From a bacterium (GTDB lineage: Bacteria; Bacillota_I; Bacilli_A; RFN20; CAG-826): a stretch of 64,000 bases of DNA. Shown here in pieces: positions 1-64,000 of this stretch (positions are counted from its first letter, which is position 1; every line of letters starts with the position of its first letter). The notes beneath the pieces were generated by a model. The model saw nothing but the letters and a program-made list of their open reading frames with translations. It did no database searches and had not been told where the DNA came from. The stretch spans positions 28,225 to 92,224 of the forward strand of contig CAVEPD010000003.1 in assembly GCA_963617535.1 (NCBI GenBank), written 5' to 3'. Made by a program: the position numbers and the translations under genes.

Positions 1-127
1 GCTATCGTAGTCCGAAAAGGGCAAAAGTAAACGGGAAATCGATATTCGTTCGATTTTCAAGGCGTGAAAACGCTTTTTCGAAAGCAGGAAATTCGCCAAA
101 ATTCCGCTTCCTTTCGTCTTGCTAACT

Positions 128-136
128 TGTTAGAAT
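128..136 (+). promoter_or_regulatory. candidate extended -10 promoter (TGtTAGAAT) upstream of rpsO
   Basis: TG at 128-129 followed by TAGAAT at 131-136, about 85 nt upstream of the rpsO ATG. No convincing -35. Confidence 0.4.
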
Positions 137-222
137 ACGTCCCGCAGCCCGCCTTTGTCAGAACCCTTCTCCAGATTCGACTTAGACGAGGCCAAGTACC
201 AAATATAAGGAGAAAACAAACT

Positions 223-492
223 ATGGCACTTAACAAAGACAAGTCCGCCGCGATCATCAAGAAGTTCGGCAAGAACGAGAAAGACTGCGGCTCCACCGAA
301 GTCCAGATCGCCCTTCTTACCGCGCGCATCCAGGACCTCACCGCTCACATCAAGAACAACGGCCAGGATGCCGCTGCCCATCGTAGCCTTCTCATCCTCG
401 TCGGCAAGCGTCGCAGCCTTCTCGACTACCTCGCCAAAACCGATGTCGACCGCTACGCGAAGCTCCTCAAAGAACTCAGCCTCCGCAAGTAA
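223..492 (+). CDS. rpsO: 30S ribosomal protein S15
   Basis: 89 aa starting MALNKDKSAAIIKKFGKNEKDCGSTEVQIALLTARI, ending YLAKTDVDRYAKLLKELSLRK, a typical S15. AAGGAG SD at 207-212. The ORF-track start at 64 is a spurious upstream extension. Confidence 0.95.
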   Translation: MALNKDKSAAIIKKFGKNEKDCGSTEVQIALLTARIQDLTAHIKNNGQDAAAHRSLLILVGKRRSLLDYLAKTDVDRYAKLLKELSLRK

Positions 493-514
493 TTCGAACA
501 AAACTTGGAGAAAC

Positions 515-540
515 CAAAAGGCCCTTCGGGGTCTTTTTTC
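515..540 (+). terminator. rho-independent terminator/attenuator after rpsO
   Basis: AAAGGCCC-TTCG-GGGTCTTT hairpin followed by a T-run. Confidence 0.8.
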
Positions 541-694
541 GTGGAGACGAAGCGAAAGTTATAATCTAGATGCGGCGTTGCCTAGTCTTGATGGCCAAAG
601 GCATCCTCCCTTAAGGGAGAAAGAAATCTTTTTAGTGTTAATCCATTCCAATAGGTCTAAACTATGCCCGTTGAGAATTTTTACAGGAGAAACA

Positions 695-2947
695 ATGAAA
701 AAGGTATTCGAAACCGAATTCGCCGGACGTCACTTAGTCGTTGAGACCGGCGAGATCGCAAAGCAGGCCGATGGCGCTGCTTTCGTCCGCTTCGGCGACA
801 CCGTGGTCCTTTCGACCGCTTGCTGCGCCGACACCCCCAAAGAGGGAGATTTCTTCCCCCTCACCGTCAACTATGAGGAAAAGGCTTATGCCGCCGGGAA
901 AATCCCTGGCAGCTACCTCCGCAGAGAAGGCCGCCCTGGCGAGCACGCGACGCTCGCCGCGCGTCTAATTGACCGCCCGATCCGCCCGCTTTTCGCGGAT
1001 GGATTCCGCAACGAAGTCCAGCTCGTCTCCACCGTCATGAGCGTGGACATGAACAACACCCCTGAGATGACCGGCATGCTCGGCGCCTCCTTGGCCCTTT
1101 GCATCAGCGACATCCCCTTTGACGGCCCGGTCGCCGGAGTCTACGTCGGCAGAGTCGACGGCAAGCTCATCATCGACCCCACGATGGAAGAGAAAGAGAA
1201 ATCCGACATCGAACTCGCCGTCGCCGGCACCGAAGAGGCCATCATGATGGTCGAAGCCGGCGCGAGCCAGGTCCCTGAAGAAGAGATGCTCGACGCCATC
1301 ATGTTCGGCTTCGACGCCATCAAAGAGCTCTGCCAGTTCCAGAAGAAGATCATCGCCGAAATCGGCAAGCCCAAGCGCCATATCGATCTTTATGCCCCCA
1401 ACCCCGAAATCGTCAAAGACATCAATGACCGCATCGGGGAGAAGATGGTCAAAGCCATCTCGATCTTCGACAAGCTCGAACGTCAAGACGCGATCGACGC
1501 GCTTGAAAACGAGATCCTCGAGGATTACGACACCCGTTCCTACGAGAACGAGAAAGTCCATCAAAAGACCATGATGATGGTCCATGACATTCTCGAAGGC
1601 ATGGTGGCCGCGGAAGTCCGCCGCCTCATCATCGAGGACAAGGTCCGTCCGGATGGACGCAAAGTGGACGAGATCCGTCCTCTTGACTGCCAAGTCGACC
1701 TCCTTCCCCGCGCCCACGGCTCTGCCATGTTCACCCGTGGCCAGACCCAGGTCATCGGCACGACCACCCTCGGTCCTTTAAGCGACAAGCAAGAAATCGA
1801 CGATCTTTCCGGCGAAACCGAAAGACGCTTCATGCATCACTATAATTTCCCGCCCTTCTCGGTTGGCGAGATCGGCAGGATGGGCAGCCCTGGCAGAAGA
1901 GAAATCGGCCACGGCAAACTCGGTGAAAGGGCTCTTCGCTATGTTCTTCCTAGCGAAGCGGAATTCCCTTACACCATCCGCTGCGTCGCTGACGTGGTGG
2001 AGTCCAACGGTTCCTCTTCTCAGGCTTCTCTTTGCGCGAACTGCATGTCCCTCATGGCGGCCGGCGTCCCGATAAAGGGCATTGTCAGCGGCATCGCAAT
2101 GGGCTTAATCACCCGCGATCCTTCTCGTTCGCCTGATAACGACACCAATCCCTATACCATCCTCACCGACATCCAGGGTCTAGAAGACCATTTCGGCGAC
2201 ATGGACTTCAAGTGCGCGGGCACCGAGAAAGGCATCACCGCACTTCAGATGGACATCAAGATCCACGGCGTTACCCGTGAGGTCCTCTCCGAGGCCCTCG
2301 CTCAGGCCCACAAAGCCAGAGCCGAGATCAGAAACGCTATCTCCGCTTGCATCCCTGAACCCCGCAAAGAGGTCAGCGAATGGGCTCCTAAGATGGTTAC
2401 CTTCCAGATTGATCCCTCCAAGATCAGGGACGTCATCGGCAAAGGCGGCGAGACCATCAACTCCATCATCGCCGAGTGCGACAACGTCGCCATCGACGTC
2501 GAGGAAGATGGCAAAGTCACCCTCTATCATAGTTCCAAAGCCATGATCGAGAAGGCCAAAGGCATGATCGACGACATCGTCCGCGTCGCCAAGGTCGGCG
2601 AAATCTTCGAAGGCAAAGTCACCAGAGTCGAGGACTATGGTGCCTTCGTGAACCTCTTCGGCGACACCGATGGGCTCTGCCACGTCTCCCGTCTCAAATG
2701 GGATTACGTCGAGAACGCGAGTGACATCGTCAAAGTCGGCGACACCCTCAAAGTGGTGGTCATCGGCATCGATGATTCCACTGGCAAGGTCAAGGTCAGC
2801 CACCGTGAGTTCGAAGAAAAGCCGGAAGGCTACGTCGAGCGTCCGGAGAATGACCGCCCCCGTGGAAACAAAGGCGGGGATCGCGGACATGGCGGACACG
2901 GCAATTTCCACGGCAATCGCGGTGGAAAAGGCCCGAATCGTCATTGA
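695..2947 (+). CDS. pnp: polyribonucleotide nucleotidyltransferase (PNPase) with a Gly/Arg/His-rich C-terminal tail
   Basis: MKKVFETEFAGRHLVVETGEIAKQADGA start with GGAGA SD. Two RNase PH domains, KH (GKGGETINSI) and S1 (GKVTRVEDYGAFVNL). Classic rpsO-pnp synteny. In-frame ORF-track start at 368 rejected. Confidence 0.95.
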   Translation: MKKVFETEFAGRHLVVETGEIAKQADGAAFVRFGDTVVLSTACCADTPKEGDFFPLTVNYEEKAYAAGKIPGSYLRREGRPGEHATLAARLIDRPIRPLFADGFRNEVQLVSTVMSVDMNNTPEMTGMLGASLALCISDIPFDGPVAGVYVGRVDGKLIIDPTMEEKEKSDIELAVAGTEEAIMMVEAGASQVPEEEMLDAIMFGFDAIKELCQFQKKIIAEIGKPKRHIDLYAPNPEIVKDINDRIGEKMVKAISIFDKLERQDAIDALENEILEDYDTRSYENEKVHQKTMMMVHDILEGMVAAEVRRLIIEDKVRPDGRKVDEIRPLDCQVDLLPRAHGSAMFTRGQTQVIGTTTLGPLSDKQEIDDLSGETERRFMHHYNFPPFSVGEIGRMGSPGRREIGHGKLGERALRYVLPSEAEFPYTIRCVADVVESNGSSSQASLCANCMSLMAAGVPIKGIVSGIAMGLITRDPSRSPDNDTNPYTILTDIQGLEDHFGDMDFKCAGTEKGITALQMDIKIHGVTREVLSEALAQAHKARAEIRNAISACIPEPRKEVSEWAPKMVTFQIDPSKIRDVIGKGGETINSIIAECDNVAIDVEEDGKVTLYHSSKAMIEKAKGMIDDIVRVAKVGEIFEGKVTRVEDYGAFVNLFGDTDGLCHVSRLKWDYVENASDIVKVGDTLKVVVIGIDDSTGKVKVSHREFEEKPEGYVERPENDRPRGNKGGDRGHGGHGNFHGNRGGKGPNRH

Positions 2948-2964
2948 TTTCAAACATAAGATCT

Positions 2965-2994
2965 AGAGGCGGCTTAACAACCGCCTCTTTTTCG
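2965..2994 (+). terminator. rho-independent terminator after pnp
   Basis: AGAGGCGG-CTTAACAA-CCGCCTCT hairpin followed by TTTTT. Confidence 0.85.
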
Positions 2995-3289
2995 TGCCTT
3001 TATCCTATTCGATCTTTCGCGAGCGCGCGCATACGGAGCAAAAAAAGAGCGTGGCCAATGTTTTCGATGACGTCAAAAAGGAGATAAATCTCTTCTTGGG
3101 TTCCTTCTTTGACAAGCTCTCCGAATTCTTTAAGGCCAATGCGTTCGTCTTAGATAGGGCTATCTATACGGCATCACCGTCCCTTTAACCGATTCCAAAC
3201 TCGCCGACATCGAGCATAAGTTCGAGGGGGTGACCTATGGCTTTGTTGATTTCGGGAATTCTTCCGTTGCCTTGCCGACTATTGCCTAA
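2994..3289 (+). pseudogene. possible frameshifted gene remnant
   Basis: A 64-aa ORF (2994-3188) continues in another frame from 3158 as GYLYGITVPLTDSKLADIEHKFEGVTYGFVDFGNSSVALPTIA*, with no start codon. This looks like a decayed coding region. No family recognised. Confidence 0.25.
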
Positions 3290-3358
3290 TGGGTGGTTAT
3301 AAATGAAAAGCCGAAGTTGCGGATTTAAATATATAAGAACGTATATAACTGTTTAATT

Positions 3359-4450
3359 TTATAAGGTAATGCGCTTAATAATTTCAAATAACGAAAAATT
3401 CTCTAAAATCCTAAAAATGCCGTCTATCCCCTTGATCTCCGCTGTTTTTAGCTCTGAATGAAGGTTTTTGAACAGCTTGGAAGGAAAGTCGCTTTCTTCT
3501 AGATAAGGCGCATCTCCTTGGCGAACGATTTCAGGGTCATTTTGCTCCAAAAGATAGGAAACTAAATAACGTCTGAAGTAGATGAGAAGGTCTTCTTCGA
3601 TCCAATAAGATGACTTTTTCGCAGCTCCTTCGACTTGCTTTAAAGCGATATACAAAGGCAGGCCGTCTTCGACGTCGTGATAGATGTCAACGAACAGGTA
3701 ATCGTAAGCCCCTTGCTCGGTATTCTTTGCAAAGGAAATCGCGTCTTGCTCAATGAGAATGATTTTGCCTTCTGGGAAAGAGGGCAGCAGGTGTTCCTTG
3801 AAGAAAGAAATCACGTCTTTGTCGCTTTCGACGATTGTCACGTGGGTCACGCTTTCCTTAATTGAGGCCCGGTAAGCGAAGTAGCCCATCCCCAGGCCAT
3901 AGGTTAGAACCTCTCCATCGCATTCGTCGATGGCTTTCTCCATCGTCTTGATCTCATGGGGGACTAAAGACATCCAAGGTCTTCCGTCCTTTGAAAAGAC
4001 GGGATAGGAGAATCCTTTCTTGGAATAAGCAAAGCTTGGACGTTCCTCAAAATAAGGGGAAGGGCCGACTTCATAGGAAGAATAAGGGAAAAGCTCGCCC
4101 GGAACGACGTTCTTCATTGTTAAGGAAAGCCCCTTTTCATGAATCGATAGACCTTCCAAAACCTTGAAGTAGGGGTCTAGTTCAACGAAAGAAACATCTT
4201 CGATTTGTCGAATATAAGGGAAAAGGCGCTTTTCGCAGTCTTCCTTAAGTCCGTTATCAAGATTGTCGAAGCAAGCGAGGAAAAATTCCTCGAATTCCTT
4301 TTTGAATGAGAAAGAAGGAATTTCGGAGATATTCTCTTCCTGAATTGAGAGATATTCGTTCAAAAGTTCGGCAAGTTCGGCCTCCCTGTCTTGTTTTCTC
4401 TCTAGATTCCGGAGGTATTTTTGGCTTTCTTTGTCGTTAGGAAGAAACAT
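3359..4450 (-). CDS. hypothetical protein with a C-terminal class I SAM-dependent methyltransferase / spermidine-synthase-like fold
   Basis: 363 aa from ATG 4450 (GTG 4456 is an alternative). Contains VLTYGLGMGYFAY (GxGxG-like), VTIVESDKDV and DYLFVDIYHD acidic motifs. Visibly AT-richer than its neighbours. Confidence 0.6.
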   Translation of the reverse strand: MFLPNDKESQKYLRNLERKQDREAELAELLNEYLSIQEENISEIPSFSFKKEFEEFFLACFDNLDNGLKEDCEKRLFPYIRQIEDVSFVELDPYFKVLEGLSIHEKGLSLTMKNVVPGELFPYSSYEVGPSPYFEERPSFAYSKKGFSYPVFSKDGRPWMSLVPHEIKTMEKAIDECDGEVLTYGLGMGYFAYRASIKESVTHVTIVESDKDVISFFKEHLLPSFPEGKIILIEQDAISFAKNTEQGAYDYLFVDIYHDVEDGLPLYIALKQVEGAAKKSSYWIEEDLLIYFRRYLVSYLLEQNDPEIVRQGDAPYLEESDFPSKLFKNLHSELKTAEIKGIDGIFRILENFSLFEIIKRITL

Positions 4451-4567
4451 GGACACGATTATAAGATGGCGTTTTGCTCCCTTAAAGGGAGAAGTACGGG
4501 CTTTTCTTATCGGATTGTGATATAAATAACGCCGTTAACCCTAACTCTTACGATTCAGGAGACCAAA

Positions 4568-7009
4568 ATGAGAAAAATAAGTAAAGTCAGCATCCTTGCT
4601 TTGGGCGCAATCGCGGCCTCGTTGCTCGCTTCGTGTGGCTCTGCTACCTCCGATAGCAGCGGCCAAAGCGCTTCTAGCAGTGAAAAAGAGAATGACTCTA
4701 GTACCGCAGAGAGCATCGATTCCAACGTTAGCTCCATCAAAATCGTCAAAGGCTCAATCTCGACTAGCTTCACCCAAGGGGCCAAAGTCGATTACAACAA
4801 TCTTGCGATTGATCTATTCAATGTTAACAAGACAAAGATCAAAACTTTGAAGTGGGCGGAAAACAAAGACACCATTACTCACACCGAGATCGTCACTTCC
4901 GAGGTGGGCGCGGAGAAGTATTTCACCGTCACCTACACCGAGGGCGAGGCGAAATATGAAGACACCATCCAATATGAGGTTTTGGAACCCACCTATACCC
5001 TCAGCTCTTGGGCTGCTAACGAGAATTACGTCTATACCACCTCTTACACCGCGAACTCCAAAATCGCGACGGACGAGGATAACCTCGAGAAGGGCTTCAT
5101 GAAGAAAGCCACCTTCTATGTGGGCAACATGAACGCGGTGGACTTGCTTCCCTCGCTCAATGGCCTAGACGAGGATTACAACGTCGTCACGCTTAACAAA
5201 ATCCCGACGGGAGCGACCCTTTCTCTTTCTAAAGACGGAACCTCTGTCGCGGTGAACGACTACATCGACAACGCGAATGGCTTCCTAAGCGACGGCCTTC
5301 TTAAATTCAAAAACGACGTCACGGGCGCTTTCACCGTCACGCTTAGCTACCAAGACCTCCCCGACATCGTCTATAACGTTGAAGTGGTGGATGCCTATAA
5401 TGTCAGCAAAGCCACTGATCTCTTCGCTTTCTATACCTCGGTGAACTCTTGGCCCTATAGCGAGGCAATCACCGAGAAAGTCAGGGAATATAAGGCTGAG
5501 CTCAGCCTTCCTGACGCGGAGAATCTTGTCCTCCAAAACGACGTGAAAATCTCTAGAAGCGACCTTCCTGATATCTTCGTTTGGCAAGCAAACGAAACCG
5601 ATGTCTCAGCCGTTGTCGGCTCTTTGAAAGACTGGCTCCGCATCTTCGATCACGAATTCAAAAACGCGGGCGATGTCGCGACGATTTACGGCAACCTCCA
5701 TAGCATCTCGCTTAACGACGACGAGAATGATGAAGACGCTTTCCCGAAGATTCTTACGGATTCTTATACCGGCGAGGCGCAAGCGGAGGGTAAGCCGATT
5801 TCCTCTCACGCCTCTTTGTTCTATGGCTCTTATGGTGCGAACCAAGATCCCTTTGACTGCAAAATCGTCTTCAAAGACCTCCAAGCCACGGGAAATAACG
5901 GCGTCAGCGAAGAGACGACTATCACCGAAGGCGGACCGATGTTCCTCAAAACTGAGATCAACGCCTCTTTTGACAATGTCATCATCTCGAAGTTCTACAT
6001 GGACGCGATGGTAGATGGGCCTGGCAGTTTGGACAGCAAGAAAATCGGCGATAAGTACGTGGCCGCCTCCCTTTCCTTCGATTCCTGCCGCTTCAGCGAC
6101 TCGGCGAATGCTGGGGTCTATATTTATGGCGCTGGCTCGATGGACATCAAAAACAGCCAAATCGTCAAATCCGGCGGGCCTCTTCTTTTCCTCAATCCGA
6201 TCATCGAAAAACTTCCTAGCGATCCGGACCAAGTCATGACCTTCTCAACCAAGCTGGCTACTACCGTCACAATCGACGATGCTTCTTTCCTTAGCAACTT
6301 CACCCAAGGCAAAGGCGGCTGGTTCGAGGCTTACGAAGGGGCGAGCGCCCTTGCAGGGACACTCCAAAGCATGAATAACCTCTTCTCTCCTTATGGCATG
6401 TCTTTCCTTAAAGAAAAGAACAGCATCAACAAATTCAACCTTTTGGCCCTCAATCTACCGATTAGTAGTGGGGAAGGACTTGGCCTTCCTTCCTATGACG
6501 CCGGGGGCACGAACGTCACGATTACCAAAGGTGGGAAGCTGGCCTACAGCACACTTGATGGCTATTTGAACGTTTTGAGCGCCGCTTTCGCCACTCAAAG
6601 CGCCTCTACTAATGAAGAGAAACTTGCTGCGTATACCGCTTACGCGAACGCCCTTTCCGGTACTTTCTTCGGGAATAACCTCGCTTTCGCCAATTACGCC
6701 AATGAGATGGTTTTCACCGCCACAACGAGCGATGGCGAGCATGAGTCGGCGATCGTGAACGTCGATGGGATGAGCGGTGCTTATTACCTCTGCTCCGCCG
6801 AATGCGCGATCAAATCCGCTTTCGCTAGCTATGGAATCACCCCTCCTAACTATGCGCCTAGCGACAAATTCAAGAGCGAGGGCTATCTTGCCTGCACGAT
6901 CAACGGCGATTCTTCCGTTATTAATTCTAGTTCCGTCGTCACGAACCCGCTTAGTTACACGGGCGTTGCCAATTACGGCGTGCTTCTAGGCGACTATTAC
7001 AAAATCTGA
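4568..7009 (+). CDS. large surface lipoprotein, possible parallel beta-helix region
   Basis: Signal peptide plus lipobox: MRKISKVSILALGAIAASLLAS-C-GS. 813 aa, Ser/Thr/Asn/Gly-rich. The central segment resembles beta-helix repeats (FDNVIISKFY, FDSCRFSDSANAGVYIYGAGSMDIKNSQIV). GGAG SD. Confidence 0.8.
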   Translation: MRKISKVSILALGAIAASLLASCGSATSDSSGQSASSSEKENDSSTAESIDSNVSSIKIVKGSISTSFTQGAKVDYNNLAIDLFNVNKTKIKTLKWAENKDTITHTEIVTSEVGAEKYFTVTYTEGEAKYEDTIQYEVLEPTYTLSSWAANENYVYTTSYTANSKIATDEDNLEKGFMKKATFYVGNMNAVDLLPSLNGLDEDYNVVTLNKIPTGATLSLSKDGTSVAVNDYIDNANGFLSDGLLKFKNDVTGAFTVTLSYQDLPDIVYNVEVVDAYNVSKATDLFAFYTSVNSWPYSEAITEKVREYKAELSLPDAENLVLQNDVKISRSDLPDIFVWQANETDVSAVVGSLKDWLRIFDHEFKNAGDVATIYGNLHSISLNDDENDEDAFPKILTDSYTGEAQAEGKPISSHASLFYGSYGANQDPFDCKIVFKDLQATGNNGVSEETTITEGGPMFLKTEINASFDNVIISKFYMDAMVDGPGSLDSKKIGDKYVAASLSFDSCRFSDSANAGVYIYGAGSMDIKNSQIVKSGGPLLFLNPIIEKLPSDPDQVMTFSTKLATTVTIDDASFLSNFTQGKGGWFEAYEGASALAGTLQSMNNLFSPYGMSFLKEKNSINKFNLLALNLPISSGEGLGLPSYDAGGTNVTITKGGKLAYSTLDGYLNVLSAAFATQSASTNEEKLAAYTAYANALSGTFFGNNLAFANYANEMVFTATTSDGEHESAIVNVDGMSGAYYLCSAECAIKSAFASYGITPPNYAPSDKFKSEGYLACTINGDSSVINSSSVVTNPLSYTGVANYGVLLGDYYKI

Positions 7010-7011
7010 TT

Positions 7012-9468
7012 ATGCTCAGCAAGGCCTCCCGAAAAAGCATTCTCCTTTTTGGGGGCCTTTTTGCTATTGCCGCTTTGTCCTTTGGGCTATCTTTCTTAGG
7101 GCATGGCGAATACGCGCTTAATTATCTTCCGTTCATATTGCTCCTTCTTACTTTGATCGGCGCTTCTTTCTTGCTTAAGAGGTTTTTGAAAGATCGCCCG
7201 GCAAGGAGCCATAAGTGGGGATTTTTAACGAACCTAAGCGCAAGATTAGCCAAAAAAGAGAGCCGTTATAAGTTCATCCTTTCTTGCCTTTCGATTGCTC
7301 TTTGCTTGCTTTTCTTTGCCCGTTACTATTTTTATCGGGGATACTTTGAATACACGGATAATTACGGTGGGGCTGGCAGTTTTTACTATTACGACATCTT
7401 GCATCTCGAAAGCAAACTCGTGATGGCGAGGGTCTCGCCTTATTTGCTTAACCGCTTTGAAATGGTCGTTGGGACTTTATCAAACGACTTCTGGGGAGCT
7501 TTGGTGATCTTGTCCTTGGTTAGCGCCTTTTATCTCGATGATTCTTCGTTGATGGTAAGACGCTACATCGGCGCCCCGATATCCCTTCTTTTGACCTTGG
7601 CTTTCCCGATTCTCCTTAAGGGAATCGTGGGACAAGACGCCGTTAGTTACCGCTCCATCCTAATGGGGTTAGAGCTCGCTATCTTGGATTTCTATTATCT
7701 CCACAGTTTTCTCGAAGAAGGGAAATTTAGACTAAGCAAGAAAGAAGTGGGGAAACTCATCTCCATCCTCGTCCTTCTCGTTCTTACGATGACGAGTTCT
7801 TATAGCCCTTCCTTGCTTTTCGGCAGAACCATCACCCTAGGGCAATACAGCCTCACAAACCCCCATGACCCGGAGAACATGTCCCACCGGATCTTCATCT
7901 ACCTCGCCTTCATCTTGCCCATCCTTTATTTCGTTTTCCTCTATCCGATGAGCAAAAGGGATAGGAGAGGCGTCCTCCTTCAAATCTCCCTGGGCACGTT
8001 TTTAGGCTACATCTCCATCAACCGTTATGACATCTGGACGAGCCTCTCGACCTGGCCTTTGCACCTTTGCAATACGGCGATGTACACGATGCCCATCACC
8101 TTGCTCTTCATGAGCTATGGGCTATATTATTTCACCTTCTTCATTAATGTTTTGGGCGCCTTCTTTGCTTTGACGATGCCTAATTTCTCCGAGAGCCTCG
8201 CGATTTTCGACCCTGAGATCCTGGCTTTCTACATCAACCATCTGCATGCTTTCTTCATGCCTGTGGTCATCGTGCTGCTAGGGGTTTACGAGCGTCCTAA
8301 GATCAAATACTTCGTTTACTCTCAAATCGGCTTCTTCGTCTATTTCGCCTTGGTGATGGGGGTGAACACGGTATTGACCGCGAAAGGGATTAATAGCGAC
8401 TTCTTCTTCATCAACAGCGACTTCATCGCCGATAAGCTAGGGGAAGGGGCGAAGCGCCTTTTCAAGACAACGTTAAGCTGGGAATCGGGCGGGCTTACCT
8501 ATACCTTGCATCTAGCTTACGACATCGTCTATTACCTTGTTTACGTCGTGCTGGCCTTGGGGATGTGGTTCTTATACGAATTGCTCTTCCGCGTGAGCGA
8601 TGAGCTCGTCGCCATCAAGGTGGCGAAAGCCAATAGCATCAGCAGGCACGAAGCCTATTTAGCGATCTCAGCAGGAGGAAAAGCCATGAGCAATGAGACC
8701 AATCTTACAATCAGCCATCTTTCCAAGAAGTACCACGGGAATGAGAATTTTGCCGTGAAGGATTTCTCCTTGTCTTTAGAAGGGGGCAAAATCTATGGCT
8801 TCCTTGGCAAGAACGGTGCGGGAAAGAGCACGATCATCAAGTCCGTCGTCGGCATCCATGGCTTTGACGAGGGGAATATTTCCGTCTGCGGGCACGATGT
8901 GGTGGAAGAGCCTTTGGAGGCGAAGAAAGAGATCGGCTTCGTCCCGGATAACTATGCGCTTTACGAGAATCTTACCGGCAGGCAATACATCAGCTACATC
9001 GCCGATCTTTATCGCGTCAACAAAGCCCAGAAGGAGGAAATCGAGAAGAACCTCGTCGCCAGGCTGGAATTAGAGGCGCGTTATGACAAGCCGATGAAGA
9101 CCTACAGCCACGGCATGAAACAGAAAATCACCATCATTGCCGCCCTCATCCATAAGCCCAAGATCTGGATTCTCGATGAGCCGATGACGGGCCTCGACCC
9201 CAATTCCATCTATCAGATCAAAGAATGCATGAAAGAACACGCGAAAGAAGGCAACATCGTCTTCTTCTCAAGCCACATCATCGACGTCGTGAAAAACCTC
9301 TGCGACGAGGTGATCATCATCAAAAGGGGCACTCTCATCAGGAGAATCAACCTTGATGAGAAACCCGAGGAAAGAGATGTCCTCGAGGAGACTTTCCTCA
9401 CCCTCACTAGCGATAGCGAGGCGGAGGCTAGCCTCTTGCTCGAAGAAGAGAAAAAGGAGAGAGCGTGA
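7012..9468 (+). CDS. fusion protein: polytopic membrane domain (about 555 aa, YwaF/TIGR02206-like WPLHLCN segment) + ABC transporter ATP-binding domain
   Basis: A single 818-aa ORF. The C-terminal part has Walker A GKNGAGKST, signature YSHGMKQK and Walker B ILDEPMTGLD. The N-terminal part is multi-TM. An internal AGGAGG (8673-8678) plus ATG 8686 lies exactly at the ATPase domain boundary. Confidence 0.8.
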   Translation: MLSKASRKSILLFGGLFAIAALSFGLSFLGHGEYALNYLPFILLLLTLIGASFLLKRFLKDRPARSHKWGFLTNLSARLAKKESRYKFILSCLSIALCLLFFARYYFYRGYFEYTDNYGGAGSFYYYDILHLESKLVMARVSPYLLNRFEMVVGTLSNDFWGALVILSLVSAFYLDDSSLMVRRYIGAPISLLLTLAFPILLKGIVGQDAVSYRSILMGLELAILDFYYLHSFLEEGKFRLSKKEVGKLISILVLLVLTMTSSYSPSLLFGRTITLGQYSLTNPHDPENMSHRIFIYLAFILPILYFVFLYPMSKRDRRGVLLQISLGTFLGYISINRYDIWTSLSTWPLHLCNTAMYTMPITLLFMSYGLYYFTFFINVLGAFFALTMPNFSESLAIFDPEILAFYINHLHAFFMPVVIVLLGVYERPKIKYFVYSQIGFFVYFALVMGVNTVLTAKGINSDFFFINSDFIADKLGEGAKRLFKTTLSWESGGLTYTLHLAYDIVYYLVYVVLALGMWFLYELLFRVSDELVAIKVAKANSISRHEAYLAISAGGKAMSNETNLTISHLSKKYHGNENFAVKDFSLSLEGGKIYGFLGKNGAGKSTIIKSVVGIHGFDEGNISVCGHDVVEEPLEAKKEIGFVPDNYALYENLTGRQYISYIADLYRVNKAQKEEIEKNLVARLELEARYDKPMKTYSHGMKQKITIIAALIHKPKIWILDEPMTGLDPNSIYQIKECMKEHAKEGNIVFFSSHIIDVVKNLCDEVIIIKRGTLIRRINLDEKPEERDVLEETFLTLTSDSEAEASLLLEEEKKERA

Positions 9469-11201
9469 GCACGGCAAAACTAAGAAAAACGAGTGTCGCC
9501 TCCTTTTTCAAGGTTGACTGGCGGGCTTTTAAAGTGCTCGTCAAGATGCTGCTTGCCAATTCCTTGTCCTTGGATTTGAAGCACAACAAGAAGAAGGCGA
9601 TTATCAAACTGCTTTTAAGCGTCTTGGCTTTCGCGGTTATCGCCGCGCTTTCTTATGCCTTCTTCTACATTTGCATCCGATTCAATATCTTCTCCCTCTT
9701 GGCCTTCGTCCCGATGGATGTGCCTTCCATCGTGGTGACGATTTTGCTTTTATTCTCTTTCTTCTCTTCATTAGGCAGGGTGACCGAGGACCTTTATTTC
9801 GCGAATGACAACAAGGTTTTGCTTACCTTCCCGACGAACGGGAACACCCTCTTCCTTTCTAGGCTCGCCGTGTGCTTCTTGAACACCTATCTTAGGTCAC
9901 TGCTATTAGAAATTCCCTTCCTCATCGGCTATTTTGCCGTCAGCGGATACCCCGTTTATATGTATTTTGTCTTGTTCCTTGTTTGGGCGGTCATCGATTT
10001 GGTCTTGATGCTTCTTTGCTCTTTGCTCTCAATCCCGGTTTACTATGGCAAGAAATATCTTAGGACCCATGGATTCGCTAATACGATTGTGCTTAGCCTA
10101 TTCATCGCCGTCATCCTCGCTTTGTGCATCTTCGTGATTGCCATCATCCCGAGCAACATCGACATCTTCTCGAACTGGGGCACGTATTTCGCGAAGATCC
10201 AAAACGGTTTGGTGTTCTACCGGACGAAGCTCGGCTTCTTTTACAGGGCTTCGATGCTTTATCTTGGAAACTTCACGGGCTTCAGCTTCGCTTATTTCTC
10301 CAAGGGAGGACTCGCTGGGCTATATGCTTTCTTAATCCTTTTAGGCTCCATCGTTTTGCTTTACCTTGCCTCTTTGGCTCTTGCTAGCCCTCTTTATCTC
10401 CGCCTTGCTAGCCAAACGGGGGAGCTACAAGGGAAGAGTGGGAAGAAAGACTCAAACAAAGGAGGCAGGACCCATTCCCCGTTCGTCTCGCAATTAAAGA
10501 AGGAGGCGATCCTCTTCTTCAAGGATTCCTCTTTTTCCTCGCCTTATCTAGGGATTTTCCTCGCTTTGCCTCTTCTTTTATCCTTGCTAGCCAAGCTCTT
10601 CGGAGCGATGGACCTCAATAGCAGGGGTGAAGGATACGTGCAGGTCGTGCTTCTGCTCATCGGCTTATTGCTTTCTTTGAGCGCGAACGCGGGCATCGCA
10701 AAAATCTATAGCCTCGAAGGAGGGGCGTTCAAATTAAGCAGGACCTACCCTCTTAAAGGCGCAGCAATCATCTCGAGCAAGCTAATCATCCCTGGGACGA
10801 TTGGGTGCTTGAGCCTACTCGCCTCGCTTATCGCCCTAAACTCCATCCGCCCAGAGATGGCTAATGGGAATACCTTCATGGGAATCGGGGCCATCCTTAT
10901 TTACATAGGCCATCTTCTTTATAGCGCGGGATTAGATTTCACGAGTCCAAAATCGAACTTTGGGGATGCCTCTTTCTTCAACAGTTCGGAGAATCGTTCG
11001 ACGATTATGGGATTCATAACCGCCTCTCTTCTTTCCGTCTTCTATTACCTTTACTTCCAAGACCATATTCTTTGGCTGCCCACCATCGAAAGCACCGCGG
11101 GGCTCAAAGTTTTCCTGATTTCTGTCCTTTATCTCGGGCTTAACGTTTTGCTTTACGTCCGCAAGATCAAATACATCTACAAAACGGGGGAGGAGTTATG
11201 A
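9465..11201 (+). CDS. putative ABC exporter permease (multi-pass membrane protein)
   Basis: 578 aa with more than 10 hydrophobic segments. GTG start overlaps the upstream ATPase stop by 4 nt, implying operon coupling. Confidence 0.7.
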   Translation: MSTAKLRKTSVASFFKVDWRAFKVLVKMLLANSLSLDLKHNKKKAIIKLLLSVLAFAVIAALSYAFFYICIRFNIFSLLAFVPMDVPSIVVTILLLFSFFSSLGRVTEDLYFANDNKVLLTFPTNGNTLFLSRLAVCFLNTYLRSLLLEIPFLIGYFAVSGYPVYMYFVLFLVWAVIDLVLMLLCSLLSIPVYYGKKYLRTHGFANTIVLSLFIAVILALCIFVIAIIPSNIDIFSNWGTYFAKIQNGLVFYRTKLGFFYRASMLYLGNFTGFSFAYFSKGGLAGLYAFLILLGSIVLLYLASLALASPLYLRLASQTGELQGKSGKKDSNKGGRTHSPFVSQLKKEAILFFKDSSFSSPYLGIFLALPLLLSLLAKLFGAMDLNSRGEGYVQVVLLLIGLLLSLSANAGIAKIYSLEGGAFKLSRTYPLKGAAIISSKLIIPGTIGCLSLLASLIALNSIRPEMANGNTFMGIGAILIYIGHLLYSAGLDFTSPKSNFGDASFFNSSENRSTIMGFITASLLSVFYYLYFQDHILWLPTIESTAGLKVFLISVLYLGLNVLLYVRKIKYIYKTGEEL

Positions 11202-11710
11202 AAAAAGGAGTCGCGATTCTCGTTGGCGCCATCAGCCTGCTTGCCGTCGTGTTCGTCGCCGTTTTCGGAACCCGCCCGCAGGGCATTGTCCCGGTCGTCT
11301 ACATCACGAGCCTCACCATCAAGCCTAGCGACGACAGCCGTTATTGGACGAATAATTCCGGCGATCATCAATGCCTCATCAATTACGATCCCGACAAAGA
11401 AGTCTATGACGGGGAGAATTATTTCATGCCTTACGTCTTCGTCACGGAGGTGCTCCCTGACAACGCCACCGATCGAAGCTTCGTCTATACTCTCGCGAGC
11501 GAATATAACGATTTCATCACGTTCTCTTCTGGCGAAAACTCCGCTCGCCAAGGTGCTTTCTTAATCAAGAAGAGAACGGATAGGAAGAACCCGATGGTCG
11601 TGTCCATCTCCGTCCATCCAGAAGATGGGGGAAACGGTTCGAGAGATACTCTCAAGATCGTCCTTACTTATGACAAGGTGTATGTAAGTCCGACGACGAC
11701 TTCTGCTTAA
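11198..11710 (+). CDS. small membrane-anchored/exported protein
   Basis: 170 aa with an N-terminal signal-anchor (MKKGVAILVGAISLLAVVFVAVFG). ATGA overlap with the upstream permease. Confidence 0.65.
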   Translation: MKKGVAILVGAISLLAVVFVAVFGTRPQGIVPVVYITSLTIKPSDDSRYWTNNSGDHQCLINYDPDKEVYDGENYFMPYVFVTEVLPDNATDRSFVYTLASEYNDFITFSSGENSARQGAFLIKKRTDRKNPMVVSISVHPEDGGNGSRDTLKIVLTYDKVYVSPTTTSA

Positions 11711-11717
11711 ACTAGCA

Positions 11718-11734
11718 GACCGCCTAAAGCGGTC
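11718..11734 (+). terminator. possible terminator hairpin after the ABC operon
   Basis: GACCGC-CTAAA-GCGGTC hairpin 8 nt after the stop. No T-run follows. Confidence 0.35.
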
Positions 11735-11971
11735 GTAAAAACCTACTTTAAAAAACTAGCAAGAAAAGCCTTAAAGGGCACTCGATTATATTTCAAGTTG
11801 CTGAAGCTGATTTCGTCTATTGTTTGGCGTTCAAAAAAGAACTTAAATAGACAAAATTGGCATGGCTTCGTTAATTGACGGAAAAGCAATAATTAAGCAA
11901 CTTAAAAAATCGAATAATTTTTGTTTTGCTTTGTTTTCCTTAGGAAAAAACTAGCCTATACTTTGAAACAT

Positions 11972-13399
11972 ATGGAAGATGTCATTGTCATTGGCGGTGG
12001 AGTTATCGGCGCGTTTATCGCCCGTAATCTCTCCCGTTACGAGCTTTCCACCCTCGTGCTCGAAAAAGAAAACGACGTGGGCAATGTTACCTCGATGGCC
12101 AATAGCGCCATCGTGCACTCCGGCTATGATCCCGTCCCTGGAACCAAGAAAGCGAGATTCAACGTCGAAGGGAATAAAATGTATCCTTCGGTCTGCAAGG
12201 AGCTCGACGTCGATTTCGAGCAATGCGGCTCTCTTACGATCGCCTTGGACGAAAAGCAAAAGAAAGTTCTTGAGGATTTGGCCGTCCGCGCGAAAGAAAA
12301 CGGCGTTGAAGCCAAGCTTTTGACTGGCGAAGAGGCAAGAGCCCTGGAAAAGAATCTCTCCTCGGATTGCGTCGCCGCGCTTCTTTGCCCAACTGCTGGC
12401 ATCGTTAATCCCTTTAACCTCGTCGCCCATTGCTTTGAGAATGCCCTCGATAACGGCGTGAAGCTGCATCTAGGCGAAGAAGTGGTGGAAGTGAAAGAGG
12501 AAAATGGCCTTTTCAAAGTCAAAACTAAGAAAGATACATACGAAGCCAAAGTCGTCATCAATGCGGCTGGGTTAAAGAGCGAGGAATTCGCGAGGATGAT
12601 GGATGACATCTCTTGGACCATCAACCCGCGAAAGGGCGAATATTACGTCCTCGACCATTTTGATTCTTCTTTCGTAAACCACGTGCTTTTCCCTCTCCCT
12701 AGCGAGAAAGGCAAAGGTATTTTGGTAATCCGCACGACGAGCAACGATTACCTCATCGGGCCGAGCTCGGAATATAACGGCGACAAGGAGGATATGTCCA
12801 CCGATTCGCCCACCTTAGGCAAAGTCAAAGCCGAGGCGAGCGAGATGGTGAAGAACATTCCTTTCTACGAGCAGATCAGGGTTTTCGCCGGTCTTCGCGC
12901 GACTCCTTCCACGCACGATTTCATCATCGAGCCAAGCAAGAGCCATCCTCATTTCATCAACGTCGCTGGCATTGAATCTCCAGGCCTAGCAAGTAGCCCT
13001 GCGATCGGCAAATACGTCGTCGAGGAGCTCGTTTCGCAAATCCTTCCTTTGAAGGCGAAAGCCTCTTACAAGAAGGAAGTCCGTCCCTACGTCCATCCGA
13101 ATAAGATGAGCGCGGAGGAAAGAGACGCCCTCATTAAAAGCAACCCCGATTACGGCGACATCATCTGCAACTGCGAGAAGGTGAGCCTAGGCGAGATCAA
13201 GGACGTGCTCTCTCGCTCTGTCCCTTGCAGGACCATCAAAGCGGTGAAGAAACGCACGAGGGCCGGATTCGGCAAATGTCAAGGCGGTTTCTGCCAGCCT
13301 AAGGTCTTACTGCTTCTAGCGAAGTATTTCGGCGTTTCGCCTCTAGACATCCTTTACGACAAGGATGGGTCGAACATCCTTAAGGAGGCCAGCAAGTGA
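11972..13399 (+). CDS. FAD-dependent oxidoreductase, GlpA/glycerol-3-phosphate dehydrogenase-like with a BFD-like [2Fe-2S] region
   Basis: Start MEDVIVIGGGVIGAFIARNLS (FAD GxGxxG). C-terminal ICNCEKVSLGEIKDVL and CQGGFCQ Cys motifs. The ORF-track start at 11921 (TTG) is less likely. Confidence 0.8.
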   Translation: MEDVIVIGGGVIGAFIARNLSRYELSTLVLEKENDVGNVTSMANSAIVHSGYDPVPGTKKARFNVEGNKMYPSVCKELDVDFEQCGSLTIALDEKQKKVLEDLAVRAKENGVEAKLLTGEEARALEKNLSSDCVAALLCPTAGIVNPFNLVAHCFENALDNGVKLHLGEEVVEVKEENGLFKVKTKKDTYEAKVVINAAGLKSEEFARMMDDISWTINPRKGEYYVLDHFDSSFVNHVLFPLPSEKGKGILVIRTTSNDYLIGPSSEYNGDKEDMSTDSPTLGKVKAEASEMVKNIPFYEQIRVFAGLRATPSTHDFIIEPSKSHPHFINVAGIESPGLASSPAIGKYVVEELVSQILPLKAKASYKKEVRPYVHPNKMSAEERDALIKSNPDYGDIICNCEKVSLGEIKDVLSRSVPCRTIKAVKKRTRAGFGKCQGGFCQPKVLLLLAKYFGVSPLDILYDKDGSNILKEASK

Positions 13400-14661
13400 T
13401 TATGGAAGAGAAAGAATTGGTAATTATCGGCGGGGGCAGCGCGGGCATGGCCGCGGCCGTCGCCGCCTATGACGGGGGAGTGAGGGACATCCTCGTCCTT
13501 GAGAGGACGAACTTCCTCGGAGGCATCCTCAATCAGTGCATCCATAACGGCTTCGGGCTCAACGCCTTCAAAGAAGAGCTCACCGGACCTGAGTTTTTCT
13601 ATCGCTTTGAAGAGGAGATGGAAAAGAGAGGGATCGCCTATGAATTAGAGACCAACGTCACCTCAATCACCAAAGACAAGGTGGTTACCTATCTCAACAA
13701 GAAGGGCTGCAAAGAGGTGAAAGCCAAAGCCATCATCATGGCCGCGGGCTGCTACGAGAGGAATGCGGGCGCGATTGGCACCCCGGGCGACAGGCCAAGC
13801 GGAGTCATCACCGCGGGGCAAGCGCAGCTTTACCTAAACGAATACGGATATCTCGTTGGCAAAAAGGTCTTCATCTTGGGTTCAGGCGACATTGGCCTCA
13901 TCATGGCTAGGCGCATGACCCTAGAAGGGGCAAAGGTCTTAGGCGTCGCCGAGCTTTGTTCATATTCAAACGGCCTCAACAGAAACATCCAGCAATGCCT
14001 CATCGACTACAACATTCCTCTCTATCTCTCCCATACGGTGAGCAGGATCATCGGGAAAAACGGCCACCTCGAAGCGATTGAACTTTCCGAGGTCGACGAG
14101 AACAAACGCATCATTCCCGGGACCGGGAAAATCTATGAAGTCGATACTTTGCTCCTTTCGATTGGGCTTATCCCCAATAACGACTTGCTCAACAAGATGG
14201 GCATCCCCCAGTCTCGAAGCAGGGGCAGCGTGGTGAATGAGCACCTTGAGACTTCGATTGATGGTGTCTTCTCCTGTGGCAACGTCCTCCATGTCCATGA
14301 TCTCGCCGATTACGTGGTTGAGGAAGGAAAGACTGCTGGGAATAGCGCCTCTCTTTATCTTTCTGGCAAATTGCCTCGCCACGCTGAGACCATCCTCACC
14401 GAGGCCGGCGAAGGGATTGGCTATGTCGTTCCTGGCATCATTGACTTAGAGAACGCCGAAGAGAAAATCCCCTTCAAATTCCGCGTCAGAGTGCCTAGCA
14501 AAGACGTTTACATCACCTATGCTTTCAACGGCGAGGTCGTGAAGAGAATCTACAAGCAGACCATCATCCCAAGCGAGATGGAAATCGACTATCTCCCGAA
14601 GAGCCTGTTTAAATCTAACTCCGGGAAAATCGTCGTCAGCCTCGTGAAGAAAGGAGCGTGA
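13396..14661 (+). CDS. NAD(P)/FAD-dependent pyridine nucleotide-disulfide oxidoreductase family protein
   Basis: Two dinucleotide-binding motifs: LVIIGGGSAGMAAA and VFILGSGDIGLIMA. AAGGAGG SD 8 nt before GTG 13396. Overlaps the upstream stop. Confidence 0.8.
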   Translation: MIMEEKELVIIGGGSAGMAAAVAAYDGGVRDILVLERTNFLGGILNQCIHNGFGLNAFKEELTGPEFFYRFEEEMEKRGIAYELETNVTSITKDKVVTYLNKKGCKEVKAKAIIMAAGCYERNAGAIGTPGDRPSGVITAGQAQLYLNEYGYLVGKKVFILGSGDIGLIMARRMTLEGAKVLGVAELCSYSNGLNRNIQQCLIDYNIPLYLSHTVSRIIGKNGHLEAIELSEVDENKRIIPGTGKIYEVDTLLLSIGLIPNNDLLNKMGIPQSRSRGSVVNEHLETSIDGVFSCGNVLHVHDLADYVVEEGKTAGNSASLYLSGKLPRHAETILTEAGEGIGYVVPGIIDLENAEEKIPFKFRVRVPSKDVYITYAFNGEVVKRIYKQTIIPSEMEIDYLPKSLFKSNSGKIVVSLVKKGA

Positions 14662-14663
14662 AC

Positions 14664-15008
14664 ATGACTGAATTAACTTGCATTATCTGCCCGAATGGCT
14701 GCCGCCTCAAAGTGGACGACAACCTAAACGTCACCGGGAATAAGTGCCCTAGAGGGGCGGCTTATGGGAAGCAAGAGGTCACTAACCCCACCCGCACAAT
14801 CACCTCGACCGTCCGCTGCGACTCGAAAGAGCTGAAAGTCTGCCCCGTCAAAACGAAAGAAGCGGTGGCGAAAGGAAAGATCTTCGACGTCATGAAGGAC
14901 ATCAATACCTGCTCCGTCAAAGTTCCTTGCCATATCGGGGACGTGGTGAAAAGCGACATTGGGGGAAGCGGAGTCGACCTCGTCGTCACAAGAACGATTT
15001 TGAAGTAA
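14664..15008 (+). CDS. DUF1667-type small Cys-rich protein
   Basis: MTELTCIICPNGCRLKV...NKCPRG motif. Third member of the oxidoreductase triad. AAAGGAG SD 7 nt upstream of ATG 14664. Confidence 0.75.
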   Translation: MTELTCIICPNGCRLKVDDNLNVTGNKCPRGAAYGKQEVTNPTRTITSTVRCDSKELKVCPVKTKEAVAKGKIFDVMKDINTCSVKVPCHIGDVVKSDIGGSGVDLVVTRTILK

Positions 15009-15009
15009 T

Positions 15010-15555
15010 ATGCGCCTATTGATCGGAAGCGACATCCACGGAAGGCTCGGGCCGATGAAGAAATTCAGCAGCCTTATTCTTTCCTATCGCCCCGATCGCG
15101 TGCTTTTGCTCGGCGATTACCTTTACGCCGGGCCTCGCAACGCCCTCTCCCCGGACTACGATCCGAGCGAAGTGAGCAAGATCCTGAACAAATGGGCTAG
15201 CATTATCGTCGCCGTAAAGGGCGACTGCGATTCCAGAGCCGACCAAAGCGTTCTTCGCTTCAATATGCTCGAGGACTGCCGCGTGCTTGATTTGGCCGGC
15301 AGGAAGGCCGATCTCATTCACGGAGATTTGCTAACTAGCGACATCGTCGACGTGGAGCGTGGCGATATCCTGATGTTCGGGCACACCCATGTGCCGGTTC
15401 TGAAAAAGGAGGACGGGGTCATCTATCTGAACCCTGGCTCCATTTCTTATCCAAAGTCTGGCTCGCCGGCGAGCTTCGCCCTTTTCGAGGCCAACCGAGT
15501 TGAGCTAAAAAGGCTTGATGACCAAGCCACCTTCGCTTATCTCGATTTGAATTAA
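15010..15555 (+). CDS. YfcE/MJ0936-family metallophosphoesterase
   Basis: SDIHG, GDYLY, KGDCD and GHTH metallophosphoesterase motifs. 181 aa. Confidence 0.8.
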   Translation: MRLLIGSDIHGRLGPMKKFSSLILSYRPDRVLLLGDYLYAGPRNALSPDYDPSEVSKILNKWASIIVAVKGDCDSRADQSVLRFNMLEDCRVLDLAGRKADLIHGDLLTSDIVDVERGDILMFGHTHVPVLKKEDGVIYLNPGSISYPKSGSPASFALFEANRVELKRLDDQATFAYLDLN

Positions 15556-15658
15556 GAAACCGCTATCAAAAGAAGTGAAATTGGTTATCTTTCGGGCGCA
15601 ATTTCTTTATAATTGCATTGCAAGCGACCCATAAAGCGCGTTTCGCGGAGGATTTTAT

Positions 15659-17335
15659 ATGAGTGACAATATTCGTATCGTCGGCTTAGGAGGCATGGAC
15701 GAGGAAGGCAAAGAGTGCGTCGTCGTTGAGATCAATAGCGACATCTTCGTCATCGACTGCGGGATCAGAGAGCCTGATCGCACGATGCCTGGCGTCGACT
15801 ACGTCATCCCTCGCTTCGACTACCTAGAAGAGAACAAAGACCGCGTCAGGGCCTACTTTTTGTTGCACGGCCATGACGAGGCGACGGGTGCTATCGTCTA
15901 TCTTTACGAGAAGGTGCCCGCGCCGATCTATTGCACCGCGGTGACGAAGGCGATGATCACGAACTTCGCTAAGCACACCGGCAAAGACATCGCCAAATTC
16001 GACTGGAACATCATTCCTCCGACTTCGAGCGTCATCGTCGCGAAAAGGAAAGTCCAGTTCTTTCACACCGCGCACAACATCGCCGATTCCTGCGGCGTGG
16101 CCATCCACACCGACAAGGGCAACATCATTTACACCGACGACTTCGTCATCGAAAACAACGCCACCCCCTCCTTCCTTTTCGATTCGAGGGCAGTGGGGAA
16201 GATCGCTGAAGAGCCCACTCTCCTTTTGATGACCGAGTCGCTTTACGCCTCTAGGGCTGGCTACACCGCGCCGAATTACCGTCTCCTTCCCTTGCTTCAG
16301 CAGGATTTCAAGGCGGCCACAGGGCGCATCTTCGTCTCCCTTTTCTCGAACAATCTCTTCAATATCGGCGAGATCGTGAACCTCGCGATCGAGTGCCATA
16401 AGAAAATCATCCCTTACGATGCTTTGGCTCAGGAAGTCCTCGACACGATGCAAGCCAGCGGTCAGGTCAATATCCCCCCGACCTGTAAAGCGAGCATCGA
16501 CAGCCTTCTCCGTCTCAAAGACGACGATATCGTCGTCATCATGACGGCTTTCGGCGCGAAGCTCTTCCGCCGCATCGCCCTTTTAGCCTCGGGCGAAAAC
16601 GAGGACAAGAGGGTGAAGATCGGGGAGAAGGACACTTTCTTCTGGTGCTCTCCTAGCGACGATAACACTGAACTCGAATACACCGACGCGATCGATGAGC
16701 TTTACCGCACTGGTTGCAAAGTGGTCAACATCAACAAAAAATCCTTCCTCAAGATGCACGCCTGCCAAGAGGACATCAAGACCATGATCTCGATGCTCCG
16801 CCCGAAGTATTACCTGCCTGTGAGGGGCCTTTACAAAGACCTTCTCGCAAACTGCATGGTGGCCTTAGGCATGGGGGTGGGGCTTAACCACGCGAACGTC
16901 TTCCTCGTGGAGAACGGCATCAGCGTCCTCATCGACGACAAAGGCGCGCGCTCCTTCGACGAGAAAATACCCCATGGCGACATCATGATCGACGGCGAGG
17001 GAGTGGGGGATGTTTCCATGCAGGTGCTCGAAGACAGGCAGCAGCTCGCCGAGGGGGTCGTGATCCTCGCGATCACCGTCTCCGAGAGCAAGCGCAAGAT
17101 CATCGCCGGACCCGACATCCAGATGAGGGGCTTCGTCTACGCCAAAGACGCCGACATCATTCAGCGTGATGCGAGCAAGGTCTTCCTCGCGACCGTCGAG
17201 GAGTACCTCGAGAAGAACATCGACCTCGATTTGGAGGGGCTTAAGCAAAGCGTTTACGAGAAATCGCTTCGCACAATCCGCCGCCAGACCGGCAAAGAGC
17301 CGATGATTGTTCCTCTCATCGTCGCGCTTCCTTAA
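15659..17335 (+). CDS. rnj: ribonuclease J family protein (J2-like, degenerate metal-binding motifs)
   Basis: 558 aa with beta-CASP/MBL architecture. Motif II reads HGHDEA (15866-15883) instead of HxHxDH. The C-terminal PVHGE-type motif reads PVRGL. GGAGG SD. Confidence 0.8.
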   Translation: MSDNIRIVGLGGMDEEGKECVVVEINSDIFVIDCGIREPDRTMPGVDYVIPRFDYLEENKDRVRAYFLLHGHDEATGAIVYLYEKVPAPIYCTAVTKAMITNFAKHTGKDIAKFDWNIIPPTSSVIVAKRKVQFFHTAHNIADSCGVAIHTDKGNIIYTDDFVIENNATPSFLFDSRAVGKIAEEPTLLLMTESLYASRAGYTAPNYRLLPLLQQDFKAATGRIFVSLFSNNLFNIGEIVNLAIECHKKIIPYDALAQEVLDTMQASGQVNIPPTCKASIDSLLRLKDDDIVVIMTAFGAKLFRRIALLASGENEDKRVKIGEKDTFFWCSPSDDNTELEYTDAIDELYRTGCKVVNINKKSFLKMHACQEDIKTMISMLRPKYYLPVRGLYKDLLANCMVALGMGVGLNHANVFLVENGISVLIDDKGARSFDEKIPHGDIMIDGEGVGDVSMQVLEDRQQLAEGVVILAITVSESKRKIIAGPDIQMRGFVYAKDADIIQRDASKVFLATVEEYLEKNIDLDLEGLKQSVYEKSLRTIRRQTGKEPMIVPLIVALP

Positions 17336-17348
17336 GAAAAAAGGATTT

Positions 17349-17380
17349 GGAGCAGTCGCAAAAGATGGCTGCTCTTTTTA
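17349..17380 (+). terminator. rho-independent terminator after rnj
   Basis: GGAGCAGTC-loop-GGCTGCTC hairpin followed by TTTTT. Confidence 0.75.
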
Positions 17381-17531
17381 TATTGAGAGAGAAAATAAGC
17401 CGTGATGGGCTTTAAGAAAAGTCAAGTGGCTGAGAGAGGTTTTTACTAGGATGTAAGTAAAGAAATTCCTTTAAAAATGTTCTCTATTGGGATGCTTATG
17501 GGCTTCTCTTTGCTTTATAATAAAGTTTGCT

Positions 17532-20366
17532 ATGGAAAAGAAAAACAACTCTAAATACAGTAAAGGATTGGTCAGGGGCTCCTGCGGGGTCTTGCTTTTC
17601 CTCCTTTGCCTCTTAATCGCCTTATCCTCATCCACCCATCTTCACTTCCTTTCTTACCCCTTCATCGCTTCTCTTGGCTACGTCGGGTATTACGGGCTGC
17701 TTTTGCTAGGCATGTTCTTCGGGGTGGTTTTGCCTTTCTGGGGCAAAATCCATCATCCGAAGCCCAGAAACTACGTGGCTTATGGCCTCCTTTTGCTCGG
17801 AGGGATCATCTTGGCCGCGGATATAGGCATGGAAGGACAGGAAAATCCTTTCGACGCTTCCTTGTTCCTTGATTCCCTTAACCAAGGCTACGCGAATAGG
17901 GATCTTTCCTTGCTCCTTGACCCGAAGCTTTGCGGCGGGATCGCCGGCTATGAGCTCGCGGGATTGTTGAACCTAGTGGGGCGTTACCTCGTGATCCTGG
18001 TAGCTTCGCTTATCCTCGCTGCTTCGCTCATCGTTTTCTTCTTCCCGCTCATCAAGAAAGCGCATCTCGCCATAAGATCCCATCACGCGATCAAGAAAGC
18101 GCAGAAAAAAGAGAAGCAAGGCGAGATCTCCGACTCCATCAGCGTCGGAGAGGCCGATCCTGACTTCGCTTACCATAAGAAAGACATCGCAACTTCAACG
18201 GAAGAGGAGAAGGAAGCGATCCTTGAGCAGGAGAAGAAGTCCTTCGACGCCTGGTCCTTCAAACCTTCTTCGTCTTTGTCCTATAACTCGCGCTCCGAGT
18301 TCCATAAGAGCGAAGAGGCACCCCTTGCCCAAGAGGCCGTGAGCCCCCTAAGCAAGCCTAGCGAGGCACCGATCAATACCTCCTACCGCGGAGATGAGAT
18401 CCAAGAGCCCGTCTTCGATTTCTTTCAGGCGAACAAAGAAAACACCAACGACGAAAGAGAGGTCACCATGATGAATAACGAAGAGAAGAAAGCCGAGCAA
18501 ACTCCAGTGGAACATTCCTTTGATTTCGTTCCGGATTCTATGGGCTACGCAGCCCCTGAGGCAGCCGAAAAAGCCGCAGTGGAGCCTGAGATTTCTTATC
18601 CGGAAGAGCCAGTACAAGAAGACCCTCTTTTCGAAAAAGAGCCTGAGCCTAGCTTCGCCCCCGATCCTTTGCCCGATACTTCTGTCGCTCCTCTTTTCCC
18701 TGATGCCCCGAAGGCTGAAGAGCCCGCGAGCGCGCCTAGCGTTGCCGTCCCTCAACCCGCGGCTCCTCAACCTAGCGAAGCCCCGAAGCAAGAGGCCCCC
18801 ACGAACAAAGAAGACCTTCCTGCCATTAAGCTTCCGAATTACGTTTTCCCCGACATCTCGATGCTCGACGAGCCGAAAAACGATGCCGAATCCATGGCTT
18901 TAGCCACCGCGCAGGCGGAAAAAGACGTGCAGGTCATGAACGAGACCTTGACTTCGCTTCACGCGGGAGCTCACATCGTCTCTTACAAAATCGGCCCCTC
19001 CGTCACCCGTTTCGACGTCGAGCTAGACCCTGGCGTCCAGGTTACCTCCATCACGCGCTTTGAGCCCGATATCTCTCGCTGCCTCGCCGGGCGCCCCGCC
19101 CGCTTCGTCCCCATCGTGCAGGGGAAGACGACCTCCGCCTTCGAAATCGGGAACATCCAAAGGATGCCCGTCTGCTTCAAAGAGGTCTTCGAAGCCCTTC
19201 CTAATGGCCCAGATGACAACATGGTCGTGCCTTTTGGCAAGTCCATCGACGGCAACGTCGTTTACGCCGACCTCTCATCCTTCCCCCATATGCTTGTGGC
19301 GGGCACCACCGGTTCAGGCAAATCCATCTTCATCCATGGCATGCTCCTCACCCTTTTGATGAGGAACCGCCCTGAGGATCTGAAGCTTATCATGGTCGAC
19401 CCCAAACTTGTCGAATTCACCGCTTATGACGACATGCCTAATCTCCTTTGCCCGACGATTGTGAGCGCAGAGAAAGCAAACGTCGCCTTCCAGAAGCTCG
19501 CCGATCTCATGGACCGCCGCTTCGAATTGCTCCGCAAGGCAAAGGTCAGGGACATCCGCAGCTACAACAATTTCTACGCCCCGAAGAACAATAAGCGAAA
19601 GCTTCCCTTCATCGTGGTGGTGGTCGACGAATTCGCCGACCTCGCCGGACAGTGCAAGGACGTCGCTGAGCCGATTCAGCGTTTGGGCCAGAAGGGGCGC
19701 GCCTGCGGCATCCACATGATCATCGCCACCCAGAGGCCGGACGCGAACACGATTTCCGGCACCATCAAATCGAACCTCCCGACCACCGTCTGCCTTATGG
19801 TCAAAAACTCCATCGACTCGAACGTCGTCTTGCATGCCAAAGGAGGCGAATCCCTTTTGGACCACGGCGATATGCTCATCGAATGCCCGAAGCTTGGCAG
19901 AGGGCTCATCCGCGCTCAAGGCGCGATGATCGGCGAGCATACCGAGCTTGAGAGGATCCCTGACTTCATCCGTTCGCAGATGAAACCGATCTATGACCCC
20001 GAATTCCTTAACCTCGAGCCGGAGCAGCAGACCGACGCGGCGGCTTTGGTCGAGATGCCTAGCAGCGCCGAGATGAAGGGGATGGCCGACGAAGAGAAAT
20101 ACCAGACCATCAAAAGCGTCATCATGACGCAGGAAACCACCTCAATCAGCCAAATTCAGCGCAATTTCGGCGTGGGTTTCCCCCGCGCTGGCAAGATCAT
20201 CGCGCGTCTCCAAAACGAAGGCATCGTCGCCAAAGTGAGCGACGCCCCGGGCTCCAGCAAAGGACTCCGCGTCTTGGTGAGAGTGAACCAAAACGAAGGG
20301 GGAGTCCCAAACGGTGAGACCCCAGGGTCGCTTTCTAGCGCGAATGTCACCTACACCGAAGACTGA
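17532..20366 (+). CDS. ftsK: DNA translocase FtsK/SpoIIIE
   Basis: N-terminal TM segments, a long Pro/Glu/Ala-rich linker, the motor with Walker A GTTGSGKS, and a C-terminal gamma wHTH (SISQIQRNFGVGFPRAGKII). Start uncertain: ATG 17532 preferred over TTG 17487. Confidence 0.9.
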   Translation: MEKKNNSKYSKGLVRGSCGVLLFLLCLLIALSSSTHLHFLSYPFIASLGYVGYYGLLLLGMFFGVVLPFWGKIHHPKPRNYVAYGLLLLGGIILAADIGMEGQENPFDASLFLDSLNQGYANRDLSLLLDPKLCGGIAGYELAGLLNLVGRYLVILVASLILAASLIVFFFPLIKKAHLAIRSHHAIKKAQKKEKQGEISDSISVGEADPDFAYHKKDIATSTEEEKEAILEQEKKSFDAWSFKPSSSLSYNSRSEFHKSEEAPLAQEAVSPLSKPSEAPINTSYRGDEIQEPVFDFFQANKENTNDEREVTMMNNEEKKAEQTPVEHSFDFVPDSMGYAAPEAAEKAAVEPEISYPEEPVQEDPLFEKEPEPSFAPDPLPDTSVAPLFPDAPKAEEPASAPSVAVPQPAAPQPSEAPKQEAPTNKEDLPAIKLPNYVFPDISMLDEPKNDAESMALATAQAEKDVQVMNETLTSLHAGAHIVSYKIGPSVTRFDVELDPGVQVTSITRFEPDISRCLAGRPARFVPIVQGKTTSAFEIGNIQRMPVCFKEVFEALPNGPDDNMVVPFGKSIDGNVVYADLSSFPHMLVAGTTGSGKSIFIHGMLLTLLMRNRPEDLKLIMVDPKLVEFTAYDDMPNLLCPTIVSAEKANVAFQKLADLMDRRFELLRKAKVRDIRSYNNFYAPKNNKRKLPFIVVVVDEFADLAGQCKDVAEPIQRLGQKGRACGIHMIIATQRPDANTISGTIKSNLPTTVCLMVKNSIDSNVVLHAKGGESLLDHGDMLIECPKLGRGLIRAQGAMIGEHTELERIPDFIRSQMKPIYDPEFLNLEPEQQTDAAALVEMPSSAEMKGMADEEKYQTIKSVIMTQETTSISQIQRNFGVGFPRAGKIIARLQNEGIVAKVSDAPGSSKGLRVLVRVNQNEGGVPNGETPGSLSSANVTYTED

Positions 20367-20372
20367 TCCTTT

Positions 20373-22466
20373 ATGAAAGACACCCTCGTCAGCGCCAAAC
20401 TCATCTCGTGGAGGCTCATCCGCGTGACGGTTTTGACCTCACTTCCCCGGATCAGTTTGAAGGTCTCCCTTTATCAGGACCAAAGCAAAAAGATTGCCTT
20501 GAAAGAAGAGAGGATGAACTCCCTCACGAGTCTTTTCGTCGCCGACTATTCTCTTGAAAGCGATTTGGAATTGGGCCACGCCTACGAAATCCTCGTCGAG
20601 AACTACGGGACGGTGGCGCTTCAGGTCAATGACGCGAGCCTGCTGCCTGATTTTGATGAGAAATTTGCTTATGACGGGGATGATTTGGGTGCGACTTACA
20701 CCAAAAAGGCGACCCGCTTCGCCCTTTGGGCACCTTTGGCTTCTTCCTGCATTTTGAAATACAAAGACCAAGAGGAGGGAACGTGGCAGCTTATGCCGAT
20801 GTTCCGCTCGCCAAAAGGAGTCTACCGCGCTTGCTTAAACGGCGACCATGCGGGGGCGAGATACGTCTATCTCATCTGCAATAGCGGCGTCTTGAACGAA
20901 GTAACCGACATCTACGCGAAAGCCTCCACCGCGAACGGGGAGAGCTCCGTCGTCGTGAATTTGGAAAAGTTCCGCGTCGATTTAGAGAAAAGCTCCTTGC
21001 CCGTTTTGAATTCCCCGACGGACGCGATCATTTACGAGGGGCACGTGAGGGATCTCACGATTGACTCCCATAGCGACATCGTGCGCAAAGGCACCTTCCT
21101 TGGCCTCTGCGAGAAGGGGAGAAAGAGCGATGGGGGTCATCCCGCGGGGTTCGATTACATCCGTGGCCTAGGCATCACCCATCTTCAGTTGCTCCCAATC
21201 TATGATTACAAAACGGTGGATGAGCTGCATCCCGAGGCCAAATACAACTGGGGCTATGACCCCGCGCAGTATTTCGTGCCCGAGGGGAGCTTCGCTTCGA
21301 TCTTAAGCGACCCTTATTCGCGCATCCGCGACCTGAAGACGATGGTCAAAGCCTATCATGAGGCGGGGATCCGCATCGTGATGGACGTGGTGTTCAACCA
21401 TGTCTATGGCTTTGAGAACAGCACTTTCCAACGCACCGTGCCGAACTATTATTTCCGTCAGATCTATAATGGCAAATTCGCCTCGACGAGCGGATGCGGG
21501 GATGATCTAGCCTCGGAAAGAGCAATGGTCAGAAAGCTTATTCTCGATGCCTGCGCCTATTGGATCGACGAGTACGGGATCGACGGCTTCCGTTTCGACC
21601 TCATGGGCATCCTCGACGTCGAAACCTTGAATGCGATTGCGCGTCTAGCCAAGTCTAAAGATCCTTCCTTCATCCTATATGGCGAAGGTTGGAACATGGG
21701 AGGGGAGGTAAGCCTTCCTCTTGGCCACATGGGGAACTACGCGTCGATGAGGGATTTCGGCTTCTTCAACGATTTTTTCCGCGATACCGTCAAGAAGGTA
21801 TTCGCCGGGGACGATTATCTTAAAAACGACGCGAAATACGTTTTCGCCTCCAGCTCGGTGAATTTCTTCCATTCCCCGAAATTCCTGGACGCTAGGCAAA
21901 GCATCAATTACATCGAATGTCACGATAACGGGACCTATTATGACTACCTCTCCAAAAGGCATCCTGATTGGGATGAGGAGTTGAAATTAAACGCGGTCAT
22001 GGGCGCTAATTCCTTCGTGGCCCTTTCTTTCGGCGTCCCTTTCTTCCATGCCGGGCAAGAGATCGGGATGAGCAAGTGGGGCGAAGATAACACTTACAAC
22101 AAAGGGGATCACTTCAACAAGTTCTCCTACGCCTTGATGGACGAACGATATCAAATGGTGATTAAGTTCAAACAAATTTTATCGCTCCGCAAAAAAATGA
22201 AGATCCTCCATTCCTACGACCCGACCTACATCGATTGGAACGTCGACATCGGAGAAATTGGCCCTTGCTTGAAGATCACTTTCCTTGATCCAAACAGCGA
22301 GGAAAGCAAAAAACATGAAAGTCTTTTGTACAACCTATCAATATTCGCGTATCATATTGACAGAAAGGAAAACGAAAGTTTCCTTAGCACAGGCCTAATA
22401 AGCCAAGACGATTTACGGAGCGAATGTTTCGTCCCCGCATTATCGCTCCTTTACACCGAACTTTAG
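20373..22466 (+). CDS. pulA: type I pullulanase (GH13)
   Basis: YNWGYDP hallmark motif, plus GFRFDLMG, YGEGW and ECHDN catalytic-region motifs. 697 aa. Confidence 0.85.
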   Translation: MKDTLVSAKLISWRLIRVTVLTSLPRISLKVSLYQDQSKKIALKEERMNSLTSLFVADYSLESDLELGHAYEILVENYGTVALQVNDASLLPDFDEKFAYDGDDLGATYTKKATRFALWAPLASSCILKYKDQEEGTWQLMPMFRSPKGVYRACLNGDHAGARYVYLICNSGVLNEVTDIYAKASTANGESSVVVNLEKFRVDLEKSSLPVLNSPTDAIIYEGHVRDLTIDSHSDIVRKGTFLGLCEKGRKSDGGHPAGFDYIRGLGITHLQLLPIYDYKTVDELHPEAKYNWGYDPAQYFVPEGSFASILSDPYSRIRDLKTMVKAYHEAGIRIVMDVVFNHVYGFENSTFQRTVPNYYFRQIYNGKFASTSGCGDDLASERAMVRKLILDACAYWIDEYGIDGFRFDLMGILDVETLNAIARLAKSKDPSFILYGEGWNMGGEVSLPLGHMGNYASMRDFGFFNDFFRDTVKKVFAGDDYLKNDAKYVFASSSVNFFHSPKFLDARQSINYIECHDNGTYYDYLSKRHPDWDEELKLNAVMGANSFVALSFGVPFFHAGQEIGMSKWGEDNTYNKGDHFNKFSYALMDERYQMVIKFKQILSLRKKMKILHSYDPTYIDWNVDIGEIGPCLKITFLDPNSEESKKHESLLYNLSIFAYHIDRKENESFLSTGLISQDDLRSECFVPALSLLYTEL

Positions 22467-22521
22467 CCTCTGGTTGGGGACAGCAATGGCGACCCTATAG
22501 ATCTTTTTTTGAGGCAACACC

Positions 22522-22803
22522 ATGTTGACAAGTGTATACGTATCCGGTCGCTTAGGCGATGCGGTAGGAAAAAACGTTCGCATTGTTGAGGTTGAATCCC
22601 CTTTAGTCGGAAGTGGCGGAAAAAGGCGAATCGATCTCATCCCCGTCTATAATCCTTTAGGCAAGTCTGCCTGCTTCTTCAAAGCGAAGAAAGGCGCCTT
22701 CGTGATCGTCAAAGGACGTTTGGAGAAAAACGATGAGTTTGGCCTCTACGTCCATTCCGAGATCGAAGAGATCGTCGAATTCAAAAAAGAAGATAAGGAA
22801 TAA
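22522..22803 (+). CDS. hypothetical small protein (possibly OB-fold/SSB-like)
   Basis: 93 aa. GRLGD...VIVKGRLEKNDEFG is reminiscent of SSB OB-fold strands. GAGG SD. Function unsupported. Confidence 0.5.
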   Translation: MLTSVYVSGRLGDAVGKNVRIVEVESPLVGSGGKRRIDLIPVYNPLGKSACFFKAKKGAFVIVKGRLEKNDEFGLYVHSEIEEIVEFKKEDKE

Positions 22804-22844
22804 CTTTTTCGCTTATTGGACATGGGGTGTTGTAGAATACCCCC

Positions 22845-23669
22845 ATGTCTAATCAGCAAAAGAAAAAGTCCGGCGTGGCCCTCTTCAAATGGCTCCGATT
22901 GATTTTCACCTTCGGAGTGAGGCTCGTTTTCGCCTATCTCTTCTGGATCGCGCGTTATGCTCGTCACCCGGAGAAAAAGCCCATCGAGCATCGTTACAAG
23001 AAAATCAGGGGCCTCGCCGTCGATCTCTGTTCCAAACTCCATCTTGAGCTACAAGCCAAGGGACAGGAGCAGATGGCTTCTTTGGAAGGCAGAAATCTCA
23101 TCGTCATGAACCATCTTTCCGTGATGGACATCGTCCTTTTGATCGCCCTTTCCGAGAAGCCCCTTATCTTCATCGCGAAAAAAGAGGTGGAGCAGATGCC
23201 TTTTGTGGGAAAATGCTTCAAAGCCATCAGCGGCCATTTCCTCGATCGAGAGGATCCTAAGCAGGCCGTTCGCCTTTTCATGAAGGTCGGAAAACAGCTC
23301 CGGGAGAATGGCGGCAATGTCGTCGTTTATCCAGAGGGCACCCGCCTTAAGCAACCTTTCTTGCCAACCCAGGAATTCCACGCGGGAACCTTTAAACTCG
23401 TAGAGTGGGGGCAAGCCAATTTGCTTCGCATTGCCGCCTTCGGCACCTTCCGCCCACTTTCAAAATCCGAAAGCGAGCGCTCTTTCCCGCTTGAAATCAC
23501 CTTCTTCCCCCTTTTGAAATGCGAGGACATGAAAGGGAAGTCCACCCAGGAGCTCGCCGAGAGCTCGCATGAGCTCATCGCAAGCGAGGTCGCTTCCTTC
23601 CAGGAATACGACAAGGAATTCTACGCGAAGGGCCTCAATAAGAAGAAAGCGAGCAAGTGGCAGGCATGA
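22845..23669 (+). CDS. plsC: 1-acyl-sn-glycerol-3-phosphate acyltransferase
   Basis: NHLSVMD (HX4D) and YPEGTR acyltransferase motifs. N-terminal TM segment. Confidence 0.85.
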   Translation: MSNQQKKKSGVALFKWLRLIFTFGVRLVFAYLFWIARYARHPEKKPIEHRYKKIRGLAVDLCSKLHLELQAKGQEQMASLEGRNLIVMNHLSVMDIVLLIALSEKPLIFIAKKEVEQMPFVGKCFKAISGHFLDREDPKQAVRLFMKVGKQLRENGGNVVVYPEGTRLKQPFLPTQEFHAGTFKLVEWGQANLLRIAAFGTFRPLSKSESERSFPLEITFFPLLKCEDMKGKSTQELAESSHELIASEVASFQEYDKEFYAKGLNKKKASKWQA

Positions 23670-24094
23670 AAAACGATTTCGACCGCGGCAACGAAGAGCT
23701 TAAGAATCAAAAAGATCCGGGCGAGAGCTTGCTCCGCACGATGGGGACCGCCTCCATCGTCTCCAGCTGCATCTCAATCCTAGGGACTTTTTACATTCTT
23801 TTTCGCGGCTCTTTCTCTTTGACTTATTGGCTTTCCTTCATGATCCCTTATGGGGTGATGGTTTTGGCCTCGATGCTCATCGGCTTCTTCGCGATCTTCC
23901 AAAAAGATACGACCAAATATTCGCTTTACACGATTTTAGGATGCATCTACGGGGGCTTGCTTTGCCTCTCTTTCATCCCTAACGGCATCTTCCTTAAGAA
24001 CTGGTCGATCGCGATTGCGATCGGGGTCATCGGGGGTTGCGTCTTCGCGATCGCTTTATTGACCTATCTCCAGCTTCACGAGAAGTCTAAATGA
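23666..24094 (+). CDS. small integral membrane protein
   Basis: About 4 hydrophobic segments. ATG 23666 overlaps the plsC stop (ATGA). GTG 23657 is an alternative start. Confidence 0.6.
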   Translation: MKNDFDRGNEELKNQKDPGESLLRTMGTASIVSSCISILGTFYILFRGSFSLTYWLSFMIPYGVMVLASMLIGFFAIFQKDTTKYSLYTILGCIYGGLLCLSFIPNGIFLKNWSIAIAIGVIGGCVFAIALLTYLQLHEKSK

Positions 24095-25376
24095 ATTTGT
24101 AGTTCCTTCTTAGCCCTTTGGGGTAGCGGTTTTTCATCTGACCTTTGACCATCTTAAAGAAGCCTAGGCCTTTGCCTAGATAAGAAGCAAGGTAATAGCC
24201 GTCTCCTAAATCCATGGGGAAGGTCTCTCCCTTTAAAAAGCGGAGAGCCTTGTTTTCGTCTAGCTCCACCTGGAAAGAAGAGGGGAGGTAGTGGCTTAAA
24301 GCGTGATCAGGCTCTTCAAAAGGAGAAGAAGCGACCTTCAAGCCAGCCCGCAGAACCTGAAGATTCGTGATTGGGAAATAAAAAGGCAAAGACCATAACG
24401 AATCGTTGGATTCGTAGTTATAACGTCCTTCTAGGTCAAAGAAAGAGAAAAACTCGCCGCTTAGGCTATTTTTCGGGGAATCTTTCTTGAAGGGGAGGGT
24501 ATCGCCATCTTTCTTCAGAAGGCAGAAGAACTGCCCCTCGCCTTCATATAAGAAAGGGAAAAGATAGACCCCTTCCGGGATGGTTTCCCCGTGAAAATAC
24601 CCAGGGCGTTCCTCAATTTTGGAAGGATGCATGTCGTTATGCTTGCTTAGAAAGGAAAGAAGCACCCCCTCATCTTCTTCGTAGCAGAAAGAGCAGGTGG
24701 AGTAGATCATTCTGCCGCCGGGCTTAAGCATCGCGTAAGCTTGTTCTAAAAGAGTTAGCTGAAGCTCGACGCAGCGATCCATCTTCGAAGGCGACCATTC
24801 TTCTTTCGCCTGGGCGTTTTTGCGAGCCATCGCGCTTCCTGAGCAAGGCGCATCAAGCATGATGCAGTCGAAAAAGGAGGCGTAGTATGGAGATTTTTTC
24901 GAGAAATCGTCATTCGTGACAATAACATTTCCTAGCCCCATTCTCTCAATGTTCGAAGAGAGCTCTTTGGCTCTAGAAAGCGAGATGTCGTTGGCTAAGA
25001 CAACGCTTCCTTGATCGCTGAGCAAGGAAAGGAAAATCGTCTTCCCCCCTGGGGCGGCGCACAAATCAAGGACGGTCTCGCCTTGCTTGGGAGAAAGAAT
25101 GAAAGGAGGGACCATGGCTGCACTATCTTGGATTGAATAGCAGCCTAGGTCATAAAGAGCCATCTTCCCGAACTCGTAATCCTCTTTCTTGTAGGAATAG
25201 ACGTGCTTCAAAAAAGGATGGGGGATGGCTTTTGGGAAACGCTTTTGGAATTCCTCATCGCTAAGCTTGGAGGGATTCAAGACCAAAGAATGGGTCTGCT
25301 CCTTTTCGAAAGAGGCATAAAGGGCCTCCCTCTCTTCTTTTTTGAGGTTTTTCGGGAGATGGGCGTCCAAATTCAT
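24087..25376 (-). CDS. RNA cytosine-C5 methyltransferase, NOL1/NOP2/Sun (RsmF/RsmB-like)
   Basis: DLCAAPGGKT SAM motif, DAPCSGSAMARKN and YSTCSF catalytic Cys motifs. 429 aa. Confidence 0.85.
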   Translation of the reverse strand: MNLDAHLPKNLKKEEREALYASFEKEQTHSLVLNPSKLSDEEFQKRFPKAIPHPFLKHVYSYKKEDYEFGKMALYDLGCYSIQDSAAMVPPFILSPKQGETVLDLCAAPGGKTIFLSLLSDQGSVVLANDISLSRAKELSSNIERMGLGNVIVTNDDFSKKSPYYASFFDCIMLDAPCSGSAMARKNAQAKEEWSPSKMDRCVELQLTLLEQAYAMLKPGGRMIYSTCSFCYEEDEGVLLSFLSKHNDMHPSKIEERPGYFHGETIPEGVYLFPFLYEGEGQFFCLLKKDGDTLPFKKDSPKNSLSGEFFSFFDLEGRYNYESNDSLWSLPFYFPITNLQVLRAGLKVASSPFEEPDHALSHYLPSSFQVELDENKALRFLKGETFPMDLGDGYYLASYLGKGLGFFKMVKGQMKNRYPKGLRRNYKFI

Positions 25377-25444
25377 GGGATAATGATAAACCCAAAGCGG
25401 GGCGTTATGTTCCTAAAGGGGAGATTGGGGTAGAATTCATTCAT

Positions 25445-26746
25445 ATGAGAATGGTAGACATCATCGAAAAGAAAAGGGATGGCCATCCCTTAAGCAAAGA
25501 AGAGATCTCTTTCTTCGTGAAAGGCTATACGGACGGGAGCATTCCTGACTATCAGGCTTCCGCTTTGGCAATGGCGATCCTTTTTAGGGACATGAACAAG
25601 GAAGAGACCGCGAATCTGACTGAGGCGATGATGAATTCTGGCGACACGATCGATTTGAGCGAGATCGCAGGCGTGAAGGTCGATAAGCATTCCACGGGTG
25701 GCGTGGGCGATAAAACTTCCTTGGTTTTAGGGCCGCTTGTCGCTAGCTGCGGGGCGAAGCTCGCCAAAATGAGCGGCAGGGGGCTAGGCCATACCGGGGG
25801 CACCTTGGACAAAATGGAATCCGTCCCTGGGACGAGCATTTCCAGAACCGAAGAGCAATTCATCAAGCAAGTCAATGACATCGGCATCGCGATCATCGGT
25901 CAAACGGCCCAAATCGACCCCGCGGACAAGAAGCTCTACGCGCTTCGCGACGTCACGGGGACCGTCGAATCGATTCCTTTGATTGCCTCTTCCATCATGA
26001 GCAAGAAGCTTGCTTCCGGAAGCGATACCATCCTTTTGGATGTCAAATTCGGCTCTGGCGCTTTCATGAAAACCTTAGACAGGGCGCGCCTTTTAGCCAA
26101 AACGATGGTGGAAATCGGAGATTCGCTCCATCGCGATACCAGAGCGATCTTGACCGACATGGATGAGCCTCTTGGCATGGCCGTTGGCAACAATCTTGAG
26201 GTCAAAGAAGCCATCGCGACCCTTCAAGGACACGGTCCTAAGGATCTTGTGGAACTCGTGACTTACGCAGGCGCCATCATGCTTGAGCAGGCGCATCTAG
26301 TCCCTAATTACGAAGAAGGCAGGGCGCGCATCCAAAAAGCGATTGAAGACGGCTCGGGGTTCAAGAAACTCGTCGAGCTATTCAAAGCCCAAGGAGGGGA
26401 CGTTTCTTATTTGGAGGATCCTAGCAAATTCCCTGTCTCCAAATTCTCATTGCCGATTTATGCGGAAAAGGAAGGCTACGTCAGCAGAATCGATAGCCTA
26501 ACCATCGGGGTTTCCTCGATGAAACTAGGCGGAGGAAGAGCGACGATGGACGACGTGATCGACATGTCCGCGGGCATATTGCTCAACAAGAAAATCGGGG
26601 ACCACGTTAACAAAGGCGAGCTCCTCGCGACTTGCTACACGAACAAAGAAAAGGTGGAAGAGGTGCTTGTTGACGTTCTGAAAGCGTTCGAGATTCAAAA
26701 CGAGAAACCTGCGGAGCGCCCCATCGTCTTCGAGTATATTCATTGA
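25445..26746 (+). CDS. pdp: pyrimidine-nucleoside (thymidine) phosphorylase
   Basis: Start MRMVDIIEKKRDG, with DKHSTGGVGDK and SGRGLGHTGGTLDK motifs. 433 aa. Confidence 0.92.
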   Translation: MRMVDIIEKKRDGHPLSKEEISFFVKGYTDGSIPDYQASALAMAILFRDMNKEETANLTEAMMNSGDTIDLSEIAGVKVDKHSTGGVGDKTSLVLGPLVASCGAKLAKMSGRGLGHTGGTLDKMESVPGTSISRTEEQFIKQVNDIGIAIIGQTAQIDPADKKLYALRDVTGTVESIPLIASSIMSKKLASGSDTILLDVKFGSGAFMKTLDRARLLAKTMVEIGDSLHRDTRAILTDMDEPLGMAVGNNLEVKEAIATLQGHGPKDLVELVTYAGAIMLEQAHLVPNYEEGRARIQKAIEDGSGFKKLVELFKAQGGDVSYLEDPSKFPVSKFSLPIYAEKEGYVSRIDSLTIGVSSMKLGGGRATMDDVIDMSAGILLNKKIGDHVNKGELLATCYTNKEKVEEVLVDVLKAFEIQNEKPAERPIVFEYIH

Positions 26747-26749
26747 TTT

Positions 26750-27202
26750 ATGAGAGTTTTGATTCAGGAAGTTCTTTCTAGCTCCGTCTCGATTGACGGA
26801 GAAGTCGTCTCTAGTATCGGCAGGGGCGAGCTTTTGCTCGTCGGCTTCACGCAGGGGGACGATTATCTGACCATGGAGAAAATGGCCAAAAAGATTATGA
26901 AGGCGAGGATTTTCCCGGACGAGAACGGGAAGACGAACCTCTCCCTTTCTCAAATCGGCGGAGAGATCCTTTTGGTCAGCCAATTCACCTTGTACGGCTC
27001 TTTGAAAGAAGGGAACCGTCCCTCTTTTGTGGATGCCTCTAGGCCAGACGAGGCAAGAGAGCTTTACAACCAATTCGTCGCCTTAATGAAACAGGAATTC
27101 CCTAATCTTAAGACCGGGGTCTTCCAAGCAGACATGAAAGTCAGCCTCGTGAACGACGGGCCTTTCACCTTGCTGCTTGATTCCAAGGAGCTATTCCAAT
27201 GA
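26750..27202 (+). CDS. dtd: D-aminoacyl-tRNA deacylase
   Basis: Start MRVLIQEV, with SQFTLYG and NRPSF motifs. 150 aa. Confidence 0.9.
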   Translation: MRVLIQEVLSSSVSIDGEVVSSIGRGELLLVGFTQGDDYLTMEKMAKKIMKARIFPDENGKTNLSLSQIGGEILLVSQFTLYGSLKEGNRPSFVDASRPDEARELYNQFVALMKQEFPNLKTGVFQADMKVSLVNDGPFTLLLDSKELFQ

Positions 27203-28326
27203 AAGTGATGATCGGACTTAGCGGTGGGGTCGACAGCGCGGTCGCCGCATATCTATTGAAAGAACAGGGCTACGAGGTCGTCGCGGGCTTCATGAGGAAC
27301 TGGGATGCGCTCGCGAATAACGATTATTTGGGCAACCCCACGATCAACGCCAATCAGTGCCCTCAGGAGAAAGACTACCAAGACGCGAAGAAAGTCGCCG
27401 AGAAACTGGGGATCCCTTTGCTTCGAGCGGACTTCGTGAAGGAATATTGGGATTCCGTTTTCACCTATTTCCTGAACGAATACAAGAAGGGAAGAACCCC
27501 CAATCCCGACGTTTTCTGCAACAAGTACATCAAGTTCGATTCGTTTCTGAAGTTCGCGAAATCTCAGGGTTGCGACGCTATCGCGATGGGCCACTACGCG
27601 AAGAAAGAATCCTTCGAAGGCAAGGAATACATCTATAAGGCCTTCGACAAAAACAAGGACCAGTCCTACTTTTTGTCCCAAATCAATGAATCCCAGATCG
27701 CTAGCTGCATCTTCCCTTTAGGGGGGATCACCAAGCCTCAGGTTAGAGAGATCGCCCATCGTTTGGACCTCGAGTCCGTGATGGACAAGAAAGACTCGAC
27801 TGGCGTGTGCTTCATCGGAGAAAGGGACTTCAGGAAGTTCCTTCAGAATTATCTTCCTGCAAAGAAGGGCAAGATAGTCGAAGGCAAAACAGGCAAAGTG
27901 GTAGGCGAGCATTGCGGGGTTCTCTATTACACGATCGGCCAGCATAAAGGCTTAGGGATAGGTGGCATCGCCGGAGAGAAAGAAGGCGCCTTCTTCATCT
28001 ACAAGAAAGATGCTTCCAACAACATTCTTTACGTTGCGAAAAGCGACGATGAGGAATTGCTTTTGAGCACTTCCTGCCGCCTTGATAACATCAACTGGGT
28101 TGGCGAAAGGCCAACCGAACCCATTCACGTCGGAGTGAAGTTCCGCTATCGTCAGCCAGACCAGTTCTGCACCTTACGTTTTGAAGGTGACGAAGTTATT
28201 TTGACCTATGATTCCCCCGTCAAAGCGGTGACCCCCGGCCAAATCGGCGTCTTCTATGACGGCGAGAGGATGCTTGGGGGAGGCATCATCTCCGCGGTGT
28301 ATCGCGGAGATGAGAGAATCGATTGA
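27199..28326 (+). CDS. mnmA: tRNA 2-thiouridine(34) synthase
   Basis: GLSGGVDSAV PP-loop, NPDVFCNKYIKF and DSTGVCFIGE motifs. 375 aa. Confidence 0.93.
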   Translation: MKVMIGLSGGVDSAVAAYLLKEQGYEVVAGFMRNWDALANNDYLGNPTINANQCPQEKDYQDAKKVAEKLGIPLLRADFVKEYWDSVFTYFLNEYKKGRTPNPDVFCNKYIKFDSFLKFAKSQGCDAIAMGHYAKKESFEGKEYIYKAFDKNKDQSYFLSQINESQIASCIFPLGGITKPQVREIAHRLDLESVMDKKDSTGVCFIGERDFRKFLQNYLPAKKGKIVEGKTGKVVGEHCGVLYYTIGQHKGLGIGGIAGEKEGAFFIYKKDASNNILYVAKSDDEELLLSTSCRLDNINWVGERPTEPIHVGVKFRYRQPDQFCTLRFEGDEVILTYDSPVKAVTPGQIGVFYDGERMLGGGIISAVYRGDERID

Positions 28327-28362
28327 GGCCGGGTGACTTTCAAAAAATTGTTTGCCCAGAGG

Positions 28363-28908
28363 CTAAAAAGGCAAGTCTTCTTCAAATTGGGCTTCTTCCG
28401 CTTCGTCCAGTCTTTGTAGTTGCTTTGCCGCGGCATTCAAGATGTTCTTTTTAACTATTTCGGCATCAGGGTAATCCCCTGATTTGGCGTTGAATCTTTC
28501 CAATTCGAAATAAAGGTCTTTCAACGCTTTCGCATGTTTGGAAACGACTAGGTAGGCCCCTTCTACATAGCCACTTTCTCTTCGATTGAAATAGCCGCGC
28601 ATTTCAAAAATTCCATATTCTATTAAAGCGGCGAAACAATTAACCATTGCCTCTGGCTTGCTGTGAGCGGTTGCGACGGGGCGCATTGAAGAAGGCCCGT
28701 AATAAAGGCTATCAAGAGTGATGCCTAATCCTTCCGCAATTCGCGCCAGAGTGATTGTGTTAGGTATTTTTCTTCCGTTTTCGTATTCGGAAAGCTGACT
28801 TTTGCTCATCTCGATTTTACTTGCGAAACCGGACTTGGACAGCCCTAGATTTTCCCGGCATCTTTGGATATTAGATCCTATTCTTTTGCCAACGTCGTCT
28901 TCGTTCAT
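28363..28908 (-). CDS. XRE-family HTH transcriptional regulator with an uncharacterised C-terminal domain of about 110 aa
   Basis: LGLSKSGFASKIEMSKSQLSEYENGRKIPNTITLARIAEGLGITLDSLY is a canonical HTH_3/XRE segment. ACGGAGG SD. The gene is AT-richer than the flanks. Confidence 0.85.
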   Translation of the reverse strand: MNEDDVGKRIGSNIQRCRENLGLSKSGFASKIEMSKSQLSEYENGRKIPNTITLARIAEGLGITLDSLYYGPSSMRPVATAHSKPEAMVNCFAALIEYGIFEMRGYFNRRESGYVEGAYLVVSKHAKALKDLYFELERFNAKSGDYPDAEIVKKNILNAAAKQLQRLDEAEEAQFEEDLPF

Positions 28909-29096
28909 GGATAACCTCCGTTTTACTTTAAGTATTATCCATACCGAACCCCTTGTTTCCTAATGAGAGAACGGAATTTTTTATAAATAAGCAAAAAAGT
29001 ATCGATACAGTGCTGTTTATTTTTTTATAAAATATAAATAACCATCCCGAAAATTCGCTTGGACAACAGGCCAAAAGAAAGGAGTTTGTATTTTGC

Positions 29097-29366
29097 TTAT
29101 TTTGAAACAAGGAAATCTACCCATTCCTCAAAAGTGAACTGCACCTTGCTCATTCCCTTAACGAAGATGTCCAAATAGCCTTTTAGATATTCTTTTTCCT
29201 GCTCTGTGTCGAAGGTCTCTTGAGGATAGTTGTCTTTCAAAAGCCAAAGAGTCATGATCCACATGGCTTTTTCTTTTTCGCTAAGCGACTTGGACGACTC
29301 GAAACTTTCATTCCCAAATTCTTTGGTGATGTTGTTCCTATATTTTTCTGCTATGTCAATTTTCAT
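29097..29366 (-). CDS. 89-aa acidic protein, candidate immunity/antitoxin partner (copy 1)
   Basis: Start overlaps the upstream ART-like gene stop by 11 nt. Glu/Asp/Lys-rich, no TM segment or signal peptide. An identical second copy lies at 30264-30533. Confidence 0.7.
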   Translation of the reverse strand: MKIDIAEKYRNNITKEFGNESFESSKSLSEKEKAMWIMTLWLLKDNYPQETFDTEQEKEYLKGYLDIFVKGMSKVQFTFEEWVDFLVSK

Positions 29367-30033
29367 GGTTTTTGTTTCCTAAGATTTTAACTTTGATGCG
29401 TTTGAATTTTAATCCATTCCAAACGCAATTCGTGATTTCTTCGATTTGGTAGAGAGGAGCCGTTATAAGTATTTCTTTTTCTGAGGCGTTATTTGAAATT
29501 CCCTCTATAGGGAGAGCGTTATAACCCTTTGGAAGTTTACAACAAAACACTATGCCTACCTCGTCTTCGCTTCTAGTCTTCGCGGCGCTCACAGCTCTTA
29601 AATAGGTTCGGCTCGTGGAACATATCAAAGAGCCCTCTGTAGGGAGGTCGAGCAAAAATCTGAGCAAGAAATTCTTTTCATAAACTTCTCGCGGTACGGT
29701 TATTCCGCGATAAGAGAGGACGGAGGATTTCAATTTGTGCTTTGAAATAGCTGAGATGAGACAATCTTTGAGTTTTTCGTCGGATTTCGACATTCTGTTT
29801 TCTCTGATCGCCTTGTTTAAAGCTTTTCCGATTCGAATATCTGTGTATTGATTGACTGAACTGAATTCTTCTTTGGAAAGAACGCTGAGCAACTCGCTCT
29901 TTGAACAGGATTCTGAGGCTAAGTAGTCGCTCGCTGTATCGTCTTTTGCGTATTGACCGCTTCTTTCGCCATTTCCTTTCGGGACGTAAGATTGCAGCTT
30001 GTTCCCGCCGCCTTTTTTTAAGCTGTCAGCCAT
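29356..30033 (-). CDS. ADP-ribosyltransferase-like protein (R-S-E class, C3/VIP2/iota-like signature), copy 1
   Basis: 225 aa from ATG 30033, with AAAGGAGGTG SD 7 nt upstream. Carries NQYTDIRIGKALNKAIRE (YTxxxxxxxxNxxxR helix), SYRG (R109), CSTS (S139-T-S) and SEKE (E185-x-E187, nt 29481-29473). No signal peptide or trafficking domain. Confidence 0.75.
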   Translation of the reverse strand: MADSLKKGGGNKLQSYVPKGNGERSGQYAKDDTASDYLASESCSKSELLSVLSKEEFSSVNQYTDIRIGKALNKAIRENRMSKSDEKLKDCLISAISKHKLKSSVLSYRGITVPREVYEKNFLLRFLLDLPTEGSLICSTSRTYLRAVSAAKTRSEDEVGIVFCCKLPKGYNALPIEGISNNASEKEILITAPLYQIEEITNCVWNGLKFKRIKVKILGNKNHEN

Positions 30034-30263
30034 TGGAACCACCTCCTTTAGGGTGCTTGAGATTTGCTACGATCACATTCTAAAAAAAGGAAAAATTTCG
30101 ATGTAGTCACGAGAATATCGAATTGCAATTCGCTATTTTGGTTCAGTTTTCGGAAATGTGGTTTCACTATTTGGCGAAGTGGTTCGCAACTGCTGAACAA
30201 CCGTTTATGATGCGTTCCCCAAACATTGGACAAAAGGCCAAAAGGAAGGAGTTTGTATTTTGC

Positions 30264-30533
30264 TTATTTTGAAACAAGGAAATCTACCCATTCCTCAAAA
30301 GTGAACTGCACCTTGCTCATTCCCTTAACGAAGATGTCCAAATAGCCTTTTAGATATTCTTTTTCCTGCTCTGTGTCGAAGGTCTCTTGAGGATAGTTGT
30401 CTTTCAAAAGCCAAAGAGTCATGATCCACATGGCTTTTTCTTTTTCGCTAAGCGACTTGGACGACTCGAAACTTTCATTCCCAAATTCTTTGGTGATGTT
30501 GTTCCTATATTTTTCTGCTATGTCAATTTTCAT
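30264..30533 (-). CDS. 89-aa acidic protein, candidate immunity/antitoxin partner (copy 2)
   Basis: Protein identical to copy 1. Same 11-nt overlap with the upstream gene. Confidence 0.7.
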   Translation of the reverse strand: MKIDIAEKYRNNITKEFGNESFESSKSLSEKEKAMWIMTLWLLKDNYPQETFDTEQEKEYLKGYLDIFVKGMSKVQFTFEEWVDFLVSK

Positions 30534-31200
30534 GGTTTTTGTTTCCTAAGATTTTAACTTTGATGCGTTTGAATTTTAATCCATTCCAAACGCAATTCGT
30601 GATTTCTTCGATTTGGTAGAGAGGAGCCGTTATAAGTATTTCTTTTTCTGAGGCGTTATTTGAAATTCCCTCTATAGGGAGAGCGTTATAACCCTTTGGA
30701 AGTTTACAACAAAACACTATGCCTACCTCGTCTTCGCTTCTAGTCTTCGCGGCGCTCACAGCTCTTAAATAGGTTCGGCTCGTGGAACATATCAAAGAGC
30801 CCTCTGTAGGGAGGTCGAGCAAAAATCTGAGCAAGAAATTCTTTTCATAAACTTCTCGCGGTACGGTTATTCCGCGATAAGAGAGGACGGAGGATTTCAA
30901 TTTGTGCTTTGAAATAGCTGAGATGAGACAATCTTTGAGTTTTTCGTCGGATTTCGACATTCTGTTTTCTCTGATCGCCTTGTTTAAAGCTTTTCCGATT
31001 CGAATATCTGTGTATTGATTGACTGAACTGAATTCTTCTTTGGAAAGAACGCTGAGCAACTCGCTCTTTGAACAGGATTCTGAGGCTAAGTAGTCGCTCG
31101 CTGTATCGTCTTTTGCGTATTGACCGCTTCTTTCGCCATTTCCTTTCGGGACGTAAGATTGCAGCTTGTTCCCGCCGCCTTTTTTTAAGCTGTCAGCCAT
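30523..31200 (-). CDS. ADP-ribosyltransferase-like protein, copy 2
   Basis: Protein identical to copy 1. Same SD and ATG context. Confidence 0.75.
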   Translation of the reverse strand: MADSLKKGGGNKLQSYVPKGNGERSGQYAKDDTASDYLASESCSKSELLSVLSKEEFSSVNQYTDIRIGKALNKAIRENRMSKSDEKLKDCLISAISKHKLKSSVLSYRGITVPREVYEKNFLLRFLLDLPTEGSLICSTSRTYLRAVSAAKTRSEDEVGIVFCCKLPKGYNALPIEGISNNASEKEILITAPLYQIEEITNCVWNGLKFKRIKVKILGNKNHEN

Positions 31201-31537
31201 TGGAACCACCTCCTTTAGGGTGCTTGAGATTTGCTACGATCACATTCTAAAAAAAGGAAAAATTTCGATGTAGTCACGAGAATATCGAATTGCAATTCGC
31301 TATTTTGGTTCAGTTTTCGGAAATGTGGTTTCACTATTTGGCTAAGTGGTTCGCAACTGCTGAACAACCGTTTATCGAGAAGGTTAATCGATTGTGATAT
31401 GCGTATTTTGGATAACGGGGCGTTTACGATTTAGACAAAGAACCAGTTTGAAATATGTTTGGCTTTTTGGGAACGCGAAAAGCGTTTTCTTTCGACTCGT
31501 TCTTTCTTGGAAGGCCCTTTTGATTTACCATTCTCGC

Positions 31538-32944
31538 ATGGCAAAAAAGAAGACCTCTCCAAGCAAAAGTGGCTTGACCAAAAAACAGAAAAAGGAAATC
31601 GCGAAAGCGGCGAAGAAGAACCCCGTCGCTGCGATTATCATCGTGATTGCGGTGGTGGCAATCGTCGGCGTGGCAGCTTTCTTCCTTTTGAAAAACAAGC
31701 CATGGGAGAGTGGTGGCACTTCTAGCGATTCTCAAACTAGCGTTTCCCTAAGAAGCGAAGAGTCCACATCTGGGCAAGAAGTGGTTTCCTACGTCGAAGG
31801 CGACTGCGACCCCATCTCGATCCATTTTATTGATAGACAAGAGCAATACTCCGGCGACTCGGTATATATCAAAGTAGGGGACAACGATATTTTAATCGAC
31901 GCTGGCGCGAGAAAGGGAAGTGCGAAAGCAATCGAAACATATTTGGAAGATTCCTCTAGAAGCGATTACGTCTCCGATAACAAGCTTGAATACGTGATCA
32001 CCACACACGCCCACCAGGATCACATCGCAGGCATGATGGGAACTTCGAAAACGGGGATTCTCTATCGTTACAAAGTCGACAACCTCATCGATTTCTCTTA
32101 CGTGGACGCTCAGGATGGCAAGAACGTCATCAATAACGCGGATCCTTCGAATTCCAACGACGATTCCCGCTTCGTCTCGTATGAAGGGACCTATACCTCG
32201 GGCTCCAGCAACAAGAGCAATCCCAATTCTACGGGTCTCTATAAAGATTATGTTGAAGCAAGGAACTACGCGATTGAAAAAGGAACCACCTGGCATACCG
32301 CTGGGGAACTTTGCAATTCCTCCACGGATTATTCTTATACCGTCACCCTTGGAAAAGGCGTGACGATGACCCTTCTTTACTCTTTCTTCTATGACCACAC
32401 CTCCGCGGAGATAACCTCCTTGGAAAGTAGCTACAAACGCTCGAACTTCTCGGATCAAAACGATTACTCCGTATGCCTTCTCTTTACCCAGGGGAGCAGA
32501 CATTTCCTTTTCACCGGGGACGCGGAAGCCTATGCCGAGCATAGCCTTGTGAAATACAACAATCTTCCTAATGTCGACCTTTTCAAAGCGGGACACCATG
32601 GCTCTTATACCGCTTCTAGCGATGAGCTTCTTGACGCCGTGGACCCCGATTTATGTGTCGTCACCTGCTGCGCGGGCAACAAGGAGTACGCTAGCGATGC
32701 CAATCACACTTTCCCTGCGCAGGAATTCATTAACCGCATCGCGAAGCACACCGACAGGGTCTACGTGACGACCCTTGGCTCCTTTGAGGACAAGAGCCAT
32801 TACGAGGCTTTCAACGGGAATGTTGTGGTGAGCTACGACCCTTCTTGCGCGGAGACCCTCACTTGCTCGAACAACCAGACGAAGCTAAAAGACAGCGCTT
32901 GGTTCAAGGCAAATCGGACTTGTCCAGAGCAATGGGCCTCCTGA
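31538..32944 (+). CDS. membrane-anchored MBL-fold metallo-hydrolase, ComEC C-terminal-domain-like
   Basis: Lys-rich N-terminus plus one TM segment (VAAIIIVIAVVAIVGVAAFFLL). HAHQDHIAGM (HxHxDH), FTGDAE and KAGHHGS motifs as in the ComEC MBL domain. The ORF-track start at 31394 is rejected. Confidence 0.8.
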   Translation: MAKKKTSPSKSGLTKKQKKEIAKAAKKNPVAAIIIVIAVVAIVGVAAFFLLKNKPWESGGTSSDSQTSVSLRSEESTSGQEVVSYVEGDCDPISIHFIDRQEQYSGDSVYIKVGDNDILIDAGARKGSAKAIETYLEDSSRSDYVSDNKLEYVITTHAHQDHIAGMMGTSKTGILYRYKVDNLIDFSYVDAQDGKNVINNADPSNSNDDSRFVSYEGTYTSGSSNKSNPNSTGLYKDYVEARNYAIEKGTTWHTAGELCNSSTDYSYTVTLGKGVTMTLLYSFFYDHTSAEITSLESSYKRSNFSDQNDYSVCLLFTQGSRHFLFTGDAEAYAEHSLVKYNNLPNVDLFKAGHHGSYTASSDELLDAVDPDLCVVTCCAGNKEYASDANHTFPAQEFINRIAKHTDRVYVTTLGSFEDKSHYEAFNGNVVVSYDPSCAETLTCSNNQTKLKDSAWFKANRTCPEQWAS

Positions 32945-32959
32945 TCGCTTCTGCTTTGA

Positions 32960-33150
32960 AATCTTTCCTACCCCTTCCGTAGGAAGAAGGAGTATATTTC
33001 TCACGTATCGGGAACTTGCCATTCCCCCTTATGCGGGCAATGCCGCCGTGGCTTCGCGCTAAGAAGCAAAAATGAGTGCACCTTGTGGTGAAGAAGGATG
33101 GTACCGCGCGAGAGCGTTCCTTCGTCAAGCGGGGTGTTTTATTTTCCCCG
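32960..33150 (+). promoter_or_regulatory. T-box leader upstream of alaS
   Basis: T-box core GGATGGTACCGCG at 33096-33108. Canonical antiterminator: GAAGAAGGA (33090-98), 7-nt bulge TGGTACC, GCGC-GAGA-GCG hairpin, TTCCTTCGTC (33117-26). T-run at 33137-45. Sits directly 5' of an aminoacyl-tRNA ligase gene. Confidence 0.65.
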
Positions 33151-33165
33151 GGAGGTAGAAAGCAA

Positions 33166-35772
33166 ATGCATTATTTAAGCGGAAGAGAAATCAGACAGAG
33201 GTGGATTGATTTCTTCAAGAGCAAAGGCCACCAATTCGTCCCCGGGGTGAATCTAATCCCCCAAGGAGACAAATCCCTTCTTTGGGTCAACGCAGGGGTA
33301 ACCGGGCTTAAGAAATATTTCGACGGCTCCGAAGTTCCTCCCTGCAGAAGGATCGTGAACGTTCAGAAATCGATTCGCACCAACGACATCGAGAACGTCG
33401 GCCATACGGCCCGTCATCACACCTTCTTCGAGATGCTAGGCAATTTCTCGATCGGCGATTATTTCCGCAATGAGGTCATCCCCTGGGCTTTCGAGCTTTT
33501 GACGAACGAGGAGACCGGCTTCGGCATTCCGGTCGAAAAGCTCTACATGACCTATTCCCCTCTTGATCAGGCCACCAAAGACCTTTGGATCAAATGCGGC
33601 GTCCCTTCTGACCATCTCATCCCTCTAGAAGGCAACTTCTGGGAAATTGGCAAAGGGCCAGGCGGGCCGGACACCGAGATGTTCTTTGATAGGGGCGAGA
33701 AATATGACCCCAAGCACCTTGGAATCAAGATGCTTCAGGAAGACATGGACAACGACCGTTACATCGAGATCTGGAACATCGTCTTCAGTCAGTATAACTG
33801 CGAGCCCGGCGTCTTGCCACGCAGCCAATACAAAGAGCTCCCTTCCAAAAACATTGATACTGGCGCTGGTCTTGAGCGTTTCGCCTGTATTTTGCAGGAC
33901 TGCGAGACCAACTTCGAGACCGATCTCTTCACCCCGCTCATCGAGGCGGTCAAATCGATCTGCCACAAAGAATATGAAGGGGAGAACCTCCTTTCTTACC
34001 GCGTGATCGTCGATCACGCCCGTTCCTTGACCTTCGCCTTAAGCGACGGGGCGAGCTTCTCTAACGAAGGAAGGGGCTACGTCCTAAGAAGGCTTGTGAG
34101 ACGTGCGATGAGATACGGGCAAAAGCTAGGCATCAACGAGCCTTTCCTTTATAAGCTCGTCTCTACCGTCGATTCGAACTACGGGGATTTCTACCCTGAG
34201 CTCCTCTCCAAAGGCGAATTCGTCTCCAAGATGATCAAGTCGGAGGAAGAGAAATTCCTCAAGACCCTCTCTTCGGGGGAAGAGAAGCTCATGTCGATGA
34301 TCGAAGGCAAGAAAGAGCTCTCGGGCGAGGATTCCTTCAAGCTCTTCGATACCTATGGTTTCCCGCTTGACCTTACGATGGAGATCGCCGAGGAAAACGG
34401 GGTCAAAGTCGATGTCGAAGGCTTCTCTAAATGCATGGACGAGCAGAAGGAGAGGGCTAGAAAAGCCAGGGGGGAGATCGAATCCTTCCATAAGCAAAGC
34501 AAAGACCTCCTTTCCTTCAAGGCCCCATCGGAATTCCTTTACGATGGCTATGAAATCAAGGCCAAGGTCATCGGCGTCTTCAAAGACGGCGTGAAGGTCG
34601 ATTCGCTTGATGAAGAAGGCGAAGTTGCCTTCGACAAAACCGTCTTCTACGCCGAGTGCGGCGGGCAGGTGAGTGACAAAGGCAAGATCGAGGGGAAGGA
34701 TTTCTCCGCGAACGTCGTTAACGTCAGCAAAGCTCCGTGCGGGCAGCATCTCCATCACATCGAGATCGAGTTCGGCACGATCAAGGAAGGCGATGTCCTT
34801 ACCTTGAAGATCGATAAGAAAAAGAGGGAGCTCACCGCGAGGAACCACAGCGCGACCCACCTCCTTCACAGCGCTCTTTCCAATGTCTTAGGCACCCATG
34901 TCGACCAGAAGGGCAGCTACGTTGACGAGAATTACCTCCGCTTCGACTTCTCTAGCCTTGAGAAGCTGAGCGAGGAGCAAATCAAAGCCGTCGAGAACGA
35001 GGTCAACGAGAAGATTCTCGAAAGCATCGAGGAAGTCACCGAAGTCCTCCCTATCGAGGAGGCGAAGAAAAGAGGCGCGGAGATGGAGTTCGCCGAGAAA
35101 TACGGCGAGACCGTCCGCGTCGTCGAATTCGGCGAATATTCGAGAGAGTTCTGCGGTGGAACGCACGTGAAGAACAGCTCTGAGATCGGATTGTTCGTCT
35201 TGGAGAGCGAAAGCGCGGTCAGTAGCGGCACCCGCCGCATCCAGGGCCGCACCTCCTATGGGGCCTATGAATACCTTTCGAAGAAGAGAGCCATTCTGGC
35301 GGAGGCTAGCCGCAAATTCTCTTGCCAGGACAACGAGGTCCTTGGCAAGATCGGCTCCTTGCAGGATAGCCTAGCCTCTAGCAACAGGGAAATCTCTTCC
35401 CTCAAAGCCAAAATGGCGAGCGACTCCGCGAAGAGTCTCTCTTCTGGCTTAGAGGAGATCAACGGGGTTTCCTTCCTCGCGAAGCGTCTAGACAAGGGCG
35501 AAAGGGGAGACCTCCTCACCCTCGCCGACAATCTGAAGTCCGGCAAGAAGGATTATTATCTCTTCCTTGCCGCGAAAGGCGAAAAGGGTATCTCACTTGT
35601 CATCATGGCCGGAGGCGAAGGGGCGAAAAAGCTCGGCGCCGGCGCAGGAATGAAACTTGTAGGCCCGCTTTTGAACGGGAATGGGGGAGGCAAGCCCGAG
35701 ATGGCTAGCGGCTCCGCCAAAGATCTCTCGAAGTTCGAGGAAGCCGCCTCGCTTCTTAAGAGCAAACTATAA
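33166..35772 (+). CDS. alaS: alanine--tRNA ligase
   Basis: Start MHYLSGREIRQRWIDFFKSKGHQFVP with GGAGG SD. Editing-domain HSATHLLH motif and C-terminal DHHA1 region. The ORF-track start at 33076 lies inside the leader. Confidence 0.95.
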   Translation: MHYLSGREIRQRWIDFFKSKGHQFVPGVNLIPQGDKSLLWVNAGVTGLKKYFDGSEVPPCRRIVNVQKSIRTNDIENVGHTARHHTFFEMLGNFSIGDYFRNEVIPWAFELLTNEETGFGIPVEKLYMTYSPLDQATKDLWIKCGVPSDHLIPLEGNFWEIGKGPGGPDTEMFFDRGEKYDPKHLGIKMLQEDMDNDRYIEIWNIVFSQYNCEPGVLPRSQYKELPSKNIDTGAGLERFACILQDCETNFETDLFTPLIEAVKSICHKEYEGENLLSYRVIVDHARSLTFALSDGASFSNEGRGYVLRRLVRRAMRYGQKLGINEPFLYKLVSTVDSNYGDFYPELLSKGEFVSKMIKSEEEKFLKTLSSGEEKLMSMIEGKKELSGEDSFKLFDTYGFPLDLTMEIAEENGVKVDVEGFSKCMDEQKERARKARGEIESFHKQSKDLLSFKAPSEFLYDGYEIKAKVIGVFKDGVKVDSLDEEGEVAFDKTVFYAECGGQVSDKGKIEGKDFSANVVNVSKAPCGQHLHHIEIEFGTIKEGDVLTLKIDKKKRELTARNHSATHLLHSALSNVLGTHVDQKGSYVDENYLRFDFSSLEKLSEEQIKAVENEVNEKILESIEEVTEVLPIEEAKKRGAEMEFAEKYGETVRVVEFGEYSREFCGGTHVKNSSEIGLFVLESESAVSSGTRRIQGRTSYGAYEYLSKKRAILAEASRKFSCQDNEVLGKIGSLQDSLASSNREISSLKAKMASDSAKSLSSGLEEINGVSFLAKRLDKGERGDLLTLADNLKSGKKDYYLFLAAKGEKGISLVIMAGGEGAKKLGAGAGMKLVGPLLNGNGGGKPEMASGSAKDLSKFEEAASLLKSKL

Positions 35773-35786
35773 AAAAGGAGAACGAC

Positions 35787-36053
35787 ATGATTGAAATCAA
35801 AGACGACGAGATCCTGCTCACGAAGGAAGATGGGAGCGAAGAGGTCGCGAAGATCCTCTTCTATTTCCATAACGACCAAAGGGGGAAGGACTACTATTTC
35901 CTTTACAAGGAGACCAACCCCGAGGAGGTCATCGTGATGTCCAGCGTCGACGGCACGAGCCTCGACGAGGTGGACGATGAGGAGTTCGACGAGGCCGAGC
36001 AAGTCTTCGAGGCCTATCAGGAAGACCCCAAAATCGCCGAGGCCAGGAAGTGA
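35787..36053 (+). CDS. DUF1292 (UPF0473) family protein
   Basis: 88 aa, acidic, with IEIKDDEILLTKEDGSEEVAKILFYF...YYFLY pattern. Its position downstream of alaS is typical in Bacillota. Confidence 0.75.
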   Translation: MIEIKDDEILLTKEDGSEEVAKILFYFHNDQRGKDYYFLYKETNPEEVIVMSSVDGTSLDEVDDEEFDEAEQVFEAYQEDPKIAEARK

Positions 36054-36115
36054 TTCCTTGCCCCTAGAAAAAGAGAAGGGTACAATTTAACCCGCATTAG
36101 CAAAGGAGAAATACC

Positions 36116-36604
36116 ATGGCAATCAAAAAACAGGTTCTTACCCAAGAAGAATACGATAAGCTTCAGAAAGAATACCGCCACATCATTGACGTTGAGCAGC
36201 CCAAAGTTACCGCTGACCTCGAACTCGCTCGCTCCCAAGGCGACCTTTCCGAAAACGCCGAATATAGCGCGTCCAGAGATCACCAGGCCCAACTCGCGAG
36301 TCGCATCGCTGAACTCGAGGCCATCTTCAACAACCACGAGATCGTCAAGAAAGACAAGAACGCCAATTCCCCGATCAGCATCAGCAATATCGTGAAGTTC
36401 GCGATCCTCCCTGATGGCGACACCTTGACCATCAAGATCGCCGGCTCCACCGGTGCCGACCCGATGGCGAAAATCCCGACCATCTCGTTTGAATCCCCGC
36501 TTGGGAAAGCGATGATTGGCAAACTAGCCGGCGATGAGGCCCGCGTCGAAGTCGACGAACCCTATTCGATCCGCATCCTCGAGAAAATCATCGAGAAAGC
36601 CTAA
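36116..36604 (+). CDS. greA: transcription elongation factor GreA
   Basis: LTQEEYDKLQKE...ARSQGDLSENAEYSASRDHQ is the GreA N-terminal coiled-coil signature. 162 aa. AAAGGAG SD. Confidence 0.92.
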   Translation: MAIKKQVLTQEEYDKLQKEYRHIIDVEQPKVTADLELARSQGDLSENAEYSASRDHQAQLASRIAELEAIFNNHEIVKKDKNANSPISISNIVKFAILPDGDTLTIKIAGSTGADPMAKIPTISFESPLGKAMIGKLAGDEARVEVDEPYSIRILEKIIEKA

Positions 36605-36622
36605 GGAAAGAGCCAAAAAAAG

Positions 36623-36652
36623 AAAGTCCCGCAAAAAAATGCGGGCTTTTTT
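36623..36652 (+). terminator. rho-independent terminator after greA
   Basis: AAAGTCCCGC-AAAAAAAT-GCGGGCTTTTTT. Confidence 0.85.
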
Positions 36653-36699
36653 CGTAATAAAGGCATTTTCTTCTTTATATATAGGGTGGAGGTGCTTTT

Positions 36700-37236
36700 A
36701 TGAAAACAATAGCCATCATCATCGCCCTGACGATCGTTGGAATCGTCGCCTTCTCCCTTGCGGGAAGCTTCATCACCAACACCACGACCACGACCGATAC
36801 AAGCTTATCGAGCGCGAACACCATCACGGTGACGATCTCTGGCGCAGTCACGCGCCCCGGGACCTTTGTCCTTGACAACGGGACCGTCCTCCAAGACCTC
36901 ATCGCCGCCTCGGATGGGGCCACGAGCAACGCGGACACCCTTGCCTATAATGTCGACTACGTTCTGAAAAACAAGGGCAGCTACTACATCGCTCCGCTTT
37001 ATGACAACTCCAACACCTGCGCGACCACGCCCATCACCAAGGTCAACATCAACTCGGGGAGCGAGACGGATCTCGTCGATATCGGGGGATTCGGCAAAGC
37101 GGCCGCGCAGAGCATCGTGAATTACCGCGCTAGCCATACCTTCCAGGCGATTGAGGAAATCAAGGACGTCTCAGGAATTGGCGACGCGACCTTCCGCGCG
37201 GTCAGAGATCGCATCAGGCTTCGCGACGCTTCCTGA
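36700..37236 (+). CDS. comEA: competence protein ComEA (DNA receptor; SLBB + helix-hairpin-helix)
   Basis: N-terminal TM segment, ITVTISGAVTRPGTFVL (SLBB), and VNINSGSETDLVDIGGFGKAAAQSIVNYR...IKDVSGIGDATF (HhH). Confidence 0.88.
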   Translation: MKTIAIIIALTIVGIVAFSLAGSFITNTTTTTDTSLSSANTITVTISGAVTRPGTFVLDNGTVLQDLIAASDGATSNADTLAYNVDYVLKNKGSYYIAPLYDNSNTCATTPITKVNINSGSETDLVDIGGFGKAAAQSIVNYRASHTFQAIEEIKDVSGIGDATFRAVRDRIRLRDAS

Positions 37237-39269
37237 TGAGCCTGCTCTTCGCTTTCCTCGGGCTTTTCCTAGGTTTGTGGTATGGCTTTGGGGATAGCGT
37301 CTTCTTCTATGTCTTCCTGACCTTTCTGACTTTAGGTGTCTTCCTTTTCTCTTTGGTCAAGAAAAGATGGAAGTTCTTCTTGCCTTCTCTTGCCGTGGGG
37401 ATAGTCATTTCGATAATTCCTGAGGCCTCGTCTAGCTTTTCTGGCGAGAAGACATTGCTTGTTTTCAAAGCAGGGGACAATTATTTCTTGGCCAGGGACT
37501 TCTTTCACCGTTATTACGTCTCTTATTCGAATCATCCTTATGAAGTGGGGGATATCATCAAGGCGGCGGGAACGGTGAAAGAGCTTAGGCTCACGAGCTA
37601 CGAATCTCGTTTCGACTTCGGGCGTTATCTCAATTCCTGGGGCGTCTACAACGAATTCTCCTTGAAGCGAAGCTCAACGAGCTACGTGCTTTATTTCCCT
37701 TTGAGGATTAGGACTTATACGAATTGGTGCCTCCGGGATTACGATTCGAACAGCAAGGCGTTGATCCTTGCCTGCCTTTTTAATCGGAAGGACTATTCGA
37801 ATTCGCTTCTAAACAAGGCGACTTCTTTGAATTTGGTCTATCTCCTTTCTTCTTCTGGCATCGTCGCGGGGATCATTCTAAGGAACCTTGAAAAAGTGCT
37901 TGCCTGGAAGATGAAAGAAGAGTCCGCAAGATGGATAACGTTATTTGTTTCGTTGTTTTTGCTTTTATTATCGCCTTATAAAATCGGCTTGTACCGCTTA
38001 TTTTTCTCTAGGTTATTCACTTTGCTTAATACTAAGCATAAGTGGGGCATCAAGCCTTATATCCGCTCCTCAATCATCGGGATCGCTTTCTTGCTTTTTA
38101 ACCATCACCTGGCTTACCAAAGCGGTTTTGCCTTAGGCTTCGGCGCGAGCTTCCTTGCTTATTTCTCCTCGACGATCGTCGAGAGGGTTAACATCAAGTA
38201 TCGTTTCTTGCCTCGCTTTGCTTTGTTCCATCTTTTTCTTTTCCCCGTGGAGATCGAGGGCAGTGGTGGCTTCCATTTTCTCTCCGCTCTTTTCTCTTAT
38301 TTGCTTCTCCCGTTTGCTTTGTTTTATGACGTTGTGGGGACGCTTTCTCTTCTTTGCATCCCCCTGCAAGGGATCGCCTCGCCCATCGCTTCTCTTCTAG
38401 AAGGCTTGCTTAACATCTTAATGAAGCTCGACCTCGTCCTTCCCTTGACTGAACTCCCGAATTGGTTCCCTCTCCTTTATTATGGATTGTTCTTCTTGGC
38501 TCTTTTCTTTTTGGAGATGGGGGACCGAGCCAAAACAAAGCTCATCAGCATCGCTCTTTTCGGGGGGATCGCCCTTTCTTATATCCCTGTGAGGAACCTC
38601 TTGACCCAAGAGGTCTATTTCGTGAACGTCGGCCAGGGGGATTGCATCATCATTCGGGATGGCTTGAATGCGACGATGCTAGATACCGGGGGAGTAACCT
38701 CCTTCGATGTGGCGGAAGAAGTCCTGATCCCCTTCCTGAGGAAAGAGAGAATCTATAAGATCGACTGCTTGATCGCCTCCCATAATGACTTCGACCACAT
38801 CGGGGCAAAAGACTCTCTTTTGAGCAATTACAAGGTGCTTGATTTTAAAGAAGGAGCCAATTCCTTTCCCTTAAGCGTCGGAAAACTGACATTTGAAAAT
38901 CTGAATATCTACGAGTGGGACGAAGAAAACGACTCCTCCCTCGTCTTGAAACTGAACTTCATGGGAAAAAGGTGGATCTTCGCGGGAGACGCGAGCGTCG
39001 AGACCGAGAAAAGAATCCTCGAGGACAACCCTGACCTTACCTGCGACGTTCTGAAAGTGGGGCATCATGGCTCAGACACCTCGACGAGCGAAGAATGGCT
39101 CGACGTCCTGAAACCTAGCGAAGCCATCATCAGCTGCGGGGCCAAAAACAAATACGGTCATCCTCATGAGGATGTCATTAGCCGTCTTGAAGGCCGAAAC
39201 ATCACCATCCGAAGAACAGACCTCGAAGGGACGATTCGCTATGCTAGATTCTCCTTCCCCTCGGTATAA
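37236..39269 (+). CDS. comEC: DNA internalization competence protein ComEC/Rec2
   Basis: Polytopic membrane domain plus C-terminal MBL domain (VNVGQGDCIII, SHNDFDHIG, KVGHHGS). TGATG overlap with comEA. Confidence 0.88.
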   Translation: MSLLFAFLGLFLGLWYGFGDSVFFYVFLTFLTLGVFLFSLVKKRWKFFLPSLAVGIVISIIPEASSSFSGEKTLLVFKAGDNYFLARDFFHRYYVSYSNHPYEVGDIIKAAGTVKELRLTSYESRFDFGRYLNSWGVYNEFSLKRSSTSYVLYFPLRIRTYTNWCLRDYDSNSKALILACLFNRKDYSNSLLNKATSLNLVYLLSSSGIVAGIILRNLEKVLAWKMKEESARWITLFVSLFLLLLSPYKIGLYRLFFSRLFTLLNTKHKWGIKPYIRSSIIGIAFLLFNHHLAYQSGFALGFGASFLAYFSSTIVERVNIKYRFLPRFALFHLFLFPVEIEGSGGFHFLSALFSYLLLPFALFYDVVGTLSLLCIPLQGIASPIASLLEGLLNILMKLDLVLPLTELPNWFPLLYYGLFFLALFFLEMGDRAKTKLISIALFGGIALSYIPVRNLLTQEVYFVNVGQGDCIIIRDGLNATMLDTGGVTSFDVAEEVLIPFLRKERIYKIDCLIASHNDFDHIGAKDSLLSNYKVLDFKEGANSFPLSVGKLTFENLNIYEWDEENDSSLVLKLNFMGKRWIFAGDASVETEKRILEDNPDLTCDVLKVGHHGSDTSTSEEWLDVLKPSEAIISCGAKNKYGHPHEDVISRLEGRNITIRRTDLEGTIRYARFSFPSV

Positions 39270-39276
39270 TTAAAGG

Positions 39277-40239
39277 GTGATTAAACTCTACCTCAGCGCC
39301 CAAGCCCGCCTTGCCTTAGACATGGCCAAGCGCTTCCTTAACAAAAATTACCCCGAAAGGGATGAGACGAACTTCGCTTCCTTCAATATGGCGGTCACCA
39401 CGGTCAAAGAACTCGCCGAGGAATGCGAATCCCTGTCTTTGTTCGCGGAGAGGAAAGCGATCCTCGCTTTGGATTGCTTTTTCCTTGGCAAAGGGAAATA
39501 CAAGCTGCTTGCCGAGGATTCTTTGGATCCCTTGCTCCGTTATCTTCAAAACCCGAACCCGAACGTCGACCTCATATTGCTCGTTTATGGCGAACTTGAC
39601 CCAAAAAGCGAGCTCGTGAAGGCCATCAAGGAGAACGGAGAGGTCAAGGAGATCAAAGACCCGAGCGACGAGGAGCTTATCCTCAACGCCAAGCAGCGTC
39701 TTGCGAAAGCCGGCGGAGAATTCCTGCCCGGGGCCGCGGAGGAGCTTATTTCCCGCATTGGGGGCGATTACGCCCGCTATTGCAACGAATTCGAGAAAAT
39801 CCTGATATACGCGAATGGGGGAAAGATCTCGAAAGAAGAAGTGAAGGCTTTGGTGGCGCCGAAACTTGAGGATGACACCTTCGCGATGAGCAATGCCCTT
39901 CTTAAAGGGAACGTGGCCCTTGCCTTTTCGATTTACCATGACCTCAAAGTCGTAAAGACCGAGGAAGTGATGCTTCTTTCGATGTTAGCTAAGTCCTTCC
40001 AATTCATGGAAGAGGTCTCTTATCTGTCAAATCAAGGCCTTTCTAGCTCCGGCATCGCAAGCCAGCTCAAAGCCAATCCCTACCGGGTGAAGATCACCCT
40101 GAACAACCTTTATAGCGTCGATGAGAGGAAACTGCCCCTCATCTTGGAACAAATCTATCAAACCTCCTTGTCGATTCTTAGCGGCAAAGAGGAAAGCCAA
40201 TTCGCCTTCGAGAGGTTCCTCGCGAACTACTCAATATAG
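39277..40239 (+). CDS. holA: DNA polymerase III delta subunit
   Basis: 320 aa. comEC-holA-rpsT synteny as in Bacillus. The LLVYGELD segment is delta-subunit-like. GTG start is uncertain. Confidence 0.75.
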   Translation: MIKLYLSAQARLALDMAKRFLNKNYPERDETNFASFNMAVTTVKELAEECESLSLFAERKAILALDCFFLGKGKYKLLAEDSLDPLLRYLQNPNPNVDLILLVYGELDPKSELVKAIKENGEVKEIKDPSDEELILNAKQRLAKAGGEFLPGAAEELISRIGGDYARYCNEFEKILIYANGGKISKEEVKALVAPKLEDDTFAMSNALLKGNVALAFSIYHDLKVVKTEEVMLLSMLAKSFQFMEEVSYLSNQGLSSSGIASQLKANPYRVKITLNNLYSVDERKLPLILEQIYQTSLSILSGKEESQFAFERFLANYSI

Positions 40240-40260
40240 AAAAAAGCCCCGTTAGGGGCT
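40239..40260 (-). terminator. rho-independent terminator of rpsT (may also stop holA read-through)
   Basis: On the minus strand: AGCCCC-TAAC-GGGGCT followed by TTTTTT. Confidence 0.8.
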
Positions 40261-40282
40261 AAATACCAAGAAAGGTTGCCGC

Positions 40283-40546
40283 TTATTTGATGGCGGCGAC
40301 GATTTTTTCGAGGTGCGCTTTCTTGTGGGAAGCGGTGTTGACGGCGATGATGCCTTTGTGGGCAAGCTTGTCGATCAAGGAGATGGCGTTAGCAAGAGCG
40401 GCGACAGCCTCGTCTTTCTTGCCTTCGGCAGCAAGGGTCTCGACCTTCTTGATGGCGGTCTTGCACTCGGATTTCGCGGAATTATTCGCGAGGTTGGCGG
40501 CTTTGTTGGTCTCGTCGCGTTTGATTTGGGACTTAATGTTTGGCAT
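40283..40546 (-). CDS. rpsT: 30S ribosomal protein S20
   Basis: Start MPNIKSQIKRDETNKAANLANNS, 87 aa, typical S20. Confidence 0.93.
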   Translation of the reverse strand: MPNIKSQIKRDETNKAANLANNSAKSECKTAIKKVETLAAEGKKDEAVAALANAISLIDKLAHKGIIAVNTASHKKAHLEKIVAAIK

Positions 40547-40607
40547 TGTTAGTTTCTTCCTTTGTTTAAGCGGGTTCTATCTTAGCCTTAAGGCTAACAC
40601 AAAACAA

Positions 40608-42740
40608 CTATTTTTCCTTTGATTTTCCTGTTTTTGAGGGACGTTTCTTCGCTTTTTTGCCCTTAGAGGCGCCTCCTAGCTCTTCTAGACGGCCATTTTG
40701 GGACAATAGATCCAGAATTTCCTTGGCGAAGGCGTTCGGCGTGCCGATCACCCCGTAGAGCTCTTGGGGGATCTCCACGTTGAATTCCTGGTTCAATTTG
40801 CTCACCATGTCGATGTAGCTCATCGAGTCGCCGCCTAGATCGCTCGTCCAGATGCTGTTCGCCCCGATTTTGATTTCGGGAAGGAGCAAGACCATGGCGA
40901 AGACCTTGATGACGCGATTTAGGACCGCGGAAACGTCCTCATCCTCATATCCTTCGAAGCTCACGACGATTTTTTTGCTCTGATCGTTGTCTAGGAAGTC
41001 CTCGGAACCGGCCTCGATGGCTTTCTTAAGCTCGAAGCGTTTGACTTTCATCGAGCCAGAAAGGGGTAGGGGGCGCTTGTCGATGAGGACCTTCTGGACC
41101 TTCTTCTCACTAGGCAAGGTGGCGTTGATGGACTTGATGTCGCTGTAGATCTTATCGATCCCCGCCTGATCGATCGTGTTTTCGATCTCACAGACCAAGA
41201 CGATTTTTTCTTCGTCCTCGCCTGGGATTTTCGCCCCAAGGCAAACCGCGTTCGTGAGATGCTTCACGTCTTTGAAATAGTATTCGATCTCGTCGGGGAA
41301 GACGTTCTCGCCGTTAGCCAAGATTATCGTGTCCTTGATTCGACCTTTGAGGAAGTAATTGCCAGCGCTATCGACGCAGGCGATGTCGCCGGTGGGGAAG
41401 TAGCCATCTTCGGTGGAAGTGGGCTTCGTGACGCCACCGATGATTTCTTTCGCGTGGGTGATCGGGGATTTCACGTAAAGCTGGCCCGAGACCATGCCGT
41501 TAGCGTCCACGGTCTTGCCTTCTTCGCCGATCTTGTACTCGACGCCGTGGAACGGCTTCCCGATGGAGGATTTCAGCCTTTGCTCGACGCGGGGCGACAT
41601 CTCTACGGAAGTGACCCCGACTTCAGTCATTCCAAAGCCATCATAGAGGGGATAGCCCAAACCGTTGATGATGGCGCTCGTCTTCGGGGAGAGGAAGCCT
41701 CCGCCTGAGATCGCGAAGCGGATATGCGTGCCGAGCACTTTCTTTTGGAAAACGTGCAGGATGAACTTTTTGGAGGCGAATCCCGCTTCCTTCTTGGAGA
41801 TCTTATTGTCGTTATAGGCGACTAGGCGCGAGAAAAGATCGGCTTTCTGACCGCCTTGCATGATGGCTTGGCGCGTCACGCTTTGGGCGACGCCATCCCA
41901 AAACAGGGGAACGCTGAATAAATGGGTCACCTTGCCTTTTTTGGCTGCATAAAGCAAATCGGAGGTGGAACTAGAAGAGGGATAGACGATGGTTTTCCCA
42001 TAGAAACTGTACCAAAGGAAAACCGCGACGAAACCGAAAATGTGGTGGAAGGGAAGCATCGCAAGGATGCGTATCTCCCCAGGATACATTAGGTCTAGCG
42101 TGTTCTCTGGGATCGAAAGCGAGGCCAAGATTTGCGCGCAGAGGTTCTTGCCGGAATAGATCATCATCTTCGCGTCCCCGGTCGTGCCCGAGGAGCAGAA
42201 GATCACGTGGTTCGCCCAGTCGGGGGAGAAAGAGTAATCGCTAGGGAGATTGAAGATCTCGTTGGAACGGTAATGGGGGACGACGTATTCGTCCTCGACG
42301 TTCGTGATGATGGCCGCGGCCTTCGCCTGGGAGAGGAGGTTATCCGTATTGGGCTTAGCTAGACGCGCGTCCAATAGCAAAGGCTGATGCCCGGTCATCA
42401 GAATCGCCCAAAAGAAAACGCCCCAGGACCGAGAGTTTTTCAACTTTAGCGCGATGACGGCGCCATGCGGGATATTCGAGAGCACCTTCGAGAGTTTCGA
42501 AGCCGTTTTGAAGACGCGGTTGCGGAAATCGTCATAGGTGCATTTCTTGGGTTTTCCGACCTCGTCGAAATAGATATAGGCCGTCTTTTTGGCGTGGCGG
42601 TTCATGGTCATCTCGTAGATGTCCTGCATCGTCATCGTCGTGCTTTCTAAGGCTCTCGTCTGCTCGATGAAGGCTTTGACCGAAGGGTATTTGTCTTTCT
42701 TCATGGGCACGATTTTACTCCGCTTCGCCTTTCTTTGCAC
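40608..42740 (-). CDS. AMP-dependent (adenylate-forming) ligase fused to a phosphopantetheine-binding carrier domain, with a Lys-rich C-terminal tail
   Basis: SSGTTGDAKMM (AMP-binding core), GFGMTE, TGDIACVDSAGNYFLKGRIKD and a C-terminal LGGDSMSYIDMV (carrier Ser motif). Start is GTG 42740 or ATG 42704. Confidence 0.8.
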   Translation of the reverse strand: MQRKAKRSKIVPMKKDKYPSVKAFIEQTRALESTTMTMQDIYEMTMNRHAKKTAYIYFDEVGKPKKCTYDDFRNRVFKTASKLSKVLSNIPHGAVIALKLKNSRSWGVFFWAILMTGHQPLLLDARLAKPNTDNLLSQAKAAAIITNVEDEYVVPHYRSNEIFNLPSDYSFSPDWANHVIFCSSGTTGDAKMMIYSGKNLCAQILASLSIPENTLDLMYPGEIRILAMLPFHHIFGFVAVFLWYSFYGKTIVYPSSSSTSDLLYAAKKGKVTHLFSVPLFWDGVAQSVTRQAIMQGGQKADLFSRLVAYNDNKISKKEAGFASKKFILHVFQKKVLGTHIRFAISGGGFLSPKTSAIINGLGYPLYDGFGMTEVGVTSVEMSPRVEQRLKSSIGKPFHGVEYKIGEEGKTVDANGMVSGQLYVKSPITHAKEIIGGVTKPTSTEDGYFPTGDIACVDSAGNYFLKGRIKDTIILANGENVFPDEIEYYFKDVKHLTNAVCLGAKIPGEDEEKIVLVCEIENTIDQAGIDKIYSDIKSINATLPSEKKVQKVLIDKRPLPLSGSMKVKRFELKKAIEAGSEDFLDNDQSKKIVVSFEGYEDEDVSAVLNRVIKVFAMVLLLPEIKIGANSIWTSDLGGDSMSYIDMVSKLNQEFNVEIPQELYGVIGTPNAFAKEILDLLSQNGRLEELGGASKGKKAKKRPSKTGKSKEK

Positions 42741-42811
42741 CCACTTGCTTCCTTCCCCCTACGGGGAGAGGGCAAAAGGTGTAAAATCCTCCTTACCGAG
42801 GAGGAAGCGAC

Positions 42812-43756
42812 ATGAAGTTCAAAAAAAGTGGCGAAGTGAGGGTGGTTTATATGGGCACCCCCGAGATCAGCGCGAGGGTCCTTTCCTCGATTCTAGAAGC
42901 CGGATTCAACGTCGTCGCGGTGGTGAGCAACGAAGACAAAGAGGTCGGCAGAAAACGCGAACTAGAGGCAACGCCTGTCAAAAAAGTCGCCCTAGATGCT
43001 GGAATTCCCGTCTTCCAGCCGCATAGGATTCGCCTAGATCATTCGTTCTTGGACAATCTCGAGTTCGACGTTTTGGTGACGATGGCCTATGGCCAGATCG
43101 TGCCCAAAGAGGTATTGGATGCGCCGAAGATCGGCGCCATCAACCTCCATGGCTCCTTGCTTCCCTCTTTGCGCGGAGCCGCGCCCATTCAGCGCGCCAT
43201 CATAAACGGGGACAAGGTCACGGGTGTCACTCTCATGAAGATGGTGGAAGCGATGGATGCGGGGGAGATGTATGACAAGGAGGAAGTCATTATCGACGCC
43301 GCCGACAACTACACGAGCTTAGCGAATAAGATCTCTGACTGCGCTTCTTCTCTCATCGTAAAAGACCTGTTGGCTTACGCTAACGGAGAGCTAAAAGGGG
43401 TGCCTCAAGACGAGAGCCAAGTGACGTATGCGAAAAAAATATTGCCAGAAGACGAAAGACTGCCGCTATCTTTGCCAGTCACTTCATTACTTTCTTATAT
43501 ACGCGGGCTTTCCGAAACTCCAGGCGGCTATTTCTTGCTTGAGGGCAAGAAACTAAAAGTCTATAAAGCCTCGCTTTCCACTCTTCCTCTAAACGGGAAG
43601 CTCGGGGAGATCGTGAAATGCGCCAAAGGGGTTTTCGTCCAGGCCAATGGGGGCATCCTCTCGCTTGATGAGGTGCAGCTTGAAGGCAAGAAGAAAATGG
43701 ACGGGAAAAGCTTCGCTAACGGCGCTAACGGTCTTTTAGGGAAGGTGCTTGAGTAA
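42812..43756 (+). CDS. fmt: methionyl-tRNA formyltransferase
   Basis: VVYMGTPEISARVL, INLHGSLLPSLRGAAPIQRAI (formyltransferase motif). GAGGAGGA SD. Confidence 0.92.
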   Translation: MKFKKSGEVRVVYMGTPEISARVLSSILEAGFNVVAVVSNEDKEVGRKRELEATPVKKVALDAGIPVFQPHRIRLDHSFLDNLEFDVLVTMAYGQIVPKEVLDAPKIGAINLHGSLLPSLRGAAPIQRAIINGDKVTGVTLMKMVEAMDAGEMYDKEEVIIDAADNYTSLANKISDCASSLIVKDLLAYANGELKGVPQDESQVTYAKKILPEDERLPLSLPVTSLLSYIRGLSETPGGYFLLEGKKLKVYKASLSTLPLNGKLGEIVKCAKGVFVQANGGILSLDEVQLEGKKKMDGKSFANGANGLLGKVLE

Positions 43757-46121
43757 CGTGGCTAAGCCCTATCTTTCCTTAAGCGTCCACCAGCTCGTCG
43801 ATTTTTTGCTGCGCACCGGCGACATCGATGACCGCATCTACAACCAAGAGACGATGCAGATGGGCACGAAGCTCCATGGGGCGCAGCAAGAGAAGCAGGG
43901 GAATTCCTACCTAAGCGAATATCCGCTTTCGGGAACTATCTCCCGCCCTCTTGGGGATCTTGCGCTCTCCGGGAGAGCAGATGGCATCATCGTCGGGGGA
44001 ATGTGCCCCATCATCGACGAGATCAAAACGACCGTCATCTCTTTGGAGGAATTCTATAAGCAGCAAAGCGAATGGCATAAAGGGCAGGCCCTTGTTTACG
44101 CCTACCTTTACCTTCAGAAAAACCCCGCCGATTCGGCGACGATCCAACTGACCTACATCTCCCAAGTCAAAACTGGCGACACCATGGTCAAGCACTTCCA
44201 TTACAAGAGGAAGGAAATCGAGGAGATCGTCGAGGGATATTGCGATGCTTATCTCGCCTTTTATCAACGCCAGTTCACCCATTGGAAGGAAAGGGACGAA
44301 TCGGCGAAGACCCTCGAATTTCCTTATCCCGATTTCAGGGAAGGGCAGAGGGAACTCGCAAAATATTGCTTCGGGATCGCCAAAAAAGGAGGCGTTCTCT
44401 TCGCTGAGGCGCCGACTGGGATAGGCAAGACCATGTCGACGCTTTTCCCTTTCGTAAAATCCTTCGACGAGAGGCGCGTCCAGAAGATTTTCTACTTCAC
44501 CGCGAAGAACACGGGCGCCCAAAGCGCTTTCGACGCGATAACCGACCTCAAGAAGAAGGGTTTAGTCGTGCGCGATTCAAACCTCCTCGCCAAGGAAAAG
44601 ATGTGCCTTTGCCCCGGGCATCGTTGCAACCCGGACGACTGCAAATTCGCCAAAGACTATTACACAAAGCTCAAAACCGTCATCGAGGCCTCCTTAGATA
44701 GTGGTGAGCGTTTCGACCAGGTCGCGATCTCCTATTGGTGCCGCCAGGCGGAGATCTGCCCTTTTGAGTTCCAGCTCGACCTCTCTTTGTTCAGCGACAT
44801 CGTGATCGGGGACTACAACTATTTCTTCGACCCCATCGTCCATCTGGAGCGATATTTCGACCCAAGCGTGGACCAGAGCAAGTTCTTGGTGCTCATCGAC
44901 GAGGCGCATAACCTCGTGGAAAGAGGCAGGATGATGTACGGGGCAACCCTTTCCACGCGCGCTTTGGGTTTCGCTAAAAAGGCCTTGAAGGGGAAGGAAG
45001 GTTACGCGACGAGCCTCCGCAAGGCGATCACCAAAGTCGAGAAAGCCTTCAAAGAATACGAAATCGAGGAAAAGGAAGAGCTGCTCGAAGAGGCTCCCGC
45101 TGGGATTGAGAAAGCCCTAGAAAGCTTAAAAACCGCCGAGCAAAAGGTGAGGAAAGAGAATTCGAAGGCTTTGGAGAAAATGAGGCTGCTGTCGGAATTT
45201 TCCCGCGAGGGGAACCGCTATCTCCGCCTTCTTAAAGACTTCCCAGACCCAAGCGACCGCTTCGCCATCTTGAAGAAAGGCGAAGAAGATTATGAGCTCA
45301 ATCTCTTTTGCTTGGACCCCTCGAAGTTCTTAAAGCAAAGCCTAGAAAGAGTCAGGGGGGCGGTCCTTTTCTCGGCCACCCTCACCCCAAGCGCCTATTT
45401 CACGAAGTCGATTTTGGGGAAAGAGGATTCGCCCTTCCTCCTTCTCCCTTCGCCTTTCCCGAAGGAGAACTTCAAGGTGATGCTCGCCCCGCGCGTCTCC
45501 GTGCGGTATCGCGACCGCGAGGCCTCCTATCCGAAAGTCGCCTCTTATTTGAAGAGCCTGGTCGCTTCGAAAGTAGGCAACTATTTCATCTATTTCCCAA
45601 GCTACGAATATCTTACGAAAATCCGTCCTTATCTGGATTTTCCCAATGCGAACATCTTGGTGCAGAGCCGCCGCATGAAAGAGGAGGAGAAGCTTGATTT
45701 CCTCTCTTCCTTTCTCCCGAGTCCGAAGATCACGACCGTCGGATTGCTGGTTTTAGGAGGCGCTTTCGGCGAGGGAATTGACCTCGTGAGCGACCGCCTT
45801 ATTGGCGTTGGGATCGTCGGGGTGGGCATGCCTCAGGTGGGCTTTGAGAACAACTTGCTCAAAGACTATTTCGAGGAGAAGGAGAAGCGAGGCTTCCTTT
45901 ACGCCTACCAAAACCCCGGGATCAGCAAGGTCCTGCAGGCTTTAGGCAGGGTCATACGAAGCGAAAAGGACGTCGGGGCGGCTCTTCTCATCGATGACCG
46001 TTACGGGTGGGGCCCCTATCACGACCTTCTGAAAAGGCGTTATCCCCAATGCGAGATCGTGAATGACGAGAAAGAAGTGAGCCTAGGCTTAGAAAGCTTC
46101 TACTCGAAGAAGGGCGAATAA
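43749..46121 (+). CDS. XPD/DinG-family (Rad3-like) Fe-S helicase with an N-terminal PD-(D/E)XK nuclease-like domain
   Basis: N-terminal GRADGII...IIDEIKT (D..ExK). Motif I AEAPTGIGKT, Cys cluster CLCPGHRCNPDDC...CPFE, DEAH box LIDEAHNL. Start is TTG 43749 or GTG 43758. Confidence 0.8.
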   Translation: MSNVAKPYLSLSVHQLVDFLLRTGDIDDRIYNQETMQMGTKLHGAQQEKQGNSYLSEYPLSGTISRPLGDLALSGRADGIIVGGMCPIIDEIKTTVISLEEFYKQQSEWHKGQALVYAYLYLQKNPADSATIQLTYISQVKTGDTMVKHFHYKRKEIEEIVEGYCDAYLAFYQRQFTHWKERDESAKTLEFPYPDFREGQRELAKYCFGIAKKGGVLFAEAPTGIGKTMSTLFPFVKSFDERRVQKIFYFTAKNTGAQSAFDAITDLKKKGLVVRDSNLLAKEKMCLCPGHRCNPDDCKFAKDYYTKLKTVIEASLDSGERFDQVAISYWCRQAEICPFEFQLDLSLFSDIVIGDYNYFFDPIVHLERYFDPSVDQSKFLVLIDEAHNLVERGRMMYGATLSTRALGFAKKALKGKEGYATSLRKAITKVEKAFKEYEIEEKEELLEEAPAGIEKALESLKTAEQKVRKENSKALEKMRLLSEFSREGNRYLRLLKDFPDPSDRFAILKKGEEDYELNLFCLDPSKFLKQSLERVRGAVLFSATLTPSAYFTKSILGKEDSPFLLLPSPFPKENFKVMLAPRVSVRYRDREASYPKVASYLKSLVASKVGNYFIYFPSYEYLTKIRPYLDFPNANILVQSRRMKEEEKLDFLSSFLPSPKITTVGLLVLGGAFGEGIDLVSDRLIGVGIVGVGMPQVGFENNLLKDYFEEKEKRGFLYAYQNPGISKVLQALGRVIRSEKDVGAALLIDDRYGWGPYHDLLKRRYPQCEIVNDEKEVSLGLESFYSKKGE

Positions 46122-46135
46122 GGTAAAATCTCCGC

Positions 46136-47953
46136 ATGCCATTCGATCAGAAACACATCCGCAACTTCTCCATCATCGCCCACATCGACCACGGCAAAAG
46201 CACCCTTGCCGACCGCATTCTTGAACTCACCGGCACCGTCGATAAGCGCGACATGAAGGAACAGCTCCTCGATTCGATGGACCTCGAGAGGGAAAGAGGC
46301 ATCACAATCAAGCTGAACGCGGTCACCGTGAAATATCGCGCCTCTAACGGCGAGGACTACATCTATAACCTCATCGACACCCCGGGGCACGTCGACTTTT
46401 CCTACGAAGTCTCGCGCAGCCTCGCGGCCTGCGAAGGAGCGCTTTTGGTGGTGGATGCCACCCAAGGCGTGCAGGCGCAGACTTTGGCGAACGTCTATCT
46501 CGCCGTCGATAACGATCTTGCTATCCTCCCGATCATCAACAAAGTCGATCTCCCTAGCGCGATGCCCGACATGGTAAAACGCGAGATCGAGGACAGGATC
46601 GGCATCGATTGCAGCGAGGCCTGTCTTATTTCGGCGAAAACCGGGATGGGGGTTGCCGAGGTCTTAGAGAAAATCGCAAAGGACGTCCCCGCGCCAAAAG
46701 GCGACGTGAATGCGCCTTTAGAGGCCCTCATCTTCGATTCTTACTATGACTCTTATCGCGGCGTGGTCGCGCTTATCTGCGTCAAAAACGGCTCGGTGAA
46801 AGTAGGGGACAACATCCGCCTCATGCAGGCGAACAAGGTTTATCAGGTGACGGAAGTAGGCATCCGCACGCCGAAAGAGATTCCCGCCAAGCAGCTTGAT
46901 TGCGGAGAGGTCGGCTATTTGACCGCGACCATCAAGGATATCCATGACGTCTTCCCGGGCGAAACCATCACCTTGGAAAGCAATCCCGCCGCGAAGCCTC
47001 TCCCTGGTTATCGCAGGATCAACCCGATGGTCTATTGCGGGCTCTATCCCGTCGACAGCAAGGATTACCCTAACCTCAAAGACGCGCTGGAGAAGCTCTC
47101 TTTGAATGACGCCTCCTTGGTTTTCGAGCCGGAAACCAGCCAAGCCCTAGGCTTTGGCTTCCGCTGCGGATTCCTCGGCCTCCTTCATATGGATGTCGTC
47201 CAGGAACGTCTTGAAAGGGAGTATAACCTCAACCTGATTCTCACGGCGCCGTCGGTCATTTACCGCATTCAGATGACGGATGGCAAAGTCCTTGAGATCG
47301 ATAACCCGAGCGAGATGCCTGATCCTAGCAAGATCAAAGAGATCGACGAGCCTTTCGTCTCCGCTTCCATCATGGCCCCGAAGGATTACGTCGGCCCGAT
47401 CATGGAATTATGCCAAGGGAAGAGGGGCGTCTACGTCGACCTTGAGTATTTCGACGAGACGAGGGTCATCGTGAAATACGATCTCCCGCTTTCTGAGATC
47501 ATCTATTCCTTCTTCGATAAACTCAAATCCTACACGAAGGGCTACGCCTCCTTAGATTACGAGTTCAAGGAATACCGTAAGAGCGACCTAGCGAAGATGG
47601 ACATCCTCCTGAATGGCGACGTCATCGACGCGCTTAGCTCAATCGTCTATCGGCCTGACGCCTATAAGAGGGGCCTTGCTTTGGTAAGCCGCCTCAAAGA
47701 AATCATCCCCCGGCAGCAGTTTGAGGTTCCAGTTCAAGCGGCGATCTCGGGCAAGGTGATCGCAAGGGCCGACATCAAGAGCATGCGCAAGGACGTTTTG
47801 GCGAAATGCTATGGCGGGGACATCTCGCGTAAGAAGAAGCTTTTGGAAAAGCAGAAGGAGGGGAAGAAACGCATGAAAGCCATCGGCTCCGTCGAAGTCC
47901 CCCAGGAAGCCTTCATGTCCGTGCTTTCCATCGACGATGACGTGAAGAAATAG
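46136..47953 (+). CDS. lepA: translation elongation factor 4 (LepA)
   Basis: [21 protein letters not shown]1 motif, [12 protein letters not shown], and a conserved LepA C-terminus. 605 aa. Confidence 0.95.
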
Positions 47954-48028
47954 GTTTTCGAACTGCAAAATTAGTAGTTTTTTGGTTTTTTCTTTCTTCT
48001 TTGTTTTATAATCAGTCGAAGCAAATCT

Positions 48029-49462
48029 ATGGCGAACAAGCACCTCTACAAATACACGGACGAGAACTACCTCACCCGTTCCGAGCTCCGCGTGGCGATG
48101 CGGAGCAGTCTCATCAACGATTTCTATCGTGAAATCCTTGAATATCGCAAGGCCAACGCGGAGAAAACGCCGCTTTTAGGGACTAACCGAGCGATCCTTT
48201 CCCTCACCAAAACCGAGGCCACAAGGGCCAAACTCGATTTCTTTGAGACGCGCCTAACCGGCTATTCAAATGCCTTGACGGATCTTTCTTTGAATCCCTC
48301 CGCGGAGAAGAGCTTTGATAAAGAAAGCCTCCTCTTAATCTTGATGGATGCCGCAAAGCTCATCTCCTGCCCCCTTTCTGAGCTCACCGCGAAGGCGATG
48401 CTCAATGGTTTCTTCAAACCGGGGGAGAATGAGAAAGAAGCCTTGCTCTATCGCTTTTACCTGAATCTCAAGAAAAAAGCCCCGTCTCCTAGCGAGGATA
48501 GCCTCGGCGAGCTGCGCTTCGCTTTGCTTGGGCACGACGAGGTCTCTTCTTTCTACCGCACGAGCGACTTCCACACCATCTACACGACCCAGATCGTCGA
48601 CAGAAACTATAACTACGCCCCGTGTGGGGAGATCGAGGGAATGATGGAAAGCCTTTTCTCTTTCCTTTCCTCTTCCTCTTACCCCGTTGGCATGAAGGCT
48701 GTCCTCAGCCTTTATTACATCTATTTCGTGAAGCCCTTCGAGGAGAATAACGAGCTCATCGCGACTTCTTTCGCTAGGGAAATCCTTTCTTCTAATGGGA
48801 TTAGCGGGGCCGCCTATTTGCCTTTTGAGGCTTTGCTTCAAAATAGCGATAAGCTCAAAGACGTGCTTTTGGAAAGCCAGAAGGAGAACGACCTCACTTA
48901 CTTCGCTTTCTATTGCTTCGATCGGCTTAGCGTCTACTTTGATAAGGTCCTCTCGCGAATCTCTGAGCTAAAAGCGGAGACGGTGACGAAAGAATTCGTC
49001 GAGATCCCAAAGGAAGAGAAAGAGGAGGCGAGCGAAGAAATCGCCGAGACAGCCCCTGTTCTCGAGACGAAAGAAGAGGAGATCCCCCCTTCGCCGCCTG
49101 AAAAAGCGCCTTCGAAAGTCCCCTTGCTAAGCGATGAGGAGCGGAAAGCCTTCCTAGAAAGCAAAGGGAAGAGCGCGGTGACCTCGCCTGGCTCCTCGCT
49201 TAGCGACAAGGAAGTGAAGGAGACCGCGAAGTATCTTCTGGAGACCAATCCCTTATTGAGGAAAAAGCAGGCCCTCTTCTACGCTTCCCATTGCACGATC
49301 GGGCGCTTCTACACGATCCAGGATTTCAAGAAAGCCGCCCGCTGCGCCTATGAGACCGCCCGCACATCGATGGATGGGCTCGCGGAACTTGGCTTCTATG
49401 AGAAGAAGCAAATCAAAAACAAATTCGTCTACACGCCCATCAAACAAGGAGAGACAAAATGA
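48029..49462 (+). CDS. hypothetical protein: degenerate Fic-like core + Glu/Pro/Lys-rich linker + C-terminal winged-helix
   Basis: YYIYFVKPFEENNELIATSFAREIL (48731-48757) aligns to the Fic HPFxxGNGR motif but lacks the His and GNGR. The C-terminal FYTIQDFKKAARCAYETARTSMDGLAELGFYEK looks like a wHTH. Confidence 0.5.
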   Translation: MANKHLYKYTDENYLTRSELRVAMRSSLINDFYREILEYRKANAEKTPLLGTNRAILSLTKTEATRAKLDFFETRLTGYSNALTDLSLNPSAEKSFDKESLLLILMDAAKLISCPLSELTAKAMLNGFFKPGENEKEALLYRFYLNLKKKAPSPSEDSLGELRFALLGHDEVSSFYRTSDFHTIYTTQIVDRNYNYAPCGEIEGMMESLFSFLSSSSYPVGMKAVLSLYYIYFVKPFEENNELIATSFAREILSSNGISGAAYLPFEALLQNSDKLKDVLLESQKENDLTYFAFYCFDRLSVYFDKVLSRISELKAETVTKEFVEIPKEEKEEASEEIAETAPVLETKEEEIPPSPPEKAPSKVPLLSDEERKAFLESKGKSAVTSPGSSLSDKEVKETAKYLLETNPLLRKKQALFYASHCTIGRFYTIQDFKKAARCAYETARTSMDGLAELGFYEKKQIKNKFVYTPIKQGETK

Positions 49463-49734
49463 AATTCAACCTACCCGCACTCGATTCGGTCGCGCCCATC
49501 ATCGTGATCGTCGTCCTCGTGGCCTTCTTCGGCCTCGTGATCCTTTTGGTCATCTTGCTCAAAAAGCACGTGCCGGGGCTTAAAAACGAGGAAAAGCCCA
49601 AGTCCGACAAGGAGATCGCCAAAGAGGAGCTCGACCGCCTTTTGGAGACCGTCGACGAGCCTCTTCAGGAAAAGACGGAAGAAGAGAAGCCTAGCGAAGA
49701 GAAACCTAGCGAAGACAAGCCCGAGGAAAAATGA
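49459..49734 (+). CDS. small single-pass membrane protein with an acidic EKPSE-repeat tail
   Basis: 91 aa with TM segment VAPIIVIVVLVAFFGLVILLVILL. ATGA overlap with the upstream gene. Confidence 0.55.
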   Translation: MKFNLPALDSVAPIIVIVVLVAFFGLVILLVILLKKHVPGLKNEEKPKSDKEIAKEELDRLLETVDEPLQEKTEEEKPSEEKPSEDKPEEK

Positions 49735-50814
49735 GTGGCGTCCTCCCTTTACGTCCATATCCCTTTTTGTCATAGCATCTGCGCCTATTGCGACTTCCCG
49801 AAAGTCCTTTACCGAAACGATTGGGCGGAACGATATGTGTCCGCCCTTTTTGCTGAGCTCGATTCTTATTCGATAAGGAAAGTGAAAACCATCTACGTGG
49901 GAGGAGGCACCCCGAGCGCCCTGCCGCCTATTTTGCTGAAGAAGCTATTGGAGAAGCTTTCTCCGTTACTAGAAGAAGGAGGGGAATTCTCTTTCGAGGC
50001 GAATCCAGAGAGCCTTAATGAGGAGAAGATTGCCTTGCTTGCCTCTAACAAAGTGAACCGGGTGAGCCTTGGGGTGGAGTCCTCTTTGGGAAAATATCTT
50101 TCCCTCATGGGAAGGAAGCACAGCTTCGAAGATGCGAAAAACGTCGTCTGCGCCTTAAGAAAACATGGGATCAGCAACATCAACGTCGACTGGATTTACG
50201 CTCTCCCGGGCGAAAGCTTGGAAGATCTTAAAAAAGAAGCGGAGGCCTTCCTTTCTTTGGAAGTCCCCCATATTTCCGCGTATACCTTGATCTTAGAGGA
50301 CGGGACGCTTTTTAAGGCGGAAGGAAAAAAAGAGGCAAGCGAAGACGAGCAGGGGGAACAATACGAGGAAGTGCTCTCCTGCCTAAGGGAAGCGGGATAC
50401 CGTCGTTACGAGGTCAGCAACTTCGCTTTGCCTGGACGTGAATGTCAGCATAACCTCACTTATTGGAAAGATGAGGAATATTATGGAATCGGCCTAGGGG
50501 CCAGCGGATTCCTTAATGGCGTGCGTTACACGAACACCCGTTCCTTATCCTTATATATAGAGGGAAAAGGATTAAGGGAAAGCGAAGAGAGAAGCGGGGA
50601 AGAGGAATTCCTCCTTTCGAATCTCCGCTTGGAGGAGGGCTTTGCCCTTTCTTCCTTCGAAAGGAAGTTCCATAAGGATTTCCGCCTCGCCTATCAAAAG
50701 CCTCTGTCAAAAATGGAAAAAGAAGGGCTGCTCCAAGAAAAAGAAGCTCGGATCATCCCTTCTGACCGCGGCCTAGAATGCCTTGATTACGTGCTTTTGG
50801 CCTTATTCTCCTGA
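49735..50814 (+). CDS. hemW: radical SAM heme chaperone HemW (HemN-like)
   Basis: YVHIPFCHSICAYCDF CxxxCxxC motif. lepA-hemW-hrcA synteny. GTG start immediately after the upstream stop. Confidence 0.88.
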   Translation: MASSLYVHIPFCHSICAYCDFPKVLYRNDWAERYVSALFAELDSYSIRKVKTIYVGGGTPSALPPILLKKLLEKLSPLLEEGGEFSFEANPESLNEEKIALLASNKVNRVSLGVESSLGKYLSLMGRKHSFEDAKNVVCALRKHGISNINVDWIYALPGESLEDLKKEAEAFLSLEVPHISAYTLILEDGTLFKAEGKKEASEDEQGEQYEEVLSCLREAGYRRYEVSNFALPGRECQHNLTYWKDEEYYGIGLGASGFLNGVRYTNTRSLSLYIEGKGLRESEERSGEEEFLLSNLRLEEGFALSSFERKFHKDFRLAYQKPLSKMEKEGLLQEKEARIIPSDRGLECLDYVLLALFS

Positions 50815-50826
50815 GTTTTAAGAAAA

Positions 50827-50853
50827 TTAGCACTTCTTCCTTGACAGTGCTAA
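50827..50853. promoter_or_regulatory. CIRCE operator (HrcA binding site) copy 1
   Basis: TTAGCACTT-N9-CAGTGCTAA, compared with the consensus TTAGCACTC-N9-GAGTGCTAA. Confidence 0.9.
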
Positions 50854-50868
50854 AACCTTTCCTATAAT
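50841..50868 (+). promoter_or_regulatory. sigma-A type promoter of the hrcA-grpE-dnaK-dnaJ operon
   Basis: TTGACA (50841-46), 16-nt spacer, TATAAT (50863-68). The -35 lies inside CIRCE copy 1. Confidence 0.8.
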
Positions 50869-50872
50869 GTCC

Positions 50873-50899
50873 CTAGCACTCATAGAAAGAGACTGCTAG
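50873..50899. promoter_or_regulatory. CIRCE operator copy 2 (slightly degenerate)
   Basis: CTAGCACTC-N9-GACTGCTAG, located between the -10 box and the hrcA start. Confidence 0.8.
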
Positions 50900-50911
50900 A
50901 AAGGACGACCT

Positions 50912-52006
50912 ATGACGCGCAGCGAGCAAATTCTAAAACTGATCGTCGAACACTTCATCCGCACGGCTGAGCCCGTCGGGAGCAAAACGCTTCTAGAGAC
51001 CTATCATCTCGACGTGAGCTCCGCGACCATCCGCAGCGAGATGAACGCCCTAGAGAAGGATGGCTTCCTCGAGAAGACCCACACCTCCTCGGGCAGGGTG
51101 CCTTCCAGCAAAGGCTATGAGTACTATGTGGAGCATCTGCGCGAAGAGCGGGTGGATTCCACGGTGAAATACGCCATCCAGTCGGTCCTCGACAAGAAGG
51201 CGCAGTCGGTGGAGGAAGTCATCTCGCGCTCCTGCGAGATCCTCTCCAACATGACCAATCTCGCCGTGGGGGTCCTCGGGCCTAAAGTCAATCACGAGAA
51301 GCTCGTCTCGATTCAGCTCATCCCCATCGGGCCGAATACCGCGACCGCGGTCTTCGTGACCGACGCCGGGTACGTCGAGAACAAGACCTTCGTGATCGAT
51401 GGCTCGATCTCGCCTGAGGACGTGAAGAAAACGGTGGAGCTGCTCAATCAGCGCCTCGTCGGCACGCCCGTGAGCGAACTTGTCACCAAGATGGAGGCCA
51501 TGAAGCCCGCCGTCACCGACTACATGGTCGGGCAGGACGTCATTTATCAGGCCTTGCTTCAAGCCTTCGTCCAGTTCGCCGGCGAAAGGGTGAGCCTATA
51601 CGGCAAGGAGAACCTCCTCGATCACCCCGAATTCGCCGAGGACGCGAAGAAGCTCAAGAAAATCCTCAAACTCCTCGATAACCCCGAGGCCATGCGCCAG
51701 GCGGTGAGCGGGGATGGGGAGGGAGCCAAAGTCAACTTCGGCTCCGGCCAAGAGGGACTAGAAGACGTCGCGGTCATCACCGCCGATATCCAGATCCCTG
51801 GCCAGGAGAAGACCTCGATCAGCCTGCTTGGCCCCACGCGAATGGATTATGAGAAGATCATGTCCACCCTAAACTATGTCACCCAATCCCTCGACGACTA
51901 CTTCGCCGAGAAGAGCGGGAAGAAAGGAGAGAAAACATGCCCGAAGAAAAGCAAGAGCAGCCCCAAAACGGAGCCAGCCAAACCGAGCAAGAAGAAAACA
52001 AAGTAA
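50912..52006 (+). CDS. hrcA: heat-inducible transcription repressor HrcA with a Lys-rich C-terminal extension
   Basis: Start MTRSEQILKLIVEHFIRTAEPVGSKTL (wHTH). 364 aa. The last 70 nt overlap grpE. Confidence 0.93.
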   Translation: MTRSEQILKLIVEHFIRTAEPVGSKTLLETYHLDVSSATIRSEMNALEKDGFLEKTHTSSGRVPSSKGYEYYVEHLREERVDSTVKYAIQSVLDKKAQSVEEVISRSCEILSNMTNLAVGVLGPKVNHEKLVSIQLIPIGPNTATAVFVTDAGYVENKTFVIDGSISPEDVKKTVELLNQRLVGTPVSELVTKMEAMKPAVTDYMVGQDVIYQALLQAFVQFAGERVSLYGKENLLDHPEFAEDAKKLKKILKLLDNPEAMRQAVSGDGEGAKVNFGSGQEGLEDVAVITADIQIPGQEKTSISLLGPTRMDYEKIMSTLNYVTQSLDDYFAEKSGKKGEKTCPKKSKSSPKTEPAKPSKKKTK

Positions 52007-52581
52007 ACGAAGAGAAAGAAGAAGGGGGGCTCTTCTCCGGCAAGAAAGTCTCCAAAGAGAAATATCAGAAAGCTCTGGAAGAAGCGGAGAAAGCTAATGC
52101 CGACAGAGACCACTGGAAGAACGAATACTACCGCGCCTATGCGGATATGTCGAATCTGAGGAAGTCCCTGGAAGACGAAAAGCGCACCGCGCTTCGTTAC
52201 CGCTCCGAAGGCTTCCTTGAAAAGCTCCTCCCCGCACTTGATGCCTTCCGCATGGCGTTAGTCGCATCGCCGACTAGCCCCGAAGCGAAGAACTACCAAG
52301 TCGGCTTCCAATACATCTACAAGCAGCTTCAAGGAGCCTTGGAAGAAGAAGGGGTTAGCGAACTTACCCCCAAGCTCAACGAGCCTTATGACATCGCCTA
52401 TATGCATGCGGTGGATAGCGAGGTCAACAACGACCTCCCCGAGAACACCGTCGTCAAAGTCTATAGCGCCGGTTATAAGCTGCATGATCGCCTCATCCGC
52501 CCAGCGATGGTCGCGGTCAGCAAAAAAGAAAAGAAAGAAGAACCTGCCTCAAAGGCAGAAGAAGACGGCCACGCCGCCTAA
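51937..52581 (+). CDS. grpE: nucleotide exchange factor GrpE
   Basis: AAAGGAGAG SD 6 nt before ATG 51937. DHWKNEYYRAYADMSNLRK coiled-coil, plus a C-terminal YKLHDRLIRPAMV motif. Confidence 0.9.
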   Translation: MPEEKQEQPQNGASQTEQEENKVNEEKEEGGLFSGKKVSKEKYQKALEEAEKANADRDHWKNEYYRAYADMSNLRKSLEDEKRTALRYRSEGFLEKLLPALDAFRMALVASPTSPEAKNYQVGFQYIYKQLQGALEEEGVSELTPKLNEPYDIAYMHAVDSEVNNDLPENTVVKVYSAGYKLHDRLIRPAMVAVSKKEKKEEPASKAEEDGHAA

Positions 52582-52597
52582 AGGAGAATAAAACATT

Positions 52598-54439
52598 ATG
52601 GCAAAAGAAATCATCGTCGGCATCGACCTCGGCACGACTAACTCAGTTATCAGCGTCATGCAGGCCGATGGCAAAGTCAAAGTCATCCCGAACCCGGAAG
52701 GAACCAACACCACCCCCTCCGTCGTCGCCTTCAAAGGGGACGGCGAGGAAATCGTGGGCAACGCCGCGAAGCGCCAGGCGATCACCAATCCTGACACCGT
52801 CTCTAGCGCCAAGCGCCACATCGGCACTTCCGACAAATTCCACATCAACTGCCTGAACAAGGATTTCACCCCGCAGGAAATCAGCTCGAAAGTCCTCTCT
52901 TACATGAAGACCTACGCCGAGAAAAATCTCGGCCAGCCCGTCAAAAAAGCCGTCATCACGGTCCCTGCCTACTTCAATGACGCCCAGCGTCAGGCCACCA
53001 AAGACGCCGGCACGATCGCAGGCCTTGACGTCGTGCGCATCATCAACGAGCCGACCGCGGCTTGCCTTGCCTTCGGCTTAGAGAGCAACAAGTCCGAGAA
53101 AGTCCTCGTCTTCGACCTTGGCGGAGGCACGCTCGATGTCTCTATCCTTGATATTGGCGATGGCACCTTCCAGGTCTTGGCCACGAACGGCGACACCCAT
53201 CTCGGCGGCGACGACTGGGACCACATGGTCGCGGATTGGATCCAGGCTCAGATCAAGATTGAGACCGGCGCCGACCTCACCGACAAGATGGCCCGTCAGC
53301 GTTTCCTCGACGCGGCCGAAAGAGCGAAGATCGAACTCTCTAGCTCCCTCCAGACGACCATCTCCCTTCCTTTCATTGGCATGAGCAGCAATGGCCCGAT
53401 CAACTTCGAGACCACGCTCACCAGAGCCAAATTCCAAGACCTCACCCGTTCCTTGCTCGAACGCTGCCGCATCCCGCTTGAGAAAGCGATGCAGGATAGC
53501 GGGCTCAACTACAACGAGATCGGCGATGTCCTCATGATCGGCGGCTCCATCCGCATGCCCGCGGTCCAAGAACTCGTCGCGAAGATCACCGGCAAGAAGC
53601 TGAATCTCTCCGTCAACCCTGACGAAGCCGTCTCCGCTGGCGCCGCCATCCAAGGCGCAGTCATCGCAGGCGACGTGAAGGACGTCGTCCTTCTCGACGT
53701 CACTCCGCTCACCCTCGGCATCGAGACCCTCGGCGGAGTCCTCACTCCTCTCATCCCGCGCAACACGACCATCCCGACCACCAAGAGCCAGATCTTCTCG
53801 ACCGCTGAAGACAATCAGCCGGCCGTCGACATCATGGTCTACCAAGGCGAGCGCCCGATGGCCCACGATAACAAGTTGCTTGGCCACTTCACCCTTTCCG
53901 GCATCCGCCCGGCCCGCAGAGGCCAGCCGCGCATCCAGGTCACCTTCTCAATCGACGTCAACGGCATCGTCAAAGTGAGCGCCGAAGACCTCGATAGCCA
54001 TCAGTCCCAGGATATCACAATCTCCGGTTCCAACGGCCTCTCTCAGGCCGACATCGACCGCATGGTGAAAGAGGCTGAGGCCAACAAAGAAGCCGACCAG
54101 AAGAGAAAAGACGACATCGAAGTCAAGAACAAGGCCCAAAGCTACGTCGATCAGATCAATACCACTCTCACCGAGCAAGGCGATAAGCTCTCCCCTGAAC
54201 AGAAGGATCAGCTCACCAAGCTTCGCGATGAGGCCAGCGGGGCGATCCAAGCTAACGACATCAACAAGCTCCGCGAGATCGTCGGCAAGCTCGAAGATGC
54301 GGCGGCCCAGGCTGGCGCCTATCAGAGCCAGGCTGGCGCGAATGCCGGCGCGAACGCGAATAGCGGCAGCGCCAGCAATGAAGGCAACGAGACCGCAGAC
54401 GATGTGGTGGACGCTGACTTCACCGACAGCAAGAAGTAA
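52598..54439 (+). CDS. dnaK: molecular chaperone DnaK (Hsp70)
   Basis: [20 protein letters not shown] and the rest of the canonical Hsp70 sequence. 613 aa. Confidence 0.97.
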
Positions 54440-54454
54440 TTCTTCATCCAATTA

Positions 54455-54485
54455 GGAAGGCGCCAGAATCTCTGGCGCCTCCTTT
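54455..54485 (+). terminator. hairpin (attenuator/terminator) between dnaK and dnaJ
   Basis: GGAAGGCGCCAGA-ATC-TCTGGCGCCTCC followed by TTT. Confidence 0.6.
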
Positions 54486-54513
54486 GCCTTAATTAGCAAG
54501 AAAGGAGGGCAAC

Positions 54514-55665
54514 ATGGGCGAAAGCAAACGCGATTACTACGAAGTGCTTGGGCTTAGCAAAACTGCGAGCAAGGACGAGATCAAATCCGCTTACCGGAAA
54601 CTCGCCAAGCAATACCATCCAGACATCAACCATTCTCCCGATGCCCCGAAGAAATTCCAAGAGGTTCAGGAGGCTTATGACGTTTTAAGCGACGACAATA
54701 AGCGCGCCCAATATGACCGTTTCGGCCAGGCTGCCTTCGAACAAGGCGCCTCTACCGGCGGCGCGGGTAACCCCTTCGGCGGAGGATTCTCCAGCCAAGG
54801 CTTCGGGGATTTCGACCTGAATGACATCTTCAATAGCTTCTTCGGCGGAGGAGCTAGACGAGGCGGAGCCTCGGGCTCTAGCGCCGGCCCTAGCAAAGGC
54901 CAAGACAGCCTCACCCGAATCCGCATCAACTTCATGGATGCCATTAATGGCACCAAAGTCACCGTCCCTTTGACTTACGATGAGCCCTGCGCGCATTGTC
55001 ATGGCACGGGAGCGGAGAGCGACAGCGATTACCAAACCTGCCCCCATTGCGGCGGGAGCGGAGTCGAAGTCACCACCCAGCGCACAATCTTCGGAAATAT
55101 GCAGAGCCAAACCACCTGTTCCCATTGCGGGGGTAGAGGCAAGGTTATCAAGAAGAAATGCCATGAATGCGACGGCAAGGGCTATTCGCGCGTCCATAAA
55201 GACCTTTTGGTCAATATCCCCGCGGGCATCAACTCCGGCCAGCAGATCAGAGTCTCCGGCAAAGGGGGCAAAGGCGTTAACGGCGGGCCGAATGGCGATC
55301 TCTACGTCGAAGTCCTCGTCGCTGACCATCCCGACTTCAAACGCGAGGGCAACGACATCCACCTCGATGTTCCCCTAAGCTTCGTTGACTGCGCCCTTGG
55401 GACGCAGATCGATGTTCCTACGGTCTACGGGGAAGTCACCGTGACGATTCCAGAAGGCACTCAGCCTGAGCAGATCCTTAAGCTTAAGGGCAGGGGCGTC
55501 CAAGACCTCCGTACCAAAAAGCCCGGCGATCAGTACCTCCACATAAAAGTGAAGACCCCGACGAAGCTTTCCAAGAACCAGAAAGACCTCTTGAAGGAAT
55601 TCCAGGCGCAGGAAAGCAAGAAAGACGGACCTTTTGCCAAGTGGAAGGAACGCTTCAAAAAATAA
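54514..55665 (+). CDS. dnaJ: molecular chaperone DnaJ
   Basis: J-domain DYYEVLGL...HPD, a Gly-rich region, and four CxxCxGxG zinc motifs. 383 aa. Confidence 0.96.
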
Positions 55666-55673
55666 AAGAAACC

Positions 55674-55702
55674 GCCCAATTGATGCTTCGATTGGGCTTT
55701 TC
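55674..55702 (+). terminator. rho-independent terminator after dnaJ
   Basis: GCCCAAT-loop-ATTGGGC followed by TTTTCT. Confidence 0.7.
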
Positions 55703-55746
55703 TAATTCTCCACTCCGCGAGAGTGGTCTATAATTCCTTTTGCCTT

Positions 55747-56181
55747 ATGCCTTACTGCAAATCCTGTCACAAAGAAATATCCAGACTCGACAACGATGTC
55801 TGCCCTTACTGTGGGGAGAAAAACCCCATCGATAACGATTACGCGACCAAAGACGTTACCTCGTCTCTCGACCCCATCACGGGAAAATATGAGCTCTATA
55901 AGTCCAAATCATTGAAGGCTTACGTGATTCTGTGCATGACCCTTGGTTTCCTCGGGGTCCATGATTTCTACGCGGGCTTCAAGAAAAGGGGAATCGCCTT
56001 CCTTCTTTCTTTCCTGCTCCTTGTGGGAGGAGTGGGGAGCCTCATTTTCTTCTTGGCTTGGAAATCCTTCTGGATTTACATCATCCTGTTCCTTCTTTTC
56101 GTGATCTTCGACGTGGTCAATGGGCTACTCCTTAGCAAGAAAGCGCCTCTAAAGGACGCGGAAGGGGAGTATCTCCGTTAA
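55747..56181 (+). CDS. zinc-ribbon + TM2-domain membrane protein
   Basis: MPYCKSCHKEISRLDNDVCPYCGEKNP (CxxC...CxxC) followed by LGFLGVHDFYAGFKKRGIAFLL (TM2 motif). Confidence 0.7.
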   Translation: MPYCKSCHKEISRLDNDVCPYCGEKNPIDNDYATKDVTSSLDPITGKYELYKSKSLKAYVILCMTLGFLGVHDFYAGFKKRGIAFLLSFLLLVGGVGSLIFFLAWKSFWIYIILFLLFVIFDVVNGLLLSKKAPLKDAEGEYLR

Positions 56182-56988
56182 ATGGATCTGTTCCTCACCT
56201 TGGAGAAAAAGCAGAGAAAGACGCATTTCGAGCGCAGCGACGAAATGACGTTTTTTCTTAATAACAGCGGAGCTTTGGCCGATTATCCCATCTTTTCTTA
56301 TTACCGTAAGGCGGATACGCCCTTCCAGATCGAAAGGGCCAACATCATTCTTCGTTCCCTTCAGGCGAAACAGAACATCGACGAAGGCCTGAAAATTGCC
56401 AAGGCCAAAAGCGTTGGCTTAGGGGAAGAAGAGAAAGCACGGATCTTCCAGGAGACGATGGAACCCATCCTGGACAAGCTCCCTTATCACATCCATGAAG
56501 GGGAAAGAATCTACATTCCTTTCTTCTCCAAAAGCATCAATAGGCTCTATGCGAAAGACTGGCTGAAACTCGTCTCTTCGCCTTACAAACGGCTTCTAAG
56601 GAACTTCGACTCAATCCTCATCGACCCTTTCGATTATTACGGCGACGACCTCTTCGAATCACTTTTCACGAAGCTTGTACGCGTGAAGAAAACGGATGAG
56701 GGGAGCGCCTTCTATGACTACGATTCCTTCTCCATCTACTTCGTGAATAAGCAGGGGAGACTCGACTGCCAATGCTGTCTCTTCGACCGTTATCTAAAGG
56801 AGCAAAACCGCAACCATATGATGGAAAGAGTCCAGCCTGTTGTGGAAGCTTATTACAAGGGAGACGTTGAAGAACTTAAGAGATTTCTAGTAGAAAAGAA
56901 GTTAATTTCTAGTAGATTAATTTATAAGATTAATTACGATGAGACCGTAGTATTTTCTCGAATCGAAATGGATTGTGTTGAAAAATGA
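56182..56988 (+). CDS. hypothetical protein
   Basis: 268-aa ORF abutting the TM2 gene stop and overlapping the mtaB start (ATGA). No motif recognised. Confidence 0.55.
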   Translation: MDLFLTLEKKQRKTHFERSDEMTFFLNNSGALADYPIFSYYRKADTPFQIERANIILRSLQAKQNIDEGLKIAKAKSVGLGEEEKARIFQETMEPILDKLPYHIHEGERIYIPFFSKSINRLYAKDWLKLVSSPYKRLLRNFDSILIDPFDYYGDDLFESLFTKLVRVKKTDEGSAFYDYDSFSIYFVNKQGRLDCQCCLFDRYLKEQNRNHMMERVQPVVEAYYKGDVEELKRFLVEKKLISSRLIYKINYDETVVFSRIEMDCVEK

Positions 56989-58268
56989 AGAAATATTTTT
57001 TGCATAGCCTTGGATGCAAGGTAAACTCCTACGAGAACGCGGGCGTCGGCACTTGTTTGAAGAAAGTCGGATACGAGGAAAGCCATAGCGAAGAAGAGGC
57101 CGACGTCATCATCCTGAACACCTGCTCGGTCACCTCGAAAGCCGATCAGAAATCCCGTCAGCACATCTCTTCCTATCGTCGCAACAATCCCAAAGCCGTC
57201 ATCGTCGTCATGGGCTGCTACTCGCAGACTCACGCCGAGCAAGCCGCCTCTTTAGGCGCCGATATCGTTTTGGGGGCAGCCGATCGTTCCCTCATTCCTT
57301 CTTATATAGAGAGATTCGAATCCGACCATCAGAAGATCATCGACGTGAAGAAGAGCGTCCGCAAAGAGGGCTATGAGGAGCTTGGCGCCAATTCCTTCTG
57401 CGAGAATGCGCGCGCATATTTGAAGATTCAGGACGGGTGCGACAATTTCTGCTCCTATTGCTTCATCCCTTTCTTAAGGGGCAATTCCCGCTCCAGAGAG
57501 CCAAGGGAAGTCATTTCGGAGGCTGAAAGCCTCGTGAACGCTGGCTATAAGGAAATCGTCATCACCGGCATTCATATCGGAGGCTATGGCAAGGATTTGG
57601 CAGATGGCTCCTATCGTTTCTCGGACCTCATCGAGGATATCCTCGATTCTTGCCCCGATCTTTTCCGCCTTCGCATCTCTTCGATCGAGGAAAGCGAGAT
57701 CGACGAGAAACTGCTCGGCTTATTAAAAACGAGAAGCAACATCGCTTCTCATCTCCATATCCCCCTCCAATCCGGGAGCAGCAGTGTGCTTCAGCGCATG
57801 AAAAGGAAGTACGACACCGACGCTTTCTTGCGTAAACTCGATCTTATCCGCGCGGCAAGGCCGGGGATCGCGATCACCACGGATGTCATCGCGGGCTTCC
57901 CTTTGGAGAGCGAGGAAGAATGGAGAGAGACCGTTTCTTTCTGCGAGAAGGCGCGCTTCGCCGAGATCCACGTTTTCCCTTTCTCCTCTCGTCCAGGCAC
58001 TTACGCCGCGACGCTGAAAGACACGGACCCCCAAGTGAAAAAAGCCCGTGTCGCCGAACTTTTATCTCTTTCTTCTAAATTGAGGAAAGAGTACGAGGAA
58101 GCCTATTATGGCAAGAAGATGCCTGTGCTTTTCGAGGATTATTCCGCCGAGAAAGGCTTAGCCAAAGGCCATAGTTCCAACTATCTTCTTTTCACCGTCC
58201 CTAGCGACAGGCCCCGTCATGGGGAAATCGAAGAAATAACCTATGAACCTTCGGTGGCAGGCGACTAA
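56985..58268 (+). CDS. mtaB: tRNA threonylcarbamoyladenosine methylthiotransferase MtaB (MiaB-like radical SAM)
   Basis: LGCKVNSYE (UPF0004 domain), IQDGCDNFCSYCFIP radical SAM motif, C-terminal TRAM. Position downstream of dnaJ as for Bacillus yqeV. Confidence 0.85.
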   Translation: MKKYFLHSLGCKVNSYENAGVGTCLKKVGYEESHSEEEADVIILNTCSVTSKADQKSRQHISSYRRNNPKAVIVVMGCYSQTHAEQAASLGADIVLGAADRSLIPSYIERFESDHQKIIDVKKSVRKEGYEELGANSFCENARAYLKIQDGCDNFCSYCFIPFLRGNSRSREPREVISEAESLVNAGYKEIVITGIHIGGYGKDLADGSYRFSDLIEDILDSCPDLFRLRISSIEESEIDEKLLGLLKTRSNIASHLHIPLQSGSSSVLQRMKRKYDTDAFLRKLDLIRAARPGIAITTDVIAGFPLESEEEWRETVSFCEKARFAEIHVFPFSSRPGTYAATLKDTDPQVKKARVAELLSLSSKLRKEYEEAYYGKKMPVLFEDYSAEKGLAKGHSSNYLLFTVPSDRPRHGEIEEITYEPSVAGD

Positions 58269-58360
58269 TTCGAATATTTTTTGACATCGTATCACTTTTT
58301 GACTTGTTTCTGCCTTCGACCCTCGTATAATTCCCCCCGGAAAACGAAAGGAGATTACTC

Positions 58361-58549
58361 ATGGCAGTCCCACAGAGAAGAATCAGCAAAACCCGTAAAA
58401 GAATGCGCCGCTCCCACTTCAAGCTCGAAGTGACCGGCTTGGTCGCTTGCCCCCATTGCGGAGCGATGATCCGTTCCCATCGTGTTTGCCCCGAATGCGG
58501 CTATTACGATGGCAAGGAAGTCTTGCACATCAACAAGAAAGGCGAATAA
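58361..58549 (+). CDS. rpmF: 50S ribosomal protein L32
   Basis: Start [19 protein letters not shown], with CPHCG...CPECG zinc ribbon. AAAGGAG SD. TATAAT at 58326-31. Confidence 0.93.
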
Positions 58550-58560
58550 AGCTCGCTTGG

Positions 58561-58593
58561 CCCAAGGAAAACCTTCCTTGGGTCTTTCTTTTT
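58561..58593 (+). terminator. rho-independent terminator after rpmF
   Basis: CCCAAGGAA-AACC-TTCCTTGGG followed by TCTTTCTTTTT. Confidence 0.85.
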
Positions 58594-58631
58594 ACCTCCT
58601 TAACTCCGATAATCCTAGACGAGGTACAACT

Positions 58632-59288
58632 ATGGAATTCAACAAACTTTTCGATCACACCCTTTTGAAACCCGAGGCCACTTCGGAACAAATCAAGAAG
58701 CTCTGCCTTGAGGCGAGACAATACGATTTCGCTTCCGTCTGCGTGAACCCCGATTTCGTCTCTCTTGCCCATAAGGAACTTGAGGGCACTTCCGTGAAGG
58801 TATGCACGGTCATCGGCTTCCCTTTGGGAGCCAATAAGACGGGTATTAAAGTCGCGGAGGCCAAAGAGGCCATCAAAGATGGGGCTAGCGAGATCGACAT
58901 GGTTCAAAACGTCTCCTGGGTCAAAGAAGGACGTTACGACCTTATCGAAAACGAGGTGAGGGCCTTAAAAGATGCGGTGGGCGGACTTGTTTTGAAGGTG
59001 ATCCTCGAGACCTGCCTCCTCACCAAAGAGGAGATTCGCCTCTCTTCCATTGCCTGCAAAAAAGGCGGCTGCGACTTCGTGAAGACCTCTACGGGTTTCT
59101 CAAAAGGCGGGGCAACCGTCGAAGACGTCGCGATCATGCGCGGTGCGGTTGGGCCTGATTTGGGCGTCAAGGCAAGCGGCGGCATCCATCATTATGATGA
59201 GGTGAAAGCCCTTGTCGAAGCCGGCGCGACCCGCATCGGCGCAAGCGCTTCGGTGACAATCATGGAGGAAAAGGCGAAAATCGCCTGA
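58632..59288 (+). CDS. deoC: deoxyribose-phosphate aldolase
   Basis: Start MEFNKLFDHTLLKPEAT, with VCVNP and the FVKTSTGF Schiff-base Lys motif. The ORF-track start at 58482 overlaps rpmF and is rejected. Confidence 0.92.
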   Translation: MEFNKLFDHTLLKPEATSEQIKKLCLEARQYDFASVCVNPDFVSLAHKELEGTSVKVCTVIGFPLGANKTGIKVAEAKEAIKDGASEIDMVQNVSWVKEGRYDLIENEVRALKDAVGGLVLKVILETCLLTKEEIRLSSIACKKGGCDFVKTSTGFSKGGATVEDVAIMRGAVGPDLGVKASGGIHHYDEVKALVEAGATRIGASASVTIMEEKAKIA

Positions 59289-59355
59289 AAATGATTGCTA
59301 TTTGCCCTGACTAGGGGTAAATTAACCCACGTCCGGAAAGGAAGTGAGAACCGAA

Positions 59356-59532
59356 ATGTCAGTGAAAGTCGTTGTTCGTGAGAACGAAACCATCGATGAC
59401 GCGCTCCGTCGTTTCAAAAGAGGCGTCAACAAGTCCGGCATCCTCTTCGAGACCCGGAAACGCGAAGCTTATCTGAAACCTGGCCTTGCCAGAAAGATGA
59501 AGTCGAAGATGGCCCGCAGGAAGAAATTCTAA
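59356..59532 (+). CDS. rpsU: 30S ribosomal protein S21
   Basis: Start [22 protein letters not shown], ending RRKKF. 58 aa. Confidence 0.93.
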
Positions 59533-59544
59533 TCTTGCAAAAGC

Positions 59545-59573
59545 GACCCCGAAAAAAATCGGGGTCTTTTTTT
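59545..59573 (+). terminator. rho-independent terminator after rpsU
   Basis: GACCCCGA-AAAAAA-TCGGGGTC followed by TTTTTTT. Confidence 0.9.
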
Positions 59574-59631
59574 CACCTTTTTGGGGCATGAAGCGATTTT
59601 CCTCTTTATTAATAGGGTGAGGAGACAAGAA

Positions 59632-60855
59632 ATGATCTACCAAGCCCAAGAAAAAGGCTGCGGATACGCAGCAATCAAAAATCTCTTAGCCTACAACGGG
59701 TTCGCTCACGCCGAATCCCTTGCCGAGCCTCCAATCGCCGATAAGGCCCCATCTCTAGGGGAGCTTATCTCTTTCGCGAGCGAATTCGGTCTCACCCTCT
59801 CCGGCTACAAATTCCTTGAGCCGGGGGCCTTATCTAGCTGCGACAGCTTCCCGCTTCTTTTGATGCTAGAAGAGGAGGGGAACGGCCATCTCGTGATGGC
59901 CAAGAAGAAAAAGAAGGACCGTTATCTCATATTGGACCCCGCTTCGGGAGAATCGTGGCAGAAGGAGGAAGACCTTCTCCCGAAGTTCAGCGGGGTCTAC
60001 CTTAGGCAGCTCTCCTATGAGAGCAAGCAAGAAAAAGGCGAGGCCGTGACTCCCCTTAAGCGACCCCTTATCGCTTACGTGCTGCCTCTTTTCCCGGTTT
60101 TGGAGGCAGCCCTCGCCTTTTTCGCCATCATGTTCTTCTCGAATGTGAGCAATTTCTCCTTGCTCCTTCTTTTTATGGCGGCTTATTGCCTGCTCATCCT
60201 CGCACGTTCCGTCTTCCTCATGGCTGCGATGGAACACTTCGATGCGCAGTGGTCGGGAGGGCTTGCGATGAGGGAGAAAGAAGATAGGAAAGAGGCCATG
60301 AAACATTACCTGGCCTACAAGAAAGCCTCGATCGTCCCCTGGGTCAATCTTCCGGAGAACATCGCCTGCTTCGCCTTCGTCTTCTTTTTGGTCGCAATCA
60401 ACGAGCCTTTGTTCGCCTGCCTCACCTTGATCCCTTTCGGCGCTTTCTTCCTCGATAAGCTGCTGATGAGGAAAAGGAGGAAGAAGGAGATCGAAAAAAT
60501 CAGCGCGGAGGAGAAGGCATTCTTGGAATCCGATGACACGATTGGGAAAAGAATGGGGATGCTGAGCGATCTTTTCTCCTCTTTGACCGTCTACACGAGG
60601 AAAGAGCTCAGCAAAAGAGCAATCCTCGTTTTGCTTTGCCTAGCCTCCTCTTGTCTAGGCCTCTTAAGCGGGGAATTCGCGAGCAACCGCTTCCTGCTTT
60701 TCGTCTTCTCCAGCCTCTATTTGCTTAGCTTAGGGGAGAGGATATTCGAGGACGGGCAAAGCGTTGAGACCGAAAAGAAGGAACGTTCCTATTTCTATCA
60801 GCATTTCGTGAATGGGGGACGGTTCATTGTTGATACGGAAAATGATAAGATATAG
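59632..60855 (+). CDS. peptidase C39-like domain fused to a multi-pass membrane domain (no ATPase domain)
   Basis: YQAQEKGCGYAAIKNLLAY (Gln-x5-Cys), GHLVMAKKKKKDRYLILDPASG (His, Asp-Pro) as in bacteriocin-processing C39 peptidases, followed by about 5 TM segments. GTGAGGAG SD. Confidence 0.65.
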   Translation: MIYQAQEKGCGYAAIKNLLAYNGFAHAESLAEPPIADKAPSLGELISFASEFGLTLSGYKFLEPGALSSCDSFPLLLMLEEEGNGHLVMAKKKKKDRYLILDPASGESWQKEEDLLPKFSGVYLRQLSYESKQEKGEAVTPLKRPLIAYVLPLFPVLEAALAFFAIMFFSNVSNFSLLLLFMAAYCLLILARSVFLMAAMEHFDAQWSGGLAMREKEDRKEAMKHYLAYKKASIVPWVNLPENIACFAFVFFLVAINEPLFACLTLIPFGAFFLDKLLMRKRRKKEIEKISAEEKAFLESDDTIGKRMGMLSDLFSSLTVYTRKELSKRAILVLLCLASSCLGLLSGEFASNRFLLFVFSSLYLLSLGERIFEDGQSVETEKKERSYFYQHFVNGGRFIVDTENDKI

Positions 60856-60863
60856 CGGTTCAT

Positions 60864-61334
60864 ATGGAACTCGAATTTGAAAACCGCTTAGAAGAAACCT
60901 ACGACGAGTACGAAGAGAAATACAAGAAGATCATGGGCGTGGCCTTTGATCTTTTGTCTATCAAGGCCAATTACGAGGTCGACGTGTCTTTGGTGGATGA
61001 TGAGACGATCCATCAGATCAACCGCGATTACCGCAAGGTCGACCGTGTGACCGACGTCATCTCCTTCGCTTTCAACGACGACAAAAGCGAGGAGGGGCTC
61101 ATCAACGGCAACGACGTCCCCAGGATGCTAGGGGAGATCTTCATCTGCGTTCCCCAGGCCCTTCGCCAAGCCAAAGACATCGGCAACACGGTGGAAAGGG
61201 AGATGTGCTTCCTCTTTTGCCATGGCTTGCTGCACCTTCTTGGCTACGATCATATGAAGAAAGAGGATGAGGCGATCATGTTCCCTCTCCAGGACAAGAT
61301 ATTAGACGAAGTGAAAAAGGAGCAAACCAAATGA
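60864..61334 (+). CDS. ybeY: rRNA maturation endoribonuclease YbeY
   Basis: HGLLHLLGYDH zinc motif. 156 aa. Confidence 0.92.
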   Translation: MELEFENRLEETYDEYEEKYKKIMGVAFDLLSIKANYEVDVSLVDDETIHQINRDYRKVDRVTDVISFAFNDDKSEEGLINGNDVPRMLGEIFICVPQALRQAKDIGNTVEREMCFLFCHGLLHLLGYDHMKKEDEAIMFPLQDKILDEVKKEQTK

Positions 61335-61729
61335 CCCCAGAAGAGCTCGTTGACCAAGCAAGGGTGGCCCAAGGCCTCTCCTATTCGCCCTATTCCCATT
61401 TCGAGGTGGGCGCGGCGCTTCTTTGCAAGAACGGCAAAGTCTATTTCGGCGCGAACGTCGAGAATTCCAGCTATGGCCTATCGATGTGCGCGGAGAGAAA
61501 CGCGATCTACCATGCCCTCATGGAAGGGGAGTCGCCCGATAATTTCGAGGCTCTCGCCCTCATCGGGGATACTCCTGAGCCTATTTCTCCTTGCGGAGCC
61601 TGCCGCCAGGTGCTCAGCGAATTCTGCCCCAAGGACATGCCAATCTACATGGCGAGCGAAAGCGGCCAGATCTACCAGACCAACATCGAGGACCTTTTGC
61701 CTTATGCTTTTGAAGGAGACGTGCTATGA
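61331..61729 (+). CDS. cdd: cytidine deaminase
   Basis: CAERNAI and PCGACRQVL zinc-binding motifs. 132 aa. Confidence 0.92.
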   Translation: MTPEELVDQARVAQGLSYSPYSHFEVGAALLCKNGKVYFGANVENSSYGLSMCAERNAIYHALMEGESPDNFEALALIGDTPEPISPCGACRQVLSEFCPKDMPIYMASESGQIYQTNIEDLLPYAFEGDVL

Positions 61730-62607
61730 AAGTCGGATTCGTTGCCATTTTAGGGCGTCCTAACGCCGGGAAGAGCACCTTTTTGAATGCGGTGCTCTCC
61801 AAAAAAGTATCGATCGTGACCCCAAAGGCCCAGACCACCCGTGACTCGATCTGCGGTATCCTCACCGAGAAGGAGCGCCAGATCGTTTTCGTGGACACCC
61901 CGGGGATCTTCTTCGGGGAGGGGGCGCTAGACCGTTACATGAAAAAATCGGCCTTTGACTCCTCCAAAGACGTCGACGCCATTCTTTATCTGATCGATGG
62001 CTCCGCGAAGGACCTTGAGCCGGATTTCTCCATCATCGATGGACTCCGCTCTACCGCCCCGCGCATCTTGATTCTCAACAAGATTGACTTGCTTCGCATT
62101 GAAGAAGGGGAGGCGAAGAAGAAAGCCATCCGCGCTCGTTTCCCGGATTACCCCTTGCTGGAAGCTTCCTTCCTCAAGAACTTCGGCATCAAGGAAGTCA
62201 AAGAGGAAATCGAGAAATACCTCGTTGAGGGCGAGCCTTTCTACCCGGAAGACGCGCTCACCGATAAGGATCTTTCCTATCGCGCCAAAGAGATCATCCG
62301 CCAGGAGCTTTTGCACTTCTTAAAGCAGGAAATCCCCCATCAGTCCGCGGTTCTCATCAGGAAATTCGCCCCAGACGGAGATGGCTACCGCATCGAGGCG
62401 AGAGTCATCCTCAACAAGAAGAACCACAAGTCCATCGTCATCGGCAAAGGAGGGGAGATGATCAAGAAAATCTCCATGTCCGCCCGTCATGAGATGGAAA
62501 GGGTCTTCCGGAAGCACATCCATTCCCTCGACATCGAAGTCGAGGTCAAAGAGGATTGGCGGAACGACCCCGCCATGCTCAAAAAGCTAGGATATGCAAA
62601 CGACTGA
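61726..62607 (+). CDS. era: GTPase Era
   Basis: GRPNAGKST, DTPG and NKID G motifs, plus a C-terminal KH domain (VIGKGGEMIKKI). Confidence 0.95.
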   Translation: MKVGFVAILGRPNAGKSTFLNAVLSKKVSIVTPKAQTTRDSICGILTEKERQIVFVDTPGIFFGEGALDRYMKKSAFDSSKDVDAILYLIDGSAKDLEPDFSIIDGLRSTAPRILILNKIDLLRIEEGEAKKKAIRARFPDYPLLEASFLKNFGIKEVKEEIEKYLVEGEPFYPEDALTDKDLSYRAKEIIRQELLHFLKQEIPHQSAVLIRKFAPDGDGYRIEARVILNKKNHKSIVIGKGGEMIKKISMSARHEMERVFRKHIHSLDIEVEVKEDWRNDPAMLKKLGYAND

Positions 62608-63325
62608 GCTGCGTCGCAAGGGTCTAGTTCTCCGCCTCAGCGAGTTCAAGGAAGCCGACGCGATGGTGAATGCCATCTCTAGCGATGGCTTTTTCTCTTT
62701 TTTGGCCAGAGGGGTGAAGAAACTGACCTCCAAAAACGCCTCCAGCGTTCAGCCTTTCTCTCTTTCAGAATTCCTTTTGATGCAATCTAATTCCGGAGGA
62801 CTCACTCTGAAGCAGGGGACCCTTGAGGAGAATTACCAAATCGAAAATAGCATCGAGGCGATGACCGTCCTCTCTTTCTTGCAGGAGCTTACCCTCAAGG
62901 TCGTGCAGGAAGACGAGGCCCCTTTGGCCTATCCTTATCTAATAAAAGCAATTTCCTCCATCAAAGAAGGGAAGGACCCATTGACGATCGGGCTCCTTTA
63001 TTTCGCCAAAGTGCTCAATAACGCGGGCTATGGCCTAGACGTCGATGAATGCGTGGTCTGCCATAAAAAGCAGAGCATCGTCGCTCTTTCTTATGAGGAA
63101 GGCGGTTTTCTTTGCAAGGATCATTACGAGACCCAAGAAGACGAGAAACCCGACCTTATGAAACTCAAGATCGTCCGTTATCTCTTCCGTTGCAAGGAAA
63201 GTGACTTCCCGAGGGTAGAATTCGAGCGCAAAGACACGATTCCCCTTTATGATGAGTTAGGAAGATATCTTGAAAACCTCACAGGCTGTCGATTGAAATC
63301 GCTTTCTTTGATAAAAAGTTTGTAA
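62594..63325 (+). CDS. recO: DNA repair protein RecO
   Basis: era-recO-glyQS synteny. OB N-terminus and CVVCHKK...C zinc motif. 243 aa. Confidence 0.88.
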   Translation: MQTTELRRKGLVLRLSEFKEADAMVNAISSDGFFSFLARGVKKLTSKNASSVQPFSLSEFLLMQSNSGGLTLKQGTLEENYQIENSIEAMTVLSFLQELTLKVVQEDEAPLAYPYLIKAISSIKEGKDPLTIGLLYFAKVLNNAGYGLDVDECVVCHKKQSIVALSYEEGGFLCKDHYETQEDEKPDLMKLKIVRYLFRCKESDFPRVEFERKDTIPLYDELGRYLENLTGCRLKSLSLIKSL

Positions 63326-63411
63326 GTACCCTCATAGTGGGTTGACTACATAAAATAAACGACTAAACTATCCGAGTTGCAATTTTGGGCTAGGAGGCCC
63401 TATATTTGAAA

Positions 63412-64000
63412 ATGGCGAATAAATTCTCATTCGAAACAATCACGCAGCACCTCCAGACTTCTGGCTTCGTCTTCCAAGGCTCCCAGATCTATGGCGGACT
63501 TTCTAACACCTGGGACTATGGTCCGTTAGGCGCGGAGATGAAAAGGAACATCCGTTCGATGTGGTGGAAGAAATTCGTTCAGGAATCTCCGACGAACGTC
63601 GGCCTTGACGCGGCGATTCTCATGAACCCGAAGGTTTGGGAGGCTACTGGCCACGTCTCGACCTTCAACGACCCGATGGTGGACTGCAAAGCTTGCAAGG
63701 CGCGCCACCGCGCGGATGAGCTCATCAAGCACGAATATCCCGACGTCGACGTCGACGCGATGGACTTCGAGCAAATGGATGAGTTCATGAAGACGCATAA
63801 GATGACTTGCCCGGTCTGCGGGAAGAGCGATTTCACCCCGATCCGCAAGTTCAACATGATGTTCAAGACTCATATCGGGGTCACTGAGGACGCCTCTAGC
63901 GCCGTCTATCTCCGCCCAGAGACCGCCCAAGGCGTGTTCGTGAACTTCAAAAACGTGCAAAGGACCTGCCGCAAAAAAATCCCCTTCGGCGTCTGCAACG
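63412..64000 (+). CDS. glyQS: glycine--tRNA ligase (class II, GlyQS type), 5' part; continues beyond the window
   Basis: My own translation: MANKFSFETITQHLQTSGFVFQGSQIYGGLSNTWDYGPLGAEMKRNIRSMWWKKF... It is not in the ORF track because there is no stop codon in the window. TAGGAGG upstream. Confidence 0.9.
   Translation, partial: MANKFSFETITQHLQTSGFVFQGSQIYGGLSNTWDYGPLGAEMKRNIRSMWWKKFVQESPTNVGLDAAILMNPKVWEATGHVSTFNDPMVDCKACKARHRADELIKHEYPDVDVDAMDFEQMDEFMKTHKMTCPVCGKSDFTPIRKFNMMFKTHIGVTEDASSAVYLRPETAQGVFVNFKNVQRTCRKKIPFGVCN

Follow-up and report, generated by a model that had tools for sequence, protein, structure and literature searches.

A rare ADP-ribosyltransferase gene and its small acidic partner, arrayed twice beside an XRE regulator in a gut Bacilli genome, as a possible toxin and neutralising-partner cassette

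Between mnmA and an MBL-hydrolase gene in the 64,000-nucleotide stretch of DNA analysed here (the window) lies an insert that encodes an XRE-family regulator and two copies of a gene pair, one member specifying an ADP-ribosyltransferase (ART) and the other an 89-aa acidic protein. Judged from the sequence searches, the ART-partner pair is rare and absent from every catalogue searched. The explanation that we favour, tentatively, is a toxin and neutralising-partner cassette of the toxin-antitoxin (TA) or abortive-infection type, in which the 89-aa partner, a putative neutraliser, most likely binds the ART and keeps it inactive. The comparative data fit a toxin/neutraliser pair, as partners appear alone or in excess, decayed ARTs stand beside intact partners, and cassettes are swapped at the level of strains.

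The insert and its parts, all on the minus strand, are as follows.

28327..31537 (-): whole accessory insert, with the stop of mnmA at 28326 on one side and the start of the MBL-hydrolase gene at 31538 on the other
28363..28908 (-): XRE-family regulator, 181 aa, with an HTH_3 match and its own Shine-Dalgarno (SD) site ACGGAGGT
28909..29096 (-): AT-rich spacer from partner-1 to XRE, with an imperfect palindrome at 28985-29022
29097..29366 (-): partner-1, acidic protein of 89 aa and four helices, a putative neutraliser (antitoxin or immunity protein)
29100..29990 (-): tract differing from the conspecific MAG L103, at 58-70% sliding identity
29356..30033 (-): ART-1, 225 aa, ADP-ribosyltransferase of the Alt/VIP2 R-S-ExE class
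30034..30208 (-): unit 1 upstream control region, with palindromes, a -10-like box and an SD
30209..30225 (-): inter-unit junction of 17 nt, read on the minus strand as AATGTTTGGGGAACGCA, which extends into the unit ends
30264..30533 (-): partner-2, the same protein as partner-1
30523..31200 (-): ART-2, the same protein as ART-1
31201..31375 (-): unit 2 upstream control region, with elements as in unit 1

All the genes listed by the first-pass annotation are present at their positions on this strand, and the lower GC content that it had noted from spot counts was borne out over the block as a whole (0.407 for 28363-31393, against 0.505 in the left and 0.511 in the right flank, a region of housekeeping genes). 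Apart from the XRE gene the insert consists of two units of 1,150 bp (29059-30208 and 30226-31375), each holding the 225-aa ART gene and the overlapping gene of the 89-aa acidic protein. The units differ at three positions only (29067, 29078 and 30176) and repeat with a period of 1,167 bp, the 17-nt junction lying in between. This junction, AATGTTTGGGGAACGCA, occurs once in the window; it was found again in L103 (position 4807) and was not found in L001, L004-L007 or L010. The ART start codon was taken as the ATG after AAAGGAGG. The partner ATG and the ART stop overlap by 11 nt (ATGAAAATTGA) and the partner has a pI of 4.87, in agreement with the earlier description of a translationally coupled acidic protein. 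The proposal that strong SD sites mark the island did not survive, since of 41 native ORFs 16 have an SD that is 5 nt or longer and 21 have none, the latter class being inflated by the mechanical start calls on which the count rests.

The ART matches Pfam PF03496 with 33.1 bits (gathering cut-off 23.4, E=4.6e-8), and phmmer against PDB sequences returned VIP2 and Plx2A. Foldseek gave a probability of 1.0 (E=6e-7 to 1e-4) to Plx2A, C2-I, CDTa, VIP2 and C3, at 12-22% identity in the alignments and with a structural model of moderate quality (mean pLDDT 63, core 70-88). These searches uphold the ART fold that had been proposed from the letters. The catalytic signature, Y-R109-G, S139-T140-S141 and E185-K-E187, aligns to that of VIP2; R109, S139 and E187 are invariant among 21 ART family members, down to 30% identity, and E185 is present in at least 90% of them. 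The canonical ARTT loop, X-X-phi-X-X-E/Q-X-E, has an aromatic residue at position 3 (PMC7827354), whereas the loop of this ART reads S-N-N-A-S-E-K-E with Asn (N182) at that position, which varies across the family, so target recognition would differ from that of the characterised relatives. Glu at the sixth ARTT position accompanies arginine specificity (PMC7827354), and from the ExE signature arginine is predicted as the modified residue. No signal peptide or transmembrane segment was detected, the N-terminus being hydrophilic (maximum KD19 0.99), and PF03496 was the sole domain in the Pfam scan, with no LXG, WXG, MuF, Rhs or other trafficking domain. By these features the ART is a short, cytoplasmic, C3/VIP2-like enzyme, as it had first been described, and is predicted to be catalytically active. 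It shares the ART fold and the R / S-T-S / E-x-E residues with the C3/VIP2/iota/C2-type exotoxins (PF03496; Plx2A, C3bot, VIP2, C2-I, CDTa), and a single ART domain of ~200 aa with the C3-like enzymes among them. Unlike those exotoxins, it lacks a signal peptide as well as any component for binding or translocation (no B-component gene was found nearby), carries Asn at the aromatic ARTT position, possesses a dedicated downstream partner and a conserved disordered N-terminal motif, and is encoded on the chromosome of a gut commensal-type MAG, not of a pathogen.

The AF2 model of the partner shows four helices (pLDDT 93.7, pTM 0.85); its fold has no match in PDB or BFVD, and its sequence has none in Pfam, PADLOC, NCBIfam or PDB. 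The core motif MW...WLLKDNYP...FDT...FT..EW is unusually conserved, and so is the N-terminal motif of the ART. A partner homologue directly follows every intact ART examined (window, L004-L008, L092, L096-L099, L103 and L104), and this linkage persists down to 37% ART identity. The partner also occurs where the ART does not function or does not exist. An orphan partner stands at L094/95 with no ART within 7 kb, a second partner gene comes after the ART-partner pair in L097-99 and L104, and ARTs have decayed beside intact partners by a frameshift in L103, to a remnant in L100-102 and into a chimera in L006. Partner dN/dS was 0.12-0.23 in all copies, including 0.14 for partner-b beside the frameshifted ART-b of L103 (ART-b is intact in the sister-species genomes L005 and L010), and all copies tested are under purifying selection. 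These observations make it improbable that the partner is a chaperone, adaptor or specificity subunit for the folding, activity or delivery of the ART, and not an inhibitor, in a module that might be toxic or regulatory. Such a role would suit the strict co-occurrence and translational coupling, as well as the two conserved motifs, which would be expected of a generic docking pair, and CmdA is indeed required for CmdT folding (PMC11618068). However, a dedicated chaperone would be useless where the ART is missing or broken, and the extra partner copies would be hard to explain.

In the cassette that we favour, XRE would hold expression low by binding the GCGAA...TTCG palindromes that precede each unit, and the ART and its partner would be made together as an inert complex. 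Should the supply of partner fail, or the partner be titrated or degraded (through phage infection, loss of the locus or stress), the freed ART would use NAD+ to ADP-ribosylate an essential protein and arrest the cell. In this scheme we infer that the ART is toxic and that its partner neutralises it by binding, and we likewise infer the operator of XRE, the target and what sets the ART free. The control region of unit 1 contains the palindrome GCGAACCACTTCGC at 30174-30187, a palindrome core CGAATTGCAATTCG inside 30109-30142, a TAGAAT -10-like box and the SD AAAGGAGGTG, and is conserved across the carrier genomes. In unit 2 a mismatch at 31343 makes the first palindrome imperfect (TTAGC), and the second lies at 31276-31309. 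These elements are candidate operators and promoters. The spacer 28909..29096, which is identical in the single-copy relatives L001-L003, is possibly a terminator together with the XRE promoter.

The XRE protein has an N-terminal Cro/CI HTH (~residues 10-70; Pfam HTH_3, E=2e-13) and an uncharacterised C-terminal domain of ~100 aa. The PDB profile search matched the HTH only (ImmR, DdrO, SinR, P22 C2), with no match for the C-terminal domain, and PADLOC returned generic HTH models only. The C-terminal domains of L008 and L098 are homologous to each other and align only weakly with that of the window. An HTH regulator adjoins the module in 3 of 5 intact-module chromosomal contexts, which we count for the TA or abortive-infection reading; the XRE gene is absent at L007 and L096 and is therefore not essential to the module. 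The XRE neighbour with an extra domain, which the first-pass annotation had made part of the specific combination, is thus present here, but as a frequent and dispensable companion. As in type II TA systems, a toxin-type gene and a small-protein gene are adjacent and co-oriented in one operon. A DNA-binding, autoregulating antitoxin was not found, as no such domain was detected in the partner (Pfam, NCBIfam, PDB) and the XRE is separate. Further points tell against the TA reading. Type II TA systems less often place the toxin gene first, the extra partners (L097-99, L104) and diverged pairs (L006, L103) are more typical of secreted toxin-immunity loci, and it is hard to see what the conserved disordered N-terminal motif, just behind which a recombination breakpoint lies, would do in a toxin that acts only inside the cell. 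The window's own insertion site is not a defence island, the ARTT loop lacks its aromatic residue, and the quality of the ART model is moderate.

The insert is confined to a narrow clade of 'Ca. Enteromonas'-like gut Bacilli. In species whose MnmA is 75-85% identical, the MBL gene follows mnmA within ~50-300 bp with no island genes, so the block is accessory, as had been supposed. Within the carrier clade the ART dS is 0.64, against 0.45-0.76 for the flanks, with a dN/dS of 0.14; the island is therefore not a recent arrival and has co-diverged with its flanks. The earlier claim of tandem amplification stood in so far as two near-identical units are present, but they are not a fresh amplification, because L103 shares the same two-slot array and junction, with a diverged second unit whose ART is frameshifted and whose partner is intact. 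This comparison indicates that the tandem copies are an old two-slot array homogenised in this strain. Outside the tract 29100..29990, whose boundaries are approximate (100-nt bins), the window and L103 are 98-100% identical, and all three inter-copy mismatches fall outside the tract, which was replaced, probably by gene conversion from unit 2. Recombination breakpoints lie right after the ART N-terminal motif in L103 and where the ART domain begins in the L006 chimera, and both of these loci hold two diverged pairs in one array. Between L098 and L104, dS is 0.05 for uvrB and 0.01 for the HTH gene, against 0.47 for the ART and 0.96 for the partner, and the window and L103 are likewise allele-divergent in slot 1. 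These allele comparisons indicate that cassettes are swapped between near-identical strains. The vertical inheritance and low dN/dS, together with the site among housekeeping genes, could also be explained by a non-toxic, endogenous, reversible regulatory ART (DraT-like), with the partner as a modulator, the XRE as an ordinary regulator and the low GC reflecting an old horizontal acquisition only. We regard this as quite improbable. Neither an ADP-ribosylhydrolase nor a macrodomain that could undo the modification is present, the distribution is extremely patchy (~21 ART clusters among 1.8 billion proteins; module absent from the nearest species), and allele swapping, orphan partners and repeated ART pseudogenisation are the behaviour of a conflict system.

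Neither the ART nor the partner matched PADLOC-DB v2.0.0, PHROGs or NCBIfam, and the earlier failure to assign the locus to a named system is so confirmed; in PADLOC-DB v2.0.0 the catalogued anti-phage systems contributed zero families. Against 50,697 phage records tblastn gave no match for either protein (E<=1e-3), nor did it against 72,556 plasmids, and matches to viral contigs numbered only two, each covering part of the ART domain at 30-36% identity. Members of the Alt/VIP2 clade are typically carried by phages and packaged in the head (PMC5512222, PMC9503650), L090, a weak viral match, is a stand-alone ART within a head-gene module, and the module GC lies below the host GC wherever measured. 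A stranded phage or mobile-element remnant, that is, a moron or a head-packaged Alt-like effector with its inhibitor that no longer works, would suit these facts. It is nevertheless very improbable given the searches just described, the lack of any integrase, tRNA or phage gene found near the insert, and genes that are intact and under purifying selection. The ART belongs with phage T4 Alt/ModA/ModB and the MuF-fused ARTs in the Alt/VIP2 clade, and resembles the T4 enzymes as a short stand-alone protein that would act inside bacteria on their own proteins; behind MuF toxin genes, too, there is a small immunity ORF (PMC5576092). Unlike these phage ARTs, it has no MuF domain, phage-gene context or phage-record match.

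Like CmdTAC, DarTG, ParST and Res-Xre/MbcTA, the cassette would combine an intracellular NAD-dependent toxin with an adjacent proteic neutraliser, both roles being predicted here, and with ParST and Res-Xre it shares an Xre-type HTH protein that carries a further domain. CmdT is an H-Y-[E/D/Q] ART that depends on a SecB-like chaperone (PMC11618068). Here the ART is of the R-S-E class and no SecB-like gene is present. DarG is a macrodomain hydrolase; no DarT or macrodomain match was obtained here (Pfam, PADLOC), and the partner is an 89-aa helical protein. The toxins ParT, MbcT and Res have a RES domain, and the Xre protein, which ends in a DUF2384/COG5642-type C-terminal domain, itself serves as their antitoxin. 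In Pfam the toxin of the window matches PF03496 only and its XRE matches HTH families only. The cassette thus differs from all of these systems in its R-S-E toxin, its separate 89-aa putative neutraliser of unmatched fold and its dispensable XRE.

The main alternative to the TA or abortive-infection reading, in our ranking, is an interbacterial or otherwise delivered toxin-immunity cassette, which we consider less probable. The ART would be exported or packaged by an unrecognised route that uses its N-terminal Gly-rich tag and would intoxicate neighbours without the matching 89-aa immunity protein, and the two-slot array and orphan partners would form an immunity repertoire against the toxins of related strains. 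The ART is built in three parts, namely the strongly conserved, disordered N-terminal motif (residues 6-28; K6, Q14, G26 and Y28 invariant), a variable-length linker and the catalytic domain, and a related basic-Gly-aromatic motif stands ahead of the ART domain in other short ARTs as well as in large multi-domain proteins. The breakpoints after the motif and at the ART-domain start, the partners without a working ART or in excess (L094/95; L097-99, L104; partner-b of L103) and the sharply different alleles of near-identical strains point in the same direction. The toxin-first decay does not discriminate, because a decaying TA module is also expected to lose its toxin first. R-S-E ARTs that are toxic to bacteria and have a gene immediately downstream, which encodes immunity in those cases, are known from Tre1-Tri1, Bxa-Bsi/BAH and the Listeria ART-ARH pair 8za7; such loci typically include immunity genes that are orphans or present in several copies, and gut ART toxins with small binding-type immunity proteins exist, Bsi being a binding-type inhibitor of this kind (PMC11699363). 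Those toxins bear known delivery domains or are encoded in T6SS, T7SS or prophage loci, and many of the immunity proteins that go with them act as ADP-ribosylhydrolases; nothing of the kind is seen here. A small downstream gene and orphan or arrayed partners, as in polymorphic toxin-immunity loci (sensu Zhang et al. 2012), were found, but the ART has no Pfam trafficking domain, and neither the window nor any other module context that was read contains genes for secretion, phage functions or MuF proteins. The carriers of the N-terminal motif seen so far are all ARTs, none with an alternative toxin domain. The neighbours, HTH regulators and defence genes, are more typical of TA or defence modules, and two family copies lie in a defence-island context with a mad3-like ATPase, SLFN/AlbA, SoFic, PDC-S01 (E=5e-110) and an mREase_IV-like gene.

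The island occupies the minus strand between mnmA (27199-28326, plus strand) and the gene of an MBL-fold hydrolase (31538-32944, plus strand), which is followed by alaS. ORF listing and direct reading recovered the gene set and order of the first-pass annotation, as listed below.

Genes of the island in order of transcription
30523-31200, minus strand: ART-2, 225-aa ADP-ribosyltransferase, first
30264-30533, minus strand: partner-2, 89-aa acidic protein, second
29356-30033, minus strand: ART-1, third
29097-29366, minus strand: partner-1, fourth
28363-28908, minus strand: XRE, 181-aa regulator, last

In both copies the ART begins with an ATG located eight bases 3' of AAAGGAGGTG, the partner ATG lies within the final ART codons and gives an 11-nt overlap (ATGAAAATTGA), and XRE has a Shine-Dalgarno (SD) site of its own, ACGGAGGT. 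When the block was compared with itself base by base at an offset of 1,167, two 1,150-bp units emerged (29059-30208 and 30226-31375), which differ at three positions (29067, 29078 and 30176) and are linked by 17 unrelated bases. The lower GC content noticed at first reading extends over the block, 0.407 vs 0.505 and 0.511 in the two flanks. The SD sites of ART and XRE are indeed strong, but they are not peculiar to the island as had been suggested, because strong sites (an SD of 5 nt or more) were also found in 16 of the 41 native ORFs; about half of the ORFs in the window (21 of the 41 native ones) have no recognisable SD, a count that rests on mechanical start calls. The start of the MBL-hydrolase is ambiguous over 31394-31537, which affects the size of the right-hand intergenic region of the island: the longest ORF, from GTG 31394, encodes 516 aa, and relatives are called at 466-474 aa, matching ATG 31538 or thereabouts.

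The ART is a member of PF03496 (ADPrib_exo_Tox) by profile score, catalytic signature and fold. Its score exceeds the Pfam gathering threshold, it aligns to VIP2 and Plx2A with YRG, STS and SEKEIL in register, and its AlphaFold model matches Plx2A, C2-I, CDTa, Certhrax, VIP2 and C3, each with a Foldseek probability of 1.0, and the ART assignment made by eye was thus confirmed by profile and structure search. The model has a mean pLDDT of 63, with 70-88 in the core and low values for residues 1-41 and the ARTT loop. The protein has a pI of 9.2, and no hydrophobic segment was found in it. Residues R109, S139 and E187 never vary among the 21 diverse ARTs compared, and E185 is near-invariant. The same proteins share a Gly-rich N-terminal motif (K6, Q14, G26 and Y28 invariant), followed by a linker of variable length before the catalytic part; this N-terminal tag, with the consensus K-x-GGG-x2-Q-x-Y-x3-G-x-G-x2-SG-[QE]-Y, is both disordered and conserved. 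Arginine is the predicted target, as judged from the Glu at the sixth ARTT position (PMC7827354). With Asn at the normally aromatic third ARTT position, the enzyme should recognise its substrate differently from the characterised toxins.

A related motif, [PH][RK]-x3-7-G-[QRK]-[FYW], which resembles PKGNGExSGQY of the window's ART family, was seen just upstream of the ART domain in multi-domain proteins, one of them of 1,154 aa, and as the opening segment of several unrelated short ARTs. Examples are HPRGNKNNKGQF and PRDEHGRW, and the carriers, all distant ART matches, include P0042, P0047, P0078, P0130, P0134 and P0154, among others; no account of this motif before ART domains was found in the literature. 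Tracing the N-terminal motif through distant short phage ARTs was abandoned, because these matches span the catalytic domain only and are uninformative on the motif. Export by a double-glycine leader and a C39 peptidase had been raised by the GGG motif together with a gene at 59581-60855 (plus strand), which encodes a 424-aa protein with an N-terminal Peptidase_C39 (bacteriocin-processing) domain and in which no ABC-transporter domain was detected. The putative leader, which would be only about 9 residues long and does not carry the leader consensus, led us to reject C39 export.

The partner is acidic (pI 4.87), and a 29-sequence alignment gave a very confident four-helix model (pLDDT 93.7, pTM 0.85). 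Fold searches against the PDB (best E=4.5) and BFVD returned no match, and the protein was not recognised by any sequence library (Pfam, PADLOC, PHROGs, NCBIfam) or by PDB profile search; the predicted fold appears to be new. A macrodomain or an ARH hydrolase was excluded since the partner is too small and too helical, hence any neutralisation of the ART must be via binding. That it serves instead as a chaperone or adaptor seems improbable to us. Every partner copy with estimable dS, including the extra and the ART-less copies, has a dN/dS of 0.12-0.23.

The N-terminal part of XRE is a standard Cro/CI HTH, with ICEBs1 ImmR, DdrO, SinR and P22 C2 as the nearest solved relatives. The extra domain attributed to this protein is present as a C-terminal domain of about 100 residues, for which PDB profile and Pfam searches gave no match. 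Compared with L001 (9126-9671), a single-unit assembly of the same species, XRE of the window (28363-28908) carries seven substitutions with a dN/dS of about 0.95, and the ART and partner of this strain pair are 99.6% and 100% identical. Five of the seven are clustered in the C-terminal domain (A94V, I96T, M102K, R103H and G104D), which may mark a fast-evolving sensor or interaction surface. The upstream region of each unit is conserved and contains a TAGAAT box 5' of the SD and two palindromes.

Palindromes upstream of the units
30174-30187: palindrome 1, GCGAACCACTTCGC, in unit 1; imperfect in unit 2
within 30109-30142 and 31276-31309: palindrome 2, core CGAATTGCAATTCG

Matches in a consensus promoter scan did not rise above the shuffled-sequence level, so these elements are only putative operators and promoters. 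Neither an Rfam family at gathering score nor a tRNA gene was found in the 64-kb window.

Eighty species-representative genomes were retrieved with MnmA as probe, and the closest of them were MAGs labelled Candidatus Enteromonas, uncultured Mollicutes or Bacilli. In tblastn of the island and flank proteins against all loci, the island was present only with very close flanks (MnmA at least 97%, AlaS 90-100%). In the next species the MBL gene and alaS lie about 50-300 bp past mnmA and the island genes are absent (L011 with MnmA at 85%, L012 at 83%, L013-15, L020, L023, L027 and L037), in agreement with the accessory nature first ascribed to the block. The island is an insertion, but an old one. 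Allele a, the first pair of L006 from a sister species, differs from the window's pair by a dS of 0.64 for the ART and 0.56 for the partner, and the flanks by 0.45-0.76, which indicates that the island has co-diverged with the chromosome; recent acquisition was rejected on these grounds. The dN/dS is 0.14-0.20 for the island vs 0.02-0.07 for the flanks. In allele class b, to which L005, L010 and the second pair of L006 belong, synonymous sites are saturated (dS at least 2), and the class is therefore an old paralogue. A role of the mnmA-alaS interval as a defence hotspot in distant relatives was unsupported: in L017, L029, L043, L048, L062 and L089 it holds 3-6 kb of unrelated cargo at native GC (lipoproteins, ABC transporters and flavodoxin-like genes) and is variable throughout the wider clade. 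This mnmA locus of Bacilli type also occurs in several MAGs that bear the titles Parasutterella excrementihominis, Oscillospiraceae, Gemmiger formicilis or Sodaliphilus sp. (L010, L055, L058, L073), and these are probably mislabelled or contaminated bins of one 'cleanbin' dataset.

Related arrays bear on the history of the two units. In L006 the order is pair a, pair b and then XRE, and its ART-b (8001-8672, P0009) is chimeric, with the first ~42 XRE codons (MNQDEISQRIGSNIQRCREELHLSKSGFASKIKMSKSQLSE) joined to ART-b at LSEEEF and the ART N-terminal motif missing from the product; this chimera is a recombination scar within a two-slot array. L103 belongs to the same species as the window (MnmA 99.7%, MBL 98.3%, XRE 97.8%, ART 99.1%, partner 100%) and carries an intact c pair, the window's allele, followed by a b unit with a frameshifted ART and an intact partner. 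The window and L103 are 98-100% identical island-wide, including the 17-nt junction and both upstream regions, except that identity drops to 58-70% over roughly 29990-29100. The window strain is therefore younger than the array and its junction. The tandem amplification proposed in the first-pass annotation is misleading as a description, since the two-slot array is shared with L103, where slot 1 (XRE-proximal) is a diverged b unit, and a recent de novo duplication was rejected by the same comparison. As the sister species also has the [a][b] arrangement, the identical units of the window most likely arose by gene conversion, with the allele of slot 2 copied over the coding tract of slot 1, which accounts for the finding that none of the three inter-copy mismatches is in coding sequence. 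The first 28 residues of ART-b in L103 are of c type, which places a breakpoint directly after the N-terminal motif. A less likely course of events is the opposite one, in which a c,c array received a b tract. The single-unit assemblies of this species (L001-L003) could be real deletions or short-read collapses of a c,c array.

The ART-partner pair is also present at further chromosomal sites, with ART identities of 37-48%.

Arrangement of the pair at further sites
L008: pair with a divergently transcribed HTH gene
L096: pair, HTH gene absent
L092: short contig with the pair alone
L097-99 and L104: divergent HTH, ART, partner and a second partner (75-81% identical to the first)

At the mnmA site of L007 the module occurs without XRE. 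In L094/95 a partner has no ART within 7 kb and adjoins a MADS mad3-like ATPase pair and a Schlafen/AlbA-type gene, and in L100-102 it stands beside a decayed ART remnant, with SoFic, PDC-S01 (E=5e-110) and a type IV restriction-like helicase as neighbours. The small partner is obligately linked to the ART, the ART decays first and the partner is kept under selection, cassettes are replaced at the level of strains, HTH regulators are facultative and defence-island neighbours are occasional. Module GC was below host GC in the measured loci. L098 and L104 have near-identical flanks (dS 0.05 for uvrB, 0.01 for HTH) and very different cassettes (dS 0.47 for ART, 0.96 for partner-1 and 0.34 for partner-2).

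The family is rare. A word-indexed search of 5.8 billion proteins returned 11 ART and 4 partner relatives, and when 1.84 billion cluster representatives were searched exhaustively with an HMMER profile, 21 ART clusters were obtained at E<=1e-30, all of about 217-257 aa, beyond which scores jump to ~1e-13, the level of generic ART domains. A profile of diverse partners extended that family to 29 members. No match for ART or partner was obtained by tblastn in phage and plasmid records, and scanning 2.9 million viral contigs with the ART profile gave two marginal domain-level matches only; a stranded phage remnant is a highly unlikely origin. Scanning viral and metagenomic contigs with this profile added one more true ART member, L092. 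Every source is a metagenome or MAG of gut or rumen type, and with such rarity the general impact is moderate.

In the mechanism that we propose, the ART would be toxic, the partner would bind and block it, and XRE would act as a repressor. A benign regulatory ART is about as improbable as a chaperone role of the partner. A toxic ART restrained by its partner is likely, and this core is common to two readings. A TA or abortive-infection type module is ranked first, if tentatively, because no delivery apparatus or trafficking domain was found in any module context, nor an export signal in the ART, and the HTH regulators and defence neighbours fit this class. A delivered toxin-immunity cassette, for which the same contexts are unfavourable, ranks second as a possible but doubtful reading, although it better accounts for several features: the N-terminal tag is conserved and followed by a breakpoint, partner genes occur in extra copies, and diverged pairs share one array. 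More doubtful again is the suggestion that the tag directs delivery or packaging through an export route as yet unrecognised in gut Bacilli with reduced genomes, which would make the module a new minimal polymorphic ART toxin-immunity class whose immunity protein has a novel fold and whose multi-slot immunity array recombines.

PADLOC v2, PHROGs and NCBIfam hold no family for ART or partner, and no account of the module was found in the literature; as stated at the outset, it is not assignable to a named system. CmdTAC was rejected, being of the H-Y-[E/D/Q] class and requiring a SecB chaperone (PMC11618068), and RES/Xre (ParST/Res-Xre), DarTG and MuF toxins were rejected on domain content. The window ART lacks the ARTT aromatic residue, and it has none of the features by which C3 and binary toxins are secreted. 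The module may follow the same logic as Bxa-Bsi, an ART toxin with a binding-type neutraliser (PMC11699363). The enzyme class and logic are known, the partner fold and the family are new, and the two-slot recombining architecture is unusual. The pairing of ART toxins with protein neutralisers is well known from TA systems, phage defence and interbacterial competition. This family adds an R-S-E (Alt/VIP2-class) enzyme that is a putative cassette toxin, cytoplasmic and stand-alone, and a partner with a confident fold prediction for which no structural relative was found. It also offers a compact natural example of slot overwriting, decay of the putative toxin and persistence of the partner among strains that are nearly identical. 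An inhibitory partner would represent a new way of blocking the active site of a C3/VIP2-type enzyme; a module active against phage would be an uncatalogued Abi system of an uncultured reduced-genome gut lineage; and if the tag is an export signal, an unknown delivery route would be indicated. The module is a well-delimited experimental candidate, surprising to a specialist only if the tag is a delivery signal.

The remainder of the window is ordinary housekeeping DNA. Four large ORFs had no Pfam match at E<=1e-5, namely 4568-7009 (813 aa), 9465-11201 (578 aa), 3359-4456 (minus strand, 365 aa) and 48029-49462 (477 aa), and the first two of them flank a fusion of ABC_tran with a TMEM164-like domain at 7012-9468.

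Follow-up and report, generated by a model that had tools for sequence, protein, structure and literature searches.

Introduction

Toxins fused to MuF domains, and ADP-ribosyltransferases (ARTs) encoded in phage head modules, are predicted to be packaged into heads (PMC3482391, PMC5576092, PMC9503650). The MuF polymorphic toxins of temperate phages, among them the MuF–ART "EFV toxin", carry variable toxin domains (ART, metallopeptidase, papain-like and RNase), are associated with the portal and MuF genes of the head module, are commonly followed by a small downstream ORF, and are predicted to be packaged in the head and co-injected (Zhang 2012, PMC3482391; Jamet 2017, PMC5576092). Alt and the internal proteins of phage T4 carry a short N-terminal capsid-targeting sequence, are loaded into the head and are injected with the DNA (see also PMC5512222). 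Antibacterial ARTs of the R-S-E clade also occur beside a protective gene in Tre1–Tri1 (6DRE) and Listeria Lmo0066 (8ZA7), where the immunity proteins are ADP-ribosylhydrolases (ARHs; the title of 8ZA7 reads "ART-ARH type") and delivery uses T6SS- or T7SS-type N-terminal domains.

Here we describe an ART-encoding locus within a 64-kb stretch of bacterial DNA, which we refer to in its entirety as the window. As an enzyme, the ART only adds another example to a well-known family; what draws attention is where it is found, because a short conserved peptide, here termed the tag, connects putative chromosomal toxin–immunity cassettes of uncultured gut- or rumen-type bacteria with effector genes of phage head modules.

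Results

An ART gene and an 89-aa partner gene form a tandem array

The minus strand of the window encodes a 225-aa protein at 29356..30033, the position and length that an earlier note on this DNA had claimed. The residue numbers, nucleotide positions and spacings (30 and 46 residues) given there for the catalytic motifs are also all correct, with the codons for R109 at 29709-29707, S139-T-S at 29619-29611 and E185-x-E187 at 29481-29473. An upstream non-coding region with a Shine-Dalgarno sequence (30034..30208, minus strand; duplicated at 31201-31375) places AGGAGG ahead of the start ATG at 30033, and all members of the ART family have their start methionine at the equivalent position.

The same note had described this gene as stand-alone. 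We found instead that it is translationally coupled to a co-varying partner gene, linked to an XRE gene and tandemly repeated. The partner, a putative immunity gene of 89 codons, lies at 29097..29366 on the minus strand, sharing 11 nt with the 3' end of the ART gene, stop codon included. The array is followed by a minus-strand gene for a 181-aa XRE-family HTH regulator (28363..28908) whose C-terminal domain is specific to this system. A promoter and terminator scan gave no signal exceeding shuffle expectation, and Rfam returned zero matches across the entire 64-kb window.

Both ART and partner are present twice, with a period of 1,167 bp. The distal ART copy (30523..31200, minus strand) is identical in coding sequence to the proximal one, and is likewise accompanied by a distal copy of the 89-aa partner gene (30264..30533, minus strand). 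Repeat unit A (29059..30208; 1,150 bp comprising the upstream region, ART, partner and a further 38 bp) and unit B (30226..31375) show only three mismatches, at 29067, 29078 and 30176, and are separated by a 17-nt filler (30209..30225; TGTTTGGGGAACGCATC on the minus strand) that is missing from single-copy loci. We rejected an assembly artefact as the source of the repeat, given the filler at the junction and the presence of the same junction in an independent assembly, L045, which aligns to the window without gaps or mismatches over 30273-30154 and so spans the filler. Because this second assembly has an identical junction, we consider the array real. The second ART copy, the overlapping 89-aa gene, the XRE gene and the conservation of the N-terminal motif had all been overlooked in the earlier note.

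The 225-aa protein is a predicted C3/VIP2-type mono-ART

The only Pfam domain found in the protein is PF03496 (ADPrib_exo_Tox), whose gathering cut-off of 23.4 bits it clears with a score of 33.1. Across 23 family members with identity down to 24%, R109, S139 and E187 do not vary at all, and T140, S141 and E185 hardly vary. A profile of the ART family matched VIP2 (E = 4e-11), with YRG/STS/EKE opposite vyR/STS/EkE of VIP2; counted along the alignment to 1qs1_A, R109, S139-T-S and E185-x-E187 of the window protein correspond to R349, S386-T-S (S386-388) and E426-x-E428. An upstream Y-x(9)-N-x-x-x-R stretch, previously proposed as a Y/N/R helix, also aligns with VIP2 in the profile alignment. 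The Pfam score, the conservation within the family and the VIP2 alignment show that the R / S-T-S / E-x-E signature is real and not a chance match, and the Pfam and profile results support the earlier assignment to the R-S-E clade of mono-ARTs (C3/VIP2/iota type) and the reading of the ARTT motif as E-x-E.

The structure-prediction check that had been proposed for this protein points the same way. An AlphaFold 2 model (pLDDT 88.9) has an ART fold and superposes on Plx2A, Lmo0066 and C3, with Foldseek reporting TM 0.74, E = 5e-13 and rmsd 3.0 Å for Plx2A (5URP), TM 0.76 for the Lmo0066 ART and TM ~0.67 for C3. The C3-like and binary toxins (Plx2A 5URP, C3bot, VIP2 1QS2, C2-I, iota Ia; PF03496) share with the window protein the fold, the R / S-T-S / E-x-E signature and the Y…N…R helix. 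Homology and modelling together identify the protein as a predicted R-S-E mono-ART of the C3/VIP2 type whose R / S-T-S / E-x-E NAD+ site is intact. An E-x-E motif in the ART family suggests arginine as the acceptor.

A conserved N-terminal tag heads unrelated toxin domains

Sequence, Pfam and fold comparisons bear out the claim that the protein lacks a signal peptide and is not fused to LXG, Rhs, CdiA or MuF domains; its N-terminus is hydrophilic, with neither a signal peptide nor a hydrophobic stretch. Two further claims, that there is only a Gly/Lys/Ser-rich N-terminus and no delivery domain, did not hold up. The first 28 residues (29950..30033, minus strand; core QSYVPKGNGERSGQY at 29950-29994) are a conserved modular tag, common to unrelated toxins and to phage head-module effectors, with the core consensus Q-[PN]-Y-[IV]-P-[AK]-G-N-G-[DE]-x-S-G-[EQ]-Y. 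All 23 aligned ART members have the tag, always starting at residue 11-16. Although the ART domains of these members are only 24-40% identical, few parts of the protein are as well conserved as the tag, which matches or exceeds the catalytic core in this respect.

A profile search of 5.8 billion proteins with the motif alone detected tag carriers at E-values down to 2e-14; it gave short fragments only, and full-length carriers were taken from contig scans. At least four toxin types occur in chromosomal cassettes headed by the tag, most of which are XRE-linked, and the C-termini of these carriers are an ART, a ~148-aa domain without assignment, a DUF4258 domain or a PBECR-like domain. Since the tag is conserved across diverged ARTs and kept on unrelated toxin domains, we suggest that it is itself under purifying selection. 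In the AlphaFold 2 model the tag region contains short strands and has moderate confidence (pLDDT 64-76), and the tag might simply be packed against the ART domain.

We found no entry for the tag peptide in Pfam, NCBIfam, PHROGs or PADLOC, and it is not described in the surveys of polymorphic toxins, MuF toxins or viral NAD/ADP-ribose proteins that we consulted. We also considered that it might be a linker between MuF and toxin domains, or part of a MuF fusion, and rejected both: in none of the 160 proteins retrieved to that point, MuF–ART and Phage_min_cap2–ART fusions among them, does the tag occupy an internal position.

Tagged effector genes lie in phage head modules

Nine viral contigs carry the tag, on Gln_amidase, ATLF/Zn-peptidase-like or ART proteins, and the tagged genes sit downstream of terminase, portal and Phage_min_cap2 genes. 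At least three effector types with the tag are found in phage head modules, adjoining portal and MuF-like genes. P0043, a 225-aa ART with a phage-type tag, is located within a phage structural module. An ART contig and a phage contig of equal length (34,111 bp) proved to be different contigs. Among viral folds, those closest to the window ART belong to Alt-type ARTs and to ARTs fused to MuF, minor-capsid or portal proteins. Next to the tagged phage genes the following ORF is conserved regardless of the toxin, with no toxin-specific downstream gene, so that the proteins carried by phages may not be toxins but effectors that modify the host mildly.

The window cassette and its tagged phage relatives resemble MuF toxins in their variable toxin domains, and the phage relatives also in their association with portal and MuF genes, but the window protein has no MuF domain (neither PF04233 nor PF06152). 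The tagged phage relatives encode the toxin separately, near a short MuF2 gene, with the tag in place of a fusion, and the tag is absent inside the retrieved MuF–ART fusions. Whereas the tagged phage relatives lie just after a portal gene, the window cassette is chromosomal, accompanied by an XRE gene and outside a prophage, with no head genes in the window or in syntenic loci. No phage genes of any kind were found in the 64-kb window or adjoining any chromosomal cassette examined. In searches of IMG/VR neither the tag sub-type nor the ART family of the window was found, and GenBank phages gave no match to the ART or to a tag peptide.

Alt of T4, likewise an R-S-E ART, resembles the window protein in proposed mechanism, in that a short N-terminal peptide would suffice for targeting to the head. 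The two tags have no sequence similarity, the T4 signal is cut by a prohead protease, and Alt has no immunity gene. We recognised no prohead protease gene in the tagged phage modules.

The partner gene co-varies with the toxin and persists beside decayed toxins

Partner and ART co-vary between cassettes (82/85, 62/58 and 61/40% identity, with flanks at 89-97%), and the flanks change far more slowly than the cassette. Homologues of the partner are found downstream of ART-type toxins only; the other toxin types have a small ORF of their own. The partner gene is intact where the toxin is frameshifted or deleted, in L045 and in P0036, in the latter of which an ART N-terminus is fused to a partner-like C-terminus. 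Similarly, second-type toxin genes have decayed in four loci (L021, L022, L032 and L035) that retain intact, unrelated small ORFs.

This pattern suggests that the 89-aa protein is likely a cognate immunity protein or neutraliser of the ART. It has no significant match in Pfam or NCBIfam, and since it is far too small for an ADP-ribosylhydrolase it probably neutralises by binding. We rejected immunity of the ARH type on these grounds of size and lack of a family match, which set the partner apart from the immunity proteins of Tre1–Tri1 and Lmo0066; the N-terminal module of the window ART likewise differs from the secretion-linked domains of those systems.

The XRE gene adjoins nine of 16 metagenome loci (E = 1e-8 to 1e-69, and no higher than 1e-43 in seven), and the C-terminal domain of its product is conserved across cassettes carrying different toxins. 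Its HTH domain weakly resembles, below cut-offs, antitoxins of the MqsA, HipB and PezA types and phage repressors. A catalogued anti-phage defence system was considered and rejected: no defence-system model in PADLOC 2.0 matches the ART or the 89-aa partner, and the XRE protein gives generic HTH matches only.

Toxin and partner are swapped together in a long-maintained chromosomal cassette

L045 departs from the window only between about codon 20 of the ART gene and a point just beyond the partner gene, which puts the 5' recombination breakpoint inside the coding region of the N-terminal module. On this sequence comparison, the toxin domain and the partner are exchanged as one unit, with a breakpoint within the N-terminal motif. 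Diverged cassettes are stacked in L006, which has two, and in L045.

Eight MAG loci, not counting the window's contig, hold a cassette in the same chromosomal slot with flank differences of up to 10%, and we take this to mean that the cassette has been maintained for a long time. The chromosomal cassettes have housekeeping genes as neighbours, with no secretion apparatus close by, and the gene orders at these loci (comEA-comEC-holA-rpsT; priA…rlmN-PP2C-kinase-rpe-rpmB) suggest that the bacteria bearing them are Bacillota.

Discussion

The chromosomal cassettes have the organisation of polymorphic toxins. A conserved N-terminus is joined to unrelated C-termini (ART, ~148-aa, DUF4258, PBECR-like, Gln_amidase and ATLF/Zn-peptidase-like, counting the phage-borne relatives), a putative immunity gene downstream changes with the toxin in the chromosomal cassettes but not in the phage-borne relatives, and recombination replaces toxin and immunity gene together and leaves extra or orphan cassettes, as in L045, L006 and the loci with decayed toxins. 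Module swapping, stacked diverged cassettes and intact partners beside decayed toxins lead us to lean towards a polymorphic toxin–immunity system. Our main reading, to which we assign a probability of about 0.5, takes the locus for a polymorphic toxin–immunity cassette whose tag is a targeting peptide of phage type and may serve in capsid loading.

Under this reading the C3/VIP2-type ART would be the toxin, with arginine suggested as its acceptor by the E-x-E motif. The overlapping 89-aa protein would neutralise it, probably through binding, and the XRE protein would repress the cassette. Residues 1-28, which are shared as a module, would act as a targeting peptide separate from the catalytic domain, and might steer the ART to a component of phage head assembly. 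Packaged in virions, the toxin could enter another cell by co-injection and there ADP-ribosylate an essential cytoplasmic protein, unless the matching immunity protein were present; these last steps are speculative. Diversity would arise as toxin domain and immunity gene are swapped together through recombination anchored in the tag, and as cassettes are stacked in tandem. A more specific version, which we regard as doubtful, is that the tag is a capsid-loading signal, that the chromosomal toxin rides the virions of a phage, resident or infecting, in whose SPP1-like head module this signal also serves the phage's own effectors, and that the XRE protein is the switch by which this phage is sensed.

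If the tag is a virion-loading signal, it would offer a simple handle on how separately encoded proteins enter siphophage-type heads, split genes would come under the "MuF toxin" idea as well, and bacteria could possibly be loading their own toxins into phage particles. If true, this would amount to a toxin system between bacteria that is minimal and "phage-vectored", or else to an anti-phage device of the Trojan-horse kind, without a secretion apparatus of its own. Even if virion loading is wrong, the locus is a clean natural case of toxin and immunity swapping anchored in a conserved leader.

Tripartite toxin–antitoxin (TA) systems such as omega-epsilon-zeta combine a toxin, a small neutraliser and a DNA-binding regulator, and DarT and ParT are ART toxins of TA systems. 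A possible, if tentative, alternative is that the locus is a tripartite TA or abortive-infection module acting in cis, in which the ART is held by an 89-aa antitoxin under XRE repression and the tag serves as a decoy or sensor, until a head-assembly protein of an infecting phage binds the tag and frees or activates the ART, so that the infected cell is killed or arrested. The toxin, small neutraliser and HTH regulator fit this anatomy equally well, and the chromosomal location among housekeeping genes, away from any secretion apparatus, also agrees with it. The sub-threshold resemblance of the XRE HTH to antitoxins agrees with such a role, as does the occurrence of DUF4258 and Ntox24-like domains in TA systems too. 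A constant module with interchangeable effectors is moreover a frequent design of defence systems, and the tag is demonstrably related to phage. However, neither ART nor partner has a PADLOC match, a tag of ~28 residues is small for a sensor, and intact partners beside independently decayed toxins, together with stacked diverged cassettes, are more typical of immunity to incoming toxins. The tag common to unrelated toxins, the swapping of toxin with partner and the relatives in phage head modules likewise distinguish this system from tripartite TA modules.

Less probable than either of these, and in our view unlikely, is that the cassette is a domesticated or decaying phage effector, an addiction-type TA pair left behind by a prophage with the tag as a functionless relic. 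The GC content of the cassette (0.41, against 0.51 for the host) does imply a foreign origin, many cassettes are pseudogenised, and P0043 is a phage relative of the same architecture. Conservation of the tag and its retention on unrelated toxin domains nevertheless imply purifying selection, and occupancy of the same slot in eight MAG loci indicates long maintenance.

We reject, as very improbable, that the ART is secreted to act on eukaryotic cells as C3 exoenzymes and binary toxins do: the nearest solved structures are indeed such toxins (Plx2A, C3, VIP2, C2-I, iota Ia and CDTa), but the window ART lacks a signal peptide, a hydrophobic N-terminus, an N-terminal adaptor domain and a B-component gene, and has instead an unrelated N-terminal tag, a dedicated co-varying intracellular partner, and an XRE gene and housekeeping genes as further neighbours. 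A cytoplasmic, bacterial target is plausible for the ART, and sister cassettes encode antibacterial domains of the RNase type.

An intact R-S-E ADP-ribosyltransferase of a small family

The minus-strand ORF at 29356-30033 is genuine, with a strong AGGAGG Shine-Dalgarno sequence 8 nt ahead of its ATG at 30033. Its 225-aa product scores 33.1 bits against Pfam ADPrib_exo_Tox (PF03496; gathering cut-off 23.4), and as a single query sequence already matches VIP2 and Plx2A among solved structures. In a 23-member alignment extending to 24% identity, R109, S139 and E187 do not vary, and T140, S141 and E185 scarcely do. The family profile matches VIP2 at E = 4e-11, pairing YRG, STS and EKE with vyR, STS and EkE of VIP2 (R349, S386-388 and E426/E428, by counting on the 1qs1_A alignment), and the Y…N…R helix ahead of the core also pairs. 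The earlier note had proposed predicting the structure and superposing it on the ADP-ribosyltransferases (ARTs) C3 or iota Ia. An AlphaFold model built from the 23-sequence alignment is confidently ART-like (mean pLDDT 88.9, >90 in the catalytic region; pTM 0.77), and superposes on Plx2A (TM 0.74, rmsd 3.0 Å), the Listeria ART Lmo0066 (TM 0.76) and C3bot (TM ~0.67). In these profile and structure alignments, the R, S-T-S and E-x-E motifs are predicted to meet in one pocket. The note's residue numbering, nucleotide positions and spacings all agree with the ORF, and the Pfam score, conserved motifs, VIP2 alignment and superpositions bear out its assignment: by sequence and model, this is a predicted intact R-S-E ADP-ribosyltransferase, and an ordinary one for its family. 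In this enzyme family E-x-E goes with arginine as acceptor, and by analogy arginine is the likely acceptor here.

The family is small: a word-indexed search returned 11 proteins, and a profile run exhaustively against 1.84 billion cluster representatives gave 21 matches at E ≤ 1e-30, mostly full-length. Beyond that threshold comes a steep fall in score, to generic ART domains.

The ART belongs to a duplicated, fast-evolving cassette

The description of this ART as stand-alone does not survive: it has a co-varying, overlapping 89-aa partner, an XRE-family gene and a second copy in tandem. The same ART is encoded again at 30523-31200, and each copy is overlapped by 11 nt by a partner ORF (29097-29366 and 30264-30533). 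The 1,150-bp repeat units (29059-30208 and 30226-31375) differ by 3 mismatches, all non-coding, and are separated by a 17-nt filler. A gene for a 181-aa XRE-family HTH protein (28363-28908) follows the array. This 3-kb minus-strand block, whose neighbours nearly all run on the plus strand, has a GC content of 0.41 versus 0.51 for the window. Housekeeping genes flank it, with dtd and mnmA on one side, and on the other a gene for a membrane MBL-fold protein, then alaS, greA, comEA, comEC and holA; the window contains no phage head genes.

The same slot, from the MBL-fold gene to mnmA, holds a cassette in eight MAG loci besides the window's own contig. In three of these, L005-L007 (L006 being represented by one of its two cassettes, the 62% type), MnmA, Dtd and PyNP are 93-97% identical to the window and the MBL-fold protein 91%, versus 62% for the ART, 58% for the 89-aa protein and 70-72% for the XRE protein. 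In a fourth, L008, the corresponding values are 89-92% and 74% for the flanks, and 61%, 40% and 47% for the cassette. Thus, the cassette evolves far faster than its flanks, and ART and partner co-vary. The MAGs containing L007 and L008 are labelled 'Parasutterella excrementihominis' and 'Paludibacteraceae bacterium'. Both have the syntenic region, and each matches the window's housekeeping proteins at 89-97% (values against the window, not of L007 against L008); the taxon labels look unreliable and the gene order Bacillota-like.

The membrane-anchored MBL-fold protein (31394-32944, plus strand), divergent from the cassette, resembles the ComEC C-terminal domain, with the defence proteins Avs1a and 6A-MBL far below cut-offs. 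Because it is conserved in the closest relatives (91-99%; 74% in L008) and absent beside cassettes elsewhere, it is probably a core gene outside the cassette system. An Rfam search of the whole 64 kb gave nothing at gathering score, with no tRNA, riboswitch or T-box even upstream of alaS.

A conserved N-terminal tag carries different toxin domains

Residues 1-28 of the ART are conserved at least as well as the catalytic core in the 23-member alignment. A profile of this tag alone, searched against 5.8 billion proteins, found carriers at E down to 2e-14. Across 75 carriers (45 unique versions), the tag core reads Q-[PN]-[YF]-[IV]-P-[AK]-G-[NH]-G-[DE]-x-S-G-[EQ]-Y and begins at residue 11-16 in nearly all; among the large ART proteins retrieved, it is never internal. 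The tag has no model in Pfam, NCBIfam, PHROGs or PADLOC. In the AF2 model (m5b3002361406), the deeper alignment raises the tag region (residues 1-40) to pLDDT 64-76, with short β-strands at residues 5-7 and 13-16; on this model the tag could pack against the ART domain, for instance to inhibit the enzyme or to bind a partner.

Scanning metagenomes with the chromosomal sub-type of the tag identified 16 loci. The C-terminus is an ART in L031, L037 and L041, a DUF4258 domain in L040 (28.7 bits; cut-off 25) and a weak, below-cut-off PBECR1-like domain in L043; that of L042 resembles L043 by eye, with no Pfam match. Six further loci (L029, L030, L033, L034, L036 and L038) encode an intact toxin of ~148 aa with the signature …NSVIKK-x-x-GYVV-ERYY…YLDIDYTCHG…HP-VPH-H-W, whose best family match is a weak hint of Ntox24 (E = 0.05). 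Behind this toxin lies an ORF of its own, of ~86 aa, conserved and unrelated to the 89-aa partner, which overlaps the toxin end in the four loci examined (L029, L033, L036 and L038); the two are probably a toxin–immunity pair not described before.

In the chromosomal-carrier loci, ART-type toxins are the only ones followed by homologues of the 89-aa partner. At 42% identity, the retrieved protein P0010 lies on a different, AT-rich chromosome beside ymdB, miaB, ylbF and miaA, and its locus keeps an HTH_3 gene and a 93-aa partner homologue with the conserved core MW-x-MTLWLLKDNYP…YL…FT..W. Sequence comparison shows the ART partner to be fast-evolving, co-varying and translationally coupled. The XRE profile matches a divergent upstream gene in nine of the 16 loci (E = 1e-8 to 1e-69; seven at 1e-43 or better), and ART-type and non-ART cassettes have the conserved C-terminal domain of the XRE protein in common. 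A conserved XRE regulator goes with most cassettes.

The tag is shared with phage head modules

A closely related phage sub-type of the tag, MPTKPN-AG-QQNYVPAGNGDASGEY-DN-GSN-HF, stands at the N-terminus of 374-550-aa proteins encoded on nine IMG/VR viral contigs. Their C-termini are Gln_amidase (PF15644), ADPrib_exo_Tox (78.6 bits) or ATLF- or Zn-peptidase-like HExxH domains. The genes form a stereotyped head module in the order terminase large subunit, portal, Phage_min_cap2/'minor head protein' (MuF2), a variable gene, the tag protein and two larger ORFs; neither of the latter matches a PHROG family, and their size and position suggest scaffold and major capsid protein. P0043, a 225-aa ART with the phage-type tag and the architecture of the window ART, is encoded inside a phage structural module before head–tail and tape-measure genes. 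In viral contig L028, a decayed 45-aa tag ORF has the portal gene on one side and the MuF2 gene on the other. Among viral structures, the window ART most resembles ART domains joined to head-morphogenesis, minor-capsid or portal proteins, along with Alt-type ARTs. At the sequence level, the tag is shown to be modular and common to cassette toxins and proteins of phage head modules, and the earlier reading that the ART has no delivery domain was wrong in missing it.

Tag-bearing phage loci contain no partner or XRE homologues. The ORF behind the phage tag protein is 43-78% identical across toxin types; being conserved whatever the toxin, it is a gene of the phage rather than cognate immunity to the toxin. 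Neither IMG/VR nor the GenBank phages contain the window's tag sub-type or its ART family. By these differences, the chromosomal cassettes form a distinct branch that has kept the phage-type tag. Three tag-bearing viral contigs (L015, L019 and L028) have a GC content of 0.51-0.53, near the 0.51 of the window's host, and the others 0.30-0.35; these three could be phages of that host group.

Toxin and partner are exchanged as a module, and partner genes outlast broken toxins

One related MAG locus, L045, has a repeat period of 1,167 bp, equal to the window's. From the distal cassette through the first ~20 codons of the proximal ART, it has at most 1 mismatch per 60-nt block against the window; the interval 30273-30154, with the 17-nt filler inside it, has none. 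Since this junction occurs in two independent assemblies, an assembly artefact is ruled out and the tandem array is genuine. After about codon 20, nucleotide identity drops to ~63% until just past the partner gene, and the sequences are then identical again, a pattern showing that toxin domain and partner gene are swapped as one module. The 5' breakpoint falls within the stretch that encodes the conserved N-terminus. The window's proximal and distal cassettes are identical to each other; the difference from L045 would reflect either homogenisation of the window by gene conversion or allelic replacement in L045. L006 stacks two diverged cassettes, of the 82% and 62% types. By alignment, recombination anchored in the tag is shown to swap toxin and partner, and cassettes to stack.

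The proximal ART of L045 is frameshifted and its partner ORF intact. Broken toxin genes with intact partners also occur in L021, L022, L032 and L035, the L021/L022 toxin having the same frameshift on 7 contigs. P0036, a 123-aa protein from the profile search, fuses the ART N-terminus (tag and linker, ~56 aa) directly to a partner-like C-terminus, the catalytic domain having been cleanly deleted. As the main rival, the locus could act in cis, as a tripartite toxin–antitoxin or abortive-infection module whose tag is a sensor of phage head proteins. However, partner genes kept beside dead toxins, and the stacking of cassettes that have diverged, speak more for immunity to toxin arriving from outside, and the whole locus is best filed among polymorphic toxin–immunity systems.

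As a polymorphic toxin–immunity system, the cassette would work through a partner that neutralises the ART by binding, an XRE protein that represses the cassette, and a tag that serves as a targeting peptide. More speculatively, virions could take up the toxin through binding of the tag to a head-assembly component, and carry it into other cells. MuF-fused toxins and ARTs beside head genes have been proposed to be packaged and injected (passages of PMC3482391, PMC5576092, PMC5512222 and PMC9503650); these keyword-found passages mention neither the tag nor XRE-linked chromosomal cassettes. The window cassette resembles MuF toxins in logic, and its system is defined by a short tag common to phage and chromosome.

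L006 also encodes a chimera (P0009, 8001-8672) in which ~43 N-terminal XRE residues run in frame into the ART, entering it at about residue 50. The fusion point is a …SQLSE/EEF… microhomology and the N-terminal tag is deleted, implying an ancestral array of two ART–partner–XRE units followed by deletion.
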